Shown here: positions 1-41,977 of the stretch, in pieces
Position numbering within the stretch: position 1 is the first letter of the stretch
Layout of the letters: every line of letters begins with the position of its first letter
Source of the DNA: a virus
Taxonomy: Duplodnaviria; Heunggongvirae; Uroviricota; Caudoviricetes
Reading direction: 5' to 3' (one strand)
Length of the DNA stretch: 41,977 bases
IMG/VR virus record: IMGVR_UViG_2563366853_000004
Span: 1 to 41,977 of that record
Program-made: the position numbers and the translations under genes
The notes under the pieces: model-generated
Databases searched by the model: none
What the model saw: the letters and a program-made list of their open reading frames with translations, nothing else
Told to the model about the DNA's origin: nothing

Positions 1-1284
1 CTACTTCTTCGCCTCTGCAACCACTTTGCTACCCACGCCGCGGTTATTGTATTCCCACATGCGGTTGTAGTTAGTGTCATTCAGATTGCGCTGTACTTCG
101 TCGTTATCATCAACGCTGCCGGTGTTACCCGCAAATGGACGATTAGAGATCACCGCATCAGCCCACGGTTTGGCTGTGTTAAAACCTTCGTTGATGGCGC
201 TATCACGGATCACTACCTGACCGTTGGTATTGGCATCAACATCCAGCGAGCGGCCCAGTTGCGCCACGCCATCACCGGAAGCATTGAAACGGCTGTTTAC
301 GGCGAGGAAACCGTAGTAAATGTTGGACAGCGTAGCCGGTGCAAACACATACGCTTCTTGCTGGGTACGGGAGTTCACCACGCGGAATTCGGTGTTATCG
401 AACACCACTGCGCCGCGACCAGAAACGATATCCACATCCCCTTCAATATAGCTGTTGGTCACCAGCGTACGCGGCTGACGATTCGTTTCCAGACGGTTCT
501 GCACACCGCTGTTGGTGACAAAGAAGGTGTTCTGACGACCGAGAATGTTGACGTTATTGATCTGCACTTTGTCGCCATCAGTACGCAGTGCCACCGCCGG
601 ATGGTTACCCGCATCTACGCTATCGCCCAGCGTGTTTTCGATGGTCAGGTTTTGCAGTTGCAGGCCATTGTTTTGTGACCAGAAGACCGCAGAGCAGAGA
701 ACACCGATACTGTCGCTGCGTTTACTCTGGCAGCTATCGTACATATACCACGCCGGTTTACCTGGCATATATTTGCCGCGCGGGTTGACGTCGTGACGCC
801 AGTCGGCAGGGCTCATGCCACCATCAAGGGAAAGCCCAATCTTCACATCAATCGGTTTTTCACCCGTACCGTACAGAGTAATTCCACCCGGAGCGGCAGG
901 GACATACACCGTTCCCTGATACTCACCAGGCATCACGGCAATATACTGGCGCTTGTTGGTACGCTTGATAATTGCCGCATCTACCGCCGCCTGAATCGTG
1001 GTATGCGTTACACCTTGAGTACCCGCCGGGCCGACAACAAAGTCAGGTTGCGCAGGCAGGGTAATCGGGGAAGGATTCCACGCTGCCGCACCTGGTGTCA
1101 GGGATGCAAAATAGTGTTGAGCATCGAAATTCTGCGCTTCTTTTGCCGACAGAATCGGGCGCGAAGAGGTACCAGGCGCGGTTTGATCAGAAGGACGTTG
1201 ATCGGGCGGTGTTGAGCTACAGGCGGTCAGCGTCACGCCAAAAGCCAATGCCAGCGCCAGACGGGAAACTGAAAATGTGTTCAC
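1..1284 (-). CDS. ybhC: YbhC-like lipoprotein (pectinesterase-fold putative acyl-CoA thioesterase), host gene flanking lambda attB
   Basis: 427-aa ORF with lipoprotein signal (…LTAC) and GTG start at 1284; recalled as the E. coli gene immediately left of lambda attB; the att core lies 47 bp downstream of its start. Confidence 0.85.
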   Translation of the reverse strand: MNTFSVSRLALALAFGVTLTACSSTPPDQRPSDQTAPGTSSRPILSAKEAQNFDAQHYFASLTPGAAAWNPSPITLPAQPDFVVGPAGTQGVTHTTIQAAVDAAIIKRTNKRQYIAVMPGEYQGTVYVPAAPGGITLYGTGEKPIDVKIGLSLDGGMSPADWRHDVNPRGKYMPGKPAWYMYDSCQSKRSDSIGVLCSAVFWSQNNGLQLQNLTIENTLGDSVDAGNHPAVALRTDGDKVQINNVNILGRQNTFFVTNSGVQNRLETNRQPRTLVTNSYIEGDVDIVSGRGAVVFDNTEFRVVNSRTQQEAYVFAPATLSNIYYGFLAVNSRFNASGDGVAQLGRSLDVDANTNGQVVIRDSAINEGFNTAKPWADAVISNRPFAGNTGSVDDNDEVQRNLNDTNYNRMWEYNNRGVGSKVVAEAKK

Positions 1285-1330
1285 AGGTTGCTCCGGGCTA
1301 TGAAATAGAAAAATGAATCCGTTGAAGCCT

Positions 1331-1345
1331 GCTTTTTTATACTAA
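1331..1345. repeat. attL common core GCTTTTTTATACTAA, followed by the lambda P' arm
   Basis: Exact lambda att core; downstream sequence (…AGTTGGCATTATAAAAAAGCATT…CAGGTCACTATCAGTCAAAATAAAATCATTATTTG) matches the lambda P' arm with Int arm-type sites. Confidence 0.9.
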
Positions 1346-1418
1346 GTTGGCATTATAAAAAAGCATTTCTTATCAACTTGTTGCAACGAACAGGTCACTA
1401 TCAGTCAAAATAAAATCA

Positions 1419-2489
1419 TTATTTGATTTCAATTTTGTCCCACTCCCTGCCTCTGTCATCACGATACTGTGATGCCATGGTGTCCGACTTATGCCCGAGA
1501 AGATGTTGAGCAAACTTATCGCTTATCTGCTTCTCATAGAGTCTTGCAGACAAACTGCGCAACTCGTGAAAGGTAGGCGGATCCCCTTCGAAGGAAAGAC
1601 CTGATGCTTTTCGTGCGCGCATAAAATACCTTGATACTGTGCCGGATGAAAGCGGTTCACGACGAGTAGATGCAATTATGGTTTCTCCGCCAAGAATCTC
1701 TTTGCATTTATCAAGTGTTTCCTTCATTGATATCCCGAGAGCATCAACATGCAATGTTGTAGGGATGGCAATTTTTACGCCTGTTTTGCTTTGCTCGACA
1801 TAAAGATATCCATCTACGATATCAGACCACTTCATTTCGCATAAATCACCAACTCGCTGCCCGGTAACAACAGCCAGTTCCATTGCAAGTCTGAGCCAAC
1901 ATGGTGATGATTCTGCTGCTTGATAAATTTTCAGGTATTCGTCAGCCGTAAGTCTTGATCTCCTTACCTCTGATTTTGCTGCGCGAGTGGCCGCGACCGG
2001 GTTTGTTGTTATATGGCCTTCAGCTATTGCCTCTCGGAATGCATCGCTCAGTGTTGATCTGATTAACTTGGCTGACGCCGCCTTGCCCTCGTCTATGTAT
2101 CCATTGAGCATTGCCGCAATTTCTTTTGTGGTGATGTCTTCAAGTGGAGCATCAGGCAGACCCCTCCTTATTGCTTTAATTTTGCTCATGTAATTTATGA
2201 GTGTCTTCTGCTTGATTCCTCTGTTGGCGAGGATTTTTTCGTAGCGATCAAGCCATGAATGTAACGTAACAGAATTATCACTGTTGATTCTCGCTGTCAG
2301 AGGCTTGTGTTTGTGTCCTGAAAATAACTCAATGTTGGCCTGTATTGCTTCAGTGATTGCTATCCTCCTGTCTCGGCCTAATCCAAACTCTTTACCCGTC
2401 CTTGGGTCCCTATAGCAGTAATATCCATTGTTTCTTATATAAAGATTAGGGGGTAAATCCCGGCGCTCATGACTTCGCCTTCTTCCCAT
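1419..2489 (-). CDS. int: Lambda-type integrase (tyrosine recombinase)
   Basis: 356-aa translation beginning MGRRRSHERRDLPPNLYIRNNGYYCYRDPRTGKEFGLGRDRR… is essentially lambda Int as I recall it. Confidence 0.95.
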   Translation of the reverse strand: MGRRRSHERRDLPPNLYIRNNGYYCYRDPRTGKEFGLGRDRRIAITEAIQANIELFSGHKHKPLTARINSDNSVTLHSWLDRYEKILANRGIKQKTLINYMSKIKAIRRGLPDAPLEDITTKEIAAMLNGYIDEGKAASAKLIRSTLSDAFREAIAEGHITTNPVAATRAAKSEVRRSRLTADEYLKIYQAAESSPCWLRLAMELAVVTGQRVGDLCEMKWSDIVDGYLYVEQSKTGVKIAIPTTLHVDALGISMKETLDKCKEILGGETIIASTRREPLSSGTVSRYFMRARKASGLSFEGDPPTFHELRSLSARLYEKQISDKFAQHLLGHKSDTMASQYRDDRGREWDKIEIK

Positions 2490-2685
2490 TTCTGATCCTC
2501 TTCAAAAGGCTACCTGTTACTGGTCGATTTAAGTCAACCTTTACCGCTGATTCGTGGAACAGATACTCTCTTCCATCCTTAACCGGAGGAGGGAATATCC
2601 TGCACTCGCGTACCCATCGACGAACTGTTTCAAGGCTTCTTGGGCGTCGCTGGCGTGCGTTCCACTCCTGAAGTGTCAAGTACAT
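2467..2685 (-). CDS. xis: Excisionase
   Basis: 72-aa translation MYLTLQEWNARQRRPRSLETVRRWVRECRIFPPPVKDGREYLFHESAVKVDLNRP… matches lambda Xis; overlaps the int start as in lambda. Confidence 0.95.
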   Translation of the reverse strand: MYLTLQEWNARQRRPRSLETVRRWVRECRIFPPPVKDGREYLFHESAVKVDLNRPVTGSLLKRIRNGKKAKS

Positions 2686-2697
2686 CGCAAAGTCTCC

Positions 2698-2711
2698 GCA
2701 ATTACACGCAA
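2698..2711 (-). promoter_or_regulatory. pI-type CII-dependent promoter element (TTGC-N6-TTGC) at the xis 5' end
   Basis: Minus-strand sequence TTGCGTGTAATTGC, the same motif and position as lambda pI. Confidence 0.6.
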
Positions 2712-2790
2712 GAAAAGCCGCATTGATGCGGCAATGGTAGGTCTGGATATCTTGAGAAATGAACAGGCCTCATCGAGTATGAGGCTGTGG

Positions 2791-3135
2791 TTAGTCCTTG
2801 CGTAACTCGCTAATTCTTCTGTAAGTCTCTGGTGCTTTGTTTCCGTGTATCTTCATTTCAGACTTCAACAGAGCAACGAGGGAATCCCATTCGTTGAGGA
2901 TTCCTTTGAATGCCGGAACGCGCTTTGCAACCTTGTCGAATGAATCTCTGATTTCTGGAATCTGCTCAACAAGTGCAACGCATCGCCGAAAGTCTGCTGC
3001 GTCATGGGGAGCGCCGAAGTGATGACCATAGATATTCTTTTTCAGTCCACATGCGATTGAGGCAAGAGTTGCGCTACTGATGCCGACATCGCCAGTCGAT
3101 TGCCATTTCAAAACCTTCATAGCCAAATCTGACAT
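2791..3135 (-). CDS. Hypothetical protein (not a lambda gene)
   Basis: ORF with GGAG 7 nt upstream of the ATG at 3135 (MSDLAMKVLKWQSTGDVG…); same strand as the leftward operon; not recognised. Confidence 0.5.
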   Translation of the reverse strand: MSDLAMKVLKWQSTGDVGISSATLASIACGLKKNIYGHHFGAPHDAADFRRCVALVEQIPEIRDSFDKVAKRVPAFKGILNEWDSLVALLKSEMKIHGNKAPETYRRISELRKD

Positions 3136-3212
3136 TTCTTGTCTCCAATAAAAAACCGCCATCAGGCGGATTGGTGTTCTTTCAGTTCTTCAATTCGAAT
3201 ATTGGTTACGTC

Positions 3213-3524
3213 TTATTCGATGCGCAATCCTGGTATTTCGCCTTTTGATATTGCTAAGTCATAAATTTGCGCAGCACTATACCCATCTCGCATCCATGAA
3301 TCTAAGGCGCGAACAGTCTCGCTACGCTTTTTATCTTCTCTCTCATTTTTGATATCAACGAGGACATCAACGCAATTAAGGCAAATGTGGATTTTGTCCT
3401 TACATTCAATCATGGCGGCTTTACCATGATTTCCGCCACACAGTGAGCATAAATCTTCAGGGTCTGGCTGGTATTTCTGTAACGTTAGAGTGTTGAATGT
3501 TGAACAGACCATAATCATCTCCAT
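3213..3524 (-). CDS. Hypothetical Cys-rich (Zn-finger-like) small protein
   Basis: 103-aa ORF with C-x2-C … C-x2-C spacing (CSLCGG … CLNC); alternative ATG starts at 3518 and 3512; no clear SD. Confidence 0.45.
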   Translation of the reverse strand: MEMIMVCSTFNTLTLQKYQPDPEDLCSLCGGNHGKAAMIECKDKIHICLNCVDVLVDIKNEREDKKRSETVRALDSWMRDGYSAAQIYDLAISKGEIPGLRIE

Positions 3525-3583
3525 AAAACAAAACCCGCCGTAGCGAGTTCAGATAAAAGAAATCCCCGCTAGTGCGAGGATTG

Positions 3584-4789
3584 TTATTCATTGCCGATAT
3601 TCACCTTTATCGCGAACACCTTTACCGGTTTATCACCGAAGTGCGGATGTGTGATTGTCTTGATTTCATATCCGTCATACGGGACGTCAATTCTGCGACT
3701 GAAATCGTCGCGCTTCGGATATCCCTTTGTGATAATCAGGCGGCCATACTCGCGGAACATGATTCGCTTATTCCAGTAGTCATTACACAGGCGATACTCT
3801 TCCGTCTTCTCTCCGCGAATCATGGCATCGAAGTATTCACCTTTAACGGCAAGTTGCAGGTTAGCCACGGTTAACTCCTGCTTCGGTGCTGCTGGCATTT
3901 CACGCCAGTGCGTAACTGAGTGCGGATCCGGATATTCGGTGCCATCATCCCAGCGATTACCATTCCACATTGCAGACCACATCTCACCGTCTTCATACAT
4001 GACCATTACCGGAATTAACTTATCCGGCATTCGCTCACTACAGCTTATCCAACCATCCGGAGTTACCGGAGAGTTGCCAGCCAGTCTACGCAAAACAGCC
4101 TTAACCGCCTCAATACGGTCATCATCGCAATTTTCCAGCGTATCTATGCGGTCGAGCATGATGATGGCGTTATCAATATCAGGATTGCCGGTCCACTCAT
4201 TACCGCGATTGGATTCGGCAGCCTGGTTGCCACGTACTGGTTGATTCTCGGCTTTACCCTGTCTGTCGTCGCTGCATGAATGCCCTTCCAGCCAGACCAG
4301 TGCTTGTCGCATGAAATACGCAATATGCTTGCCGTGGTAATCGTCTTCATCGATGTGAAAAGCGATACTGCGGATATATTCAATTGCGTTTTCAATGGCC
4401 TCTAACGCTATCGGTGCTGGCGGAGTGGTATATAGTTTTCGACATTTGTTTATCCAACCGGCATGGTCAGGCGTGTCTGTAAAGCGCAAATCGTCTTCGT
4501 AGCCCTCACGACTACGTTCTTTCCATTCCGTCCACGGAACACCGCTATTCCAAGTGGGGCGAGTGCAGGACTGATACAGAACAGGCTCTGCTTCCAGCGA
4601 TGCCAGCACAATTCGTGCCAGCTCACGCACTACTTCCGGGGGCGCGTAACGGTCATTCAGGTCATCCCACAGGCGTAGCATGTTATCGCTACTAGGGTGA
4701 ACATCCTCGTTAGTTCCGGCAAGCGCACTAATAACCTCATCGGCTGCCTCAATAATTTTCAGAGCTTGTTCTCTGGTAATAGTGGTCAT
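3584..4789 (-). CDS. Multidomain protein: unknown N-terminal region, DUF551-like middle segment, ASCH/PUA-like C-terminal domain
   Basis: 401-aa ORF; the DGWISCSERMP…THWREMP segment resembles DUF551 of lambdoid early-left proteins; the C-terminal KGEYFDAMIRGEKTEEYR…ITKGYPK segment resembles ASCH. Domain calls are from memory. Confidence 0.6.
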   Translation of the reverse strand: MTTITREQALKIIEAADEVISALAGTNEDVHPSSDNMLRLWDDLNDRYAPPEVVRELARIVLASLEAEPVLYQSCTRPTWNSGVPWTEWKERSREGYEDDLRFTDTPDHAGWINKCRKLYTTPPAPIALEAIENAIEYIRSIAFHIDEDDYHGKHIAYFMRQALVWLEGHSCSDDRQGKAENQPVRGNQAAESNRGNEWTGNPDIDNAIIMLDRIDTLENCDDDRIEAVKAVLRRLAGNSPVTPDGWISCSERMPDKLIPVMVMYEDGEMWSAMWNGNRWDDGTEYPDPHSVTHWREMPAAPKQELTVANLQLAVKGEYFDAMIRGEKTEEYRLCNDYWNKRIMFREYGRLIITKGYPKRDDFSRRIDVPYDGYEIKTITHPHFGDKPVKVFAIKVNIGNE

Positions 4790-4799
4790 TTGTTATGCC

Positions 4800-4997
4800 T
4801 CAATACACGAAATCTGTTTTAAATTCATGGTTACATTCTGGACAGCATGTTTCGTAACCTTTTATTTCTTCACATGCCTGTTTAGCTCCAGAAAACTCCC
4901 AGAAATCTGGATCACAAAGCAGATCGAAATTGTGACCACATTTGGGACATTCGGTATCAAGTGACAGACTCCAGTAAGCAGGGGTATTTTTATCCAT
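4800..4997 (-). CDS. Small Zn-ribbon protein (double CxxC)
   Basis: AGGAG 6 nt upstream of the ATG at 4997 (MDKNTPAYW…); CPKCGHNF…CCPECNHEF motifs. Confidence 0.55.
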   Translation of the reverse strand: MDKNTPAYWSLSLDTECPKCGHNFDLLCDPDFWEFSGAKQACEEIKGYETCCPECNHEFKTDFVY

Positions 4998-4998
4998 A

Positions 4999-5187
4999 TC
5001 ACTCTCCTTTAGTGCGCAAGTGGTTTTTCCAGAGGTTTTGCGCCGCGCTGGGCTTTTTGCAAAACCCACAATCCATCATCCCGTAATATTTCATCAACCC
5101 CATCCGTCGGTTGCTGAGTCTCACCCACTGCCAGACGCCAGGAGCGTTTCTACGAACTAACAGAATCTTTGCTTTACGGTTTTTCAT
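4999..5187 (-). CDS. Small basic ORF (MKNRKAK…), uncertain
   Basis: 62-aa ORF whose stop abuts the start of the Zn-ribbon gene; weak SD; its 5' end is repeated at 5341..5360. Confidence 0.3.
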   Translation of the reverse strand: MKNRKAKILLVRRNAPGVWQWVRLSNRRMGLMKYYGMMDCGFCKKPSAAQNLWKNHLRTKGE

Positions 5188-5532
5188 CTTACTGCGTACC
5201 CTTTCTTCCGCCTGTTCTGTGACGCAGTAGGCTTACGCTTTGCGGCAAAAGCCACCTGACCAAATGGATGGAGTACCGCTATCTTATGGTTGCTAATAAC
5301 CAGCTCCACCACACGCACAGGTCGCTGTAAAAAAAGTCGTTTTGCCTTACGGTTTTTCATCGCTTTGCTCTCCTGCGTCTCTTTGCTGCTCGTCGTGCCG
5401 CTGCAATACCGGTATGGCGGCGCTTTGGTACTGGGGTGATGTTGTCAGCCATCAGGACCTGTGGCTTTGCAATTAGCGCAGAAGCCCAAAAACGAGTCGG
5501 GTACGGTAACAAGCCAATACATGCCACACGCA

Positions 5533-6087
5533 CTACTCACCTCCGTTGATGCGAATGCCTGTTGCAATGCTGTTTATGATGCTGTCAGTGCATGGGGTAG
5601 AAAGCTGGGCATCTCCAGCAATTTTCATGACATCAACATCTGCATATCGAATACCGAGGTGTATCAGACCGGCTATACCTGACTTAAGCCGAGCATTTTC
5701 CATAAACAGATCCTTTGCCCGCTGTTTTTCTGCCTCAAGCTCAACGCGCAACTTCCCTACCGTTAACGCAATATCCTCGTTCTCCTGGTCGCGGCGTTTG
5801 ATGTATTGCTGGTTTCTTTCCCGTTCATCCAGCAGCGCCAGTACGGTAGCCGGATTGGCTGCGGCGATGAATTCAGCATTGGCCTGCTGTTCCATTTGGA
5901 AATCTTCATCGAAACCGCTTTCAGGATGTGCTCCTTCAATTCTGCAAATGGGAAGATATCCAACAACTTCACGATGAATTAACGCATCATCACAATCAAA
6001 TCGGCTCTCTCCATATTCGAGCGACCATACACCACACGTTGCTTTTTCTGCCTTGGCACGCAGTGCCTGATAGTCAATCTTGCTCAC
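5533..6087 (-). CDS. Ead/Ea22-like early protein
   Basis: N-terminus [21 protein letters not shown]… and the AEFIAAANPATVLALLDE motif recalled from the Ea22-like family. Confidence 0.6.
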   Translation of the reverse strand: MSKIDYQALRAKAEKATCGVWSLEYGESRFDCDDALIHREVVGYLPICRIEGAHPESGFDEDFQMEQQANAEFIAAANPATVLALLDERERNQQYIKRRDQENEDIALTVGKLRVELEAEKQRAKDLFMENARLKSGIAGLIHLGIRYADVDVMKIAGDAQLSTPCTDSIINSIATGIRINGGE

Positions 6088-6599
6088 TGGTTGCCTCCTT
6101 TGCGAAGTTTCGCGGCAAAATCAGCCGCAACCTCTTTGACCATATTGGAAAGCGGAGTGCCACCTCCGAATTTTTCTGAGAACATCTCCACGCCCTGTGC
6201 CCGCAGTTCCGACAGGAAAGCGTCGGTGGCTTGGGTTTCGATATCGTTAATTTCAGGAAGAATCTCTTCCCATGTAGCGATATCGCCATTCAAATGCCAT
6301 CCGGCAATTCCACTGGAGTTATCCGCAACACTGCGAACGGCTTCAATAGTTTCATGCATTGCCGCATTCTCCGCTGCCAGCGCCGAAAACTTCTCGTGTG
6401 CCAACTTAACAGCCGCATCAGCCTGCTTAATTGACTCAATCGCTTTCTGGTGGTCTTCGGACAGAGCCGAAATCTTGGCCTCCGCTTCAGCAAATTTACG
6501 CACCAGATATTCAGCGTTTGTTTCGTTAACCTTTAAATCTCGTGGGATGCATTTACCTTTCAGAAAACCATCCATCTCAATTAGTGACATTTGTTTCAT
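6084..6599 (-). CDS. Hypothetical coiled-coil protein
   Basis: ORF track gives a GTG start at 6617; an ATG at 6599 overlaps the upstream stop as ATGA; overlaps the downstream gene start. Confidence 0.5.
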
Positions 6600-6760
6600 T
6601 TCTTCCCACTCCGCCACATCGCATTCAGATATTTGTTTTGATTCACTGATGGAAACGAGTTTTGCTTAAGTAATTCCTCTCTCGATGGCATTGGCTTTAC
6701 GCGTTGGCGAATAATCATTTCTGCCGGAAGAATGCCGGGATTGTATGCAAGTCCTCTCAT
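6596..6760 (-). CDS. Small hypothetical protein (54 aa)
   Basis: Hand-translated ORF below the track cutoff, coupled by ATGA overlaps at both ends (6757..6760 and 6596..6599). Confidence 0.35.
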
Positions 6761-7038
6761 GATTTACTCTCAACGAACTGGTCAATAGCCATGCTAAGTG
6801 ACACACCTAAAGTCTCGATATGCTGCTGAATATCCTGTAGCGTCTGCGCCTGAGATAACAGGATTTCACGGTTGCATAACTCTTTAACCAGATGCTCAAA
6901 CTTGCTGTAATAACCGATACGACTTAGTGTTTCTTTCCCTGCATTCTCGCCTTCTTTGATAATTCCTCTTTCGCTAAGAATCAGATCGTGTTTGGTTCCG
7001 GTGATAACGTATTTGCCGAGGTCGATGTTTAGCTTCAT
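6757..7038 (-). CDS. Hypothetical protein
   Basis: 93-aa ORF in the leftward operon; not recognised. Confidence 0.45.
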
Positions 7039-7054
7039 TGTTAATTATTCCATG

Positions 7055-7369
7055 TTAATTTATTCGTATGCCTGCTCTTTCTTCATCGAGTTTTTTTAGC
7101 TTGTATCGCATAGCCCTTACTGAATAAATTGAGCGGCAGGTTGCAATTGCTATTTCTTCTGCGGAGAACTTACCGAAAAGTGATACTTCTGCTCTTGTCC
7201 AGCGTCTTCCACGAAGTCGGCTAACAATGTCAGCGCCAATCCTTGTTGCTTTCGCCATAACTGCTTTTTCAGTCCTTTCCAGTTTTTCAGCAATAACTTC
7301 AACTGGCATTGTCGCCGATACTTCGCGCAAGAAATCGACTTCCCATTTCTCCCATGGAGTCTTTTTCAT
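7055..7369 (-). CDS. Hypothetical protein
   Basis: 104-aa ORF in the leftward operon; not recognised. Confidence 0.45.
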   Translation of the reverse strand: MKKTPWEKWEVDFLREVSATMPVEVIAEKLERTEKAVMAKATRIGADIVSRLRGRRWTRAEVSLFGKFSAEEIAIATCRSIYSVRAMRYKLKKLDEERAGIRIN

Positions 7370-7380
7370 AGGCGATACCG

Positions 7381-7869
7381 TTATTTGATAAGAAGTGAAG
7401 GTTTCCCAACCTTGAGTTGAGCACCGGGAATATTTATTCCTGCTTTTAGTTGGTGCTTGATTGCCAGTTTGTCGGCTTTAATTGTCGTTTCAAACTCAAC
7501 GTATTCAGGAGGAAGGGCGCTTGAGTCGATTATTTCTACAATTTCTGACGGTTTGCGGATTGTTACCTGGTGAATACCTGCTCGAATATTTTTCTTGCCA
7601 ACCATTTCAAGCGATGACGCTATATATGATTTGATGCTGTCAATCTTATTTTGAATTACTGCGGCTCGCTCATTCAGTGACTTTGCCTCTTCCTTGAGGC
7701 GTTCGGCATAACCAGATTCATTTTTAATGACGGAAAGAAGTTGTTCTATTTTATCGGTAAATTCTCCTTCCATGCCTTCTATTGTGTCAGCAATCATCTC
7801 TGGTTCTAAATCTGAATCCATCAATTTTGCGTATTCATTGGCAATTTCATATAGTTTGCTCACTGGCAA
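7381..7869 (-). CDS. Siphovirus Gp157-like protein (RecT-associated)
   Basis: 162-aa translation resembles the Gp157 family usually found next to RecT-type recombinases; overlaps the recT 3' end. Confidence 0.55.
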   Translation of the reverse strand: MPVSKLYEIANEYAKLMDSDLEPEMIADTIEGMEGEFTDKIEQLLSVIKNESGYAERLKEEAKSLNERAAVIQNKIDSIKSYIASSLEMVGKKNIRAGIHQVTIRKPSEIVEIIDSSALPPEYVEFETTIKADKLAIKHQLKAGINIPGAQLKVGKPSLLIK

Positions 7870-8758
7870 CCTCCAGTTTCGCTTTGCATTCTATGTAAAT
7901 GGCTTGTACGTTCTGCTGCAATTTCATTCCAGATGTCAGGCGATATGCTTCTGCAAAATATCTCTTCAAATCATCCATGTTTTCAGCCTGAGCCATTTCA
8001 TCACAAAGAAGTTGTGCTTTTTCCGTTATTTCCTGCTGGCGTTTCCGTTCATCTTCGCGGATATCTTCCTCTGATTTATGCGGCATAACTGGTTCAGTCC
8101 ACACACCTTCTTCTTCGTTTAGTACGTGAATAGCACTATCAAGACGTGATGCCTTAGGCCAATACTTGCTTGCACGCTTTACGACCGTCTTTCGCGCCAT
8201 CTCATTCCAGTGATTTACCCATGGTCCTTTATCGCTGAATGCTGCCTTGCTTGTTTTCCTTACAGCCTCAATTTCAGCCAGACTCATCTCTTCCGTTAGA
8301 TAATCACCTGCTGGCGTCTTAACTGTGCAGTAAACGCCAACGATATCACCACGATCACCGAAGGCGTTGTATTTATGGGTTGGTGCTTTATCAAGCCCGT
8401 TTGACTCATAGGTATCGTTAGCATGAACAAGTTTTGCCTGACCCCATGAGATAACACCAGACTCCATTGCAATATGGAGCAATCCCATATAGCTGATATC
8501 AAGGCAAACCATGCCATCGCGCGGAACCAGATAAGCCAGTTTGCTTGCAGGGTTTAAGGTGATGCCGATCGCCGCAACATTGATGATGGCGTTCTGTGCG
8601 CTGGTTGGATTTGCCAGTGCTGTTTTAGCCAGGTAATCATTTTTCTGGAAATACTGAATTGCAAACTGGCTTTCCTTAGCCCATGTCACCGTCTGTTCAG
8701 TCAATGCTCCGCAGAATAACTGCTCCTGCTGTTTAACGAATTCAACGATATTGCTCAT
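7847..8758 (-). CDS. recT: RecT-family single-strand annealing recombinase
   Basis: 303-aa ORF; KGPWVNHWNEMARKTVVKRASKYWP resembles the conserved RecT segment NGPWVTHWEEMAKKTAIRRLFKYLP recalled from Rac RecT. Confidence 0.8.
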   Translation of the reverse strand: MSNIVEFVKQQEQLFCGALTEQTVTWAKESQFAIQYFQKNDYLAKTALANPTSAQNAIINVAAIGITLNPASKLAYLVPRDGMVCLDISYMGLLHIAMESGVISWGQAKLVHANDTYESNGLDKAPTHKYNAFGDRGDIVGVYCTVKTPAGDYLTEEMSLAEIEAVRKTSKAAFSDKGPWVNHWNEMARKTVVKRASKYWPKASRLDSAIHVLNEEEGVWTEPVMPHKSEEDIREDERKRQQEITEKAQLLCDEMAQAENMDDLKRYFAEAYRLTSGMKLQQNVQAIYIECKAKLEVASEQTI

Positions 8759-9066
8759 GCTGCTTCTCCATAAATGTGTCTGCGTTTGAATATTGCGAAG
8801 GCATATTCAGCCTTAACTCTTTCGGTTATTGCATCCCAGAACCATTCAGCGGCTTTTTCCTGATAGTTACAATCATCATCTTCCAGCCAGTCGATAGCGT
8901 CCTTAGTGTGTTCATCTGGTTTATATGAGCGAAGCATTTCGCTTATTGGGTCGCAACGTTTGCAGAGGCGATCAACTTCACTGTTGATTCGCTCGTAATC
9001 TTCATCAGTAAAACTTGCGATTATTTGCGATATTTCACGCTTATCATTCAGAGTCAGAATCATCAT
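8755..9066 (-). CDS. Hypothetical protein
   Basis: 103-aa ORF with AGGAG 4 nt upstream; stop overlaps the recT start (ATGA). Confidence 0.5.
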   Translation of the reverse strand: MMILTLNDKREISQIIASFTDEDYERINSEVDRLCKRCDPISEMLRSYKPDEHTKDAIDWLEDDDCNYQEKAAEWFWDAITERVKAEYAFAIFKRRHIYGEAA

Positions 9067-9147
9067 CTTTCTCCTGTTCTTTGTGCTGATTGAGCATTTT
9101 GTTCATCTGACGAATGAATTCTTCGTCTGACCAGTTATCTGTAAAAC

Positions 9148-9300
9148 TCATTTCCTGCGATACCACGGAAGGTTGATAGCTGATTTCATCGCTTTATTTG
9201 CTTCAAGCCACATTTTTGAATCACCAATAAATCTGGCTATTACTGCTTTGTTCTGTGCAGCACGAAGCATCTGGTGATTAATGGCTATTTCATTGCGCAT
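9148..9300 (-). CDS. kil: Kil-like host-killing peptide (candidate FtsZ inhibitor)
   Basis: Hand-translated 50-aa ORF with GAGG 7 nt upstream; the IARFIGDSKMW segment resembles my recollection of lambda Kil; sits just downstream of cIII as in lambda. Confidence 0.45.
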   Translation of the reverse strand: MRNEIAINHQMLRAAQNKAVIARFIGDSKMWLEANKAMKSAINLPWYRRK

Positions 9301-9410
9301 AATAAGACCTCAACTCTTTTCCATCCGTCACGTAATTTACTGGTGATTCGTTCAAGTAAAGATTCGGAAGGGCAGCCAGCAACAGGCCACCCTGCAATGG
9401 CATATTGCAT
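9285..9410 (-). CDS. cIII: CIII-like FtsH inhibitor with shortened, divergent C-terminus
   Basis: MQYAIAGWPVAGCPSESLLERITSKLRDGWKR matches the lambda CIII N-terminus and core; GGAG upstream of the ATG at 9410; ends after 41 aa versus 54 in lambda. Confidence 0.75.
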   Translation of the reverse strand: MQYAIAGWPVAGCPSESLLERITSKLRDGWKRVEVLLCAMK

Positions 9411-9631
9411 GGTGTGCTCCTTATTTATACATAACGAAAAACGCCTCGAGTGAAGCGTTATTGGTATGCATATAAAAAGGCCCTCACACTGGAGGGCAAA
9501 GAAGATTTCCAATAATCAGAACAAGTCGGCTCCTGTTTAGTTACGAGCGACATTGCTCCGTGTATTCACTCGTTGGGATGAATACACAGTGCAGTGTTTA
9601 TTCTGTTGTTAGTGCCAAAAATAAAGGCCGA

Positions 9632-10255
9632 CTATGCGGCCTCGGAAGGAAGTCCAATCATCTTATTCAAATCTTCTACCCGTAAAGCAGGAAGTGCTGT
9701 ACTTGCTTTATCTGCTTCTTTTGGTAGCAATTCTTTGCTTTCAGGCCAAACTTCAATAAGTCGCTTAACTGTTGTGACTGAGTTCAAAGCAGCCCATACA
9801 TTTGATTCGATATCCTTTTTCTTGGCTTCAAGTTTTTGTTGCAATGCGCAGATTTCATCAAACCTTTTTGTTATTTCGTGTTCTGCGCTAAACATGCATT
9901 TATCTTTGGTCGGAGTAGGGAGCAATATATCTTCGCCGTTGCCGTCTTTCCCATATGAATGCCATCCAACCCTTCTGCCAGATACAGTCAGATAAATTGA
10001 AGTAGAACTAACATCGTATGAGTAAAATGAACATCCCATCTTTTCAAGTTCTTCACTTATAGCTACCAACTTGGATGATAACTGATCCACTTCCTCAGTT
10101 TTCTTTTTACCGCCAAACGCAATAACTCTGGCGTCAAGTGCAAGCTGGTTCTTTAACTTTGTTACTTCTTCAAGTTCAGTGAAAACCCCAGACTTAATTA
10201 AAGCGTTACGAGCGATTTCCTCTTTCATTCTCGTAGTTAAGCGGATTGATGACAT
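9632..10255 (-). CDS. Hypothetical 207-aa protein immediately downstream of N, AT-rich
   Basis: GAGG 7 nt upstream of the ATG at 10255 (MSSIRLTTRMKEEIARNAL…); no TM segments or recognisable motifs; occupies the ral/sieB position of the pL operon. Confidence 0.6.
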   Translation of the reverse strand: MSSIRLTTRMKEEIARNALIKSGVFTELEEVTKLKNQLALDARVIAFGGKKKTEEVDQLSSKLVAISEELEKMGCSFYSYDVSSTSIYLTVSGRRVGWHSYGKDGNGEDILLPTPTKDKCMFSAEHEITKRFDEICALQQKLEAKKKDIESNVWAALNSVTTVKRLIEVWPESKELLPKEADKASTALPALRVEDLNKMIGLPSEAA

Positions 10256-10266
10256 ATTAATTCCTC

Positions 10267-10593
10267 TCAAATAAGTGGTTTGCTGCCTAATTTCATTTTC
10301 TGGCGACCAACACAAGTCACGCCCATTTCACTGCGTGGCTTGCTGTACCATGTGCGCTGATTCTTGCGCTCAATACGTTGCAGGTTGCTTTCAATCTGTT
10401 CGTGGTATTCAGCCAGCACCGTAAGGTCTATCGGATTCAGTGCGCTTTCTACTCGTGATTTCGGTTTGCGATTCAGCGAGAGAATAGGGCGGTTAACTGG
10501 TTTTGCGCTTACCCCAACCAACAGGGGATTTGCTGCTTTCCATTGAGCCTGTTTCTCTGCGCGACGTTCGCGGCGGCGTGTTTGTGCATCCAT
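10267..10593 (-). CDS. N: Antitermination protein N
   Basis: MDAQTRRRERRAEKQAQWKAANPLLVGVSAKPVNRPILSLNRKPKSRVESALNPIDLTVLAEYH… is lambda N with a few C-terminal differences. Confidence 0.95.
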   Translation of the reverse strand: MDAQTRRRERRAEKQAQWKAANPLLVGVSAKPVNRPILSLNRKPKSRVESALNPIDLTVLAEYHEQIESNLQRIERKNQRTWYSKPRSEMGVTCVGRQKMKLGSKPLI

Positions 10594-10703
10594 CTGGATT
10601 CTCCTGTCAGTTAGCTTTGAGTAACGCGCCGTGATGCTTATCTCCACGGTTGCTGTCTTGCAGCTGCATTTCGCGCTACTCAAAGCCTTCTGCTTTGAAT
10701 GCT

Positions 10704-10734
10704 GCCCTTCTTCAGGGCTTAATTTTTAAGAGCG
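10704..10734 (-). promoter_or_regulatory. nutL (boxA CGCTCTTAAAAA and boxB GCCCTGAAGAAGGGC on the leftward transcript)
   Basis: Reverse complement of 10704..10734 gives lambda boxA and the boxB hairpin upstream of N. Confidence 0.85.
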
Positions 10735-10860
10735 TCACCTTCATGGTGGTCAGTGCGTCCTGCTGATGGCTAAATAGTACGATTTGTACTTTATCGAGTC
10801 AATACAAAATGTTCTAAATATAATTGGTTTTTTATAACACTTTGTATTTAATGGGTTTAT
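10735..10860 (-). promoter_or_regulatory. pL/OL region (leftward early promoter with candidate operator half-sites)
   Basis: Lies between the cI terminator and nutL; contains the inverted repeat AGTACgatttGTACT; operator sequences differ from lambda, consistent with the different repressor N-domain. Confidence 0.45.
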
Positions 10861-10863
10861 ATT

Positions 10864-10897
10864 TTGGAAAAAGAAAACCCGACGCTAAGGTCGGGTT
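10864..10897 (-). terminator. Rho-independent terminator downstream of cI
   Basis: Hairpin AACCCGAC-gctaag-GTCGGGTT followed by a U-tract on the minus strand, about 30 bp after the cI stop. Confidence 0.6.
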
Positions 10898-10927
10898 ATT
10901 GTTGTGTGTTTTAGAGTGGTGAGGCTG

Positions 10928-11586
10928 TTAACTAAATGTCTCTTCAGGCCACTGGCTGGCGATAACTTTCCCTACTACGGAACAGCTATCATTGCATGGA
11001 ATCATTGGATATTGCGGGTTTAGTGGCTGTAGGAACACCTGACCGCTATCCCTGATCAGTTTCTTGAAGGTAAACTCGTCACCACCAAGTCTGGCTATGC
11101 AGAAATCACCTGGCTCAACAGCCTGCTCAGGGTCAACGAGAATTAACATCCCGTCAGGAAAGCTTGGCTTGGATCCTGTTGGCGCGGTCATGGAATTACC
11201 TTCAACTTCAAGCCAGAACGCACAATCACTGGCTTTTTTGGTTGTGCTGACCCATCTCTCCGCATCACCTTTGGTAAAGGTTCTAAGCTCAGGCGAGAAC
11301 ATCCCGGCCTGAACATGAGAAAAAACAGGGTACTCATATTGTTTTTTAACGGGGGCAGATGAGTATTCGCCAACAGGTGAAAATGTACCGTCGTGGTTGA
11401 ATGAGACGTTATCAATACCAAGGTATTTAAACACCACACCAATCTCGTCAAGAGATGGATGACGAGATCCGCGCAACCAGTGACCAATTCCACCCTGCGT
11501 CATACCAAGCTCTTCAGCTAACTTCTCTTGAGTTATGCCGAGCTCTTTCATTCTGGATCTAGCCAGTTCATACCATTTCATTTTCA
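10928..11586 (-). CDS. cI: CI-type repressor: lambda C-terminal domain fused to a non-lambda N-terminal HTH domain
   Basis: The C-terminal ~130 aa ([38 protein letters not shown]…[15 protein letters not shown]) are near-identical to lambda CI; the N-terminal ~95 aa ([37 protein letters not shown]…) are not. Start is 11586 or 11580. Confidence 0.85.
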
Positions 11587-11698
11587 TACCCTTATTATTA
11601 CGCTCTGTACTAAAACCATCCATGCACAAGATGTATTTTTTGTTTGCATTCTAAAAGTACATATCGTATTATTGTTTCATGGTTACTATGGAGGGCAT
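11587..11698. promoter_or_regulatory. OR/pRM/pR divergent promoter-operator region
   Basis: 112-bp AT-rich interval between divergent cI and cro, containing AGTAC-type motifs (AAAGTACATATCGTATT) similar to the OL side. Confidence 0.55.
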
Positions 11699-11914
11699 AT
11701 GAGCAACCTACGAAAATATCGAGAGTCACTGAATATCTCTCAAACAACACTTGCTAAGGCAGTTGGATGCACACAGGGAGCTATCGGACATTGGGAATCT
11801 GGTCGTCGCTTCCCAGACCTTAAAACATGCCGTGCTCTTGTTGAGTGCCTAAACAAGTTAGGCGCAAAAGTCAGTCTTGATGACGTGTTCCCGCCGGAAC
11901 ACAAAGCCGCTTAA
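11699..11914 (+). CDS. cro: Cro-like HTH repressor (XRE family, not lambda Cro)
   Basis: GGAGGG SD; MSNLRKYRESLNISQTTLAKAVGCTQGAIGHWESGRRFP… shares the TQGxIGHW helix motif with the CI N-domain. Confidence 0.8.
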   Translation: MSNLRKYRESLNISQTTLAKAVGCTQGAIGHWESGRRFPDLKTCRALVECLNKLGAKVSLDDVFPPEHKAA

Positions 11915-11922
11915 GACATTCC

Positions 11923-11955
11923 AGCTCTTACACATCCCAGCCCTGAAAAAGGGCA
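11923..11955 (+). promoter_or_regulatory. nutR (boxA GCTCTTACA, boxB GCCCTGAAAAAGGGC)
   Basis: Exact lambda boxB hairpin and boxA-like element between cro and cII; the tR1 region follows. Confidence 0.85.
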
Positions 11956-12033
11956 TCAAATTAAACCACACCTATGGTGTATGCATTTATTTGCATACAT
12001 TCAATCAATTGTTATCTAAGGAAATACTTACAT

Positions 12034-12327
12034 ATGGTTCGTGCAAACAAACGCAACGAGGCTCTACGAATCGAGAGTGCGTTGCTTAACAAAATCGCAA
12101 TGCTTGGAACTGAGAAGACAGCGGAAGCTGTGGGAGTTGATAAGTCGCAGATCAGCAGGTGGAAGAGGGACTGGATTCCAAAGTTCTCAATGCTGCTTGC
12201 TGTTCTTGAATGGGGCGTCGTTGACGACGACATGGCTCGATTGGCACGACAAGTTGCTTCGATTCTCACCAATAAAAAACGCCCGGCGGCAACCGAGCGT
12301 TCTGATCAAATCCAGATGGAGTTCTGA
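12034..12327 (+). CDS. cII: Transcriptional activator CII
   Basis: [75 protein letters not shown]… is lambda CII. Confidence 0.95.
12042..12055 (-). promoter_or_regulatory. pRE CII-binding site (TTGCGTTTGTTTGC) within the cII 5' end
   Basis: Minus-strand TTGC-N6-TTGC repeat at the same position as lambda pRE. Confidence 0.75.
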
Positions 12328-12359
12328 GGTCATTACTGGATCTATCAACAGGAGTAATT

Positions 12360-12506
12360 ATGACAAAACAACTCAGTCCTTACCAGGACAAAATTCACAA
12401 ACACATACTACGTGATCGCTTCCTGTCCAGCTTCAAGCAGCCTGGTCGATTCCGGGCTGAGTTGGAAAAAGTGAAGCTGATGCAGAAGGAGAAAGGTCAT
12501 GAGTAA
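12360..12506 (+). CDS. Small hypothetical ORF between cII and the replication initiator
   Basis: Hand-translated 48-aa ORF with CAGGAG upstream; overlaps the O-like gene start; uncertain. Confidence 0.3.
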
Positions 12507-13359
12507 TCTTGCAACCGTAACACATTTAAGGCCTTCACAACGGCCTGTGGAGCGTTGTGTGGCAGAAGTTGAAGATGGTTATACCCGTCTTGCAAATGCC
12601 CTGTATGAAGAGCTTATCGGCGCTGATTTAACGAAAAATCAGAGCAAGGTTGCCCACGCCATATGCCGTAAAACATACGGCTACGGTAAAAAGATGGATC
12701 GCATCTCTGATAGTCAGTTAGCTCAAATTACCAGGCTGCCAAGACAGAAGGTAAACAAGGCCAAGAATGAGCTTATCGCGATGAAGGTTATCCTTCGCGA
12801 AGGCCAGCAAATCGGGCCTAACAAGAACATCGAGGAATGGCAAATCGAAGGATGTCACTACACTGGTGATAATGTCACTGCATTGGTGACAAAAAGTGTC
12901 ACCAAAACGGTGACAGCGCTGTCACCAAAACAGGGACACACAAAAGAAACTATTACAAAAGAAAAAAGAAATAATAAAAACACTATGTCCGAAAGTGTTC
13001 GGACGGAGTGTGAAAAATCACCTGACCGTCACGAAGAAACCGACAAGGCATTCGAGGAAATATTCTGGTGTGCAGGCATGCGAAAAGCCGGGAAGAAAAA
13101 CGCAGCTTCAGCATTCAGAACACAGTTCAGGGAATGGCGTAAAACTACAAGGGGTACGGCAAGCGAGTTTGCCACGATGCTGGCAGAAGACATCGCATGC
13201 AGGAATGGTAAGCAGTTCGGATTCGACAGGTTGTTACCATCGAGCTACCTGAACGGTCAGCGCTGGAACGACGAAAAGCCAGAAACCATTCAACCACAAT
13301 CCAAACCATCATCCGCAATCACCGTATCGAAAACTGGCTACGTGTTTTTCGACAGGTGA
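12499..13359 (+). CDS. O-like replication initiator (iteron-binding)
   Basis: 286-aa ORF at the lambda O position with the replication origin embedded in mid-gene, as in lambda O; sequence is not lambda O. Confidence 0.7.
12853..12990. repeat. Replication origin: four ~19-bp iterons plus an AT-rich tract
   Basis: TGTCACTACACTGGTGATA, ATGTCACTGCATTGGTGACA, AGTGTCACCAAAACGGTGACA, GCTGTCACCAAAACAGGGACA in tandem, then an A-rich stretch (AAACTATTACAAAAGAAAAAAGAAATAATAAAAACACT). Confidence 0.75.
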
Positions 13360-13466
13360 ACCATGAAATCAAAAATCAAATCGCTACTGGTCGCTGGTTA
13401 TAACCACGGCTGGTTAAGTATTTCGTTTGTCGATTTCTGGTTTAAAAATCTCAATCTGAGGGAATC

Positions 13467-15347
13467 ATGACGCCAAGTGAACTTAGCGACCTGCTTTGGG
13501 CGCAGGTTGACAGGGTGGCTCCGCACCTGTTGCCAAACGGCAAGAAAGAGGGGCATGAGTGGGTTGCCGGTAACGTCAACGGTGACAAGGGAAACAGCCT
13601 TAAGGTCAACCTTAGCGGCAAGAAAAAATGGGCTGATTTCGCTGAGGGAGACGGCGGTGACATGCTTGATTTGTGGATGTCATGTCGTGGAATTAACCTG
13701 CATCAGGCTATGCAGGAAGCGAAAGCATTTCTCGGTATCAAGGATGACGATCACCATTTCGATGCCAAACGTGAGAAGAAATTCTCCAGACCTGATCGCA
13801 AGAAAATCGCCCGCTACGTTACCAGAACAGAATCCCATCTTGAGTACCTGCAATCGCGTGGCATATCGCCAGAAGTCGTAAAGCGCTACGAGGTTGTCAG
13901 CGGCAAGGTGTGGAATGGAGAGCGGGAACTGGATGCTCTGGTGATTCCGTACAAACGCGATGGTGAGTTGTTGCAGGTCAAGCGAATCAGCACTGAGCGC
14001 CCGGACGGGAAGAAAGTCATTATGGCAGAAGGTGATTGCGAACCTTGTCTGTTCGGATGGCAGGCTCTGGACGCTGGCGTGAGGGCGGTTGTACTTTGCG
14101 AAGGCGAAATTGATTGTATGAGCTATGCGCAATACGGCATCTCGGCGTTATCCGTGCCGTTTGGTGGCGGGAAAGGCGCTAAGCAGCAGTGGATTGAGTT
14201 TGAGTATCACAATCTCGACAGGTTTGAGGAAATATTCATCTCGATGGACGTTGATGATGTTGGTCGTGAAGCCGCAAGGGAAATCGCAAGCCGACTCGGT
14301 GAACATCGTTGCCGTCTTGTTACTCTGCCGTACAAAGACATCAACGAATGCCTGATGAACGGTGTTACCGAGGATGAAATCTGGCAGTACATCGGCACGG
14401 CATCCTACTTCGATCCTGAAGAACTCTACAGCGCGCGAGAGTTTTACCAGGACACTATCAACGCTTTCTACGGCAAGCAGCAGTATCTGTTTAATCCACC
14501 GTGGGAATCTCTGGCAGATAAATTCCAGTTCCGTGAGGCCGAGTTGACGCTGGTCAATGGTGTGAACGGTCACGGAAAAACGGAGGTTGTCGGGCATATG
14601 GCACTTGAGGCAATGCGTCAGGGTGTGAAGACGTGCATCGCGTCACTTGAGCTGAAGCCAGGCATTCTCCTTAAGAGACTTACCCGTCAGGCGACGTGCT
14701 GCAAGATGCCGCCAGTGCTGGAAATTGACTCTGCATTTAAATTTTATGACGAAAGACTTTGGGTGTTTGGCCTGACCGGAACGGCGAAAGCCGACAGGCT
14801 GATCGAAATATTCGACTACGCTCGCCGCCGATACGGCATCCAGTTATTCATCATCGACAGCCTGATGAAATGTGGCATAGGCGACGATGACTATAACGGG
14901 CAGAAAGCGTTTGTTGACTCGATTTGCGATTTCAAAAACAAAACAAACTCCCACGTCATTCTCGTTACTCACTCGCGAAAAGGTGACAGCGAAGAAAAAC
15001 CAACCGGGAAAATGGACGTAAAAGGCTCTGGAGCGATAACAGACCTGACAGACAACCTTTTCATCATCTGGCGTAACAAGGCTCGCGAGAGAGCGTTACA
15101 GAGAGTTCAGAGTGGTGAAAAGATGTCAGAGAAGGACGAACAGCTACTGGCATCTCCGGCATCTGTTTTGATGCTTGAAAAACAACGTAACGGCGAAGGT
15201 TGGGAAGGTGGTGTCCCGTTGTTCCTTGACGAGCAATCGCACCAGTTCCTGCAACTTGAATCAGGATCGCCATATAGCTACATCGCCAATATGCCGAAAT
15301 CGGAATATGACGAGGCGTGGCGACAGGAAAACGTGACGGAGTATTAA
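13467..15347 (+). CDS. Bifunctional DNA primase (Toprim) and DnaB-like replicative helicase
   Basis: 626-aa ORF with GAGGG SD; N-terminal acidic motifs (VVLCEGEIDCMSY…ISMDVDDVG) suggest Toprim; C-terminal Walker A-like GVNGHGKTE and Walker B-like LFIIDSLM suggest a DnaB/RecA-fold helicase. Replaces lambda P. Confidence 0.75.
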   Translation: MTPSELSDLLWAQVDRVAPHLLPNGKKEGHEWVAGNVNGDKGNSLKVNLSGKKKWADFAEGDGGDMLDLWMSCRGINLHQAMQEAKAFLGIKDDDHHFDAKREKKFSRPDRKKIARYVTRTESHLEYLQSRGISPEVVKRYEVVSGKVWNGERELDALVIPYKRDGELLQVKRISTERPDGKKVIMAEGDCEPCLFGWQALDAGVRAVVLCEGEIDCMSYAQYGISALSVPFGGGKGAKQQWIEFEYHNLDRFEEIFISMDVDDVGREAAREIASRLGEHRCRLVTLPYKDINECLMNGVTEDEIWQYIGTASYFDPEELYSAREFYQDTINAFYGKQQYLFNPPWESLADKFQFREAELTLVNGVNGHGKTEVVGHMALEAMRQGVKTCIASLELKPGILLKRLTRQATCCKMPPVLEIDSAFKFYDERLWVFGLTGTAKADRLIEIFDYARRRYGIQLFIIDSLMKCGIGDDDYNGQKAFVDSICDFKNKTNSHVILVTHSRKGDSEEKPTGKMDVKGSGAITDLTDNLFIIWRNKARERALQRVQSGEKMSEKDEQLLASPASVLMLEKQRNGEGWEGGVPLFLDEQSHQFLQLESGSPYSYIANMPKSEYDEAWRQENVTEY

Positions 15348-15428
15348 ATGACCATCTACATCACTGAGCTGATAGCAGGCCTGCTGGTAATCGCAGGCCT
15401 TTTTATTTGGGGGAGAGGGAAGTCATGA
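15348..15428 (+). CDS. Tiny hydrophobic ORF (26 aa)
   Basis: [26 protein letters not shown]; start abuts the upstream stop (TAAATG) and its stop overlaps the ninB start; uncertain. Confidence 0.25.
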   Translation: MTIYITELIAGLLVIAGLFIWGRGKS

Positions 15429-15865
15429 AAAAACTAACCTTTGAAATTCGATCTCCAGCACATCAGCAAAACGCTATTCACGCAGTACAGCAAATCCTTC
15501 CAGACCCAACCAAACCAATCGTAGTAACCATTCAGGAACGTAACCGCAGCTTAGACCAGAATCGAAAGCTTTGGGCTTGCCTTGGTGACGTCTCTCGTCA
15601 GGTTGAATGGCATGGTCGCTGGCTGGATGCAGAAAGCTGGAAGTGCGTTTTTACAGCAGCATTAAAGCAGCAGGACGTTGTTCCTAACCTTGCCGGGAAT
15701 GGCTTTGTGGTAATAGGCCAGTCAACCAGCAGGATGCGTGTAAGCGAATTTGCGGAGCTATTAGAGCTTATACAGGCATTCGGTACAGAGCGTGGCGTTA
15801 AGTGGTCAGACGAAGCTCGACTGGCTCTGGAGTGGAAAGCAAGATGGGGAGACAGGGCGGCATGA
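15425..15865 (+). CDS. ninB: NinB (Orf-family recombination mediator)
   Basis: [56 protein letters not shown]… matches lambda NinB. Confidence 0.9.
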
Positions 15866-16038
15866 GACGACAGCGACGAAGTATCACCGACATCATCTGC
15901 GAAAACTGCAAATACCTTCCAACGAAACGCTCCAGAAATAAACGCAAGCCAATCCCAAAAGAATCTGACGTAAAAACCTTCAACTACACGGCTCACCTGT
16001 GGGATATCCGGTGGCTAAGACATCGTGCGAGGAAATGA
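15862..16038 (+). CDS. ninD: NinD
   Basis: [52 protein letters not shown]… matches lambda NinD; ATGA coupling to ninB. Confidence 0.85.
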
Positions 16039-16442
16039 CAATGCTTTTAATTCAACCTGGATTTGGCCTTAGCATCAAAAAAGGGCACATGTTTGGCGAG
16101 AAAGAGTCTCAACGAAAAATGGTGTCTATCCGGTTGCCATTTATCAGTATTTATTGGCTAAACAGGGAGGCAACAAATTATTGGTATACCTGCGCCAGAG
16201 CAGCATTTAACGACCCTGAGTGGTTTGTAGAAAACCATCACGCTGTTCGTCAGGCAAAGAGAAAGGCCAATACGACATATATGAAGGCATATCAGGATGC
16301 CTGGGAAGAACATCGTGGCCGATACCAAAAAAACATTGAAAAACTTGAATCAGAAAATATGGACCTAAGAAGAAAACTTGGTGAAGCACGTCGAGACATC
16401 GATGCTTACAAGCGACTTTTTAATGGTGAAAGCCATGCTTAG
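16035..16442 (+). CDS. Hypothetical nin-region protein
   Basis: 135-aa ORF with ATGA coupling to ninD; occupies the ninE position but does not match my recollection of NinE. Confidence 0.45.
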
Positions 16443-16611
16443 CCCATCACAAACCATTCAATACCAGAAAGAAAGCGTCGAACGAGCTTTAACGTGCGCT
16501 AACTGCGGTCAGAAACTGCATGTGCTGGAAGTTCACGTGTGCTCCGATTGCTGCGCAGAACTGATGAGCGATCCGAATAGCTCAATGTACGAGGAAGAAG
16601 ACGATGAATGA
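16435..16611 (+). CDS. ninF: NinF
   Basis: [36 protein letters not shown]…ELMSDPNSSM matches lambda NinF. Confidence 0.85.
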   Translation: MLSPSQTIQYQKESVERALTCANCGQKLHVLEVHVCSDCCAELMSDPNSSMYEEEDDE

Positions 16612-17326
16612 GTTAATAAATGGCAATGCCATCAAAATGACAAGCATTGAAATCGCTGAGTTGGTGGGTAAGCGTCATGACAATGTGAAACGTACCATCG
16701 AAACGCTGGCTAAAAATGGTGTTATCCGGCTTCCTCAAATTGAGGATTGTGGAAGAATCAATGGGTTAGGCTTAAATCAAAGTTTTTGTGTGTATGTATT
16801 CGAAGGCGAACAAGGAAAGCGAGACAGTATTGTCGTTGTAGCCCAGTTGTCGCCGGAATTCACCGCTCGTCTTGTTGACCGTTGGCGAGAGCTTGAAGAA
16901 ACTGCGGTTAATATCCCCAAAACGCTACCAGAAGCGTTGCGCCTTGCTGCTGATCTTGCTGAGCAGAAAATGCAACTGGAAAACCAGCTCGCAATTGCCG
17001 CACCTAAAGTTGAGTTTGCCGATCGCGTTGGCGAGGCCAGCGGAATTTTGATTGGAAACTTTGCAAAGGTTGTCGGTATTGGTCCAAACAAACTGTTTGC
17101 GTGGATGCGCGATCACAAAATCCTTATTGCTTCAGGTTCCCGGCGCAATGTGCCAATGCAGGAATATATGGATCGCGGCTATTTCACAGTGAAAGAAACA
17201 GCGGTCAACACAAATCACGGAATACAGATATCGTTCACCACAAAAATCACCGGGCGTGGTCAACAGTGGCTGACCAGAAAGCTGCTCGATAACGGAATGC
17301 TGAAAGTAACAGGGGAGGCTGCTTAA
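16604..17326 (+). CDS. Phage antirepressor-like protein (Rha/Ant N-terminal with KilA-C type C-terminal domain)
   Basis: 240-aa ORF; domain architecture recalled from Ant/KilAC-family antirepressors; not a lambda gene. Confidence 0.6.
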   Translation: MNELINGNAIKMTSIEIAELVGKRHDNVKRTIETLAKNGVIRLPQIEDCGRINGLGLNQSFCVYVFEGEQGKRDSIVVVAQLSPEFTARLVDRWRELEETAVNIPKTLPEALRLAADLAEQKMQLENQLAIAAPKVEFADRVGEASGILIGNFAKVVGIGPNKLFAWMRDHKILIASGSRRNVPMQEYMDRGYFTVKETAVNTNHGIQISFTTKITGRGQQWLTRKLLDNGMLKVTGEAA

Positions 17327-17616
17327 TGGCTAACCTACGCAAAGAAGCGCGCGGCAGAGAATGCCAGGTACGTATTTACGGCGTATGCAATGGCAATCCT
17401 GAAACTACAGTTCTGGCACATTACCGGATGGCTGGAATTTGCGGAACGGGAATGAAGCCTGACGACCTGATCGGCGCATGGGCTTGTAGCGCGTGTCACG
17501 ATGAAATCGACCGACGCACAATGATTCTCGACAACAAAGATGCCAGACTTTACCACCTCGAAGGCGTGATCAGGACGCAGGCGATACTGCTGAAGGAGGG
17601 GAAGATTAAGCCATGA
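17326..17616 (+). CDS. DUF1364/YbcO-like small Cys/His-rich protein (putative nuclease)
   Basis: 96-aa ORF with CxxC…CxxC/H arrangement (CQVRIYGVCNGN…CSACHDE); length and position upstream of rusA match DLP12 ybcO as I recall it. Confidence 0.5.
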   Translation: MANLRKEARGRECQVRIYGVCNGNPETTVLAHYRMAGICGTGMKPDDLIGAWACSACHDEIDRRTMILDNKDARLYHLEGVIRTQAILLKEGKIKP

Positions 17617-17975
17617 ACGAATATCAGTTTGTGCTTCCATACCCGCCGTCGGTGAACACCTACTGGCGAAGACGGGGAAGCCAATACTACATCAGCGATA
17701 AAGGCCAGAAATACCGAAAAGACGTTCAGCAAATCATCCGCCAACTCAAGTTAGACATTTTCACCAAATCACGACTCCGCATCAAAGTCATCGCAGACGT
17801 TCCAGACTCCCGCCGCCGCGACCTCGATAACATCCTGAAAGGTTTACTCGATTCCCTTATCCACGCCGGATTTGCGGAAGACGACGAGCAATTCGATGAC
17901 ATTCGCGTAATTCGTGGTGTGAAAGTACCAGGCGGACGGCTTGGAATAAAAATCACCGAACTGGAGAACGCATGA
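17613..17975 (+). CDS. rusA: RusA-family Holliday-junction resolvase
   Basis: PDSRRRDLDNILKGLLDSLIHAGF and GGRLGIKITELENA resemble the RusA catalytic motifs (DLDN) recalled from DLP12 RusA. Confidence 0.85.
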   Translation: MNEYQFVLPYPPSVNTYWRRRGSQYYISDKGQKYRKDVQQIIRQLKLDIFTKSRLRIKVIADVPDSRRRDLDNILKGLLDSLIHAGFAEDDEQFDDIRVIRGVKVPGGRLGIKITELENA

Positions 17976-18160
17976 ACGCCACAATTCAAACGATACCAGA
18001 GCTTCTTATCCAGACACGAGGCAATCAGACCGAAGTGGCGAGGATGCTTTCCTGTGCAAGAGGAACAGTGCTCAAGTACAACCGAGACAGCAAAGGCGAG
18101 CGTCACGTAATAGTTAACGGCGTCCTGATGGTCAAACAGGGCAAGAGGGGAAGACGATGA
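17972..18160 (+). CDS. ninH: NinH-like protein
   Basis: GNQTEVARMLSCARGTVLKYNRDSKGERHVIVNGVLMV resembles lambda NinH. Confidence 0.75.
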   Translation: MNATIQTIPELLIQTRGNQTEVARMLSCARGTVLKYNRDSKGERHVIVNGVLMVKQGKRGRR

Positions 18161-18780
18161 GACTCGAAAGCGTAGCTAAATTTCATTCGCCAAAAAGCCC
18201 GATGATGAGCGACTCACCACGGGCCACGGCTTCTGACTCTCTTTCCGGTACTGATGTGATGGCTGCTATGGGGATGGCGCAATCACAAGCCGGATTCGGA
18301 ATGGCTGCATTCTGTGGTAAGCACGAACTCAGCCAGAACGACAAACAAAAGGCTATCAACTATCTTATGCAATTTGCACACAAGGTATCGGGGAAATACC
18401 GTGGTGTGGCAAAGCTTGAAGGAAATACTAAGGCAAAGGTACTGCAAGTTCTCGCAACATTCGCTTATGCGGATTATTGCCGTAGTGCCGCGACGCCGGG
18501 CGCAAGATGCAGAGATTGTCACGGTACAGGCCGTGCGGTTGATATTGCCAAAACAGAGCTGTGGGGGAGAGTTGTTGAGAAAGAATGCGGAAGATGCAAA
18601 GGTGTCGGCTATTCAAGAATGCCAGCAAGCGCCGCATATCGCGCTGTAACGATGCTAATCCCAAACCTTACCCAACCCACCTGGTCACGCACTGTTAAGC
18701 CGCTGTATGACGCTCTGGTGGTGCAATGCCACAAAGAAGAGTCAATCGCAGACAACATTTTGAATGCGGTCACACGTTAG
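18157..18780 (+). CDS. Q: Late antiterminator Q
   Basis: 207-aa translation MRLESVAKFHSPKSPMMSDSPRATASDSLSGTDVMAAMGMAQSQAGFGM… matches lambda Q. Confidence 0.95.
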   Translation: MRLESVAKFHSPKSPMMSDSPRATASDSLSGTDVMAAMGMAQSQAGFGMAAFCGKHELSQNDKQKAINYLMQFAHKVSGKYRGVAKLEGNTKAKVLQVLATFAYADYCRSAATPGARCRDCHGTGRAVDIAKTELWGRVVEKECGRCKGVGYSRMPASAAYRAVTMLIPNLTQPTWSRTVKPLYDALVVQCHKEESIADNILNAVTR

Positions 18781-18823
18781 CAGCATGATTGCCACGGATG
18801 GCAACATATTAACGGCATAATAT

Positions 18824-18851
18824 TGACTTTTTGAATAAACATGGGTAAATT
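18824..18851 (+). promoter_or_regulatory. pR' late promoter (-35 TTGACT, -10 TAAATT) with overlapping qut site
   Basis: TTGACTttttgaataaacatgggTAAATTTGAC closely matches lambda pR'. Confidence 0.85.
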
Positions 18852-18857
18852 TGACCC

Positions 18858-19052
18858 AACGATGGGTTAATTCGCTCGTTGTGGTAGTGAGATGAAAAGA
18901 GGCGGCTCTTACTACCGATTCCGCCTAGTTGGTCACTTCGACGTATCGTCTGGAACTCCAACCATCGCAGGCTGAGAGGTCTGCAAAATGCAATCCCGAA
19001 ACAGTTCGCAGGTAATAGTTAGAGCCTGCATAACGGTTTCTGGATTTTTTAT
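18858..19052 (+). ncRNA. 6S-type short late leader RNA, pR' to tR' (approximate ends)
   Basis: Sequence from the pR' start to the tR' hairpin is lambda-like. Confidence 0.6.
18993..19052 (+). terminator. tR' intrinsic terminator (Q-antiterminated)
   Basis: ATCCCGAAAC…GTTTCTGGATTTTTTAT; long stem with U-tract; one stem position differs from lambda (CTGG for CGGG). Confidence 0.75.
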
Positions 19053-19563
19053 GTCTGTGCAACAGGTAAGAGCATTCTCCCTTATGGGGCTTGGCTTAAA
19101 TGCACCGAGTGCTCTTACCTTTGTGATGAATGCACAGGCTGATGTGCCGCAACTACAGTAGTGCGCGCTTTGCGGGGCTTGCTACAACCCTGAGTCGGAG
19201 TTCAGCACCGACCATCACAACGCAACGTTAAGAGTATTTGGCTAATTAAGCGAATGCCGGAAGCAGAACCGGATCACCAAATGCGTACAGGCGTCATCGC
19301 CGACCAGCAACAGCACAACCCAAACTGAGCCGTAGCCACTGGCTATCCTGGATTCATCAGTGATAGTTATGCTGCGGCCTTCTACACATGACCTTCGTGA
19401 AAGCGGGTGGCAAGAGGCTGCGCTAACAACCTCCTGCCGTTTTGCCCGTGCATATCGGTCACGAACAAATCTGATTACTAAACACAGTAGCCTGGATTTG
19501 TTCTATCAGTAATCGACCTTATTCCTAATTAAATAGAGCAAATCCCCTTATTGGGGGTAAGAC

Positions 19564-19887
19564 ATGAAGATGCCAGAAAAACATGACCTGTTAGCCGCCA
19601 TTCTCGCGGCAAAGGAACAAGGCATCGGGGCAATCCTTGCGTTTGCAATGGCGTACCTTCGCGGCAGATATAATGGCGGTGCGTTTACAAAAACAGTAAT
19701 CGACGCAACGATGTGCGCCATTATCGCCTGGTTCATTCGTGACCTTCTCGACTTCGCCGGACTAAGTAGCAATCTCGCTTATATAACGAGCGTGTTTATC
19801 GGCTACATCGGTACTGACTCGATTGGTTCGCTTATCAAACGCTTCGCTGCTAAAAAAGCAGGAGTAGAAGATGGTGGAAATCAATAA
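19564..19887 (+). CDS. S: Holin/antiholin S (dual-start MKM motif)
   Basis: [62 protein letters not shown]… matches lambda S. Confidence 0.95.
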
Positions 19888-20347
19888 TCAACGTAAGGCG
19901 TTCCTCGATATGCTGGCGTGGTCAGAGGGAACTGATAACGGACGTCAGAAAACCAGAAATCATGGTTATGACGTCATTGTTGGCGGGGAGCTATTCACTG
20001 ATTACTCCGATCACCCTCGTAAACTTGTCACGCTAAACCCCAAACTCAAATCAACAGCAGCCGGGCGTTACCAGCTTCTTTCCCGTTGGTGGGATGCCTA
20101 TCGTAAGCAGCTTGGCCTGAAAGACTTCTCTCCGAAAAGCCAGGACGCCGTGGCACTGCAACAGATTAAAGAACGTGGCGCTTTACCGATGATTGATCGC
20201 GGTGATATTCGTCAGGCAATTGACCGTTGCAGCAATATCTGGGCTTCACTGCCGGGCGCTGGTTATGGTCAGTTCGAGCATAAGGCTGACAGCCTGATTA
20301 CAAAATTTAAAGAAGCAGGCGGAACGGTCAGAGAGATTGATGTATGA
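19871..20347 (+). CDS. R: Endolysin R (lytic transglycosylase)
   Basis: [53 protein letters not shown]… matches lambda R. Confidence 0.95.
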
Positions 20348-20781
20348 GCAGAGTCACCGCAATTATCTCCGCTCTGGTTATTTGCATCATCGTCTGCCTG
20401 TCGTGGGCTGTTAATCATTACCGTGATAACGCCATTACCTATAAAGAACAGCGCGATAAAGCCAGGTACATCATCGCTGACATGCAGAAGCGTCAACGTG
20501 ATGTAGCAGAACTTGACGCCAGATACACAAAGGAGCTTGCTGATGCTAATGCGACTATCGAAAGTCTCCGTGCTGATGTTTCTGCTGGTCGTAAGCGCCT
20601 GCAAGTCGCCGCCACCTGTGCAAAGTCAACGACCGGAGCCAGCAGCATGGGCGATGGAGAAAGCCCAGGACTTACAGCAGATGCTGAACTCAATTATTAC
20701 CGTCTCCGAAGTGGAATCGACAAGATAACCGCGCAGGTTAACTACCTGCAGGAATACATCAGGACGCAATGCCTTCGATGA
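20344..20781 (+). CDS. Rz: i-spanin Rz (lambda-like N-terminus, divergent C-terminal half)
   Basis: [34 protein letters not shown]… matches lambda Rz at the N-terminus. Confidence 0.85.
20543..20728 (+). CDS. Rz1: o-spanin Rz1 lipoprotein, embedded in the +1 frame of Rz
   Basis: Embedded ORF with lipobox-like LLVVSAC and a Pro-rich segment ([13 protein letters not shown]); start at 20543 or 20549. Confidence 0.6.
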
Positions 20782-21229
20782 TAGCGATAATTTTACTCAT
20801 CATCCTTCACATCTGGCTCTGTAGACAGGGTGGTGATCACTTCTGGAGTGAATCCAGATTAAACATCTCATTGCTGATGCTTGAAGTTGAGCATCTGGCG
20901 CGCGGTAAGGGGCTGCGTTGAGATAAGAGCCAGTTCATTACAAAGCCTATCTACGGGTGGGCTTGATAATGAAACCGGAGTTAATTTCTGGTCACTAATT
21001 AACGGCAGTACAGCGAAACAACCCAAGCCAGTAAGTGGGGAAATAACACTGGCAGCCACTGAAAGATGAACCTCCTGCCTTATGGCAAAAAAGATTCTTT
21101 GTGGTGGCGGACTGATGGAAAGACATCGGTTATTGCAGAGGCCATTCAATGAGTGGTCTCGACAATGGCTTATACCCTACACGGGATAACTTAACTGATA
21201 TCCCTTTTAACGGATAAACGGAGCCAACA

Positions 21230-21472
21230 ATGGCAGAGATTATTCCCATGACTGAAGAACAGAAATTCCAGTTAGAGATTTACAAACTGGTCATGAACCA
21301 GAACGCAGCCGCAGAGGAAGCATTTCAATTCATTGGCACTGACGAGCTGAAGCTTGAGCTATTCAAAATTCACTTCCAGTCAGGCGGCGCTAATTCAGAT
21401 ATCACGATCCGCACATTTGAAGCGGTGCGTAAATCGAAGGAAGCGTTAGACCTGTTCACTACCGGAGCATAA
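21230..21472 (+). CDS. Hypothetical small protein upstream of the terminase genes
   Basis: 80-aa ORF with GGAG 7 nt upstream; not recognised. Confidence 0.5.
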   Translation: MAEIIPMTEEQKFQLEIYKLVMNQNAAAEEAFQFIGTDELKLELFKIHFQSGGANSDITIRTFEAVRKSKEALDLFTTGA

Positions 21473-21551
21473 ACATGGCAACTCAAGGTTTCGACAACCC
21501 ATCCAAATTCCGCGATGAATGGGATAAGCAAGCAGAAGGGAAATAATCAAT

Positions 21552-21977
21552 ATGGCGACTGAGAAAAAGAATGTCGGTCGCCCTTCGGATTACCTGCCGG
21601 AGGTGGCTGATGATATCTGTGCGCTGCTTGCCTCCGGGGAAAGTCTGGTTAAGGTTTGCAAGCGCCCCGGCATGCCAGCAAAGGCTACTGTATTTCGCTG
21701 GCTGTCAGAGCATGAAGAATTTAGAGACAAGTACGCGAAGGCAACTGAGGCACGAGCTGATTCTATTTTCGAAGAGATATTCGAAATTGCTGACACTGCG
21801 ATTCCAGATGCTGCTGAGGTGGCAAAGGCAAGACTTCGCGTTGATACCCGCAAATGGGCGCTGGCCCGAATGAATCCCCGTAAGTATGGCGACAAGGTAA
21901 CTAACGAGCTTGTCGGCAAAGACGGCGGCGCAATCCAGATTGAAACATCACCGATGAGCACTCTATTCGGAAAATGA
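21552..21977 (+). CDS. Terminase small subunit (Sf6 gp1-like)
   Basis: MATEKKNVGRPSDYLPEVADDICALLASGESLVKVCKRPGMPAKATVFRWL… closely matches Sf6-type TerS as I recall it. Confidence 0.8.
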   Translation: MATEKKNVGRPSDYLPEVADDICALLASGESLVKVCKRPGMPAKATVFRWLSEHEEFRDKYAKATEARADSIFEEIFEIADTAIPDAAEVAKARLRVDTRKWALARMNPRKYGDKVTNELVGKDGGAIQIETSPMSTLFGK

Positions 21978-23386
21978 CCTCGATTAATCCTATCTTTGAA
22001 CCGTTCATTGAGGCGCATCGCTACAAAGTCGCCAAAGGCGGTCGAGGTAGCGGTAAGTCATGGGCAATTGCTAGGCTGCTTGTTGAGGCGGCGCGTCGTC
22101 AGCCAGTGCGTATTCTCTGCGCTCGTGAACTGCAAAACAGTATCAGCGATTCGGTAATCCGGTTGCTTGAAGATACCATCGAGCGTGAAGGGTATTCGGC
22201 CGAGTTTGAAATTCAGCGTTCAATGATTCGTCATCTCGGAACGAATGCTGAATTCATGTTCTACGGCATCAAAAACAACCCGACGAAGATTAAATCGCTC
22301 GAAGGCATTGATATCTGCTGGGTGGAAGAAGCGGAAGCGGTAACGAAGGAATCATGGGATATCCTGATACCGACCATCCGTAAGCCGTTCTCTGAAATAT
22401 GGGTGAGTTTTAACCCGAAGAACATCCTCGACGATACCTATCAGCGATTCGTTGTAAATCCTCCCGATGATATTTGCCTGCTGACGGTGAACTACACCGA
22501 CAACCCGCATTTTCCTGAAGTTCTCCGTCTTGAGATGGAAGAGTGTAAACGCAGAAATCCGACACTGTATCGTCACATCTGGCTTGGTGAGCCAGTAAGC
22601 GCAAGTGATATGGCAATCATCAAACGTGAATGGCTTGAAGCCGCAACCGATGCGCACAAGAAACTCGGATGGAAAGCGAAAGGCGCTGTTGTTTCTGCAC
22701 ATGACCCGTCAGATACAGGGCCAGATGCTAAAGGTTATGCATCGCGTCACGGTTCGGTAGTTAAGCGCATTGCCGAAGGTCTGCTGATGGACATCAACGA
22801 GGGTGCTGACTGGGCTACTTCGCTGGCGATTGAAGACGGCGCTGACCATTACCTGTGGGATGGTGATGGTGTTGGTGCCGGGCTACGCAGACAGACAACG
22901 GAAGCGTTCTCCGGCAAGAAAATCACCGCCACGATGTTCAAGGGCAGCGAATCGCCATTCGATGAAGATGCACCGTATCAGGCCGGAGCATGGGCCGATG
23001 AAGTCGTACAGGGCGACAACGTTCGCACTATTGGCGATGTATTCCGCAATAAGCGAGCGCAATTCTATTACGCGCTGGCTGACAGGCTGTATCTGACATA
23101 TCGGGCGGTTGTTTACGGTGAGTATGCAGACCCCGACGACATGCTGAGTTTCGACAAAGAAGCGATAGGCGAGAAGATGCTGGAGAAGCTGTTTGCAGAA
23201 CTGACGCAGATTCAGCGCAAATTCAATAACAACGGGAAGCTGGAGCTAATGACTAAGGTCGAAATGAAGCAGAAGCTCGGTATTCCATCTCCTAACCTGG
23301 CAGATGCGCTGATGATGTGTATGCATTGCCCGGCATTGGTCCGCGAAGAAACAGAAATATACGTTCCCTCATCCTCCGGTTGGTAA
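21974..23386 (+). CDS. Terminase large subunit (Sf6 gp2-like, headful packaging)
   Basis: 470-aa ORF; Walker A-like GGRGSGKSWA near the N-terminus; ATGA coupling to terS. Confidence 0.85.
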   Translation: MTSINPIFEPFIEAHRYKVAKGGRGSGKSWAIARLLVEAARRQPVRILCARELQNSISDSVIRLLEDTIEREGYSAEFEIQRSMIRHLGTNAEFMFYGIKNNPTKIKSLEGIDICWVEEAEAVTKESWDILIPTIRKPFSEIWVSFNPKNILDDTYQRFVVNPPDDICLLTVNYTDNPHFPEVLRLEMEECKRRNPTLYRHIWLGEPVSASDMAIIKREWLEAATDAHKKLGWKAKGAVVSAHDPSDTGPDAKGYASRHGSVVKRIAEGLLMDINEGADWATSLAIEDGADHYLWDGDGVGAGLRRQTTEAFSGKKITATMFKGSESPFDEDAPYQAGAWADEVVQGDNVRTIGDVFRNKRAQFYYALADRLYLTYRAVVYGEYADPDDMLSFDKEAIGEKMLEKLFAELTQIQRKFNNNGKLELMTKVEMKQKLGIPSPNLADALMMCMHCPALVREETEIYVPSSSGW

Positions 23387-23388
23387 AC

Positions 23389-25515
23389 ATGGCAGAGACA
23401 TTAGAGAAAAAACATGAGCGGATCATGCTCAGGTTTGACCGCGCCTATTCTCCACAGAAGGAAGTGCGCGAAAAGTGCATTGAAGCTACGAGGTTTGCTC
23501 GTGTCCCCGGAGGTCAATGGGAAGGAGCAACGGCGGCTGGAACTAAGCTTGATGAGCAGTTCGAGAAGTATCCTAAGTTTGAAATCAATAAGGTAGCAAC
23601 TGAACTTAACCGCATCATTGCAGAATACCGCAATAACAGAATCACTGTTAAGTTTCGTCCTGGTGACAGAGAGGCAAGCGAAGAGCTAGCCAATAAATTA
23701 AATGGTCTGTTCCGTGCTGACTACGAAGAAACTGATGGCGGTGAGGCTTGCGATAATGCATTTGACGACGCTGCTACTGGTGGTTTCGGTTGCTTCCGTT
23801 TGACGTCGATGCTGGTCAATGAATACGACCCCATGGACGATCGTCAGCGTATTGCTATTGAACCAATATACGACCCGTCGCGCTCTGTGTGGTTTGACCC
23901 TGACGCTAAGAAGTACGACAAATCTGACGCGTTGTGGGCGTTCTGCATGTATTCGTTGTCACCTGAAAAATATGAGGCTGAATACGGGAAGAAACCTCCT
24001 GCTTCTCTGGATGTAACGTCTATGACCAGTTGGGAATATGACTGGTTTGATGAAGATGTTATTTACATAGCGAAGTATTACGAAGTTCGTAAAGAGTCTG
24101 TTGACGTCATCAGTTATCGACATCCAATCACTGGAGAGATTGCAACATACGACAGTGATCAGGTTGAAGATATTGAAGATGAACTGGCAATAGCTGGATT
24201 TCATGAAGTGGCAAGGCGCTCAGTGAAGCGCCGTCGTGTGTATGTATCCGTAGTGGATGGTGATGGTTTCCTTGAGAAACCTCGACGTATTCCTGGTGAA
24301 CATATCCCCCTCATCCCGGTTTATGGAAAACGCTGGTTCATTGATGACATTGAGCGTGTCGAAGGGCATATTGCAAAAGCAATGGATCCACAGCGTTTGT
24401 ACAACCTTCAGGTATCAATGCTGGCTGATACTGCAGCGCAAGACCCCGGTCAGATCCCTATAGTTGGCATGGAGCAAATTCGTGGACTTGAGAAGCACTG
24501 GGAGGCTCGCAACAAGAAACGACCAGCGTTCTTGCCGTTGCGCGAAGTGAGAGATAAATCTGGCAACATCATCGCTGGAGCTACCCCGGCAGGATATACA
24601 CAGCCCGCGGTTATGAATCAGGCATTGGCTGCATTACTACAGCAAACCAGTGCTGATATTCAGGAGGTTACAGGCGGCAGTCAGGCCATGCAGCAGATGC
24701 CAAGTAATATTGCTCAGGAAACGGTTAACAACTTGATGAACAGAGCAGATATGGCTTCGTTTATCTATCTGGACAATATGGCGAAAAGTCTTAAACGCGC
24801 TGGTGAAGTATGGCTGTCAATGGCTCGTGAAGTGTACGGTTCAGAGCGTGAAGTGCGCATCGTTAACGAAGATGGAAGTGATGATATCGCTGTCATGAGC
24901 GCACAGGTTGTTGACAGGCAAACAGGGGCTGTTGTTGCGTTAAATGACCTTTCTGTCGGTCGATACGATGTGACGGTTGATGTTGGACCAAGCTACACAG
25001 CACGACGTGATGCAACGGTTTCTGTACTGACAAATGTCCTTAGCTCTATGCTTCCAACAGACCCAATGCGCCCGGCAATTCAGGGTATTATTCTGGACAA
25101 TATCGATGGCGAAGGCCTTGATGACTTCAAAGAGTACAACCGAAACCAACTGCTGATATCTGGTATTGCAAAACCACGCAATGAGAAAGAGCAGCAGATT
25201 GTTCAACAGGCGCAAATGGCAGCACAAAGCCAGCCAAATCCTGAAATGGTTCTCGCTCAGGCGCAAATGGTAGCAGCGCAGGCAGAAGCGCAAAAAGCAA
25301 CTAACGAAACTGCTCAAACTCAAATCAAAGCATTTACTGCCCAGCAGGATGCGATGGAGAGTCAGGCAAACACTGTCTATAAACTGGCTCAAGCCAGAAA
25401 CATCGATGACAAAGCAGTGATGGAGGCAATACGCCTTCTGAAAGATGTCGCCGAGTCACAACAACAGCAATTCCAGTCACCACCACAGTCTCCGGCAGAC
25501 TTAATGCCGAGTTAA
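23389..25515 (+). CDS. Portal protein (P22 gp1 / Sf6 gp3-like)
   Basis: 708-aa ORF from ATG 23389 (MAETLEKKHERIML…), directly after terL; length and position as in P22-like phages. Confidence 0.8.
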   Translation: MAETLEKKHERIMLRFDRAYSPQKEVREKCIEATRFARVPGGQWEGATAAGTKLDEQFEKYPKFEINKVATELNRIIAEYRNNRITVKFRPGDREASEELANKLNGLFRADYEETDGGEACDNAFDDAATGGFGCFRLTSMLVNEYDPMDDRQRIAIEPIYDPSRSVWFDPDAKKYDKSDALWAFCMYSLSPEKYEAEYGKKPPASLDVTSMTSWEYDWFDEDVIYIAKYYEVRKESVDVISYRHPITGEIATYDSDQVEDIEDELAIAGFHEVARRSVKRRRVYVSVVDGDGFLEKPRRIPGEHIPLIPVYGKRWFIDDIERVEGHIAKAMDPQRLYNLQVSMLADTAAQDPGQIPIVGMEQIRGLEKHWEARNKKRPAFLPLREVRDKSGNIIAGATPAGYTQPAVMNQALAALLQQTSADIQEVTGGSQAMQQMPSNIAQETVNNLMNRADMASFIYLDNMAKSLKRAGEVWLSMAREVYGSEREVRIVNEDGSDDIAVMSAQVVDRQTGAVVALNDLSVGRYDVTVDVGPSYTARRDATVSVLTNVLSSMLPTDPMRPAIQGIILDNIDGEGLDDFKEYNRNQLLISGIAKPRNEKEQQIVQQAQMAAQSQPNPEMVLAQAQMVAAQAEAQKATNETAQTQIKAFTAQQDAMESQANTVYKLAQARNIDDKAVMEAIRLLKDVAESQQQQFQSPPQSPADLMPS

Positions 25516-25528
25516 CCAGGAGTAATCA

Positions 25529-26413
25529 ATGGAAAACGAACTGATCATCGACGGTCAGGTTATTGGCCTGTCTGAAACACAGGAAAATGCAGAAGAAACC
25601 ATCATCCAAACAGAGTCACAGCCTGAGAATGAAAGCCAGGATGACAACGGTAAAGAGGTGGCAACTGAGCCTGAAAAAACCGAAGAGACACCAGAAGATT
25701 ACGCCTTGCGTATTGGTGATGAAGAAATTCAGCTGAACGCTGACGATGATGATCACATTGACGGGCAACCTGCACCGCAATGGGTGAAAGATCTTCGCAA
25801 AGGCTTCAAAGAAACACAGAAAGAAAACCGTGAGTTGCGCCGCCAGCTTGAGGAAGCATTAGCCAAGCCTGCGGAACATCAGCAACCACAACCAGACGCT
25901 ATTCCACCAAAACCGACTCTTGAGTCGTGTGATTATGACGAACAGGCGTTTGAACAGGCATTGACTGATTGGCATGAGAAAAAAGGCCGTGTCGAACAGC
26001 AGCAGCAACAAAAACTACGTCAGCAACAGGAATACCAACAGCGTTTCCAGCAAAGGGTAGAAGCGCATAAACAACGGGCAGCCAAACTTCCTGTGAAAGA
26101 TTATCAGGAAATGGAGGCCATTGTTCTTAGTGAGCTACCACCAATTCAGCAGGAAATCATCATTCACTGTGCAGACGAAGGCTCTGAACTACTCGCCTAT
26201 GGCTTAGGTAAGAGCCAGCAATTACGCCAGCGTGTAGCCGCTGAGACAGATCCAATTCGCGCAGCATTCCTCTTGGGGCAGATTAGCAAACAGGTAAGCC
26301 TTGCTCCAAAACCAAAGAAAGCCATCAAGCCAGAGCCGGAAGTACGTGGTGGCGGTGCTGATGCGAAACAAGACGAATTCAACAAATTATGCCCCGGCGC
26401 AAAAATCGAATAA
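25529..26413 (+). CDS. Scaffolding protein
   Basis: 294-aa acidic, Gln-rich, coiled-coil-like protein between portal and coat; AGGAG SD. Confidence 0.7.
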   Translation: MENELIIDGQVIGLSETQENAEETIIQTESQPENESQDDNGKEVATEPEKTEETPEDYALRIGDEEIQLNADDDDHIDGQPAPQWVKDLRKGFKETQKENRELRRQLEEALAKPAEHQQPQPDAIPPKPTLESCDYDEQAFEQALTDWHEKKGRVEQQQQQKLRQQQEYQQRFQQRVEAHKQRAAKLPVKDYQEMEAIVLSELPPIQQEIIIHCADEGSELLAYGLGKSQQLRQRVAAETDPIRAAFLLGQISKQVSLAPKPKKAIKPEPEVRGGGADAKQDEFNKLCPGAKIE

Positions 26414-26424
26414 GGAAAAGATAA

Positions 26425-27696
26425 ATGCCTAACAATCTCGACAGTAACGTCAGTCAAATCGTTCTGAAAAAATTCCTTCCGGGTTTTATGTCAGATTTAG
26501 TTCTGGCGAAAACCGTAGACCGTCAGTTGCTGGCAGGTGAAATCAACTCCAGCACTGGCGATAGCGTTAGCTTTAAACGTCCGCATCAATTCTCATCCCT
26601 CCGTACTCCCACTGGTGATATTTCAGGGCAAAATAAAAACAACCTGATCTCAGGTAAAGCTACGGGGCGTGTAGGTAACTACATCACTGTTGCTGTTGAA
26701 TATCAGCAACTGGAGGAAGCGATCAAGCTTAACCAACTGGAAGAAATTCTCGCGCCGGTTCGCCAGCGAATCGTTACCGACCTTGAAACAGAGCTTGCTC
26801 ACTTCATGATGAATAACGGTGCGTTGTCACTTGGTAGCCCCAATACTCCAATCACCAAATGGTCTGATGTTGCGCAGACGGCATCTTTCCTGAAAGACCT
26901 CGGCGTTAATGAAGGTGAAAACTATGCTGTAATGGATCCATGGTCTGCACAGCGACTTGCTGATGCGCAGACTGGTTTGCACGCTTCAGATCAATTGGTT
27001 CGTACTGCATGGGAGAATGCGCAGATTCCAACCAATTTTGGCGGCATTCGCGCACTGATGTCTAATGGGCTTGCCTCTCGTACGCAGGGGGCATTTGGCG
27101 GAACACTGACAGTCAAAACACAGCCAACTGTTACCTATAACGCAGTTAAAGACTCATACCAGTTCACTGTAACATTGACCGGAGCGACAGCCAGCGTTAC
27201 AGGTTTTCTGAAAGCTGGTGATCAGGTTAAATTCACCAATACCTACTGGCTGCAACAGCAGACCAAACAGGCGTTGTATAACGGAGCCACACCAATTAGC
27301 TTCACTGCAACGGTTACTGCTGATGCTAATTCAGACAGCAGTGGCGATGTGACGGTTACGCTTTCTGGTGTTCCGATTTATGACACTACAAACCCGCAGT
27401 ACAACTCTGTAAGTCGTCAGGTAGCGGCAGGCGATGCCGTATCTGTGGTAGGCACTGCTAGCCAGACAATGAAGCCAAACCTGTTCTATAACAAGTTCTT
27501 CTGTGGACTTGGCTCTATCCCACTACCGAAACTGCACAGTATTGATTCTGCTGTTGCAACATATGAAGGTTTCTCCATCCGCGTACATAAATACGCAGAT
27601 GGCGATGCCAACGTGCAAAAAATGCGCTTCGACTTACTGCCTGCATATGTGTGCTTTAACCCTCACATGGGCGGTCAGTTCTTCGGTAATCCGTAA
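26425..27696 (+). CDS. Major coat protein (P22/Sf6-type)
   Basis: 423-aa ORF downstream of the scaffold gene; followed by a strong terminator. Confidence 0.8.
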   Translation: MPNNLDSNVSQIVLKKFLPGFMSDLVLAKTVDRQLLAGEINSSTGDSVSFKRPHQFSSLRTPTGDISGQNKNNLISGKATGRVGNYITVAVEYQQLEEAIKLNQLEEILAPVRQRIVTDLETELAHFMMNNGALSLGSPNTPITKWSDVAQTASFLKDLGVNEGENYAVMDPWSAQRLADAQTGLHASDQLVRTAWENAQIPTNFGGIRALMSNGLASRTQGAFGGTLTVKTQPTVTYNAVKDSYQFTVTLTGATASVTGFLKAGDQVKFTNTYWLQQQTKQALYNGATPISFTATVTADANSDSSGDVTVTLSGVPIYDTTNPQYNSVSRQVAAGDAVSVVGTASQTMKPNLFYNKFFCGLGSIPLPKLHSIDSAVATYEGFSIRVHKYADGDANVQKMRFDLLPAYVCFNPHMGGQFFGNP

Positions 27697-27702
27697 TAAC
27701 AA

Positions 27703-27724
27703 GGGGGCTTACGCCCCTTTTATG
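27703..27724 (+). terminator. Intrinsic terminator/attenuator after the coat gene
   Basis: GGGGGCTTACGCCCC hairpin followed by TTTTATGTTTT. Confidence 0.6.
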
Positions 27725-27739
27725 TTTTAAGGAAACAAT

Positions 27740-27925
27740 ATGGATCGCATGAGTGTATTCCTTGCCGCAGATAACGAATCAGGACATGTACAGGCCGTTA
27801 TCGCAGAAAAAGACTTCCAGTTTTTCGAAAAGTTGGGCTTTGTTGCCTCAGTTGATGAATTGAAACCGACCAGTAAGCGAGGTCGTAAGGCGGCAGACAA
27901 TGGCAACAGTACTGACAAAGGGTGA
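27740..27925 (+). CDS. Small hypothetical protein
   Basis: 61-aa ORF with AAGGA SD between coat and gp4-like gene. Confidence 0.4.
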   Translation: MDRMSVFLAADNESGHVQAVIAEKDFQFFEKLGFVASVDELKPTSKRGRKAADNGNSTDKG

Positions 27926-28382
27926 GATCGTCCTTTTTGCGCTTCGTAAGTTTGCTATTGCTTCTAATGCATCGCTGACTGATGTTGAGCCGCAATCAAT
28001 TGAAGATGGTGTAAATGATCTGGAAGATATGATGTCCGAGTGGATGATTAACCCCGGCGACATTGGTTACGCTTTCGCAACTGGAGATGAGCAGCCATTA
28101 CCTGATGATGAGTCAGGTCTTCCAAGAAAATACAAACACGCAGTAGGCTATCAGTTATTGCTGAGAATGCTATCTGATTACAGCCTTGAGCCAACTTCGC
28201 AAGTTCTCAGTAACGCCCAACGCTCATATGATGCCTTGATGACCGACACTCTGGTTGTTCCTTCAATGCGACGACGTGGAGATTTTCCTGTAGGACAGGG
28301 TAATAAATATGACGTGTTTACATCTGACCGATATTATCCAGGCGATCTCCCTCTGATTGATGGCGATATCCCAAACGCATAG
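27900..28382 (+). CDS. gp4-like tail accessory/head-completion protein
   Basis: [33 protein letters not shown] resembles P22 gp4 (…[24 protein letters not shown]…). Confidence 0.7.
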   Translation: [160 protein letters not shown]

Positions 28383-28390
28383 GTGAATAA

Positions 28391-29809
28391 ATGCCTATTC
28401 AGCAACTTCCGCTTATGAAAGGTGTCGGCAAAGACTTTCGAAACGCCGACTATATCGACTATCTGCCAGTGAATATGCTGGCAACCCCCAAAGAAATCCT
28501 TAACATCAGCGGATATCTTCGCTCATTCCCGGGCATTGCCAAACGCTCTGATGTAAACGGTGTATCGCGAGGAGTCGAGTACAACATGGCGCAGAATGCT
28601 GTTTATCGCGTGTGTGGTGGCAAGCTCTACAAAGGAGAAAGTGAAGTCGGTGATGTTTCCGGAAGTGGTCGTGTATCAATGGCGCATGGTCGGACATCAC
28701 AGGCGGTAGGCGTTAATGGTCAACTGGTCGAGTATCGCTATGATGGCACGGTTAAAACCGTATCAAACTGGCCTGCAGACAGCGGATTCACGCAGTATGA
28801 GTTAGGTTCGGTCCGTGACATTACGCGTTTACGTGGGCGTTATGCGTGGTCAAAAGACGGTACTGATTCATGGTTTATCACTGACCTTGAAGACGAATCG
28901 CATCCTGACCGTTACAGCGCACAATATCGCGCAGAATCGCAGCCGGACGGCATCATCGGCATAGGTACATGGCGAGACTTCATCGTCTGCTTTGGTTCAT
29001 CGACGATTGAATATTTCTCCCTGACTGGTGCAACCACCGTTGGTGCCGCTTTGTATGTCGCACAGCCATCACTGATGGTGCAGAAAGGGATTGCCGGAAC
29101 CTACTGCAAAACGCCGTTTGCTGATTCGTATGCGTTCATCAGCAATCCGGCAACAGGTGCGCCGTCTGTATACATCATCGGCTCCGGTCAGGTGTCACCA
29201 ATCGCCAGCGCGAGCATTGAGAAAATCCTCCGCTCCTACACTGCTGATGAACTGGCTGATGGCGTGATGGAATCGTTGCGGTTTGATGCTCATGAGTTGC
29301 TGATTATCCATCTTCCGCGCCACGTCCTCGTATACGACGCATCTTCAAGCGCCAATGGTCCGCAATGGTGTGTGTTGAAAACAGGCCTGTATGACGATGT
29401 GTACCGCGCTATCGACTTCATTTACGAAGGCAATCAGATAACGTGCGGCGATAAGCTGGAATCGGTTATCGGCAAATTGCAGTTCGATATCAGCAGCCAG
29501 TACGACAAGCAACAGGAACACCTGTTGTTTACTCCGTTGTTCAAAGCGGATAACGCAAGAGTGTTCGACCTTGAGGTTGAATCTTCAACTGGCGTTGCGC
29601 AGTACGCTGACCGCCTGTTCCTCTCTGCAACCACTGACGGAATCAATTACGGACGTGAGCAGATGATTGAACAGAATGAACCGTTCGTTTACGACAAACG
29701 TGTTTTGTGGAAGCGAGTCGGGCGCATCAGGAAAAATGTCGGCTTCAAATTGCGCGTTATCACGAAGTCACCTGTCACTCTGTCTGGCTGCCAGATAAGG
29801 ATTGAGTAA
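28391..29809 (+). CDS. gp10-like tail hub/head-completion protein
   Basis: 472-aa translation [38 protein letters not shown]… is near-identical to my recollection of P22 gp10. Confidence 0.85.
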
Positions 29810-30657
29810 TGGTTGATTCATCACTGAATGATCCTGTTGTGGTTCAGGCTACGCGCCTTGATGCTTCAATTTTGCCACGCAATATATTCAGCCAGTCTTA
29901 CCTACTATATGTCATAAATCAGGGAGCTGATGTCGGTGCAATCGCCGGGAAGGCAAATCAGGCTGGTCAGGGCGCTTATGATGCACAGGTCAGGAACGAT
30001 GAGCAGGATGTGATTCTCGCTGACCATGAGCAGCGAATTTCTGCTGCGGAAGCAACGCTTGTTAATCATGAGGAGCGAATCAGCCAGGCAGAATCAACTC
30101 TTCAGGAACATGAAACACGAATAGCTCAGAATGAAAGCGATATTGCCTCGCTTGATACCAGAGTTCAGTCGCTGGAATCGCAGGTTTCAGACCATGAAAC
30201 GCGCATCGATGCTCTGGAGTATGCCACTACTCGCAAAAAGTCAGAGGTTGTTTACTCTGGTGTATCTGTAACCATCCCGACAGCGCCGACCAACCTTGTT
30301 AGCCTGCTGAAAACGCTCACGCCATCATCCGGCACGTTGGCACCATTCTTCGACACCGTTAACAACAAGATGGTTGTGTTCAACGAGAACAAAACCTTGT
30401 TCTTCAAGCTGTCGATCGTCGGGACGTGGCCCAGCGGAACCGCCAACAGGTCAATGCAGCTAACCTTTTCCGGCTCTGTTCCTGACACACTGGTAAGCAG
30501 TCGTAATGCGGCAACAACAACCGACAACATCCTGTTAGCTACGTTCTTCAGCGTGGATAAAGACGGCTTTCTTGCCACAAATGGCAGTACGTTAACCATT
30601 CAGTCAAATGGTGCGGCGTTTACTGCCACAACCATCAAAATCATTGCGGAGCAGTGA
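29809..30657 (+). CDS. Tail needle protein (gp26-like coiled-coil with Sf6-type C-terminal knob)
   Basis: 282-aa ORF; central heptad-like repeats ([65 protein letters not shown]) and a C-terminal globular region. Confidence 0.75.
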
Positions 30658-31136
30658 TGGAAATAAAGCTCATCGATAATCCGGTGAAGCTTGCAGAATT
30701 CCTCAACAACCCGGCAAACACGGGAAATATCGTAGACAGTGGAGATAAATACTACATCAAGCCTGATGCGGTATATCTCGGCATCTACGAAGGATTAGTG
30801 CTGGCTGGCGTTCATGAAGTGCGTAACTTCTGGCATAGCGTTGTTGAATGCCATGCGGTGTATGACCCCGGATTCCGTGGCGAATATGCACTGCAAGGGC
30901 ATCGATTATTCTGCAAATGGCTTCTCGAAAACTCACCATTCCTTAACAGCATTACCATGGTTCCTGACACCACGAAATACGGACGGTCAATTATCCGTTT
31001 GCTTGGCGCTACCCGTGTTGGTCACCTTGATGATGCTTATACCAGCAATGGAAAGCCTGTAGGCATCACGATTTATCAGTTACCGCGCTCAAAATACGAG
31101 GAGCTAAAGAATGTTAATTTTCCAGATTGCCAATAA
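30657..31136 (+). CDS. gp14-like protein (position-based call)
   Basis: ORF track starts at GTG 30654; the ATG at 30657 overlaps the needle stop (TGATG); position matches P22 gene 14. Confidence 0.5.
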   Translation: MEIKLIDNPVKLAEFLNNPANTGNIVDSGDKYYIKPDAVYLGIYEGLVLAGVHEVRNFWHSVVECHAVYDPGFRGEYALQGHRLFCKWLLENSPFLNSITMVPDTTKYGRSIIRLLGATRVGHLDDAYTSNGKPVGITIYQLPRSKYEELKNVNFPDCQ

Positions 31137-31764
31137 GCACCTCAGCAAAGCTGTTTACTGCAAAGGTGGCAGTGATGGCGGTTCAAAAGCCCAGGCACGC
31201 GCAACTGAAAAGGGTATCGAACTGCAGCGTGAAATGTGGCAAACGAACATGCAAAACCTTGCACCGTTCACGCCACTCGCTCAACAGTACGTATCAGAGT
31301 TGCAGAATCTTTCCTCTCTTCAGGGGCAAGGTCAGGCTCTTAACCAGTATTACAACTCCCAGCAGTACAAAGACCTTGCAGGGCAGGCGCGTTACCAGAG
31401 TCTGGCAGCAGCAGAGGCAACTGGTGGATTAGGCTCTACAGCAACAGGAAACCAGTTAGCAGCAATCGCACCTACACTCGGTCAAAACTGGCTGTCAGGT
31501 CAGATGAACAACTACAACAATCTGGCAAATATCGGCCTTGGCGCTCTTACAGGTCAGGCAAACGCCGGGCAGAACTATGCCAACAACGTCAGCCAATTGT
31601 ATCAACAGCAGGCGGCAGCATCTGCGGCTAATGCGAATAAACCATCAGGATTTCAGAGCGCCTTGGGTGGAGCGGCAGCAGGTGCAGCTGCAGGTACTGC
31701 AATCATGCCTGGTTGGGGTACAGCAATTGGTGCTGGCGTCGGTCTTCTTGGTTCACTTTTTTAA
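31111..31764 (+). CDS. Ejection (DNA-transfer) protein, gp7-like
   Basis: 217-aa low-complexity Gln/Ala/Gly-rich protein with GAGGAG SD; position matches P22 gene 7. Confidence 0.55.
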   Translation: MLIFQIANKHLSKAVYCKGGSDGGSKAQARATEKGIELQREMWQTNMQNLAPFTPLAQQYVSELQNLSSLQGQGQALNQYYNSQQYKDLAGQARYQSLAAAEATGGLGSTATGNQLAAIAPTLGQNWLSGQMNNYNNLANIGLGALTGQANAGQNYANNVSQLYQQQAAASAANANKPSGFQSALGGAAAGAAAGTAIMPGWGTAIGAGVGLLGSLF

Positions 31765-31776
31765 TGGAGGTGTCTC

Positions 31777-33153
31777 TTGGCTACATGGCAACAGGCTGGT
31801 AATTCAGGCGCGCTTCTTGCCGGGTTAGGCGGCATGAACTCCAACGCTCCAAGAGCAAGTGATGCAGACGCCACGCTTGCATACATTCGACAGAATAACG
31901 AGATGGAGCGTTCAGGACGTAATAACGTTGGCTTGCAGGCTTTACAGGGCATTTCATCTGTCATGGATATGTATAAGCAGATGGATCAGCAGAAGCGACA
32001 GCAAGAGTTTCAGCAGGCTTATGCTGATGCATATACATCTGGTGACCGCGATGCAATGCGAAAGCTGGCATCACAGTATCCTGAGCAGCTTGACGCTGTA
32101 AGAAACGGCATGAAATTTGTCGATGAAGACCAGCGTTCCACTGTCGGTACACTGGCAGCAAGTGCCAGACTCGCAGCTTCATCTCCAGAAGCCATGATGT
32201 CATGGTTGCAGAACAACTCATCTGAGCTTACTCGTGCCGGAGTAGACCCTCTGGATGTGGCGAAAATGTATCAGCAAAATCCACAAGGTTTCACAGAGTT
32301 TGTTGATCACCTTGGAATGGCTGCACTTGGTCCGATTGATTACTTCAATGTTCAGGACAAGATAGCTGGTCGTGAGATTGACCGAGGCAGACTGGCAGAG
32401 ACAATCCGCAGCAATCAGGCTGGCGAGGCGCTAACAGCGCGTGGTCAGAATATCACGATGCGCGGTCAGGATTTATCGATGCAGAGAGCATCAATGAAAG
32501 GGGCGGTTGGGAATAATGAGCGTACAGTTCAGTTAGCAGATGGCAGAACTGTAACGGTAGGCGGGAAGCTTCACGGCGCTGGGGCTAATGCGTTCTACGA
32601 AGGTATCGACAACGAGGGGAATATGGTTCGCGTTCCTGCTGGTTCTATTGCCGCTCCGGCTACATCGGCAGCAAGCGCGCAGAATTACGCAATGAAGAAA
32701 GATCTTGATGCAATTTCTGGTGCATCAATTGACGATCTTGGCTTCATGACTGGCATTACAGGCTCTTCAGGTTCTCCTGCTCTTGGTGCAGATATTCGTA
32801 GCCGTGCATCTGGTGGTGATCAGAGGAAACTATACAACGCTGCACAGCGAATCCAAGGAAAGATGCAGAATCAGGGCATTGCAGCAGCCAGAGACATGGG
32901 GGCATCCGGTATCAACACCGTTGCAGAAGCAAAGATGTATTTTCAAGGTATGCCACAGGTTGATTTCTCAAGCCCTGAAGCACTGCAACAATCAATGCGC
33001 GACATTCAGCAATATACCGACAATTACAACCAGCAATATAACGTTAATGTCGGTAATGGCGGGAAGAAATCATCAAGGCAACAGCCAGCTACTCAGCAAT
33101 CAGCAGGAGGTAGCTACACGTCAAAATCAGGCATTCAATTTACGGTGGAATGA
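31777..33153 (+). CDS. Ejection protein, gp20-like
   Basis: 458-aa ORF with TTG start preceded by GGAGG (6-nt spacer); position matches P22 gene 20. Confidence 0.6.
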
Positions 33154-34991
33154 TGAAAGTAACTGCAAACGGTAAGACATTTACCTTCCCTGATGGTACG
33201 AGCACGGAAGATATTGGCACCGCCATTGATGAGTATTTTGCTGGTCAGGCTGTTCAGCAACAAACAGTTAATCAGGCCAATAATGCACCAACACGGGAAG
33301 AACCATCATTGATGCAACAAGCTGGCGATTGGCTCACTGGTGGTCAAAGTGCAGGGCAAATTGCAGAACAGGCTGGTCGTGGTCTGGTAAACATACCATT
33401 TGACGTATTACAGGGCGGCGCAAGTCTGATTAATGCAATCAGTCAGGGGCTTGGTGGCCCCAAGGTTTTGGATGATGTTTATCGTCCAGTAGACAGACCG
33501 ACAGACCCCTACGCTCAAGCTGGAGAAACAATTGGCGGGTATTTAGTTCCAGGAGTTGGAACGGCAGGAAGCATGGCTATTGGATCACTGGCAGAGGCCG
33601 CAAATCAGAAAGGTGATTTCGCACAAAATGCAGCTAAAAATGCCGGAGTTAACCTTGCCGCTCAGGGTGTTCTTTCCGCAGCAGCAAAGGGAATAGGGCG
33701 TGGAATAACGGCTATAAAAGGTGATATTGCGCCAGAAGTGGCAAAGAAAATTGCCACATCAGAATCGATGGGCGTGACACCAATGACATCTGATGTTATC
33801 CCGCCGAAAAATGCTTTCACTCGCGGACTTACTCAAGATGCTGAGGGGGCTTTGCTCGGGACAGGCTCAAAGCGAGCGGAGCAATATGCAACGCGTAGTA
33901 AGCTGGTAAGCAATTATTTTGACCGTTTTGGTGAGTACAACCCTGATGATGTGGTGAGATCTCTGACCACCACGTTAAGGGGACGGAAGGATGCCGCTGG
34001 CGCTGTTATCAATGACGTCACCAATAAAATGGGTAATGCCGCAGTTGATACCACAAATACCATGAATGCTCTGAATACAGCGATCGCAAGACAGGAACGG
34101 CTTGGGACTTCTGCCAATCAAAACCTGCTTACATCCTTGCGTAACCTACGTGAAGAATTAGCAACCCCTGCAACTGATTTGGATGTTACGTTTGATCTCT
34201 TGCGCCAGCACAGAACAGCATTTAGATCTAATGTTCAGGGAGATGCCATGGTCTTCCCCAACCAGGCAAAAGCAGCTACCAATATGGTAGAGAATGCAAT
34301 GTCAAAAGACCTTCGTAACGCAGTTGCCAAAAACCTCGGTGCTTCAGACGCAGCAAAATACCTTAAAGCAAATTCCGATTATGCAAACGTTTATAATAAG
34401 GTGCTTAATAAAAACATTGCTAACAAGCTCAACAAGGCAAGCAGTGAAGCCAGTCCTGAACTTATAAATACCGTTGTATTAAGCAGAAAACCATCTGACG
34501 TGAAACGAATCTGGAGCGCACTTGATGATAAAGGGAAAGATGCTATGCGTGCAGCTTACGTCAGCAAAATAGCGGAAAAGGCCGGTGACTCTCCAGCCAA
34601 GTTCATCACTGAAGTTAATAAGCTGAAATCTCAGTCAGGCGGTGAAATTTACAACACTATTTTTTCTGGAAAGCACATGAAAGAACTTGATGCTCTTCAT
34701 GAAGTTCTACAGCAAGCAGCAAGATCAGACACCGCAAATGTAGTAACTCAGACGGGGCAATCGCAAGCCAACAGGATAAGGACGATTGGCGCAACTACGA
34801 CTCTTGGCGTATCAATGGGGCTTGAGGCTGGTTTCGGTGCAATGATGCGCTTGTATGAATCCAAAGCAGCAAGGAATGCGCTCTTACGTCTGGCAAACAC
34901 TAAAGCTGGAACGCCAGCTTATGAAAGAGCGCTAAATCAGGCGGCTACTGCCGTGCGCCCGCTCTTAGTTAACGAAGCTACCCGGCAGTAG
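33150..34991 (+). CDS. Ejection protein, gp16-like
   Basis: 613-aa ORF overlapping the upstream stop; N-terminus [33 protein letters not shown] as recalled for P22 gp16. Confidence 0.7.
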
Positions 34992-35013
34992 CACTGTAAG
35001 CCAAGGACGGCAT

Positions 35014-35508
35014 TTATTTTATAGTTTTTATGAATTCTTTATTAAATCCCTTCGCTTCTCCGGGGTATCTTCCGAAGACAATTTTTATAAAAACAGAAAA
35101 AATAAAGATAGCAACGCTTAACAACAATTGCAGTATCATTGGAACCCAAAGAACTACAGGCTCTATATTCATGAAACCAAATATTCTTCCGGCGATCATG
35201 GCGAAGTACCACACTGTTATCAGCAAACTTAGTGGCATATGAATTACTGATATTACCAATCCAAGAGCATCAGTAATTCTGTTTTCAAATTTTTCAGGGG
35301 AAAACTTTTCTTTAAGGTAATTCAGTGCGCAGGCCTCATTCTCTGGATTTTCAGCATTTTTCCCTATAGCAATAGAAATCTCAGATATCCTTGATTCAAT
35401 TCTTTTACGTTTAATAAAACTAGAAAAAAAGAACCACGCAATCTGCAACCCTATCCCCAGAAATAGAGTTGCGGCAACTAGCACAGCGTAACTCATAGAA
35501 TCAGACAC
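35014..35508 (-). CDS. AT-rich three-TM inner-membrane protein; candidate SieA-like superinfection-exclusion protein
   Basis: AGGAGG 6 nt upstream of GTG 35508 (alternative ATG 35496); hydrophobic segments [41 protein letters not shown] and [24 protein letters not shown]; opposite strand to the late operon, at the P22 sieA position. Confidence 0.5.
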
Positions 35509-35538
35509 ACCAACCTCCTTAGTTTTGCGCAGGATACC

Positions 35539-35904
35539 ATGAAAAAAGTTAACATTGGAAACGTACCAAAGATGCTCGTTCCGCTCTTTGAGAGCGGTAC
35601 AATTGTGTTTTGTAGAGACTTTCCAGAATGGCAACGCCTGCATCAAAAACTTGGCGTTGACGTGCATGACTCGGACGCCAACGGAGCGTCTCATACAATG
35701 AGTAGCGAGAATGGTGTTTTGCATGTGATAGGCGTGTTCAATGGCAAACTATCTACTATTGCCCATGAGTGCGCTCACATGGCATTCGATATCTGCTCAA
35801 GGGTAGGTGTTGATGTTGAACCAGGAAGAGCCAACGAGACTTACTGCTACTTAATGAGCAGGCTTGTTGAGTTCTGCGAGCGACATATCAAAAAGCCGGA
35901 GTGA
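35539..35904 (+). CDS. Small HExxH-motif protein (putative Zn-metallopeptidase-like)
   Basis: 121-aa ORF containing [10 protein letters not shown]; its stop lies within a bidirectional terminator hairpin. Confidence 0.5.
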
Positions 35905-35930
35905 CCCGGCTTGATTATTACTTTTTGCTG
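35893..35930. terminator. Bidirectional intrinsic terminator between the HExxH gene and the convergent small gene
   Basis: AAGCCGG-agtgac-CCGGCTT hairpin flanked by T-tracts on both strands. Confidence 0.55.
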
Positions 35931-36097
35931 TCTGGAGTTCGCTTATCCAATACCCAGCCATGACCTGGCTTTGTTGTTGGTGGAAGCCTTTCGTTGTCCT
36001 TGACGGTTGCAAAATTGTCTTTCTTACCGCCGCGTGGGCCAACTTCTTGGTATATTCCGCCGTTTTTTCCTGTGTTTTCACCTGGTTTTTTCGCCAT
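35918..36097 (-). CDS. Small Gly/Lys-rich hydrophilic protein (59 aa)
   Basis: GAGG 6 nt upstream of the ATG at 36097 (MAKKPGENTGKNGGIYQEVGPRGGKKDNFATVKDNERLPPTTKPGHGWVLDKRTPDSKK); possible own promoter (TTGACT … AATATT) at about 36110..36150. Confidence 0.5.
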   Translation of the reverse strand: MAKKPGENTGKNGGIYQEVGPRGGKKDNFATVKDNERLPPTTKPGHGWVLDKRTPDSKK

Positions 36098-36187
36098 GAT
36101 ATACCTCAACATACACCCGTTATTGGGCGATTAAATATTGATCTCATTTTATAAGTAGTCAATATGGCCCAGGTAAATGCAAAAATT

Positions 36188-36211
36188 AACCCACCTTCAG
36201 GTGGGTTTTTT
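36188..36211. terminator. Hairpin terminator at the mnt 3' end (possibly bidirectional)
   Basis: AACCCACC-ttca-GGTGGGTT followed by TTTTTG; overlaps the mnt stop codon. Confidence 0.5.
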
Positions 36212-36448
36212 GTACAAATCCTTCAGCGTATCAAACACCATCTTCTTAACAAGCTCTGACTGCTCATCAGCGATGCGTTCCGCATCGTCTCGATAGCCTG
36301 AAATTTTGGATGGCTTTGATACAGCATCAGTCACTATCTGAACTAATTCTGAATTAAGAGAGCGGCCATTGGATTTGGCTCGCTGTTTTAGTTTTTCCTT
36401 TAATTCGTAAGGTAGCCGCAGATTAAATTGCGGGTCATCTCTTCCCAT
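36197..36448 (-). CDS. mnt: Mnt-type ribbon-helix-helix repressor (P22 immI)
   Basis: MGRDDPQFNLRLPYELKEKLKQRAKSNGRSLNSELVQIVTDAVSKPSKISGYRDDAERIADEQSELVKKMVFDTLKDLYKK closely matches P22 Mnt as recalled. Confidence 0.85.
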   Translation of the reverse strand: MGRDDPQFNLRLPYELKEKLKQRAKSNGRSLNSELVQIVTDAVSKPSKISGYRDDAERIADEQSELVKKMVFDTLKDLYKKPT

Positions 36449-36511
36449 TCTTGATGCCTCGCTTTTGTGAGTGGATCGGCATCTTATTATCTGCTGGTTG
36501 CATCCTCAATA

Positions 36512-36526
36512 AGACCACAGTGGTCT
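36512..36526. promoter_or_regulatory. Candidate Mnt operator (perfect palindrome AGACCAC-A-GTGGTCT)
   Basis: 15-bp palindrome between mnt and the tailspike start, similar in form to the P22 Omnt sequence as I recall it. Confidence 0.5.
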
Positions 36527-36594
36527 CTTTGTTTGATTAATAATGCATCACTGTGGCAATGCTGCGGCGATTCCTTGTATCTGGAGCAAATTAA

Positions 36595-39540
36595 ATGACA
36601 GACATTACAGCCAATGTTGTAGTGAGTATGCCTTCGCAACTCTTCACTATGGCGCGTTCTTTTAAAGCCGTAGCCAATGGCAAAATTTATATCGGTAAAA
36701 TTGACACTGACCCGGTAAATCCTGAAAACCAGATTCAGGTTTATGTAGAGAACGAAGACGGTTCTCACATTCCTGTTTCGCAACCAATAATCATTAACGC
36801 TGCTGGATATCCGGTATATAACGGACAGATTGCCAAATTCGTAACCGTGCAAGGCCATTCTATGGCTGTTTATGATGCGTATGGTACACAGCAGTTCTAT
36901 TTTCCGAATGTGCTGAAGTATGATCCTGATCAGTTACGACAGCAATTAGAAGACCCAGATGGAGCGAATAAATACCCAAAACTTCAGATAGCAAGATGGA
37001 GAGACAGTTATGATGTAAGAGGTTGGGGGGCTATTGGTGATGGTGTTCATGATGATACATCAGCTCTATCAGAATTACTTTCTGTTGCAACAGGTGGTGA
37101 AAAGATAGATGGGCGAGGGCTTACTTTTAAAGTATCAACTCTTCCAGATGTCAGTCGATTTAAAAATGCTCGTTTTTTATTTGAGAGAATACCGGGTCAG
37201 CCTCTTTTTTATGCTTCTGAAGATTTTATCCAAGGAGAGTTATTTAAAATTACAGATACACCGTGGTACAACGCCTGGACGCAGGATAAAACGTTTGTAT
37301 ATGACAATGTCATCTATGCGCCTTTTATGGCTGGAGACCGCCATGGTGTAAATAACCTCCATGTTGCATGGGTTCGCTCAGGAGATGACGGGAAGACCTG
37401 GACAACGCCGGAATGGCTTACAGATTTACATGAAAACTATCCCACAGTTAACTATCACTGCATGAGTATGGGGGTTGTCAGAAATCGCCTTTTTGCTGTA
37501 ATTGAGACGCGGACCGTGAGCGGAAATAAACTGCAGGTTGCAGAGTTGTGGGATCGCCCAATGAGTCGCAGCCTTCGCGTTTATGGTGGTATAACGAAAG
37601 CAGCAAATCAGCAAGTCGCTTATATTCGCATTACTGATCACGGATTATTTGCTGGTGATTTTGTCAACTTCTCAAACTCTGGTGTTACAGGTGTTACCGG
37701 GAATATGACGGTGACTACTGTCATTGATAAAAATACTTTTACAGTTACGACGCAAAATACCCAGGATGTGGATCAGAATAACGAGGGTAGATACTGGAGT
37801 TTTGGTACATCATTTCACTCGTCACCATGGAGAAAAACCAGTCTTGGAACTATTCCTTCTTTTGTTGACGGAAGCACTCCTGTTACTGAGATTCACAGTT
37901 TTGCGACGATTAGCGATAACAGTTTTGCTGTTGGCTACCATAATGGTGATATTGGTCCACGCGAGCTTGGGATACTCTATTTCTCTGATGCTTTCGGTTC
38001 TCCTGGTAGCTTTGTTCGCAGACGCATACCTGTAGAATATGAGGCGAATGCATCTGAGCCATGTGTAAAATATTATGATGGCATTCTGTATCTGACGACC
38101 AGGGGGACATTAAGTACTCAACCCGGTAGTTCATTGCACAGAAGCTCTGATTTAGGTACATCATGGAATTCTCTTCGCTTCCCAAATAATGTTCATCACT
38201 CAAACCTTCCTTTTGCCAAAGTTGGCGATGAGCTGATTATTTTTGGCAGTGAGCGCGCATTTGGTGAGTGGGAAGGAGGAGAACCTGATAACCGTTATGC
38301 AGGAAATTATCCAAGAACATTTATGACCAGAGTTAACGTCAATGAGTGGAGTCTGGATAATGTAGAGTGGGTTAATGTTACTGATCAGATTTATCAGGGC
38401 GGAATAGTTAACTCTGCGGTTGGTGTTGGTTCAGTTTGTATCAAAGACAACTGGCTGTACTACATTTTCGGTGGGGAAGACTTTCTAAACCCATGGAGCA
38501 TAGGGGATAACAACAGAAAATATCCTTATGTTCACGATGGTCACCCGGCTGATTTGTATTGTTTCAGGGTGAAAATTAAACAGGAAGAATTTGTTTCAAG
38601 GGATTTTGTCTACGGAGCCACTCCTAACAGAACGCTTCCTACTTTTATGTCGACGTCAGGCGTGAGGACGGTTCCTGTACCCGTTGATTTCACAGATGAT
38701 GTTGCCGTCCAGTCACTGACTGTCCATGCAGGTACATCAGGACAAGTTCGCGCGGAAGTCAAACTTGAGGGTAATTACGCCATTATTGCGAAGAAAGTAC
38801 CGTCTGATGATGTTACCGCTCAGAGATTAATCGTTAGCGGAGGTGAAACAACGTCTTCAGCAGATGGTGCAATGATAACGTTGCATGGTTCCGGAAGCAG
38901 TACTCCACGTCGCGCGGTATATAACGCACTCGAACATCTTTTTGAGAACGGAGATGTTAAACCTTATCTTGATAATGTAAATGCTCTTGGTGGTCCGGGA
39001 AACAGGTTCTCGACAGTTTATCTTGGCTCCAATCCTGTGGTTACCAGTGACGGAACATTAAAGACAGAGCCGGTCTCTCCTGACGAAGCATTGCTGGATG
39101 CCTGGGGTGACGTCAGGTATATCGCTTATAAATGGCTGAACGCTGTCGCTATAAAGGGGGAAGAAGGGGCGAGGATACATCATGGTGTAATCGCGCAGCA
39201 ACTTCGTGATGTTCTTATTTCTCACGGACTCATGGAAGAAGAAAGCACAACATGCCGCTATGCCTTTCTTTGCTATGACGATTATCCCGCAGTATATGAT
39301 GACGTCATTACTGGCCAAAGGGAAATGCCGCTGACTGATAATGACGGGAGCATCATTGTTGATGAGGATGATAATCCAGTGATGGTAATGGAAGACATCA
39401 TTGAGCGCGTTGAAATAACGCCAGCAGGATCTAGATGGGGGGTCAGACCTGATCTCTTATTCTATATCGAGGCGGCATGGCAGCGCAGAGAAATAGAAAG
39501 AATAAAAGCTAGGTTAGACTTAATAGAAGGGAAGCACTAA
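36595..39540 (+). CDS. Tailspike: P22-type N-terminal head-binding domain, endosialidase-like catalytic region, C-terminal intramolecular chaperone domain
   Basis: N-terminus [58 protein letters not shown] matches the conserved P22 tailspike N-domain; the central region is unlike P22 gp9 and its endosialidase assignment is from memory of CUS-3/K1F; the last ~160 aa resemble the self-cleaving chaperone domain with a candidate cleavage motif VVTSDGTLK. Confidence 0.8.
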
Positions 39541-39684
39541 ATGTTTCGTTGGCGTCAAAAATATGAACTGCTCACATAAAGAAGTAAGTACATTGGCAAA
39601 AAATATTGACGTCAACGAAATTAAATATAAAACATCATGCAGACATATTACCAATATTAATATAAGGTAATAAAAATATAATTT

Positions 39685-39711
39685 ACAAAAAAGCCCGTTG
39701 GAAGCGACGGG
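39685..39711 (-). terminator. Intrinsic terminator oriented against the tailspike gene
   Basis: GCCCGT-tggaagcg-ACGGGC followed by TTTTTTG on the minus strand. Confidence 0.5.
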
Positions 39712-39968
39712 CATTAACCGCGGTAATGGATAAATTATTAATGTTTTTAGATTGTGAACGATATCATATTGTGCGGAAGTAGTGAAGTAACCATGTAAAA
39801 TGATTGTTTCATAGCCTATGAGACACACAAGGCTTTGTGCTCTTCGATAGTTGTTAAGGCGGATCACTCTACATTCTCATCAAGCCAATCCGCCCACCAC
39901 TGCATCATTTCTCTGCGCTTATCGAGATACTGAGCATGGTTGTAAATTCAACTAACCAAGTCCGTTGA

Positions 39969-40011
39969 CAAAAAATTAGCGCAAGAGGACAAAAAATCAC
40001 CTTGCGCTAAT
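39969..40011 (-). terminator. sib/tI: int retroregulation hairpin and terminator
   Basis: Perfect 11-bp inverted repeat ATTAGCGCAAG / CTTGCGCTAAT with 15-nt loop, followed by TTTTTTG on the minus strand, directly outside the P arm of attR; matches lambda sib/tI as recalled. Confidence 0.75.
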
Positions 40012-40156
40012 GCTCTGCCTCAGGTCACTAATACTATCTAAGTAGTTGATTCATAGTGACTGGATATGTTGTGTTTTGTAGTATTATGCAGTCTATTATT
40101 TAGACTAAATCTTTCATAACATATTGATATTTACAGTGTTTTCTGTTTCTCGTTCA

Positions 40157-40171
40157 GCTTTTTTATACTAA
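40157..40171. repeat. attR common core GCTTTTTTATACTAA, preceded by the lambda P arm
   Basis: Exact core repeat; upstream sequence (…CAGGTCACTAATACTATCTAAGTAGTTGATTCATAGTGACTGGATATGTTGTGTTTT…) matches the lambda P arm; downstream CTTGAGCGAAACGGG is the host attB arm. Confidence 0.9.
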
Positions 40172-40261
40172 CTTGAGCGAAACGGGAAGGTAAAAAGACA
40201 AAAAGTTGTTTTTAATACCTTTAAGTGATACCAGATGGCATTGCGCCATCTGGCAGAGTGA

Positions 40262-40738
40262 TTAACTAAACATCGCAGTAATCGAGGCACTCGCCAGAGA
40301 GTGAAAATGAACGTTAAACCCGACCATCGCGCCGCTGGCACCTTCATCGACATCAATACGTTCTACATCCAGCGCGTGAACGGTAAAAATGTAGCGATGG
40401 GTTTCGCCTTTCGGCGGCGCTGCGCCATCGTACCCGGTTTTACCAAAGTCGGTACGCGTCTGCAAAACGCCGTCTGGCATAGCTACCAGACCAGAGCCAA
40501 ACCCTTGCGGTAATACGCGGGTATCAGCGGGTAAATTAACAACTACCCAGTGCCACCAGCCGGAGCCGGTTGGCGCATCCGGGTCATAGCAGGTGACAAC
40601 AAAACTTTTCGTTCCCGCAGGAACATCATCCCACGCCAGATGCGGTGAAATATTATCGCCATCGTAACCCATGCCGTTAAAGACATGACGATGCGGCAGC
40701 TTATCGCCATCGCGCAGATCGTTACTGATGAGTTTCAT
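40262..40738 (-). CDS. ybhB: YbhB (PEBP/RKIP-family protein), host gene flanking lambda attB
   Basis: 158-aa translation with a PEBP-like signature (…CYDPDAPTGSGWWHWVVVNLPA…); recalled as the gene to the right of attB. Confidence 0.85.
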   Translation of the reverse strand: MKLISNDLRDGDKLPHRHVFNGMGYDGDNISPHLAWDDVPAGTKSFVVTCYDPDAPTGSGWWHWVVVNLPADTRVLPQGFGSGLVAMPDGVLQTRTDFGKTGYDGAAPPKGETHRYIFTVHALDVERIDVDEGASGAMVGFNVHFHSLASASITAMFS

Positions 40739-40846
40739 TAGAATGCCTCCGGGAAACCTCGGCCTTCAGACCGGGGAGGAAAGGAGGCGGTTTTCCGACT
40801 AACTGTACTTTGCATAATCACATTTTCCTCTTTAGTATGTGAACAC

Positions 40847-41977
40847 ATGAAACGCGCATATAAATACCGGTTTTACCCGACAACTGAGCAGGCTGAGCTT
40901 TTAGCTCAGACGTTTGGCTGTGTGCGCTTCGTCTACAATTCCATCCTTCGTTGGCGTACCGATGCGTACTACGAGCGAAAAGAAAAGATCGGTTATCTAC
41001 AGGCCAACGCTCGCCTTACGGCGCTCAAAAAAGAGCCTGAATACATATGGCTGAATGATGTTTCCTGCGTTCCCCTCCAGCAGTCGTTGCGCCACCAACA
41101 AGCCGCCTTTGCTAACTTCTTTGCCGGACGAGCTGCATATCCGGCTTTCAAAAGCAAACGGCACAAACAGGTGGCTGAGTTCACTGCCAGCGCGTTTAAA
41201 CACCGTGACGGCGAGTTGTATATAGCAAAGAGCAAGTCGCCGCTGGATGTTCGCTGGAGTCGAGAATTACCATCTGCGCCGTCAACCGTTACCATTTCCA
41301 GAGATAGCGCTGGCAGGTACTTTGTTTCCTGCCTGTGTGAGTTTGAACCTGTATCAATGCCTGTTACCGCTAAAACGGTCGGCATTGATGTGGGCTTAAA
41401 AGATTTATTCGTCACCGATACCGGATTCAAAACCGACAATCCCCGCCACACCGCTAAATATGCGAAGCGATTAACGCTGCTACAGCGACGTTTAAGCAGG
41501 AAGCAAAAAGGCTCAAGAAACCGAATTAAAGCCCGCTTAAAGGTCGCCCGACTCCACGCGAAAATCGCCGATTGCCGGATGGACAATCTGCACAAGTTGT
41601 CCCGCAAACTGATTAACGAAAACCAAGTTGTTTGCGTCGAATCCCTCAAGGTGAAAAACATGATCCGCAACCCGAAGCTGTCTAAAGCAATAGCTGACGC
41701 AGGCTGGAGCGAACTTGTTCGCCAGCTCCAGTACAAAGGCAAATGGGCCGGGCGGTCAGTGGTCGCCATTGACCAGTATTTACCGTCCTCAAAATGCTGT
41801 AGTTGCTGCGGTTTCACCATGCAAAAAATGCCTCTTAATGTTCGTAAATGGCACTGCCCTGAATGCGGCGCAGACCATGATCGCGACATTAACGCGGCAC
41901 GTAATATTAAAGCTGCCGGGCTGGCAGTGTTAGCCCACGGAGAGCCTGTAAACCCTGAATCGCAGCACGCGGCTTAG
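40847..41977 (+). CDS. tnpB: TnpB (IS200/IS605-family OrfB; RuvC-like RNA-guided endonuclease)
   Basis: 376-aa ORF with N-terminal MKRAYKYRFYPT, RuvC-I-like GIDVGLKD, C-terminal zinc finger CCSCC…CPECG and RuvC-III-like DHDRDINAARNI; no tnpA nearby. Confidence 0.85.
   Translation: MKRAYKYRFYPTTEQAELLAQTFGCVRFVYNSILRWRTDAYYERKEKIGYLQANARLTALKKEPEYIWLNDVSCVPLQQSLRHQQAAFANFFAGRAAYPAFKSKRHKQVAEFTASAFKHRDGELYIAKSKSPLDVRWSRELPSAPSTVTISRDSAGRYFVSCLCEFEPVSMPVTAKTVGIDVGLKDLFVTDTGFKTDNPRHTAKYAKRLTLLQRRLSRKQKGSRNRIKARLKVARLHAKIADCRMDNLHKLSRKLINENQVVCVESLKVKNMIRNPKLSKAIADAGWSELVRQLQYKGKWAGRSVVAIDQYLPSSKCCSCCGFTMQKMPLNVRKWHCPECGADHDRDINAARNIKAAGLAVLAHGEPVNPESQHAA

Follow-up and report, generated by a model that had tools for sequence, protein, structure and literature searches.

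SieA of phage P22 is a protein of the inner membrane that prevents the injection of DNA via gp16/gp20, by a mechanism that was published in 2024 (Leavitt et al. 2024, PMC10883804). The genetics of this protein have been known since the 1970s. A block of DNA injection by P22-like phages upon SieA expression was demonstrated for the SieA proteins of P22 and HS1, and for the SieA exclusion phenotype SieA alone is both sufficient and necessary (PMC10883804). The proteins carry a conserved cytoplasmic motif (FxRYPxEAxxFNK) and are classified into types A, B, and C, with type A being distinguished from the other two by the missing N-terminal extension; phage-borne sieA genes were reported only in Salmonella phages, and E. 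coli prophages hold copies of types A and B (PMC10883804). The site between gene 16 and gene 9 is a recognised moron hotspot, and the hkcC gene was named in HK620 and mentioned for P22, with both hkcC and 59a listed as function unknown (PMC2629481). A literature search for hkcC, orf59a, hkcB, and hkcD returned a single relevant paper, and hkcC and orf59a are absent from the text of the P22 RNA-seq papers. The two genes, labelled "unknown" for over 20 years in the annotations of P22 and HK620, are named known unknowns and not new genes.

The window analysed here (the whole stretch of 41,977 nucleotides, with a mean GC content of 47.2%) belongs to an E. coli K1-type P22-like prophage that contains a recombinational block of approximately 1.2 kb nearly identical to P22. 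The segment at 35014–36112 is the sieA-hkcC-orf59a portion of the "ant moron", which in P22-like phages occupies the space between genes 16 and 9; the locus is this already known P22 block, ordinary prophage cargo and not a new system. The P22-like DNA at 35.0–36.2 kb forms a mosaic block with 96–98% nucleotide identity. In a megablast search, P22 and about 40 relatives, in which sieA, orf59a, and mnt are annotated, were 96% identical over 1.39 kb, and the sieA-orf59a block aligns with the P22 sequence BK000583 without gaps (95.8% nucleotide identity for sieA, 98.4% for hkcC, and 97.2% for orf59a). The flanks, formed by the 3′ end of gene 16 and by mnt, share only about 75% nucleotide identity with P22, and the right edge of the P22-identical block is a hairpin at 36188–36207 where the identity falls from about 97% to 75%. 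A 100% identical locus is present in E. coli chromosomes, where the PGAP name is "superinfection exclusion protein A". The gene 16 homologue ends at 34991 and the tailspike gene, which encodes the P22 head-binding domain and is of the K1 endosialidase type, starts at 36595. The mnt gene (36197..36448, minus strand) encodes an 83 aa Arc/Mnt-family repressor (Pfam Arc 2.8e-22, Repressor_Mnt 2.2e-18) and directly abuts the tailspike gene because arc, sar, and ant are absent from the prophage.

The corresponding region of P22 (BK000583 13336–14770, the ant moron or left flank of immI) displays the same gene order, orientations, hairpins, and PsieA promoter, with amino acid identities of 92% for SieA, 99% for HkcC, and 98% for Orf59a; it differs in that the prophage mnt is just 75% identical, the prophage lacks arc, sar, and ant, its host is E. 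coli, and it carries an endosialidase tailspike. Phage HK620 (AF335538) carries hkcC and an orf59a-like ORF that are about 99% identical to those of the window, with the same bidirectional tORF59A between them, but has hkcB instead of sieA and retains only remnants of mnt and ant. An earlier sequence-only reading of the window had placed three small ORFs in the P22 sieA/immI locus; the placement is correct, and the ORFs were recovered at the same positions (stop codon at 35014, 35539–35904 on the plus strand, and 35918–36097 on the minus strand). The finding as submitted is a rediscovery, in an E. coli K1-type prophage, of the P22 sieA locus.

The first of the three genes, sieA (35014..35508, minus strand), encodes a type A superinfection exclusion protein of 164 aa. 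The curated start is a GTG at 35508 after an AAGGAGG Shine–Dalgarno (SD) sequence, with an alternative ATG four codons into the gene, and the coordinates map onto the P22 BK000583 sieA CDS without gaps. The longest ORF in the sieA frame extends to 35724, and some records annotate sieA as a gene of 236 aa that overlaps hkcC. The protein matches P22 SieA over its full length (151 out of 164 residues, 92% amino acid identity, E=2e-113; 13 substitutions with a dN/dS of 0.36) and the phrog_7745 family "superinfection exclusion SieA-like" (E=6e-107). A Kyte–Doolittle analysis identified three hydrophobic segments (about residues 5–29, 78–106, and 114–148), in agreement with the three-TM membrane protein proposed in the earlier reading, and the cytoplasmic FxRYPxEAxxFNK motif is found as a 13-residue stretch near residues 145–157. 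With a length of 164 aa, three predicted TM segments, and no N-terminal extension the protein is assigned to type A, and it shares the type A sequence, TM count, motif, and position when compared with the three types of Leavitt et al. (2024, PMC10883804). The gene, which lies between the homologues of genes 16 and 9 in a P22-like prophage, is one of the type A/B copies of E. coli prophages. Its GC content of 35.6% is among the lowest 0.1% of all 495-nt windows; the description of the whole cluster as AT-rich therefore applies to sieA and not to hkcC (46.2%) and orf59a (46.7%), both of which are close to the mean of the window.

The PsieA promoter was positioned at 35539..35569 (minus strand) based on the P22 annotation: the regulatory feature 13861–13891 of BK000583 maps to this interval by an ungapped offset, no difference to P22 is located inside it, and hkcC shares its first 31 nt with it. 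An 85-bp upstream fragment sufficed for SieA function in a previous study (PMC10883804). SieA made from PsieA in the prophage would be expected to stop the DNA of superinfecting P22-like phages at the inner membrane by interfering with its target, the conduit formed by the ejection proteins gp20 and gp16, as judged from the 92% identity to the P22 protein. A lysogen-expressed exclusion function would be encoded at the locus, as had been suspected, in the form of sieA, and the statement that none of the three proteins could be assigned to a characterised family was wrong for SieA.

The hkcC gene (35539..35904, plus strand) is a real gene that encodes a protein of 121 aa and approximately 13.6 kDa, a predicted small zincin-like protein that is 99% identical to HkcC of HK620 and to an unannotated ORF of P22 and that belongs to phrog_1365 (E=2e-39). 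The family comprises 552 cluster representatives, which are phage proteins of approximately 120 aa. Comparisons of non-synonymous and synonymous divergence (pN 0.13–0.29 and pS 0.79–0.94) indicate purifying selection, and the possibility that hkcC is an artefact of a long antisense sieA ORF was rejected based on the saturated synonymous and low non-synonymous divergence, the SD sequences, and the 552-cluster family. The HECAH motif noticed in the earlier reading is located at residues 76–80 (H76-E77-C78-A79-H80). Among 63 family members that share 23–73% identity the only invariant columns are H76, E77, H80, and E100; the cysteine C78 is variable across the wider family. An AF2 model (pLDDT 83.7) predicts the order b-b-a-b-b-a-a, with a beta-sheet, a helix at residues 71–88 that carries the HExxH motif, and a helix at residues 100–116 that begins at Glu100. 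E100 is located 20 residues past H80, in agreement with the gluzincin criterion, by which the following helix supplies a glutamate that lies ~19 residues or more downstream. The zinc site of thermolysin is formed by H142, H146, and E166, and HkcC resembles it in the spacing and in the "NE" context. The combination of HExxH and the downstream glutamate is the zinc-ligand pattern of thermolysin-type (gluzincin) metallopeptidases. HkcC shares with gluzincins and minimal zincins this combination and the order of sheet, active-site helix, and "glutamate helix", but differs from them as a stand-alone protein of ~120 aa that scores below every HMM threshold. The nearest Pfam model is SprT-like (PF10263), with sub-threshold matches on the HExxH helix in 11 out of 63 family members (best E 1e-4); the two matches that were inspected scored 14.9 bits (cutoff 25.6) and were confined to the HExxH helix. 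HkcC had no match above threshold in Pfam or NCBIfam, a comparison of its fold with solved zincin catalytic domains gave no structural match, and a PDB sequence search with the family profile returned only myroilysin (E=0.16) and N4 vRNAP (E~1).

The earlier reading had all three genes facing against the late operon, each as its own transcription unit. The orientation was correctly described for sieA and orf59a on the minus strand, but hkcC shares its strand with genes 16 and 9 and is co-oriented with the lytic genes in every locus examined. The independence of the transcription units does not extend to hkcC either, as PsieA lies within its first 31 nt and no promoter-like site was found 5′ of hkcC at the locus or conserved among lineages. 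The sequences upstream of hkcC are unrelated between lineages, and one of them holds a terminator directly before the SD sequence that precedes hkcC in every lineage. An SD sequence in combination with the missing promoter and the constant lytic-gene orientation suggests that the antiterminated late transcript is the most likely template for hkcC translation.

The third gene, orf59a ("HkcD" in HK620; 35918..36097, minus strand), is likewise real and encodes a 6.4-kDa basic (pI 9.9) all-beta YjzC-like protein of 59 aa. It follows the SD sequence GAGGT, and a 64-aa version begins at 36112. The protein is 98% identical to P22 Orf59a, matches phrog_3202 (E=7e-31), and evolves under purifying selection (pN 0.10–0.22 and pS 0.72–0.93); an AF2 model (pLDDT 85) contains three strands. 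Pfam and NCBIfam scans gave no match above threshold, the closest being a match of residues 4–49 of 59 to Pfam YjzC (PF14168) that remained below the gathering threshold (19.4 bits against a cutoff of 25, E=1.3e-3), and a PDB search with the family profile returned no match. The relationship is supported by transitive homology: the 108 homologue clusters of Orf59a extend to PF14168 members, homologues that carry PF14168 (P0130–P0140) match Orf59a at E 1e-6 to 5e-4, and the UniRef label of close relatives is "YjzC family protein". Orf59a shares with the YjzC family a length of ~60 aa and the GxYxExGPRGG...LPPT motifs, and the invariant positions of the alignment are G6, G14, E18, G20-P21-R22-G23, T31, and P39; the Orf59a clade of the Enterobacterales phages differs by its own conserved promoter and by the zincin partner. 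A literature search on YjzC found no functional study. Matches to lantibiotic, Kri1, and DUF6161 models in the library scans of HkcC and Orf59a were discarded as spurious low scores.

The SD sequence and the candidate promoter reported earlier for the 59-aa gene were both recovered. The predicted sigma-70 promoter (TTGACT-17-AATATT; 36134..36162, minus strand) is conserved in its -35 element, spacing, and -10 element upstream of homologues in six divergent Enterobacterales phage lineages. An inverted repeat (36114..36129, minus strand) is conserved between the -10 element and the SD sequence; both of its arms change across lineages and yet still pair (GCCC/GGGT, GCTC/GAGC, and GCCT/GGGC), making it a candidate for either a 5′-UTR hairpin or an operator. 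The gene is antisense to the late operon and ends at the terminator that it shares with hkcC, and its own conserved promoter together with this stop suggests that orf59a is most likely made in the lysogen. The "mnt terminator" curated in P22 after orf59a implies co-transcription with mnt instead of, or besides, transcription from the orf59a promoter.

The hkcC and orf59a genes form a convergent pair that travels independently of both sieA and mnt. A pair was defined as a zincin-family and an Orf59a-family gene arranged tail to tail with a gap of less than ~30 nt, a hairpin between them, and the zincin gene co-oriented with the lytic genes; in the window the gap is 13 nt and the hairpin is located at 35893–35912. 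This layout was found in 72 out of 84 HkcC-carrying loci and in 76 out of 79 informative Orf59a-bearing viral contigs, of which about 68 paired contigs are near-identical copies and are not independent observations. Among the divergent Orf59a viral loci (<95% identity), eight out of 11 informative loci are paired. At least five contexts harbour the pair (ant morons of P22-like phages, siphovirus tail operons, Xenorhabdus, where the pair sits downstream of a lysis cassette, a phage of high GC content, and a contig from a metagenome), among which zincin identity falls to about 20–45%. Adjacency, convergence, and hairpin persist at zincin identities of 57–63%, 45%, and about 20–30%, and a hairpin with a dG of -13 to -22 kcal/mol separates the two genes in seven out of seven divergent pairs examined. 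Pairwise identities of one protein correlate with those of the other (Spearman 0.63), with Orf59a being conserved much more strongly than its zincin partner. The pair is not obligate: solo Orf59a/YjzC homologues occur in prophages, other mobile elements, and chromosomes, one solo Orf59a locus retains a zincin remnant, and the Orf129/P0145 clade of the zincin family was accompanied by Orf59a in none of 80 loci. Type A SieA is found beside hkcC in only 11 out of 80 viral contigs, and the neighbours in variant loci include Rap1a-like and ClpP-like genes. A second locus scan with sequences of intermediate divergence re-found the P22-type loci and added nothing further.

The explanation that combines the identity of the block, the roles of its genes, and the idea of a pair is, taken as a whole, very probably correct. 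The proposal of the sequence-only reading, that the three genes make up a lysogenic-conversion or exclusion module that is undescribed and drawn from uncharacterised families, is hardly tenable. The locus is a known moron hotspot, and Pfam, NCBIfam, PADLOC, and PDB searches with hkcC and orf59a were empty or sub-threshold, but all three ORFs are 92–99% identical to named P22 or HK620 genes, and this clear SieA/Hkc homology is the outcome that the reading itself had named as counting against it. The HMM and structure searches that it had proposed identified SieA, a protein characterised genetically from the 1970s and mechanistically in 2024, and left HkcC and Orf59a without an above-threshold Pfam, NCBIfam, or PADLOC match (in PADLOC-DB v2 none of the three proteins had a match with an E of up to 1, and the library evidently does not contain SieA). 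A single three-gene system of SieA, HkcC, and Orf59a was rejected because sieA is present in so few of the hkcC loci and is sufficient by itself for exclusion. It is doubtful that HkcC is not a peptidase and that the metal of the HExxH...E site is structural or regulatory, or the motif match convergent: the catalytic glutamate E77, which a purely structural site would not need, is invariant in the 63 sequences together with both histidines and the downstream glutamate, the spacing and context resemble those of thermolysin, and C78 is not conserved in the wider family.

The relationship between hkcC and orf59a leaves more room for alternatives. A possible explanation, although one that falls short of being probable, is that they are unrelated accessory genes that are adjacent only through the 13-nt spacing, the shared terminator, and the copying of the block by recombination. 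Each family is widespread without the other, most paired examples are copies of a single block, and a moron bounded by terminators lends itself to exchange as a unit; however, the layout and the hairpin survive the divergence of the zincin in at least five insertion contexts, most of the informative divergent Orf59a loci are paired, and both the zincin remnant in a solo locus and the correlated identities argue against mere proximity. Alternatively, both proteins might be made in the lysogen as a two-component defence or toxin–antitoxin-like system in which inhibition or sensing falls to the small protein and the effector role to the zincin. The conservation of the pair, the prophage moron hotspot beside sieA with its defence-type cargo and the Rap1a-like and ClpP-like neighbours, and the far stronger conservation of Orf59a are consistent with such a system, but it is made improbable by the promoterless and unrelated sequences upstream of hkcC (once with a terminator before the SD sequence), by the constant co-orientation of hkcC with lytic operons, by the missing PADLOC match, and by a convergent, non-operonic layout that is unusual for toxin–antitoxin pairs.

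A tentative proposal for the pair, which is worth testing as a conserved unit, is an antagonistic couple of lysogeny and lysis: Orf59a would be active in the lysogen and the late-made HkcC peptidase would neutralise Orf59a, or the complex that contains it, when the resident phage enters lytic growth. More generally, hkcC and orf59a might constitute a widespread two-gene phage module in which a small, basic, highly conserved YjzC-like protein expressed in the lysogen is opposed by a fast-evolving late-operon mini-zincin that neutralises it, a reading that is unlikely. Orf59a would then target some conserved process of the host or the phage, for instance in the role of an exclusion or growth-modulating factor, and HkcC would cleave or sequester it during the lytic growth of the resident phage. 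The P22 sieB/esc system, which combines an exclusion gene with a self-immunity product, offers a precedent for an exclusion or abortive prophage function that has to be neutralised by the resident phage during its own lytic growth. The logic would be similar for Orf59a and HkcC by analogy, but sieB/esc has no sequence relation to the pair, and esc is an in-frame product of sieB and not a protease. If true, the pair would represent a new kind of switch beside sieA, either effector-plus-self-immunity or protease-plus-substrate. New in this analysis are the placement of HkcC in a large phage family whose HExxH...E signature is thermolysin-like, the description of Orf59a as YjzC-like and as having a conserved promoter of its own, and the occurrence of the convergent pair across unrelated phage types. 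The ease of P22 genetics offers a cheap route to a first function for PHROG 1365 and for Pfam YjzC/PHROG 3202.

The hairpins that had been described as bidirectional terminators are real. Both the hairpin common to hkcC and orf59a (35893..35912) and the one downstream of mnt (36188..36207) are bidirectional intrinsic terminators with T-runs on both strands, but they bracket orf59a only and not the whole cluster. Overall, the region contains nine terminator-like sites compared with 1.7 +/- 1.2 in shuffled sequences. The hairpin between hkcC and orf59a is named tORF59A in HK620 and "mnt terminator" in P22, and the hairpin downstream of mnt corresponds to tMNT of HK620.

Three ORFs, one of them of 121 aa with an HECAH motif (H76-E77-C78-A79-H80), lie between the gene 16 homologue (33150-34991, plus strand) and mnt (36197-36448, minus strand), as a sequence-only reading of 35014-36112 had reported. 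That reading correctly spotted the block but erred in calling it undescribed, as it is known both as a locus and as genes. A megablast search of 34900-36600 against phage genomes returned 67 records, including Salmonella phage P22 and ~40 relatives that are 96% identical over 1.39 kb and carry features annotated sieA, orf59a, mnt, and gene 16. The segment aligns to P22 (BK000583) without gaps, and nucleotide identity is 95.8% in sieA, 98.4% in the 121-aa ORF and 97.2% in orf59a, but only ~75-76% over the final 138 nt of gene 16 and throughout mnt. The junctions are sharp (~76% in 34852-34991 at the end of gene 16, 96-98% from 34992 to ~36190, 75% in mnt), and the right one falls at the hairpin named tMNT in HK620 (36188-36207). 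This step in identity between genes and flanks indicates that the 35.0-36.2 kb segment is a P22-type mosaic block within a different backbone. One E. coli chromosome matches the whole segment at 100% identity, and five more match it at 99.8-99.9%. The 981-aa tailspike (36595-39540) fuses the P22 head-binding domain to a complete K1-type endosialidase (End_N_terminal, beta-propeller, beta-barrel, End_tail_spike, and S74 intramolecular chaperone), and the window is a CUS-3-like, K1-capsule specific E. coli prophage.

The minus-strand sieA gene (stop 35014, P22-curated start GTG 35508 preceded by AAGGAGG) encodes a protein of 164 aa that is 92% identical to P22 SieA, matches PHROG 7745 “superinfection exclusion SieA-like” (E=6e-107) and contains three hydrophobic segments. 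It carries the FxRYPxEAxxFNK motif, which Leavitt et al. (PMC10883804) found to be better conserved than any other feature across SieA types A-C. SieA resides in the inner membrane and, for P22-like phages only, stops DNA injection and K+ release; escape depends on changes to the C-terminal parts of the ejection proteins gp16 and gp20 (PMC10883804). The P22 sieA promoter PsieA maps to 35539-35569 with no difference from P22, and with high confidence the SieA of the window would likewise block DNA entry. The AT-richness ascribed to the whole cluster holds for sieA (35.6% GC, within the lowest 0.1% of 495-nt windows) but not for the other two genes, which, at 46-47%, are at the mean of the window (47.2%). 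At E up to 1e-3 the gene 16 homologue (613 aa) gave no Pfam match, unlike other gp16 proteins, which hit PF26808 (Phage_P22_gp16); the SieA paper notes that gp16 types diverge extremely (PMC10883804), and this result is in keeping with it. At the same site between the injection and tailspike genes, the BTP1 prophage expresses in the lysogen an antisense transcript of ~500-786 nt, STnc6030, that excludes BTP1, and four escape SNPs are non-synonymous and lie near the C-terminus of its gene 16 homologue (PMC7067206). Since SieA-escape mutations affect the same region of gp16, the question arises whether a small protein, and not the RNA, is the effector there.

The 121-aa ORF (35539-35904, plus strand) is 99% identical to hkcC of HK620 and to an unannotated ORF of the curated P22 record, and is thus an already named, uncharacterised gene. 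It differs from P22 by five synonymous changes and one non-synonymous change, synonymous divergence from homologues of 57-78% identity is saturated (pS 0.79-0.94) at low non-synonymous divergence (pN 0.13-0.29), and a Shine-Dalgarno sequence precedes it in every lineage, which together give good support for a real, selected gene. Searching 1.84 billion cluster representatives with a profile found 552 relatives (E up to 1e-3), nearly all of which are 110-130 aa long and stand alone. Across 63 aligned relatives (23-73% identical) only H76, E77, H80, and E100 are invariant. The zinc ligands of thermolysin are H142, H146, and E166, and HkcC reproduces this arrangement with HExxH followed 20 residues on by a Glu in an “NE” context. 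The AlphaFold model (pLDDT 83.7, pTM 0.78) places two beta strands, a helix and two further strands ahead of helix 71-88, which bears HExxH, and helix 100-116, which starts at E100; a minimal zincin would be expected to show this order. HkcC reached no Pfam or NCBIfam model and the zincin fold was not confirmed; sub-threshold SprT-like matches occurred in 11 of the 63 relatives, and in the two that were inspected they covered the HExxH helix alone. HkcC is accordingly described as zincin-like by motif and predicted topology, without being assigned to a named peptidase family. A paralogous clade, ~38-40% identical to HkcC, includes Orf129 of phages L (2501-2890 of locus L004) and ST64T and gp70 of epsilon34. 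Its genes lie between the spanin gene and the dec/small-terminase genes of numerous lambdoid and P22-like phages, invariably on the late strand; some P22-like phages have hkcC as well. In 12 of 80 loci (L181-L260) the next gene encodes a ~216-aa HExxH protein (HELYH).

The third gene, orf59a (35918-36097, minus strand, with a 64-aa version starting at 36112), encodes a basic (pI 9.9), Gly/Lys-rich, Cys-free protein of 59 aa that is 98% identical to P22 Orf59a and annotated as possible “HkcD” in HK620. Homologues form 108 clusters, mostly of 59-61 aa and 65-85% identity, from Enterobacterales, other Proteobacteria, and metagenomes, and there is good support for a real, selected gene. The most distant homologues carry PF14168 (YjzC), UniRef names close ones “YjzC family protein”, and the protein of the window reaches 19.4 bits, short of the cutoff of 25.

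All three genes had been read as separate transcription units facing against the late operon. For orf59a the idea of an autonomous unit is well supported: a predicted sigma-70-like promoter (TTGACT-17-AATATT, 36162-36134, minus strand) lies 36 nt upstream of the ATG at 36097, which is served by a GAGGT Shine-Dalgarno sequence, and the same -35, spacing and -10 precede homologues in six divergent lineages, including ones without mnt upstream. The P22 annotation puts the “mnt terminator” after orf59a, which would also allow read-through from Pmnt. Between the -10 and the Shine-Dalgarno sequence lies a short inverted repeat (36114-36129, minus strand) whose complementarity is kept through changes on both arms in the six lineages (GCCC/GGGT, GCTC/GAGC, GCCT/GGGC); given how close it is to the predicted start site, it may be a 5' hairpin of the RNA or an operator in the DNA. 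hkcC, by contrast, lies on the same strand as the late operon and has nothing promoter-like upstream, where sequences are unrelated between lineages. It is co-oriented with flanking lytic genes in every context and is probably translated from the antiterminated late transcript, which would also be antisense to sieA and orf59a. The region holds nine terminator-like sites versus 1.7 +/- 1.2 in shuffles; the two bidirectional hairpins, at 35893-35912 and 36188-36207, have T-runs on both strands but bracket orf59a only, and not the whole cluster.

Orf59a is the convergent neighbour in 72 of 84 HkcC-bearing loci, and a zincin partner accompanies Orf59a in 76 of 79 informative viral contigs (8 of 11 divergent ones), although most paired viral contigs are near-identical copies and the independent evidence therefore amounts to approximately eight lineages. 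Between the two proteins, pairwise identities correlate (Spearman 0.63). Type A sieA is present in only 11 of the 80 viral contigs among the HkcC-bearing loci, with HkcB or other genes instead, and is not part of the conserved pair. The recurring layout is tail-to-tail with a hairpin in a gap of 4-30 nt. It was found between tail tube/YdaY and tape-measure genes in siphovirus-type prophages of Rosenbergiella and Klebsiella oxytoca and in a JGI contig; in further P22-like prophages, among them one whose left neighbour is Rap1a-like and one of Morganella; beside a PF18894 metallopeptidase (PhageMetallopep) in a metagenomic contig (locus L171); downstream of the lysis cassette in Xenorhabdus, where the zincin is only ~20-30% identical; and between a late regulator and a KilA-N/endolysin region in a high-GC phage.

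An antagonistic couple is suggested, as a hypothesis, by the opposite expression regimes, by Orf59a being far more strongly conserved than the zincin, and by the linkage that persists between them. On this view Orf59a would have a conserved target in the lysogen, and late-made HkcC would remove or neutralise Orf59a once the resident phage turns lytic, the part played by Esc for SieB in P22. Some functional coupling is somewhat favoured; this specific scheme is tentative and on the doubtful side. The rival reading of simple hitch-hiking by two independent morons has to accommodate that linkage, and sits beside the finding that the pairing is not obligate: Orf59a is present in 0 of 80 loci of the Orf129/gp70 clade, and homologues of Orf59a/YjzC are also found on their own. 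Another rival, a two-component defence or TA-like system, would require both proteins to be made in the lysogen, and of the two genes only orf59a has its own likely promoter. Alternatively, HkcC may have a non-proteolytic metal-binding role. For two long-standing unknowns, the modest new annotations are a zincin signature, the YjzC link, conservation of the orf59a promoter and conservation of the pair.

The sieA slot holds different cargo in other P22-like prophages, namely HkcB with a ClpP-like 178-aa protein (2964-3885 of locus L007) and a Rap1a-like 117-aa protein (209-562 of locus L167); Rap1a is a T6SS immunity fold. The longest sieA ORF (35014-35724, minus strand, 236 aa), used in some GenBank records (UAB_Phi20), overlaps half of hkcC on the opposite strand. 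In the records of phages 22, 25, and 34 these ORFs appear as “GNAT acetyltransferase”, “tubulin/FtsZ” or “DNA helicase”, names that seem to be annotation errors. The mnt gene (36197-36600 region) adjoins the tailspike gene, and arc, sar and ant are absent. Where P22 has its Mnt operator (GGTCCACGGTGGACC), the window has another perfect palindrome (AGACCACAGTGGTCT, 36512-36526), and the sequence at the -35 and -10 positions of Pant seems degenerate; the remaining role of Mnt may be autoregulation alone, or it may modulate transcription that reads through into the tailspike gene.

Follow-up and report, generated by a model that had tools for sequence, protein, structure and literature searches.

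The window, by which the whole analysed stretch of 41,977 nucleotides is meant (IMG/VR record IMGVR_UViG_2563366853_000004), is a mosaic P22-like (Lederbergvirus) prophage of E. coli. A pectinesterase-family gene (1-1284) and a PEBP-family gene (40262-40738) border the prophage, and a lambda-type integrase is encoded in the window. The right half of the window matches HK620, vB_EcoP-720R6, CUS-3 and their relatives with 93-97%.

The locus is situated between the homologues of gene 16 and gene 9 in the P22-like late operon, and mnt is the sole gene of the immI region found there. It belongs to the variable region named 'ant moron' by Villafane et al. 2008 (PMC2629481). The rest of this moron (35014..36112) comprises a sieA-like gene (35014-35724, minus strand; PHROG 7745 'superinfection exclusion SieA-like', 1.9e-108), an hkcC-like gene (35539-35904, plus strand) and an orf59a/YjzC-like gene (35918-36112, minus strand). 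A bidirectional terminator was revealed by the terminator scan at 35893-35912. In addition, the scan of both strands yielded the bidirectional intrinsic terminator t-mnt (36188..36207), whose loop contains the mnt stop codon. The RNA of t-mnt folds with -13.9 and -13.8 kcal/mol (z-scores -4.1 and -3.2), and its counterpart is annotated as tMNT in HK620.

The mnt gene itself (36197..36448, minus strand) is an ORF of 83 amino acids that combines a ribbon-helix-helix DNA-binding domain with a C-terminal tetramerisation domain. The N-terminal domain matches the Pfam family Arc (PF03869, 2.8e-22, residues 3-50) and the C-terminal domain the family Repressor_Mnt (PF11423, 2.2e-18, residues 53-80). 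Furthermore, the solved fragments of P22 Mnt were matched, namely PDB 1mnt (N-terminal domain; 2.8e-34, residues 3-77) and 1qey (tetramerisation domain; 3e-12). P22 Mnt is 76% identical to the protein of the window, which reads DNA with the strand R-D-D-P-Q-F-N-L-R (Gln6 class). The gene contains a recombination joint: codons 57-84 share 90-100% of their nucleotides with P22, codons 1-56 only 47-80%. The DNA-binding domain, the promoter Pmnt and the operator therefore represent one separate, anciently diverged module.

The next gene to the right encodes the tailspike (36595..39540, plus strand), which consists of a P22-type head-binding domain, a K1 endosialidase and a C-terminal chaperone domain (Pfam matches PF09008, PF12217, PF12219, PF12195, PF12218 and PF13884). 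It is preceded by a conserved boundary sequence (36548..36594, plus strand) with the ribosome-binding site GGAG (36583-36586). This boundary is homologous to the DNA upstream of gene 9 in P22, HK620 and CUS-3 and is kept in all mnt-only loci. To its left lies an AT-rich junction segment (36527..36547), which varies more than any other part between mnt and the tailspike gene and differs among the relatives by many insertions and deletions.

According to blastn, positions 33001-36448 are colinear with gene 16-sieA-hkcC-orf59a-mnt of P22; the homology stops at 36448 and restarts at 36548. Thus 99 bp (36449-36547) stand in place of the 1,386 bp which in P22 harbor Pant, the Arc operator, arc, sar, ant and t-ant. 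When the whole window was searched by tblastn, nothing significant was obtained with P22 Arc, whose sole match was mnt itself, or with P22 Ant, whose best match (E 0.099) lay inside the Rha/KilAC gene of the nin region. No Rfam match to sar RNA occurred in 34900-36900, apart from sub-threshold matches to terminators, and a sar-like RNA in 36449-36594 was ruled out on the same grounds. A 43-aa ORF with a GTG start in 36449-36594 was rejected as a hidden small gene: it was judged not to be conserved among the relatives because this region is full of insertions and deletions. In some relatives the gap between mnt and gene 9 measures about 420 bp; the only ORF in it has 16-21 codons, starts with a duplicated gene 9 start and was not accepted as a gene.

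The operator candidate is a perfect 7-1-7 palindrome, AGACCACAGTGGTCT, at 36512-36526. It ends 68 bp before the tailspike start codon (ATG, 36595) and forms the core of the predicted Mnt operator TAAGACCAC-A-GTGGTCTCT (36510..36528, centre at 36519). An earlier reading made from the sequence only had described an orphan mnt and an intact, perfect palindrome without arc and ant, with the palindrome about 70 bp before the tailspike gene as the next rightward gene; all of these features were recovered. Perfect 7-N-7 palindromes are not rare in the window, where three were observed and 2.56 are expected by chance. The significance of this one results from its position, which is that of the annotated Mnt operator of P22, and from its conservation.

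The predicted Pmnt (36474..36509, minus strand) consists of a -35 element TTGAGG (36509-36504), a 17-nt spacer and a -10 element TAAGAT (36486-36481). Its inferred start is near 36474, a Shine-Dalgarno sequence GAGG follows at 36460-36457, and the operator abuts the -35 element, with its centre at about -45 from the inferred start. This geometry is that of the annotated Pmnt of P22. In 37 of 38 distinct intergenic sequences from mnt-only loci, the best minus-strand promoter had the form TTGNNN-17-TA(A/T)GAT and occupied the homologous position. Promoters were scored with a simple sigma-70 weight matrix, built from approximate hexamer frequencies, and 150-nt pieces of the window served as background. 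On this scale Pmnt reached 9.6-9.8 bits, which corresponds to about the 95th percentile of the background. It fits only 8 of 12 consensus positions and thus misses the cut-off (9 of 12) of the consensus scan, in which no promoter was found on either strand of the interval.

In P22, the annotated order is the mnt start, the -10 element of Pmnt overlapping the -35 element of Pant (TTGACA), the Arc operator, the -10 element of Pant (TATATT), the -35 element of Pmnt, the Mnt operator and arc. There, too, the Mnt operator, ATAGGTCCACGGTGGACCTGT, directly abuts the -35 element of Pmnt (TTGAGA, minus strand). The window shares with P22 the 17-nt spacer of Pmnt, the operator abutting the -35 element, the 7-1-7 palindrome and the terminator overlapping the mnt stop codon, but it lacks arc, ant, sar, the Arc operator and a strong Pant. 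The Arc operator sequence of P22 is gone from the segment between the Pmnt hexamers. Of Pant only a degenerate remnant is present (36476..36504, plus strand), in which TCGGCA (36476-36481) and TGCATC (36499-36504) are separated by 17 nt. In the alignment with P22 and the complete immI loci of the Gln6 class, these hexamers correspond to TTGACA and TATATT of P22, respectively. Both are degenerate in every mnt-only locus.

The arrangement from mnt to gene 9 is already known, common and not peculiar to this phage. An 'ant moron' with mnt as its only immI gene is described for ST64T, ST104, Para1, phage L, SE1 and ST160 (Villafane et al. 2008, PMC2629481; Zaworski et al. 2020, PMC8022706). The passages of these two papers that deal with the lone mnt leave its function open, and those passages make no mention of the operator, the promoters or selection. 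In such phages, transcription of mnt leads away from the tailspike gene, and the starts of the two genes are 135-150 bp apart. The annotated layout of ST160, SE1, Gally and vB_EcoP-720R6 is the same as in the window. Over the part from mnt to the tailspike gene, vB_EcoP-720R6 (99.6%) and Gally (97.1%) are nearly identical to the window. ST160 and SE1 show about 84.5% over the whole 1-kb region and share the junction and the operator core. From the other mnt-only morons the window differs by its K1 endosialidase tailspike and its P22-like left moron (sieA, hkcC, orf59a and the 3' end of mnt).

Of 5,426 complete E. coli genomes, 104 contained at least 80% of positions 36150-36700. Among the IMG/VR loci encoding an Mnt with at least 92% identity, all 64 were mnt-only with gene 9 adjoining, and their tailspikes were of many types. 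The mnt-only loci comprised 23 distinct nucleotide alleles of mnt encoding only 11 proteins, and the variable sites were distributed over the three codon positions as 12/7/32. Between E. coli-type and Salmonella-type mnt, which share the same junction, dN was 0.045 and dS 0.48 (dN/dS ~0.09).

The 38 distinct mnt-only intergenic sequences were aligned, and the divergence between the E. coli-type and the Salmonella-type lineage was calculated for each segment. It was 0.01 for the left operator half-site as well as for the inner right half-site, 0.12-0.22 for the Pmnt elements together with the leader (0.17-0.22 for the Pmnt elements alone) and 0.36 for the spacer following the operator, where 35% of the alignment cells were gapped. 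In contrast to the half-sites, the central base of the operator diverged by 0.87, and A, C, G and T all occurred there. Nearly invariant half-sites around a free centre are the signature that would be left by two symmetric dimers not contacting the central base pair. Judged by these substitution patterns, the Mnt protein and its operator are both kept by purifying selection. The operator core, or at least its left half, is also retained in mnt-only lineages with an Mnt of no more than 60-72% identity (L155, L171, L183/L206 and L217 among them). However, the right half-site is lost in five loci (L217-L220 and L222), a few others carry half-site mutations (L028, L036 and L056), and mnt contains a nonsense codon in two loci (L065 and L070).

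The DNA-reading strand of Mnt and the adjoining site covary. Proteins with R-(D/E/N)-D-P-Q-F-(N/K)-L-R always adjoin sites of the GACCAC-N-GTGGTC type. This holds for the mnt-only loci, for complete immI loci and for two loci (L113 and L116) that encode unrelated ribbon-helix-helix proteins of 146 amino acids with the same reading strand and palindrome core. In P22, epsilon34 and UPF_BP1 (...P-H-F-N-F-R) the site is GGTCCAC-N-GTGGACC, and in L225 and L226 (P-Q-F-R-I-R) it is GTCACAC-N-GTGTGAC. The half-site of the window is GTGGTCT in comparison to GTGGACC, the published optimum of P22 Mnt (PMC2726951). By this comparison, Mnt and the site of the window are apparently a matched pair of a class distinct from that of P22, namely Gln6/AAGACCAC in comparison to His6/AGGTCCAC. 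Binding of Mnt to the operator is predicted, and the covariation of Gln6/GACCAC and His6/GTCCAC across several lineages supports it. In P22 Mnt, His6 reportedly contacts a base and its replacement is said to alter the operator specificity, and the pairing of Gln6 and His6 with their sites fits this contact.

Contigs of uncultivated enterobacterial phages (L207-L216, L221 and L223) yielded complete immI regions of the Gln6 class, one of them in the background of an ES18/SPN3UB-like enterobacterial phage. Their operator core, ATAAGACCAC-N-GTGGT, and their reading strand RDDPQFNLR are as in the window. Unlike the window, they possess arc, ant and a strong Pant (TTGACA-17-CATTAT, 12-13.5 bits), and their Mnt is about 59% identical to that of the window. 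SPN3UB was considered as a known carrier of a complete Gln6-class immI region and rejected, since the reading strand and the site of its regulators differ; Erwinia phage Midgardsormr38, N7 and CUS-3 also differ.

These observations are best explained, with a chance put slightly above even, if the mnt-only form of the P22 immI region is a self-contained Mnt cassette that is expressed from the prophage and whose selected role is exerted in trans against the antirepressors of incoming phages. The compact unit left at the locus consists of mnt, the leftward Pmnt, one operator at the -35 element of Pmnt and the terminator. Mnt would be produced from the prophage via the predicted Pmnt and would bind the operator as a tetramer, thereby tuning its own synthesis and not shutting off Pmnt. 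Because the operator is located upstream of the -35 element and does not overlap the promoter, binding would set the Mnt level; Mnt is said to stimulate Pmnt in vitro. The tailspike gene would be transcribed by antiterminated read-through of the late operon across the moron and the two bidirectional terminators, as in P22. Where a superinfecting or co-resident phage possesses a complete mnt-arc-ant region with an operator of the same class, its Pant would be shut off by the resident Mnt. With Pant silenced, no antirepressor would be available to inactivate the resident repressor and to induce the prophage. Such silencing in trans would complement the function of the adjoining SieA-like exclusion gene, the other gene of this moron that is kept and expressed from the prophage.

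Candidate targets in trans exist in the complete Gln6-class loci with their strong Pant. Complete regions of this class were not found in the complete E. coli genomes, so the target in this host stays a candidate. It also has to be counted against a cassette acting in trans that the complete immI regions known from P22-like phages of E. coli and Salmonella use other specificities: those of P22, epsilon34 and UPF_BP1 belong to the His6/GTCCAC class, and N7 and CUS-3 have other regulators altogether. If the role were purely one in trans, the conservation of the operator in cis would need a separate explanation, and autoregulation is an assumption of the cassette proposed here.

A purely trans-acting role is what a stricter version of this idea implies. 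The lone Mnt might be a domesticated 'anti-antirepressor' immunity factor, kept by prophages that have lost ant themselves, solely to silence Pant of invading or co-resident phages of the same class and thereby to prevent induction by an antirepressor. The operator classes (His6/GTCCAC, Gln6/GACCAC and Gln6-Arg8/TCACAC) might then be specificities of immunity whose diversification is driven by an arms race. This version is tentative and rather improbable.

Control of the tailspike dosage is rather unlikely. Here, Mnt bound to the operator would repress a weak residual rightward promoter or act as a roadblock for late polymerases. All mnt-only loci indeed have the operator between the late genes and gene 9, and a -10-like TATTAT (36486-36491, plus strand) occurs upstream of it. 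According to Villafane et al. (PMC2629481), the ant moron of P22 affects the frequency of late transcripts reaching the tailspike gene, and Mnt and Arc may participate in this. The sequence-only reading had likewise proposed that Mnt was re-purposed for a promoter reading into the tailspike gene, a proposal to which the promoter scores are opposed. The best plus-strand score in the interval was 6.4 bits and thus did not exceed the background (median 6.37), whereas Pant of P22 and of the complete Gln6-class loci reached 12-15.7 bits; moreover, every mnt-only locus has degenerate Pant hexamers. TATTAT/TATGAT on the plus strand mirrors the -10 element of Pmnt and lacks a -35 partner. Some E. coli variants possess a T-run after the operator hairpin, but it is missing in the Salmonella-type loci, and the hairpin forms a weak RNA structure (about -9 kcal/mol for a 46-nt stretch, z-score -2.2); the operator was therefore rejected as an intrinsic terminator for late transcripts. 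Antiterminated late polymerases pass terminators, and a small repressor is unlikely to stop them. Finally, HK620, Sf6 and others make their tailspike without mnt.

HK620 is also relevant for the view that mnt and the palindrome are a non-functional relic, left by a recent deletion of arc and ant and drifting to loss. Its identity to the window amounts to 97.8% across hkcC, orf59a and t-mnt and to 93.6% at the boundary of gene 9, but it lacks 36228-36547, i.e. most of mnt, Pmnt and the operator, and only terminator remnants are annotated. P22 with the complete region, the window type with mnt only and HK620 with only the terminators can be arranged as a series of decay, the occasional nonsense alleles and operator mutations mentioned above would fit into it, and this option was raised for phage L by Zaworski et al. 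(PMC8022706). The lost right half-sites, the nonsense alleles and the deletion in HK620 show that the cassette is dispensable. Nevertheless, a relic is improbable, since the low dN/dS ratio was obtained for two mnt-only lineages that share a junction and are separated by a dS of about 0.5, the half-sites are far more conserved than the flanking non-coding DNA while the non-contacted centre varies freely, and the layout persists in the lineages with 60-72% Mnt identity.

Even less probable is that Mnt was taken over for host genes or for unrelated resident elements with GACCAC-N-GTGGTC sites. Purifying selection requires some target, and the loci L113 and L116 use the same palindrome core, so this type of site is not confined to immI. 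Against this, the scan of species-representative genomes with the operator pattern gave only 33 chance matches in unrelated taxa and none in Enterobacterales; a protein-based scan of these genomes yielded no relatives.

Control of another gene of the same prophage, either a neighbour in the moron or the Rha/KilAC antirepressor-like gene of the nin region (16604-17326; ANT/KilAC and Rha domains, PHROG 63 'anti-repressor Ant', 6.5e-96), the latter named in the sequence-only reading as an antirepressor that Mnt may control elsewhere, is hardly tenable, as further copies of the operator are missing from the 42-kb window, in which the weight matrix detected one site with 23.1 bits and a runner-up with 6.55 bits, under the shuffled controls (mean of maxima 9.5), and a pattern search with up to three mismatches found the operator itself only, and as the 160 bp before 16604 read as coding sequence inside the nin operon with no separate control region.

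Taken as a whole, the locus is real and conserved and looks functional. The idea of a retained system of mnt and operator has held up in so far as both look like a working pair, with the low dN/dS ratio of mnt and half-sites diverging by 0.01 in comparison to 0.12-0.36 in the flanks. The two targets that had been suggested for it, in the tailspike promoter and in the nin region, found no support.

For the mnt-only region of P22-like phages, the published question of whether the lone mnt has a new function or is a decaying remnant can be answered in part from the sequence: mnt, Pmnt and the operator are clearly held by purifying selection, and Pant is lost. The question is thereby sharpened to that of the target of a conserved repressor once its target in cis is gone, for which silencing of the antirepressors of other phages in trans is a concrete candidate. 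In addition, the rules of recognition by ribbon-helix-helix proteins may be informed by these two natural pairs, Gln6 with AGACCAC and His6 with GTCCAC.

The mnt gene contains a mosaic joint, which became apparent in a nucleotide comparison with P22 (window 36197-36295 versus 36296-36448). The 3' part of the gene, coding for the tetramerisation domain (codons ~57-84), shares 90-100% nucleotide identity with P22, whereas the DNA-binding half shares just 47-80%. The specificity module, made up of the DNA-binding domain, Pmnt and the operator, has thus been swapped as one unit.

At several loci (L025, L035, L052-L056, L061, L065 and L070), an insertion of ~280 bp lies between mnt and the tailspike gene 9. 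It is placed after a duplicate of the start of gene 9, comprising the ribosome-binding site and the codons one to four (MTDI...), and this extra start leads into a dead-end ORF of 16-21 codons upstream of the true tailspike start. The boundary sequence of gene 9 behaves like a recombination joint. In L065 and L070 (mnt at 3501-3752), Arg53 is replaced by a stop codon and Pro12 is also changed; L065 additionally possesses a mutated operator half-site (AAGATCAC). Both loci show the mnt-only cassette in the course of decay. The divergent mnt-only locus L171 carries an extra copy of the left half-site (TAAGACCAC) at ~7760-7775, which is ~20 bp downstream of the operator.

In the databases, PHROG 795 and the RefSeq records of ST160, SE1 and UPF_BP1 (NC_014900.1, NC_011802.1 and NC_047875.1) list Mnt under the name 'partition protein ATPase'. 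For an 83-aa ribbon-helix-helix repressor, this looks like an annotation error that has been propagated.

Besides mnt, the window harbors a Rha and KilAC/ANT antirepressor-like gene (16604-17326) within the nin region. The window has three perfect 7-N-7 palindromes in all; the one at 16732 (TCCTCAAATTGAGGA) is located inside this gene and is unrelated to the Mnt operator. An ORF on the minus strand (9632-10315), immediately left of the repressor gene, comprises a full-length nucleotide modification associated domain 5 (Nmad5; 1.6e-71). Unlike CUS-3, which possesses neuO with heptanucleotide repeats 3' of its endosialidase tailspike, the window showed no tandem repeats when these were looked for at 39541-40260, and the sole sizeable ORF there (39520-39867, minus strand) is without a family match. 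Both prophage ends can be recognised. At the left end (1-2489) are a host gene of the pectinesterase family (ybhC-like) and an integrase of the lambda type that bears an arm-binding domain; at the right end (40262-41977), a PEBP-family gene (ybhB-like) is followed by an IS605-type OrfB/TnpB gene running past the window edge. The genes at both ends suggest that the prophage is inserted in the classical attachment region of lambda.

Mnt-like proteins with P-Q-F-R-I-R, encoded beside GTCACAC-N-GTGTGAC palindromes (L225 and L226, each at ~2900-3000), represent a third class of specificity in nature. Three tandem GACCAC-N-GTGGTC-type palindromes also precede ribbon-helix-helix genes in L113 (7660-7760) and L116 (8160-8250); the encoded proteins (146-147 aa, MSREDPQFKLRMP...) are unrelated, and the contigs are not P22-like.

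The reading strand of the window Mnt (residues 6-11, window 36418-36433) is P-Q-F-N-L-R, and P22 Arc has exactly the same residues in its reading strand (PQFNLR; arc at 3640-3801 of the P22 locus L003). In complete immI loci of the Gln6 class, the Arc homologue is altered at that position (PNFNLR or PVFN(I/V)R). The specificities of the two repressors are apparently held apart.

Follow-up and report, generated by a model that had tools for sequence, protein, structure and literature searches.

The endosialidase tailspike gene and its domains

The window analysed here is a stretch of phage DNA of 41,977 nucleotides, and the tailspike gene occupies positions 36595 to 39540 on its plus strand. 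The gene forms one unbroken open reading frame with an ATG start (stop codon included in the coordinates) and encodes 981 residues, with a computed precursor mass of 109.3 kDa. It is an endosialidase tailspike gene of the siaK1/CUS-3 type: compared to siaK1 of CUS-3 (CP000711), the nucleotide identity is 98.9% and 971 of the 981 residues are identical, so that 99% identity to a characterised enzyme is established. The gene for the RefSeq protein WP_001519616.1 from Escherichia coli CUVET21-PYO5 is 100% identical at the nucleotide level, and full-length copies are found in 181 of 5426 complete E. coli genomes.

An earlier note on this DNA had described the product as a P22-type anchor joined to an endosialidase-like body and a C-terminal chaperone, and Pfam and PDB sequence searches show all three. 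In Pfam, all six expected domains were found in the canonical order, each above its curated cut-off; both the GH58 endosialidase domains and Peptidase_S74, which the note had named for a profile search, were matched. The domain architecture can therefore be considered established. The head-binding (particle-anchoring) domain of the P22 gp9 type covers residues 1-113 (36595-36933, plus strand, as for all domains below) and is matched by PF09008 (Head_binding) over 113 of 113 positions (E 1.5e-66). In the PDB search, residues 1-118 match the N-termini of the tailspikes of Sf6 (7SG7, E 4e-67) and P22 (2VKY, E 5e-53). This bears out the assignment of the first ~115 residues to the P22 gp9 particle-binding domain, as well as the statement that the remainder is unlike gp9, since the similarity to the P22 and Sf6 tailspikes ends at about residue 118. 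Residues 114-145 (36934-37029) form the linker and junction between the anchor and the endosialidase: the similarity to P22 and Sf6 stops at about residues 115-118, and that to K1F starts from residue 145/146. For phage Gally, with another P22-like tailspike, the nucleotide similarity is limited to nucleotides 1-449 of the window gene.

The endosialidase body starts with an N-terminal extension (residues 146-212, 37030-37230; PF12218 End_N_terminal, E 8.9e-37), which is followed by the catalytic six-bladed beta-propeller of GH58 (residues 213-662, 37231-38580; PF12217 End_beta_propel, E 3.1e-233). A lectin-like beta-barrel is inserted in the propeller (residues 324-406, 37564-37812; PF12195 End_beta_barrel, E 1.2e-46), and a stalk completes the body (residues 663-817, 38581-39045; PF12219 End_tail_spike, E 7.5e-78). 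The C-terminal intramolecular chaperone, or Peptidase S74 domain, comprises residues 818-981 (39046-39537), with the PF13884 match at residues 818-878 (E 1.6e-10, cut-off 22 bits). Residues 145-817 match the K1F endosialidase in the PDB (1V0E/3GVL) with E = 0 and ~1050 bits, and residues 781-979 match the C-terminal chaperone construct of endoNF (3GW6, E 9.4e-70). The last ~160 residues thus are the K1F-type chaperone domain that had been suggested, and the C-terminal motifs quoted for it do exist (VVTSDGTLK, from residue 815). The fold can be regarded as settled by sequence identity to solved structures.

Active site and predicted chaperone cleavage site

Residues 146-817 share 65.5% identity with endoNF (1V0E) over 672 aligned positions. 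In endoNF, the catalytic residues are reportedly Glu581, Arg596 and Arg647 (Stummeyer, 2005); this numbering is supported by the 3GVJ chain, which contains an Ala at the position of R647. In the mapping onto 1V0E, E581, R596 and R647 are aligned to E488 (codon 38056-38058), R503 (38101-38103) and R554 (38254-38256) of the window protein, all on the plus strand, and H350 is aligned to H250. The conservation of these residues is established, and the body that had cautiously been called endosialidase-like is a true member of the GH58 endosialidases, in which all three catalytic residues of endoNF are kept. Two other positions differ: K410 of endoNF is replaced by Gly and Q853 by Met. Both may be substrate-contact positions. 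As the active CUS-3 enzyme has both residues as in the window protein, no conclusion is drawn from these changes. Endolytic cleavage of alpha-2,8-polysialic acid is predicted for the window allele; the activity is annotated for the 99%-identical CUS-3 protein only.

The putative cleavage site lies at the border between the stalk and the chaperone. S818 (39046-39048, plus strand) is aligned to an Ala in 3GW6, and K823 (39061-39063, plus strand) to the Lys five residues downstream. The Ala probably is the S911A substitution, as the cleavage dyad of endoNF is reported to be S911/K916 (Muhlenhoff, 2003; Schulz, 2010). In the crystals of mature endoNF, the chains stop at the residue aligned to T817. 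Autoproteolytic release of the S74 domain is predicted to yield a mature subunit of 90.6 kDa (up to T817) and a fragment of 18.7 kDa (residues 818-981). The latter is larger than the ~17 kDa given in the earlier note, and this figure has to be corrected.

From these elements, a scheme for the action of the tailspike may be proposed. By analogy with the endoNF literature, three 109 kDa chains would fold and form a trimer, with the S74 domain as template both for trimerisation and for the folding of the stalk. Once the stalk is folded, S818 would cut the T817-S818 bond with K823 as base, as suggested by the conservation of the dyad and by the way the site aligns to endoNF. This cut would free the 18.7 kDa fragment and leave a kinetically stable mature subunit of 90.6 kDa. 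Through its head-binding domain, the trimer would dock on a tail hub of the P22 type. At the capsule, the active site of the propeller (E488, R503 and R554) would cut alpha-2,8-polysialic acid endolytically, and the virion could tunnel through to the outer membrane.

The prophage and its probable host

The lambda att core GCTTTTTTATACTAA has two exact matches in the window, at 1331-1345 and at 40157-40171, with 0.12 expected by chance. The first is the attL core, which is adjoined by a lambda-type Int (with arm-binding domain) and Xis, both with intact open reading frames. The second is its partner, the attR core (plus strand), preceded by a lambda-like P arm with similarity to the attP regions of 434, HK97 and lambda. 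The prophage is flanked by ybhC on the left and by ybhB on the right, and its early region encodes lambdoid N, a cI-like repressor, a cro-like protein, cII and O. Taken together, the att cores, the flanks, Int and Xis and the early genes indicate a whole lambdoid, P22-like prophage of ~38.8 kb at att-lambda, of which the tailspike gene is the last gene. This genomic setting is established here. The late region is 99.955% identical to that of CUVET21-PYO5, where PGAP annotates the P22 capsid family, gp4, gp10, the needle knob and the ejection proteins. Through the annotation of the same region, the P22-type tail hub genes needed for docking, for gp4, gp10 and the gp26 needle, are also found to be present. 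The former description of a lambda-regulated, P22-like particle fits both halves of the prophage: the lambdoid integration and early genes are encoded, and the late region is of the P22 type by the CUVET21-PYO5 annotation.

Upstream of the tailspike gene, a repressor gene of the Mnt/Arc family (mnt, 36197-36448, minus strand) adjoins a region with the palindrome AGACCACAGTGGTCT (36512-36526), which lies between mnt and the tailspike start. The palindrome, which may resemble the operator of P22 Mnt, is a candidate Mnt-type operator. A scan for sigma-70 promoters from 36.1 to 40.3 kb gave 11 matches, compared to 10.6 in shuffled sequence; as the matches are no commoner than in shuffled sequence, no promoter is claimed.

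Downstream, the window contains the traces of a different integration system. Positions 39622-39947 align to positions 1591-1266 of CUS-3 with 99.7% identity, and within this block the 84 nucleotides from 39864 to 39947 (minus strand) are the 3' remnant of an integrase gene of the CUS-3/IntS type, annotated by PGAP as an incomplete coding sequence without its N-terminus. A single copy of the 11-mer TAAATATAAAA (39622-39632) stands where CUS-3 has its neuO cassette. In the alignment to CUS-3, this 11-mer flanks neuO on both sides as a direct repeat; the two HSPs with CUS-3 meet at it with an overlap, and the ~843-bp cassette enclosed by the repeat is precisely what the window lacks. The AAGACTC repeat array of neuO was sought across the window and none was found.

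The window tailspike is almost certainly the K1 endosialidase tailspike of a temperate, P22-like phage of the CUS-3 type with K1-encapsulated E. coli as its host. The specificity of the tailspike for K1 is predicted from the 99% identity to CUS-3 siaK1: in the GenBank record of CUS-3, the product is named an endosialidase tailspike protein, and endo-alpha-sialidase activity is assigned to it under the direct-assay evidence code IDA, with reference to PMID 16689790. For the window allele itself, catalysis, processing and host range are predictions from sequence, and the capsule status of the host is deduced from proxy genomes. To this end, the K1 loci were read in CUVET21-PYO5 and MS20659, the genomes that come nearest to the window in the late region and the flanks. 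Both contain kpsFEDUCS, neuS-E-C-A-B-D and kpsTM, all beside yghD. The annotation gives an intact locus for CUVET21-PYO5 and, for MS20659, a frameshift in the gene that lies between neuS and neuC. The early region of the window (3.8-16 kb) was matched contiguously in none of the 5426 complete genomes. Only 329 of these 5426 genomes contain neuS, and at least 13 further named tailspike carriers are found among 60 listed genomes of the 329. Several other carriers of the tailspike gene are named K1 strains, among them S88, APEC O1, CE10 and O2:K1 APEC. The K1 polysialic-acid specificity predicted in the earlier note is thus in line with both the identity to siaK1 and the K1 loci in the genomes with the nearest prophages.

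Two other readings of the gene have to be weighed. In related prophages damaged copies do occur (the tailspike gene of phiv205-1 is split by an IS element), and some RefSeq copies are annotated only as a partial 'endosialidase catalytic beta-propeller domain-containing protein' or 'peptidase S74', but it is very improbable that the window gene is likewise the decaying relic of a defective prophage without a working tailspike: its open reading frame has the full 981 residues of CUS-3 with the catalytic and dyad residues intact, the prophage retains both att cores and intact Int and Xis reading frames of lambda, and CUVET21-PYO5, whose late region is 99.955% identical, is annotated there with a full complement of virion genes of the P22 type.

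The second reading concerns the ten substitutions between CUS-3 and the window tailspike, namely V9I, P43T, I59V, T98A, P121T, A207V, V480A, G767R, T807I and A832T. Five of the ten are located in the anchor or the linker, and none affects a catalytic or dyad residue or H250. That this drift from CUS-3 has moved the specificity to another polymer of sialic acid (e.g. O-acetylated polysialic acid or the alternating alpha-2,8/2,9 polymer of K92) would be compatible with a prophage without neuO, whose lysogen would not O-acetylate its capsule, yet such a shift is extremely unlikely, as the substitutions are conservative and scattered, half of them in the anchor or linker, with E488, R503, R554 and H250 untouched, and as the K1 neu clusters of the nearest host genomes are of the ordinary kind and include a gene for an alpha-2,8-polysialyltransferase.

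A K1 endosialidase tailspike of the CUS-3 type therefore remains the preferred reading. As the prophage would be specific for the K1 capsule, its presence may mark a K1 or recently K1 lineage. The endosialidase is a known tool for the removal or detection of polysialic acid. The discovery value of the finding is small, and its use lies in correct annotation.

Comparison with known tailspikes and their carriers

The architecture of the chimera, its enzymology and the modular exchange of the receptor-binding body among P22-like, T7-like and other podophages were published from 2005 to 2010 and are standard review material. The tailspike must be considered already known in view of its near-identity to CUS-3 siaK1, the RefSeq copies and a review from 2017. 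The proposal of a chimeric tailspike is correct; the chimera has been known since the 2006 paper of Stummeyer et al., who are credited for the CUS-3 tailspike chimera in this review (PMC5380687). According to the same review, the N-terminal domain is common to CUS-3, HK620, Sf6 and P22, and the catalytic domain of the CUS-3 endosialidase is common to K1F (PMC5380687). In the earlier note, the protein was not recognised as the published CUS-3 tailspike.

The tailspikes of P22 (gp9), Sf6 (gp14) and HK620 contain a head-binding domain homologous to residues 1-113 of the window protein. Past residue ~118, however, they continue into right-handed beta-helix bodies that hydrolyse O-antigen, without S74 and without similarity to the window protein. 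The opposite is observed in endoNF of the lytic phage K1F (1V0E, 3GVJ-L and 3GW6). Here, the GH58 body and the S74 chaperone are the same, with the Glu/Arg/Arg triad, H350 and the Ser-Lys dyad kept, while the K1F body is joined to a T7-type tail by a different N-terminal domain (PMC5380687). In comparison to endoNF, the window protein has a 7-residue insertion at residues 423-429.

A third combination is seen in the tail fibre of vB_EcoP_ZX5 (QTH80017.1), a Uetakevirus resembling epsilon15. Its body and chaperone are near-identical to those of the window tailspike, with 99.5% identity over nucleotides 522-2914 and 811 of 847 residues identical over the aligned part, and it shows the same endosialidase and S74 domains in Pfam. 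Its N-terminus of ~190 residues, however, is unrelated and lacks Head_binding, and its type of virion differs. It is the comparison of tailspikes that truly supports modular exchange: judging from these sequences, the same body is found on a P22 anchor, on a T7-type anchor (K1F, PMC5380687) and on the unrelated N-terminus of ZX5.

Base composition had also been put forward in favour of a horizontally acquired receptor-binding module. It is correct that the tailspike gene (GC content 0.440) is AT-richer than the virion genes at 21-35 kb (0.486) and than the whole prophage (0.468). The low GC content does not, however, mark the acquired module: it is lowest in the head-binding part (0.420), intermediate in the endosialidase body (0.437) and highest in the chaperone (0.467), and the region ahead, at 35-37 kb around mnt, has values of 0.41-0.42, below that of the tailspike gene. 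The low GC content as a sign that the receptor-binding part alone was imported was consequently rejected, and GC content makes a weak argument for horizontal acquisition, given that the conserved anchor is no less AT-rich.

The closest known system is CUS-3 itself. Its siaK1 product (ABQ88383.1/CAJ29292.1) has the same length of 981 residues and the same three modules, and its gene likewise closes the late operon of a P22-like prophage. The DNA block common to both begins 47 bp before the tailspike gene and ends 92 bp after it. At the nucleotide level, ~37% of the window prophage (~14.4 kb) aligns to CUS-3. The two differ in what follows the tailspike gene: in CUS-3, after siaK1 come the neuO cassette, which is phase-variable, an integrase of the IntS type and an att site at argW, an arrangement in line with King et al., who in 2007 reportedly described neuO as a poly-psi contingency locus downstream of siaK1, together with the IntS-type integrase and integration at argW. 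Unlike CUS-3, the window prophage lacks neuO, retains only the 84-nucleotide integrase stub and contains the Int, Xis and att site of lambda. This context is the only mildly new point. Tentatively, the carrier may be an undescribed recombinant, in which the IntS/argW system of CUS-3 was swapped for Int, Xis and attP of lambda with a breakpoint in the old integrase gene, without neuO and maybe with the Mnt-operator-like palindrome before the tailspike gene; the body with 99.5% identity in an epsilon15-like phage might then reflect a very recent exchange across genera.

Both arrangements recur among complete E. coli genomes. The classic one (argW, IntS and neuO) is found in 147 of them, the att-lambda arrangement in about 24. 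The latter group includes members with neuO (e.g. IAI39 and CE10 O7:K1) and without it (e.g. CUVET21-PYO5, MS20659, 998 and Ecol_AZ159), and neuO as a proxy for the carriage of 'CUS-3' would miss the neuO-less prophages at att-lambda. The same neuO-less layout at att-lambda as in the window prophage is found in vB_EcoP-720R6 (GenBank).

Downstream junction and neuO

In CUS-3, the K1-specific temperate phage, neuO is flanked on each side by the 11-mer TAAATATAAAA, whereas the window contains one copy without neuO. The contingency cassette is absent from the region downstream of the tailspike gene (39541-40171), precisely at this single copy (39622-39632). Further downstream, an 84-nt stub of a CUS-3-type integrase gene is found on the minus strand (39864-39947), followed by a lambda-like attP arm. 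The segment 39828-39947 is similar both to the 3' end of the CUS-3 int gene and to the stretch that precedes attP in phages of the 434/lambda type. Because both match there, this segment is likely a recombination joint.

At least three downstream layouts of the endosialidase tailspike can be observed in complete E. coli genomes. The first combines argW/IntS with neuO (147 genomes), the second att-lambda with neuO (e.g. IAI39 and CE10), and the third att-lambda without neuO (e.g. CUVET21-PYO5 [NZ_CP116948.1] and MS20659). Carriers of this last layout would escape surveys in which neuO is taken as equal to CUS-3 carriage.

Upstream region with possible cargo, and early region

The immI-like region (36197-36594), which separates the tailspike from the final ejection-protein gene, contains a single gene, encoding an Mnt/Arc-family repressor (36197-36448, minus strand); neither arc nor ant is present in this region. 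Between mnt and the tailspike ATG lies the perfect palindrome AGACCACAGTGGTCT (36512-36526), which looks like a candidate Mnt-type operator. Upstream of mnt, three small ORFs of unassigned function are located (35014-36112): a predicted membrane protein (35014-35724, minus strand) and a 121-aa ORF (35539-35904, plus strand), both without a Pfam match, and a 64-aa ORF (35918-36112, minus strand) with a weak similarity to YjzC that falls under the Pfam cut-off. Given their position, they may represent lysogenic-conversion or exclusion cargo.

In the early-left operon, an ORF with a full-length match to Nmad5 (nucleotide modification associated domain 5, E 1.6e-71) adjoins the lambda-type N gene (9632-10315, minus strand). 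The early region as a whole (3800-16000) is a mosaic: among 5426 complete E. coli genomes, none contains it in contiguous form, and the best coverage is 73%. The late region is 99.955% identical to that of CUVET21-PYO5. By these two observations, the early and late halves of the prophage differ in their histories.

Host flank

A complete gene for an IS200/IS605-type TnpB (RNA-guided endonuclease family) lies between ybhB and bioA (40847-41977, plus strand). The same gene order is found in CFT073- and E2348/69-type genomes, so this gene is assigned to the host rather than to the prophage. Compared with MS20659, the chromosome of CUVET21-PYO5 carries a large inversion, apparently centred on the replication origin; in CUVET21-PYO5 the pheV/kps island (~0.89-0.95 Mb) is reversed in orientation and cai/fix are located at 4.34 Mb.

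The endosialidase module in other phages

In the APEC prophage record phiv205-1 (MN340231, 1344-6739), the same tailspike gene is interrupted by an insertion with transposase genes; what remains is a head-binding fragment of 72 aa, with the body in an ORF of its own.

The epsilon15-like Uetakevirus vB_EcoP_ZX5 (MW722083) encodes a tail fibre of 1039 aa (1803-4922). Its endosialidase body and S74 domain share 99.5% nucleotide identity with nt 522-2914 of the window's tailspike gene, whereas its N-terminus (~190 aa) is unrelated. This N-terminus is a third adaptor type on one endosialidase and S74 module, which implies that the module was exchanged recently across genera.

Follow-up and report, generated by a model that had tools for sequence, protein, structure and literature searches.

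In phage lambda, transcripts that start at pI end at the terminator tI, and transcription from pL that has been modified by N passes it. The RNase III substrate forms in the read-through RNA only, and the cut that RNase III makes there leads to 3′-to-5′ decay of the int mRNA. The sources of this sib/tI model are reportedly Schindler & Echols 1981, Guarneros et al. 1982 and Schmeissner et al. 1984. Summaries of lambda retroregulation are given in PMC5300877 and PMC2951348. The int genes of KplE1, HK620, Sf6 and CUS-3 are transcribed from a promoter of their own that overlaps attL, and are uncoupled from the RDF (Panis et al., PMC2951348). The integrase of CUS-3 is a P4-like tyrosine recombinase (Pfam Arm-DNA-bind_3 and Phage_integrase), and in the Lederbergvirus N7 a strong minus-strand terminator, placed at the end of the int-ORF21 unit, faces the tail gene.

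Elements of these systems are found side by side in the window analysed here, a stretch of 41,977 nucleotides (IMG/VR record IMGVR_UViG_2563366853_000004) that consists of E. coli chromosome with one complete prophage inside. The right end of the prophage (attR) is very probably a three-part mosaic of a lambda sib/P arm, a CUS-3-type integration relic and a tailspike flank with an empty neuO site, in which sib/tI should work as in lambda and a second hairpin, hairpin 2, is an inherited int terminator.

Prophage Layout

The lambda att core, GCTTTTTTATACTAA, has exactly two exact copies in the window, where none is expected by chance, and they mark the two ends of the prophage together with the arms of the attachment site:

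1331–1345, no strand: attL core GCTTTTTTATACTAA, exact match, followed by the P′ arm
40157–40171, no strand: attR core GCTTTTTTATACTAA, exact match, followed by host DNA and ybhB
40015–40156, no strand: P arm of the lambda-type attachment site, part of attR here, with Int arm-type and accessory-factor sites

The left neighbour of the prophage is ybhC; the right neighbours are, in order, ybhB (for a protein of the PEBP family), a gene for a solo TnpB and bioA. The integration site is the classical lambda attB, between ybhC and ybhB. The P arm aligns with the annotated 'int 1' and 'int 2' binding sites of lambda, and in a BLAST search against 50,697 phage records the segment 39966–40171 matched lambda 27534–27738 with 87% identity, further matches being found in 434, HK97, HK106, HK629/630 and others. 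At the level of bacterial genomes, the region 39541–40156 is present with 100% identity in E. coli strain CUVET21-PYO5, and the prophage right end is carried by about 25 of 5,426 complete E. coli genomes.

The virion genes beside sib are P22-like, as had been anticipated. The tailspike (36595–39540, 981 aa) joins a P22 head-binding domain to an endosialidase and its chaperone domain; among phages its nearest relatives are CUS-3 and vB_EcoP-720R6, both placed in Lederbergvirus. Lambda early and integration genes are thus combined with P22-like virion genes, and the phage is therefore a hybrid.

The sib/tI Hairpin

Two overlapping minus-strand features, placed between the P arm and the tailspike, are needed for what follows:

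39966–40020, minus strand: sib, extended RNA duplex of ~22 bp, with a 7-bp outer, a 12-bp inner and a 3-bp apical stem and 1x1 mismatches between them
39967–40011, minus strand: tI, intrinsic terminator predicted in silico, made of the inner hairpin 39975–40011 with its perfect 11-bp repeat and the tract UUUUUUGUC

The perfect 11-nt inverted repeat, ATTAGCGCAAG/CTTGCGCTAAT, lies at 39975–39985 and 40001–40011 with a 15-nt spacer, exactly where the original prediction had placed it, and on the minus strand UUUUUUGUC follows the stem directly. The prediction had also named the repeat sib/tI and proposed a comparison with the lambda sequence, and this comparison bears it out. Relative to lambda 27534–27584, 50 of 52 positions are identical (96% over 52 nt), with stems that are 100% identical; the two differences, given for the plus strand as G in place of A at one position and an additional A, are confined to the loop. 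Both 11-nt arms and the flanking A-run are identical in the window, lambda, 434 and HK97. The hairpin is located 146–182 nt to the left of the attR core, a spacing equal to that in lambda (locus L001). Moreover, 50 nt homologous to it carry the label 'sib retroregulation site' in the GenBank record of HK97, and the record of phage 434 labels the homologous stretch a terminator. Judged by its sequence, 39975–40011 is the lambda sib/tI. An Rfam scan of 39300–40400 at a permissive threshold returned no matching family for the sib hairpin.

Folding of the minus-strand RNA from 39960 to 40025 (66 nt) gives −28.2 kcal/mol with a z of −5.75, and none of 200 shuffles is as stable; the stability of the sib/tI hairpin is far beyond chance. 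Two states of this RNA can be told apart. The tI hairpin (12 + 3 bp) has −18.5 kcal/mol alone, and in an RNA that ends there the U-tract is unpaired (−18.6 kcal/mol). In the longer RNA an outer stem of 7 bp is added, formed by GGCAGAG, upstream, with UUUUUGUC, to a total of ~22 bp and about −27.2 to −28.2 kcal/mol. The outer stem is missing from the folded RNA that ends in the U-tract; because this tract is itself part of the outer stem, the stem forms in read-through RNA only. Lambda sib RNA has the same folded architecture, with the U-tract in the extended stem, and by homology with it sib is the presumed RNase III substrate in read-through pL RNA. A simple terminator scan misses tI since the loop limit of the scan is 8 nt.

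Conservation of sib Among Lambda-Type attP Loci

The hairpin was compared across 67 IMG/VR loci with a lambda-type attP, plus reference phages. Within the module the sib stems vary least, with three singleton variants in 24 stem columns (49 unique sequences, 68 loci). In the P arm 62 of the 137 columns are variable, although 28 of those 137 were fixed by the search pattern. A covariation test of the sib helix over the 68 loci found none of the three singleton changes compensated, so the helix is supported by conservation without a covariation signal, the sequences being too conserved to give one.

The DNA to the left of sib falls into at least five unrelated flank classes among the lambda-type attP loci, and the homology between these classes stops at ...GAC, the last base pair of the sib outer stem. 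Since homology stops where the outer stem ends, sib is the last functional element of a mobile module that consists of sib, attP, int and xis. The prophage illustrates that lambda retroregulation travels inside a compact module that spans from sib to xis and whose left boundary coincides with the end of the sib helix.

The Retroregulation Circuit

The remaining components of the lambda circuit are encoded at the left end of the prophage and in its early region:

1419–2489, minus strand: lambda int, the gene under sib control, with 352 of 356 aa identical to lambda Int (99%) and the Pfam lambda arm-binding and catalytic domains
2467–2685, minus strand: xis (Pfam Exc, E = 3.9e-41)
2698–2711, minus strand: CII box TTGCGTGTAATTGC of pI, just upstream of the xis ATG, assigned from the sequence; the homologous position of 434 is annotated pI with a CII site
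10267–10593, minus strand: lambda-type N antiterminator (Pfam N36, E = 1.5e-26)
10704–10718, minus strand: nutL boxB GCCCTGAAGAAGGGC, directly upstream of N, exact pattern match with ~0.01 expected by chance
12034–12327, plus strand: lambda-type CII, activator of pI (Pfam Phage_CII, E = 5e-48)

From the att core to 2716 the DNA is 98% identical to lambda, and every gene from N to int is on the minus strand. Both promoter inputs of int are present as sequence, that is, the parts of N-antiterminated pL and the parts of CII-dependent pI. With att cores at both prophage ends (1331–1345 and 40157–40171) and int and xis at the left one, sib is set apart from int in the lysogen, just as had been foreseen, and the two are rejoined after excision.

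Taking these components together, the circuit would run as follows. Transcripts from pI, activated by CII, would end at tI with a 3′ hairpin that protects them. Transcripts from pL, modified by N, would pass tI, and the U-tract together with the next GUC would pair with the GGCAGAG located upstream of the hairpin, lengthening the helix from ~15 to ~22 bp. RNase III would cleave the ~22-bp helix, and the int mRNA would then decay from its 3′ end. In the lysogen, sib is at attR and int at attL, ~38 kb apart, and therefore Int could come from pL after induction until excision brings the two together again. The homology, the geometry, the predicted folds and the presence of every protein and promoter part are observed, while we infer that RNase III cuts, how efficiently the sites terminate and that N-modified polymerase passes them.

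The CUS-3-Type Integration Relic

Between sib and the tailspike gene the sequence is of other origin. A block of 326 bp, 39622–39947, is 99.7% identical to CUS-3 (CP000711, 1266–1591), and the region can be divided into the following parts:

39541–39621, plus strand: tailspike 3′ flank, with a long-range inverted repeat (39544–39558/39606–39620) and a single ATTAAATATAAAA
39622–39864, minus strand: DNA found downstream of the integrase gene in CUS-3 (3′ UTR and intergenic); its 243 bp match CUS-3 and phiv205-1 at 100% identity
39685–39712, minus strand: hairpin 2, terminator-like, GCCCGU, 8 nt and ACGGGC, then UUUUUUGU; −9.3 kcal/mol, putatively inherited from downstream of a CUS-3-type int
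39865–39948, minus strand: remnant of a P4-like (CUS-3-type) tyrosine integrase, its last 27 codons (IYNHAQYLDKRREMMQWWADWLDENVE) plus stop, with an in-frame TGA directly upstream

In an alignment the remnant corresponds to the C-terminus of CUS-3 Int, a protein of 397 aa that ends in ...GIYNHAQYLDKRREMMQWWADWLDEKVE. PGAP calls it a pseudogene without N-terminus, a 'hypothetical protein', and this pseudogene can now be named as the tail of a replaced P4-like integrase. A minus-strand ORF of 115 aa (39520–39867) was considered as a gene and rejected: it has no Pfam family, spans the terminator and runs into the tailspike stop, and it is a 'hypothetical protein' in 720R6. In the record of 434 a plus-strand CDS is annotated antisense to the remnant; at this place the window contains no ORF on the plus strand that reaches 40 aa.

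Remnants that start at the same codon, 22 nt from the A-run of sib, are present at no fewer than 19 other lambda-type attP loci, and BLAST found the remnant in ~24 of 71 loci (about a third), phage 434 included. Lambda is without remnant, yet it has 40 bp (27471–27510) that in 434 sit just downstream of it. This distribution suggests a single old replacement, in which most of a P4-type int gene gave way to a lambda-type module, and the scar left behind may have helped later module exchanges as a homology patch. A search of the literature, not an exhaustive one, did not find a discussion of the shared integrase scar.

On the tailspike side, the inverted repeat of the flank (15 nt, 47-nt spacer, z −4.2) has no U-tract. 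The element ATTAAATATAAAA (39609–39621) has one copy in the window, and two copies of it bracket the neuO O-acetyltransferase cassette in CUS-3; from this single copy, 39541–39621 is recognized as an empty neuO insertion site. E. coli IAI39 carries a neuO-bearing version at the same lambda att site.

Hairpin 2 as a Probable Inherited Terminator

The second hairpin was predicted at 39685–39711. It is present, with a right end that proved one base off (39712). Its stem GCCCGT/ACGGGC is formed by 39693–39698 and 39707–39712 (6 bp, five of them G-C) around an 8-nt loop, and the A6 that precedes it on the plus strand (39687–39692) gives the minus-strand reading GCCCGUCGCUUCCAACGGGC-UUUUUUGU. The U-tracts of both hairpins are on the minus strand only, the int-sense (leftward) strand, and the proposed orientation of both against leftward transcripts is thereby upheld. 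Within 39541–40156, hairpin 2 is the sole terminator-like match of the scan (loop limit 8 nt), and no plus-strand terminator is predicted from the tailspike stop to the att core.

Hairpin 2 is best read as the inherited terminator of the integrase gene that was replaced, an assignment that derives from its genomic context. In CUS-3 an identical hairpin 2 is placed 152 nt after the int stop, where it is the sole minus-strand terminator-like site between int and the convergent neuO/tailspike. A CUS-3-type int would have been transcribed from its own attL promoter toward tailspike and neuO, and hairpin 2 would have ended that convergent unit; an int gene directed at the tail genes in this way requires a terminator of its own. 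In the window the only gene upstream of hairpin 2 on the same strand is the 27-codon pseudogene. In the phage collection the hairpin-2 segment is found in CUS-3, phiv205-1 and vB_EcoP-720R6 only, and among the IMG/VR loci only alongside a CUS-3-type tailspike (L046 and L071). The latter keeps hairpin 2 but no longer has the remnant, which was lost through a junction at a common 12-mer, AGGCTTTGTGCT. Since hairpin 2 stays with the tailspike where the remnant is lost, it belongs to the tailspike-side DNA and is older in the lineage than the lambda module. Against the assignment, the 152 nt from the int stop to hairpin 2 would be a long 3′ UTR if the hairpin simply terminates the gene.

The folding itself is unexceptional, and we consider it unlikely, though less so than the other alternatives, that hairpin 2 is a palindrome arisen by chance, or a dead relic, and does not terminate transcription in any context. 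On the minus strand, within 51 nt, its z is only −0.9; 35 of the 200 shuffles are as stable, so that its stability does not exceed chance. Shuffled sequences give ~0.9 terminator-like matches per kb, and ~0.1 such minus-strand matches would be expected per 243 bp, as estimated from the shuffled controls. Conservation does not help either, since every copy in the phage collection is at least 99.5% identical, with no diverged one among them, and copies that are all 99–100% identical are uninformative. With unexceptional folding and ~0.1 expected matches, hairpin 2 is therefore credible by context and not by statistics. Against a chance origin, a GC-rich stem with five of six G-C pairs stands in very AT-rich DNA with six U directly after it; it is on the strand of the sole upstream gene of CUS-3, between convergent genes; it is among the better matches of the right 20 kb of the window (6th of 37); and the architecture at N7 is analogous.

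The original prediction held that both hairpins serve in the hybrid to stop pL transcripts that have passed attP, so that these do not reach the tailspike gene in antisense direction. Transcription from pL does, after excision, probably run antisense into this gene. The U-tracts are on the correct minus strand, both hairpins stand between attP and the tailspike 3′ end, and no minus-strand gene lies past them; lambda read-through RNA expresses b-region genes, and here read-through has no obvious use. However, the phage encodes a lambda N together with nutL, and the sib mechanism needs N-modified read-through of tI. For this reason we expect transcription from pL, once modified by N, to pass tI and also hairpin 2, which is much weaker than tI (−9.3 vs −18.5 kcal/mol). 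Moreover, hairpin 2 was inherited in the 326-bp CUS-3 block and is older than the hybrid, being unchanged in CUS-3, which has no lambda module, so that an origin of hairpin 2 as an adaptation within the hybrid is not supported. We regard the stopping of pL transcripts as the role of the pair as very unlikely. Plausibly, tI and hairpin 2 can stop unmodified polymerases, those that come from pI during the establishment of lysogeny and those that read through from host ybhB in the lysogen; ybhB, a minus-strand gene, directly adjoins attR on the right, and its hairpin at 40231–40253 has no good U-tract. With its int now gone, hairpin 2 could thus still halt unmodified leftward polymerases that escape tI.

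Equally hard to credit is an action of hairpin 2 in plus-strand RNA, as a 3′ stabiliser or weak terminator of tailspike or neuO messages. The plus-strand fold, 8 bp closed by a tetraloop, has −13.9 to −15.4 kcal/mol (z of −2.2) and is stronger than that of the minus strand, and in CUS-3 hairpin 2 is placed ~70 nt after the neuO stop. But the stem is followed by AUUAACCG and by no plus-strand U-tract, hairpin 2 is absent from the results of the plus-strand terminator scan, and it lies outside the repeat-bounded neuO cassette and is kept where neuO is absent. Least believable of all is that the ~150 nt between the remnant stop and hairpin 2 (39713–39864, minus strand) encode a small RNA or a micro-protein, with its end at hairpin 2, and have been retained for this reason: the spacing from stop to terminator is unusually long and the segment has 100% identity in several hybrid prophages, including the remnant-less L071, but this identity reflects recent common descent and not selection, no Rfam family matches (best E = 0.59, anti-hemB, on hairpin 2 itself and at chance level), no promoter-like site precedes it on the minus strand within the segment, and the 115-aa ORF across it belongs to no Pfam family and passes through the terminator.

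Comparison with Known Systems

In sib/tI, its circuit and its geometry we recognize known biology in a new mosaic and no new mechanism. That CUS-3-like hybrids which took up the lambda integration module have kept the relic for a purpose, with or without the integrase remnant, either as a fail-safe insulator behind tI that keeps unmodified pI and ybhB transcription from entering the tailspike gene antisense or with its ~150-nt segment giving rise to a small RNA, is a speculation that we consider improbable. The main value of the analysis is annotation, which places sib/tI, the P arm and the att cores in a prophage that is a hybrid of lambda-type early and integration genes and P22-type virion genes.

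The integration module of CUS-3 shares with the window the 3′ end of int and the adjoining downstream DNA, in which hairpin 2 is included; tailspike and tailspike 3′ flank of the window are of CUS-3 type as well. Unlike CUS-3, the window keeps 27 integrase codons only; the argW-specific attP of CUS-3 and its int promoter have been replaced by the lambda sib-attP-int-xis module. The neuO cassette, present in CUS-3, is missing. The int-ORF21 terminator of N7 is also a GC-rich hairpin with a U-tract on the leftward strand, just before the 3′ end of a rightward tailspike, but its stem has 10 bp versus 6 bp in hairpin 2, which has no intact upstream gene in the window.

With lambda the likeness is closest. 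The stem sequences of sib/tI, their strand, their position some 170 nt from the att core on the side of the P arm, the U-tract and the extended fold are the same in the window prophage, as are int, xis, pI with CII, N with nutL and the separation of sib from int on integration. The outer stem has one more possible pair here, with GGCAGAG in place of lambda AACAGAG. What differs is the DNA beyond sib, which in lambda is the b region and in the window prophage an integrase remnant, with P22-like tail genes behind it that are encoded on the other strand. The read-through RNA is therefore antisense to a late gene, whereas in lambda it is sense to early b-region genes.

Boundary of the integration module

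Among 68 loci, homology between otherwise unrelated left flanks, of the lambda, 434, HK97, CUS-3-type and other classes, runs precisely to GAC and no further; GAC marks the final pair in the outer stem of the retroregulatory hairpin sib (window 39966-39969). The sib structure therefore sets the limit of the mobile integration module. Beside sib, the window retains part of another integration system:

39865-39948, minus strand: remnant of a P4-like (CUS-3-type) integrase gene, C-terminal 27 codons, the A-run of sib lying 22 nt away

The same remnant is found in phage 434 (1545-1622) and in at least 19 IMG/VR loci, its truncation codon being identical in about one third of the lambda-type attP loci; of this region, lambda has kept only 40 bp of the downstream flank. 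The common truncation codon and the short flank in lambda suggest a single ancient swap, in which a lambda-type integration module took the place of a P4-type one. Recombination within the short interval between the tailspike flank and sib has been repeated, as shown by the sequence of a variant hybrid locus (L071, IMGVR_UViG_3300045988_089679). There, the CUS-3-type tailspike flank and the terminator-like hairpin 2 are fused directly to lambda-type sequence left of sib; the junction is a shared 12-mer, AGGCTTTGTGCT, and the integrase remnant is absent.

The tailspike gene and its flanks

The sequence ATTAAATATAAAA is present in a single copy in the window (39609-39621), whereas in CUS-3 it occurs twice, at about 1640 and about 2490, on either side of the phase-variable neuO O-acetyltransferase cassette. 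From this difference in copy number, the neuO site of the window is empty, either by precise loss or as the pre-insertion state. In IAI39, the version that occupies the lambda att site does contain neuO. The insertion point adjoins the right arm of an inverted repeat:

39544-39558 / 39606-39620, plus strand: 15-nt inverted repeat, 93% complementary, 47-nt spacer, starting 4 nt past the tailspike stop

Its fold has a z of -4.2 and is not followed by a U-tract; no conventional terminator was found on the plus strand from the tailspike gene to the att core. Upstream of the tailspike lie:

35893-35912 and 36188-36207: two hairpins, terminator-scoring on both strands, flanking a small minus-strand ORF
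36197-36448, minus strand: Arc-family repressor gene, adjoined by one of these hairpins

By analogy with P22, this area is probably an immI-like region.

Host DNA to the right of attR

Two features were located here:

40231-40253, minus strand: perfect 9-bp hairpin just past the ybhB stop
40847-41977, plus strand: solo TnpB/InsQ gene, IS605 family, 376 aa, OrfB_IS605 and Cas12f1-like TNB domains

Folded as RNA, the hairpin extends to 11 bp, at -19.4 kcal/mol with a z of -5.0, and it lacks a good U-tract. Should it be a poor terminator, transcription from the host would pass into attR and reach tI in the lysogen.

The vB_EcoP-720R6 record (GenBank ON470605), a 'phage' entry labelled partial genome, runs beyond attR into host ybhB, bioA and bioB (3725-6634), and represents either a deposited prophage region or the bio-transducing product of an aberrant excision. 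In relatives such as 720R6 and IAI39, bioA directly follows ybhB, whereas in the window the TnpB/InsQ gene, with no tnpA seen within the window, sits between them.

Follow-up and report, generated by a model that had tools for sequence, protein, structure and literature searches.

The stand-alone tnpB gene between ybhB and bioA is the gene known as gipA and very probably belongs to a complete ISEc42 element

The window analysed here, a stretch of 41,977 nucleotides that makes up an IMG/VR virus record, ends in a tnpB gene that lies past the host gene ybhB, on the outer side of a prophage attachment site. This arrangement raises the question of what the gene belongs to, i.e. whether it is cargo of the prophage, the relic of a transposon, a factor adopted by the host or part of an element of the RNA-guided-nuclease type. 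The sequence-only reading had described a stand-alone, IS1341-like tnpB lacking tnpA, starting at position 40739, outside attR and between ybhB and the bio operon, and had pointed to E. coli K-12 for comparison.

The boundaries were read from the MS20659 genome, which matches the window at 100% identity (locus L001, whose positions become window positions when 34099 is added), and from its comparison with K-12, where ybhB and bioA are 58 bp apart without the element, as anticipated. The insertion is 1,291 bp long and runs from 40739, which is exactly the first base of the element as initially placed, to 52 bp past the end of the window. The K-12 empty site reads ...GAGTTTCAT followed by GAACCCTCCTTTCTTG (TTTCAT/GAACCC at the junction), whereas the occupied site reads ...GAGTTTCAT, then TAGAATGCC...GCCGTCAA, then GAGCCCTCCTTTCTTG (TTTCAT/TAGAAT...GTCAA/GAGCCC). 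Comparison of the two sites revealed neither a target-site duplication nor terminal inverted repeats; imperfect subterminal hairpins are present at both ends, as nested helices on the left and as a single hairpin on the right. The features in and next to the left part of the element are as follows.

40262..40738, minus strand: ybhB (PEBP family), a host gene whose start codon abuts the element; context, not part of the IS
40734..40738, plus strand: TTCAT, the left flanking pentanucleotide and target/transposon-adjacent motif (TAM), from the K-12 comparison
40739..40846, plus strand: left end (LE) of ISEc42, 108 bp, from the K-12 comparison and the start of similarity among relatives
40847..41977, plus strand: tnpB (= E. 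coli gipA), intact, 376 aa, from ATG to TAG, with Pfam and structure-alignment support

The stop codon TAG of tnpB forms the final three bases of the window. The right end, read in L001 7879-7930, terminates in GTCAA, the last four bases being TCAA, at 58 bp upstream of the bioA stop codon; bioA accordingly ends 110 bp past the tnpB stop. Both ends were confirmed independently by 80 related loci from reference genomes, in which similarity starts after NTCAT or TTTAT, the motifs that relatives carry at the TAM position, and stops right after TCAA, every locus being different beyond; 21 or more relatives agree on these two points. No tnpA is adjacent to or inside the element in the MS20659 genome, where the 108-bp LE and the 52-bp right end are flanked directly by ybhB and bioA. 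The reported location and the absence of tnpA were thus both borne out.

The assignment of the element relies on published descriptors, all of which fit. [quoted passage not shown] The window element has the same host species, the same tnpB-only layout with a single OrfB-type ORF of 376 aa, the same TCAT/TCAA cleavage sites and about one copy per genome; its length is 1291 bp as counted here and 1295 bp if the 4-nt TCAT is included. Nothing was found to differ. These results indicate that 40739..41977 is very probably the left 1,239 bp of a complete 1,291-bp ISEc42, a member of the IS1341 (tnpB-only) group of the IS200/IS605 family, in agreement with the IS1341-like classification proposed from the window.

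The position of tnpB in an otherwise prophage-derived window, together with 18 IMG/VR provirus calls that also end exactly at its stop codon, might suggest that the gene is cargo of the adjacent prophage, i.e. a phage moron. However, the lambda-type att core (GCTTTTTTATACTAA) is located at 40157-40171, and the element starts 568 bp outside it, past ybhB. In addition, strain LF82, an adherent-invasive E. coli (AIEC), encodes a protein identical to the window TnpB (WP_000817269.1) at the same ybhB/bioA locus, and in this strain ybhC is directly beside ybhB, so that attB is without a prophage. The IS thus occurs in LF82 in the absence of the prophage and is independent of it, and the prophage-cargo reading, to which we assign virtually no probability, was rejected. 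The provirus calls simply overshoot attR, and because the callers, and hence the window, run on to the tnpB stop, an IS of the host locus can pass for phage cargo.

The TnpB protein showed three Pfam matches, all above the curated cut-offs: HTH_OrfB_IS605 (PF12323, E 8.8e-22), OrfB_IS605 (PF01385, E 6.8e-26) and Cas12f1-like_TNB (PF07282, E 2.5e-23). The best natural structural match was ISDra2 TnpB (8bf8/8exa/8h1j), with an E-value of 8.8e-75 and residues 3-369 aligned. The statement that the gene is intact, with RuvC motifs and a zinc finger, was confirmed: no frameshift was found, the RuvC triad D181, E265 and D347 aligns with D191, E278 and D361 of ISDra2 by alignment offsets, and C318, C321, C337 and C340 of a CCCC zinc finger align with the zinc-finger cysteines of ISDra2. 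Of the ISDra2 cysteines, C331, C334 and C351 are named in the literature, and the fourth (354) follows from the alignment offset.

The dN/dS values of TnpB against its relatives were 0.08-0.15, indicating that the protein family is under purifying selection. Within E. coli, ISEc42 copies are 99.7-100% identical, so that the intact ORF there is by itself no proof of selection. Nuclease-dead exapted TnpB homologues are marked by the loss of RuvC catalytic residues and of the transposon ends. A TldR-type regulator, i.e. a nuclease-dead exapted TnpB, was considered and rejected for the present protein, as its RuvC triad and both transposon ends are intact. With its intact RuvC centre and zinc finger, the protein is a TnpB closely related to the ISDra2 prototype and of the RNA-guided-nuclease type, for which cleavage and the production and processing of the RNA would follow by analogy.

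[quoted passage not shown] The last 158 nt of the ORF and the right end were aligned for 22 relatives with 62-100% protein identity and analysed by RNAalifold and pair counting. Six helices comprising 33 pairs, spanning L001 7813-7922, were obtained, distributed as follows.

41912..41977, plus strand: predicted 5' part of the omega-RNA scaffold, overlapping the end of tnpB, from covariation in the alignment of 22 relatives
41912-41917 with 41923-41928, plus strand: helix 1, from covariation
41934-41938, 41942-41946 and 41954-41957, plus strand: 5' arms of helices 2-4, the 3' arm of helix 4 starting at the stop codon
41960-41963 with 41969-41972, plus strand: helix 5, from covariation
52 nt beyond the window: 3' arms of helices 2-3, helix 6 (the hairpin of the right end) and the final GTCAA, followed by the putative 16-nt guide GAGCCCTCCTTTCTTG

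In the alignment, 94.9% of the cells were paired, compared with 82.9% in shuffles and 39-48% when the partners were slid by one to three columns. Compensatory changes were seen in 22 of the 33 pairs against 9.0 expected from shuffles, and 0 of 500 shuffles reached the observed values. Helix 6 contributes 9 pairs (94.4% paired, 6 with compensatory change), and might just as well be a hairpin of single-stranded DNA for use by a TnpA. Taken alone, single-sequence folds of the RNA and of both ends did not reach significance (z -0.6 to -2.3), and the structure claim therefore rests on covariation instead. The comparison with Rfam gave no matching family, and a permissive-threshold scan of the element returned only a chance snoRNA match (E 0.43).

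The covariation supports a predicted structured omega-RNA scaffold of ~118 nt formed by the last ~66 nt of the ORF and the 52-bp right end, the 5' end of which is predicted solely from where covariation starts. The right end does lie beyond the window, as the sequence-only reading had stated, by 52 bp; its further statement that the omega-RNA scaffold also lies beyond was not upheld, because the covarying helices start at 41912 and thus place ~66 of the ~118 scaffold nucleotides inside the window. The earlier proposal of a protein of the RNA-guided-nuclease type with a guide RNA derived from the 3' end was supported.

Other features of the 3' region were also examined. Synonymous-site conservation is highest in the last 25 codons of tnpB, which is consistent with an overlap with the omega-RNA, although there are further peaks that the overlap does not account for. 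A candidate pseudoknot would join the loop of helix 1, G(G/A)C, to G(U/C)C at positions -5..-3; of 19 sequence combinations, 18 allow this pairing, in G-U, A-U and G-C variants. At 3 bp it is short, and its TCAA side is under constraint as a cleavage site as well. The right end of the window copy has a single difference from the CFT073 and LF82 copies, at element position 1248, where a G-C pair becomes G-U, so that the pairing is kept.

The left end was compared in 18 relatives. The 108-bp left flank had been regarded as having only weak palindromic structure, whereas the comparison revealed conserved nested helices. The window sequence also shows a putative ribosome-binding sequence within the outer helix.

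40745-40750 with 40783-40788: LE outer helix, GCCTCC with GGAGGC, from covariation
40757-40762 with 40771-40776: LE inner helix, CCTCGG with CCGGGG, nested in the outer helix, from conserved pairing
40746..40750, minus strand: GGAGG, a putative Shine-Dalgarno sequence of ybhB, 7 nt upstream of its ATG, seen in the sequence

The LE helices comprise 14 pairs, for which 90.7% of the cells are paired versus 35-57% in slid controls, and 0 of 500 shuffles reached the observed covariation score. The outer helix shows compensatory changes and becomes GCGC/GCGC in a second left-end type. These results indicate that the left end is a conserved subterminal structure, as expected of the IS200/IS605 family, and no weak chance palindrome.

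The left end also adjoins the start codon of ybhB. The element starts directly after TTTCAT, whose CAT, part of the TAM, is complementary to the start codon of ybhB. Read in the direction of ybhB, the outermost 12 nt of the left end and this codon give GGAGGCATTCTA-ATG, with a new Shine-Dalgarno sequence at a spacing of 7 nt, and the native Shine-Dalgarno sequence of ybhB, AAGGAGGG, is displaced and now lies beyond the right end of the element. The left end probably gives ybhB a replacement Shine-Dalgarno sequence. In the ybhB-sense RNA, this GGAGG is predicted to pair with the GCCUCC farther upstream, through the outer helix. ISEc42 was inserted, without target duplication, 3' of TTCAT and between the native Shine-Dalgarno sequence and the ATG of ybhB. 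A scan for promoters and terminators gave 2 promoter-like sites versus 1.3 expected in shuffled sequence, i.e. no excess. An outward-facing TTCACA-N18-GATTAT in the LE might be a promoter, and a possible promoter of tnpB was also seen; both are suggestions only.

The adjacency to a start codon is a property shared by relatives. Left ends located purely by similarity to CAGAATGCCTCC gave 226 loci in three collections, with 27 independent flanks, so that relatives occupy at least 27 different sites, including sites in P1-like phage-plasmids. NTCAT precedes the left end in 24 of the 27 flanks (26 after a 1-nt correction), and among 24 scored insertions the CAT begins an opposite-strand ORF of at least 100 aa in 19. 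For the control, TCAT sites were counted in these loci together with 67 kb of LF82: such an ORF begins at only 21% of them all and at 10% of the sites lying outside long ORFs, giving binomial P values of 2.5e-9 and 2.1e-15, respectively. Shine-Dalgarno-like motifs at -8 to -13 were present in at least 13 of the rebuilt empty sites. Of the ORFs tested, ten were full-length members of known families, the Pfam match beginning near the N-terminus in most of them. The pattern was not seen in elements with the TAM TTTAT.

Abutment of a start codon together with a left-end Shine-Dalgarno sequence was also found at pro, for the P1-like copy, and at tail gene U, for the Gifsy-1 copy. The TAM TCAT is the complement of ATGA, and the Gifsy-1 insertion split an ATGA stop/start overlap, the right-end TCAA recreating the TGA of gene Z. 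From these observations, we tentatively entertain the possibility, to which we give somewhat less than even weight, that ISEc42-type elements are start-codon-seeking insertion sequences whose left end supplies a structured GGAGG at 7 nt from the ATG. In this view, the majority of the scored independent insertions lie precisely between Shine-Dalgarno sequence and ATG of an intact, oppositely oriented gene, or within an ATGA overlap of stop and start. The adjacency may reflect either the choice of target or the survival of harmless insertions. If targeting or adaptation is true, the element takes over the translation of its neighbour, i.e. of ybhB here, of tail gene U in Gifsy-1 and of pro in P1; targeted adjacency would give a transposon an uncommon means of minimising its effect on a host gene or of exploiting it. 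No description of start-codon adjacency was found in the literature searched.

The distribution of ISEc42 in E. coli was determined in 5,426 complete genomes. The element was present in 342 of them (at least 95% identity), always in the chromosome and irrespective of a prophage at attB, and the ybhB-tnpB junction was likewise found in 342 genomes, at a median of one place per genome; the carriers include CFT073, Nissle 1917, E2348/69 and LF82, and a second copy has been reported in strain BH100N (NZ_CP025703.1). A 14-bp frameshifting deletion in tnpB occurs in 2 genomes of the 342. These results show that ISEc42 is a single-copy insertion that is passed on vertically and is found in only part of the genomes, among them the B2 strains listed in the LF82 genome paper. 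An autonomous partner was sought by a sensitive search of the 5,426 genomes with the 108-bp left end, which recovered ISEc42 itself and one weak plasmid match. As no other element shares the left end, there is no visible autonomous partner and no sign of recent movement in E. coli.

For the mechanism, we consider that TnpB would bind the omega-RNA and that the guide would be the 16 nt of flanking DNA after TCAA, GAGCCCTCCTTTCTTG, by analogy with ISDra2 and with the Geobacillus elements of Meers et al. The TnpB-omega-RNA complex would then cut DNA in which TTCAT is followed by GAGCCCTCCTTTCTTG; this is the unoccupied ybhB/bioA site, its only natural match. Homologous repair from an occupied copy would subsequently restore the element. 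A 43-nt query for the unoccupied site with the exact guide target found 824 genomes, of which 479 reached at least 99% identity, and a query for the K-12-type allele, which has a mismatch at guide position 3, matched 3,838 genomes. Because there is no cognate TnpA and hence no excision, the strains would offer the retention function no losses to counter.

The same data can be read as those of an inert relic, i.e. an IS that has lost its means of movement and is inactive, without having had time yet to decay. We regard this as unlikely. There is indeed no adjacent tnpA, the left end occurs in no other element of the 5,426 genomes, each genome has one copy and frameshifted alleles exist; moreover, as the copies are nearly identical, the absence of decay is uninformative. 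However, the ORF and its catalytic residues are intact, as are the two ends and the six RNA helices, and the change at element position 1248 keeps its pairing. Recent movement is, in addition, clear for close relatives, which have entered P1-like plasmids, Gifsy-1 and many sites in chromosomes. The element is most probably a textbook TnpB/omega-RNA system, already catalogued as ISEc42, annotated in RefSeq and known as gipA.

The connection to gipA emerged from a search of a phage collection with the P1-like copy and its flanks, which returned the Gifsy-1 "Peyer's patch-specific virulence factor GipA". The window TnpB and GipA of Salmonella phage Gifsy-1 are identical at 325 of 376 residues (86%) over the full length. 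The tnpB gene of the window is the gene named gipA in the AIEC and Salmonella literature. According to the LF82 genome paper, gipA is present in LF82, 536, CFT073 and E2348/69 and absent from UTI89, APEC O1, S88 and MG1655; the reported distribution agrees with ours for the strains checked, CFT073, E2348/69, LF82 and MG1655.

GipA of Gifsy-1 and LF82 is treated in the literature as a virulence factor. According to reviews, bile salts and the interior of macrophages induce gipA, and the gene supports colonisation of Peyer's patches in LF82 and Salmonella. A 2013 paper notes that GipA is TnpB-like; in the literature searched it is the only one to do so, and no paper links gipA to RNA-guided nucleases.

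Another reading is that the gene has been exapted as a host factor, so that GipA, instead of being a selfish nuclease, would serve in virulence or colonisation or as an RNA-guided regulator; this would explain why it stays fixed and intact at one locus. The published induction by bile salts and in macrophages and the role in Peyer's patches agree with this explanation, given that the protein is identical to that of LF82 and 86% identical to Gifsy-1 GipA, as does a single-copy, vertically inherited gene that is annotated as intact in the genomes inspected, with two frameshifted alleles among 342. We nevertheless consider exaptation quite improbable, even more so than an inert relic. The RuvC triad and the zinc finger are intact, unlike those of nuclease-dead exapted homologues, and full transposon ends and the omega-RNA structure are kept; the sole guide that the element can make targets its own empty site. 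Furthermore, a review states that the association of gipA with AIEC was not reproduced in other collections and is probably phylogenetic. Finally, since the element carries the ribosome-binding site of its neighbour (ybhB here, tail gene U in Gifsy-1), the published gipA deletion phenotypes could be polar and need a control for polar effects.

For a TnpB/omega-RNA element, which we prefer, the finding itself is ordinary and matters little as submitted, ISEc42 being a catalogued IS and RefSeq already naming WP_000817269.1 an "RNA-guided endonuclease InsQ/TnpB family protein". A useful by-product is that the gipA "virulence factor" of AIEC and Salmonella is this tnpB, for which the literature searched holds no reinterpretation as an RNA-guided nuclease. 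If the start-codon proposal is also true, the gipA deletion phenotypes would be effects on the neighbouring gene or on the RNA-guided nuclease, and would involve no dedicated virulence protein.

Besides ISEc42 itself, the closest known systems are GipA of Gifsy-1 and LF82, the ISEc90-like copy of P1-like phage-plasmids and ISDra2 of Deinococcus radiodurans. The Gifsy-1 GipA copy has the same ends as ISEc42 and, like it, lies against a start codon, in this case of tail gene U. The ISEc90-like copy in P1-like phage-plasmids shares 81% DNA and 86% protein identity with ISEc42, as well as the 376-aa length and the TCAA right end, and its insertion, which separates prt from pro of P1, follows GTCAT on the 3' side and falls at the pro start codon; phage P1 itself provides the empty site, ...CAGTCAT followed by TATCGTTTCC. 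It differs from ISEc42 in its left-end sequence, in its location and in being carried on a mobile replicon.

The comparison with ISDra2 shows the same TnpB architecture with a D-E-D triad and a CCCC zinc finger, and a common right end, TCAA. The TAMs are TTCAT for ISEc42 and TTGAT for ISDra2, both of 5 nt and of the form TTNAT. The scaffolds are of similar size, ~118 nt (predicted, from helix 1 to TCAA) for ISEc42 and 116 nt for ISDra2, and both comprise the tnpB 3' end and the right end. A pseudoknot has been described in the ISDra2 omega-RNA (PMC10097598), and the candidate pseudoknot of ISEc42 would sit at the same relative position, which is suggestive only. Conversely, ISDra2 carries its own tnpA, whereas ISEc42 has none, and ISDra2 TnpB has a C-terminal extension of ~30 aa that the ISEc42 protein lacks.

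The elements of the ISEc42 type mostly lie next to start codons. Of the 24 scorable independent insertions, 19 directly adjoin the ATG of a gene that is intact and runs in the opposite direction, as compared to a background of start-codon adjacency of 10-21% (P 2.5e-9 or lower). The positions concerned are as follows.

Window 40734-40750; retrieved locus L087, 2391-2405 and 3680-3686; L005 (P1-like phage-plasmid locus), 3886-3900; 27 loci: start-codon adjacency

In addition, the left end of these elements contributes a GGAGG at a spacing of 7 nt. For the Gifsy-1 insertion, an ATGA stop/start overlap was split, and the upstream TGA was remade by the TCAA of the right end of the element.

The right part of the left end of ISEc42 contains promoter-like motifs. 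The number of sites obtained in a promoter scan was not above that in shuffled sequence.

Window 40814-40846 (6715-6747 of L001, the MS20659 locus): promoter-like motifs

On the plus strand, a weak pair, TTGCAT-N17-TAGTAT, ends about 8 nt upstream of the tnpB ATG, and the tnpB gene downstream of it lacks an SD. These features suggest that the tnpB mRNA is nearly leaderless. The minus strand of the left end carries TTCACA-N18-GATTAT, which is directed at ybhB.

Within tnpB, synonymous-site conservation among the relatives is raised in two regions (0.70-0.85 vs about 0.5), both of which are well upstream of the covariation-supported omega-RNA.

Window about 41327-41476: raised synonymous conservation, tnpB codons 161-210
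Window about 41537-41671: raised synonymous conservation, tnpB codons 231-275

These peaks might stem from a promoter within the gene, from recombination, or from a precursor RNA that is longer than the predicted scaffold. In the omega-RNA, the window-type copy differs from CFT073, LF82, and the majority of the relatives at L001 7887, 9 bp past the window end, with T in place of C. The substitution converts a G-C pair in helix 3 to G-U, and therefore the pairing is retained.

Among the E. coli genomes, two (L004 3109-4225, strain 33F4, and the genome match H83) have lost 14 bp of tnpB at the same ybhB/bioA locus, and the annotation gives the gene as frameshifted. Only in NZ_CP025703.1 (strain BH100N) did the element and its left end each match at two places, and the second may have arisen by transposition or by segmental duplication. 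For NZ_CP051263.1, a CFT073 derivative (L002 1-4600), bla-TEM, a 5S rRNA gene, msbA, and araC lie beside ybhB at attB, which is evidently an engineered integration and not natural variation.

In Endozoicomonas genomes, this TnpB clade is present in multiple copies (loci L035-L061, from Endozoicomonas and its relatives), and a single chromosome holds at least 14 of them, indicating that the family is actively mobile there. An additional stem-loop is inserted within the omega-RNA region of these copies.

In 46 E. coli records, P1-like phage-plasmids carry a relative with 81% identity to ISEc42, probably the published ISEc90, which is inserted between the genes prt and pro.

L005 4003-5185: P1-like phage-plasmid relative of ISEc42; the empty site of P1 is L090

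The guide of this relative would match IS-free P1/P7 genomes, and the relative could therefore act in competition between related plasmids.

As in the window, 18 IMG/VR provirus contigs (loci L091-L108) stop exactly at the tnpB stop codon (41977). The provirus call runs past attR (core 40157-40171) by ybhB and tnpB, and therefore the host-locus IS resembles phage cargo.

No paper linking gipA to an RNA-guided nuclease was found in the literature searched. The tnpB protein (window 40847-41977) is identical to its counterpart in the AIEC strain LF82 and shares 86% identity with GipA of Salmonella Gifsy-1, indicating that the tnpB of the window is the gene that studies of pathogenesis call the "gipA virulence factor".
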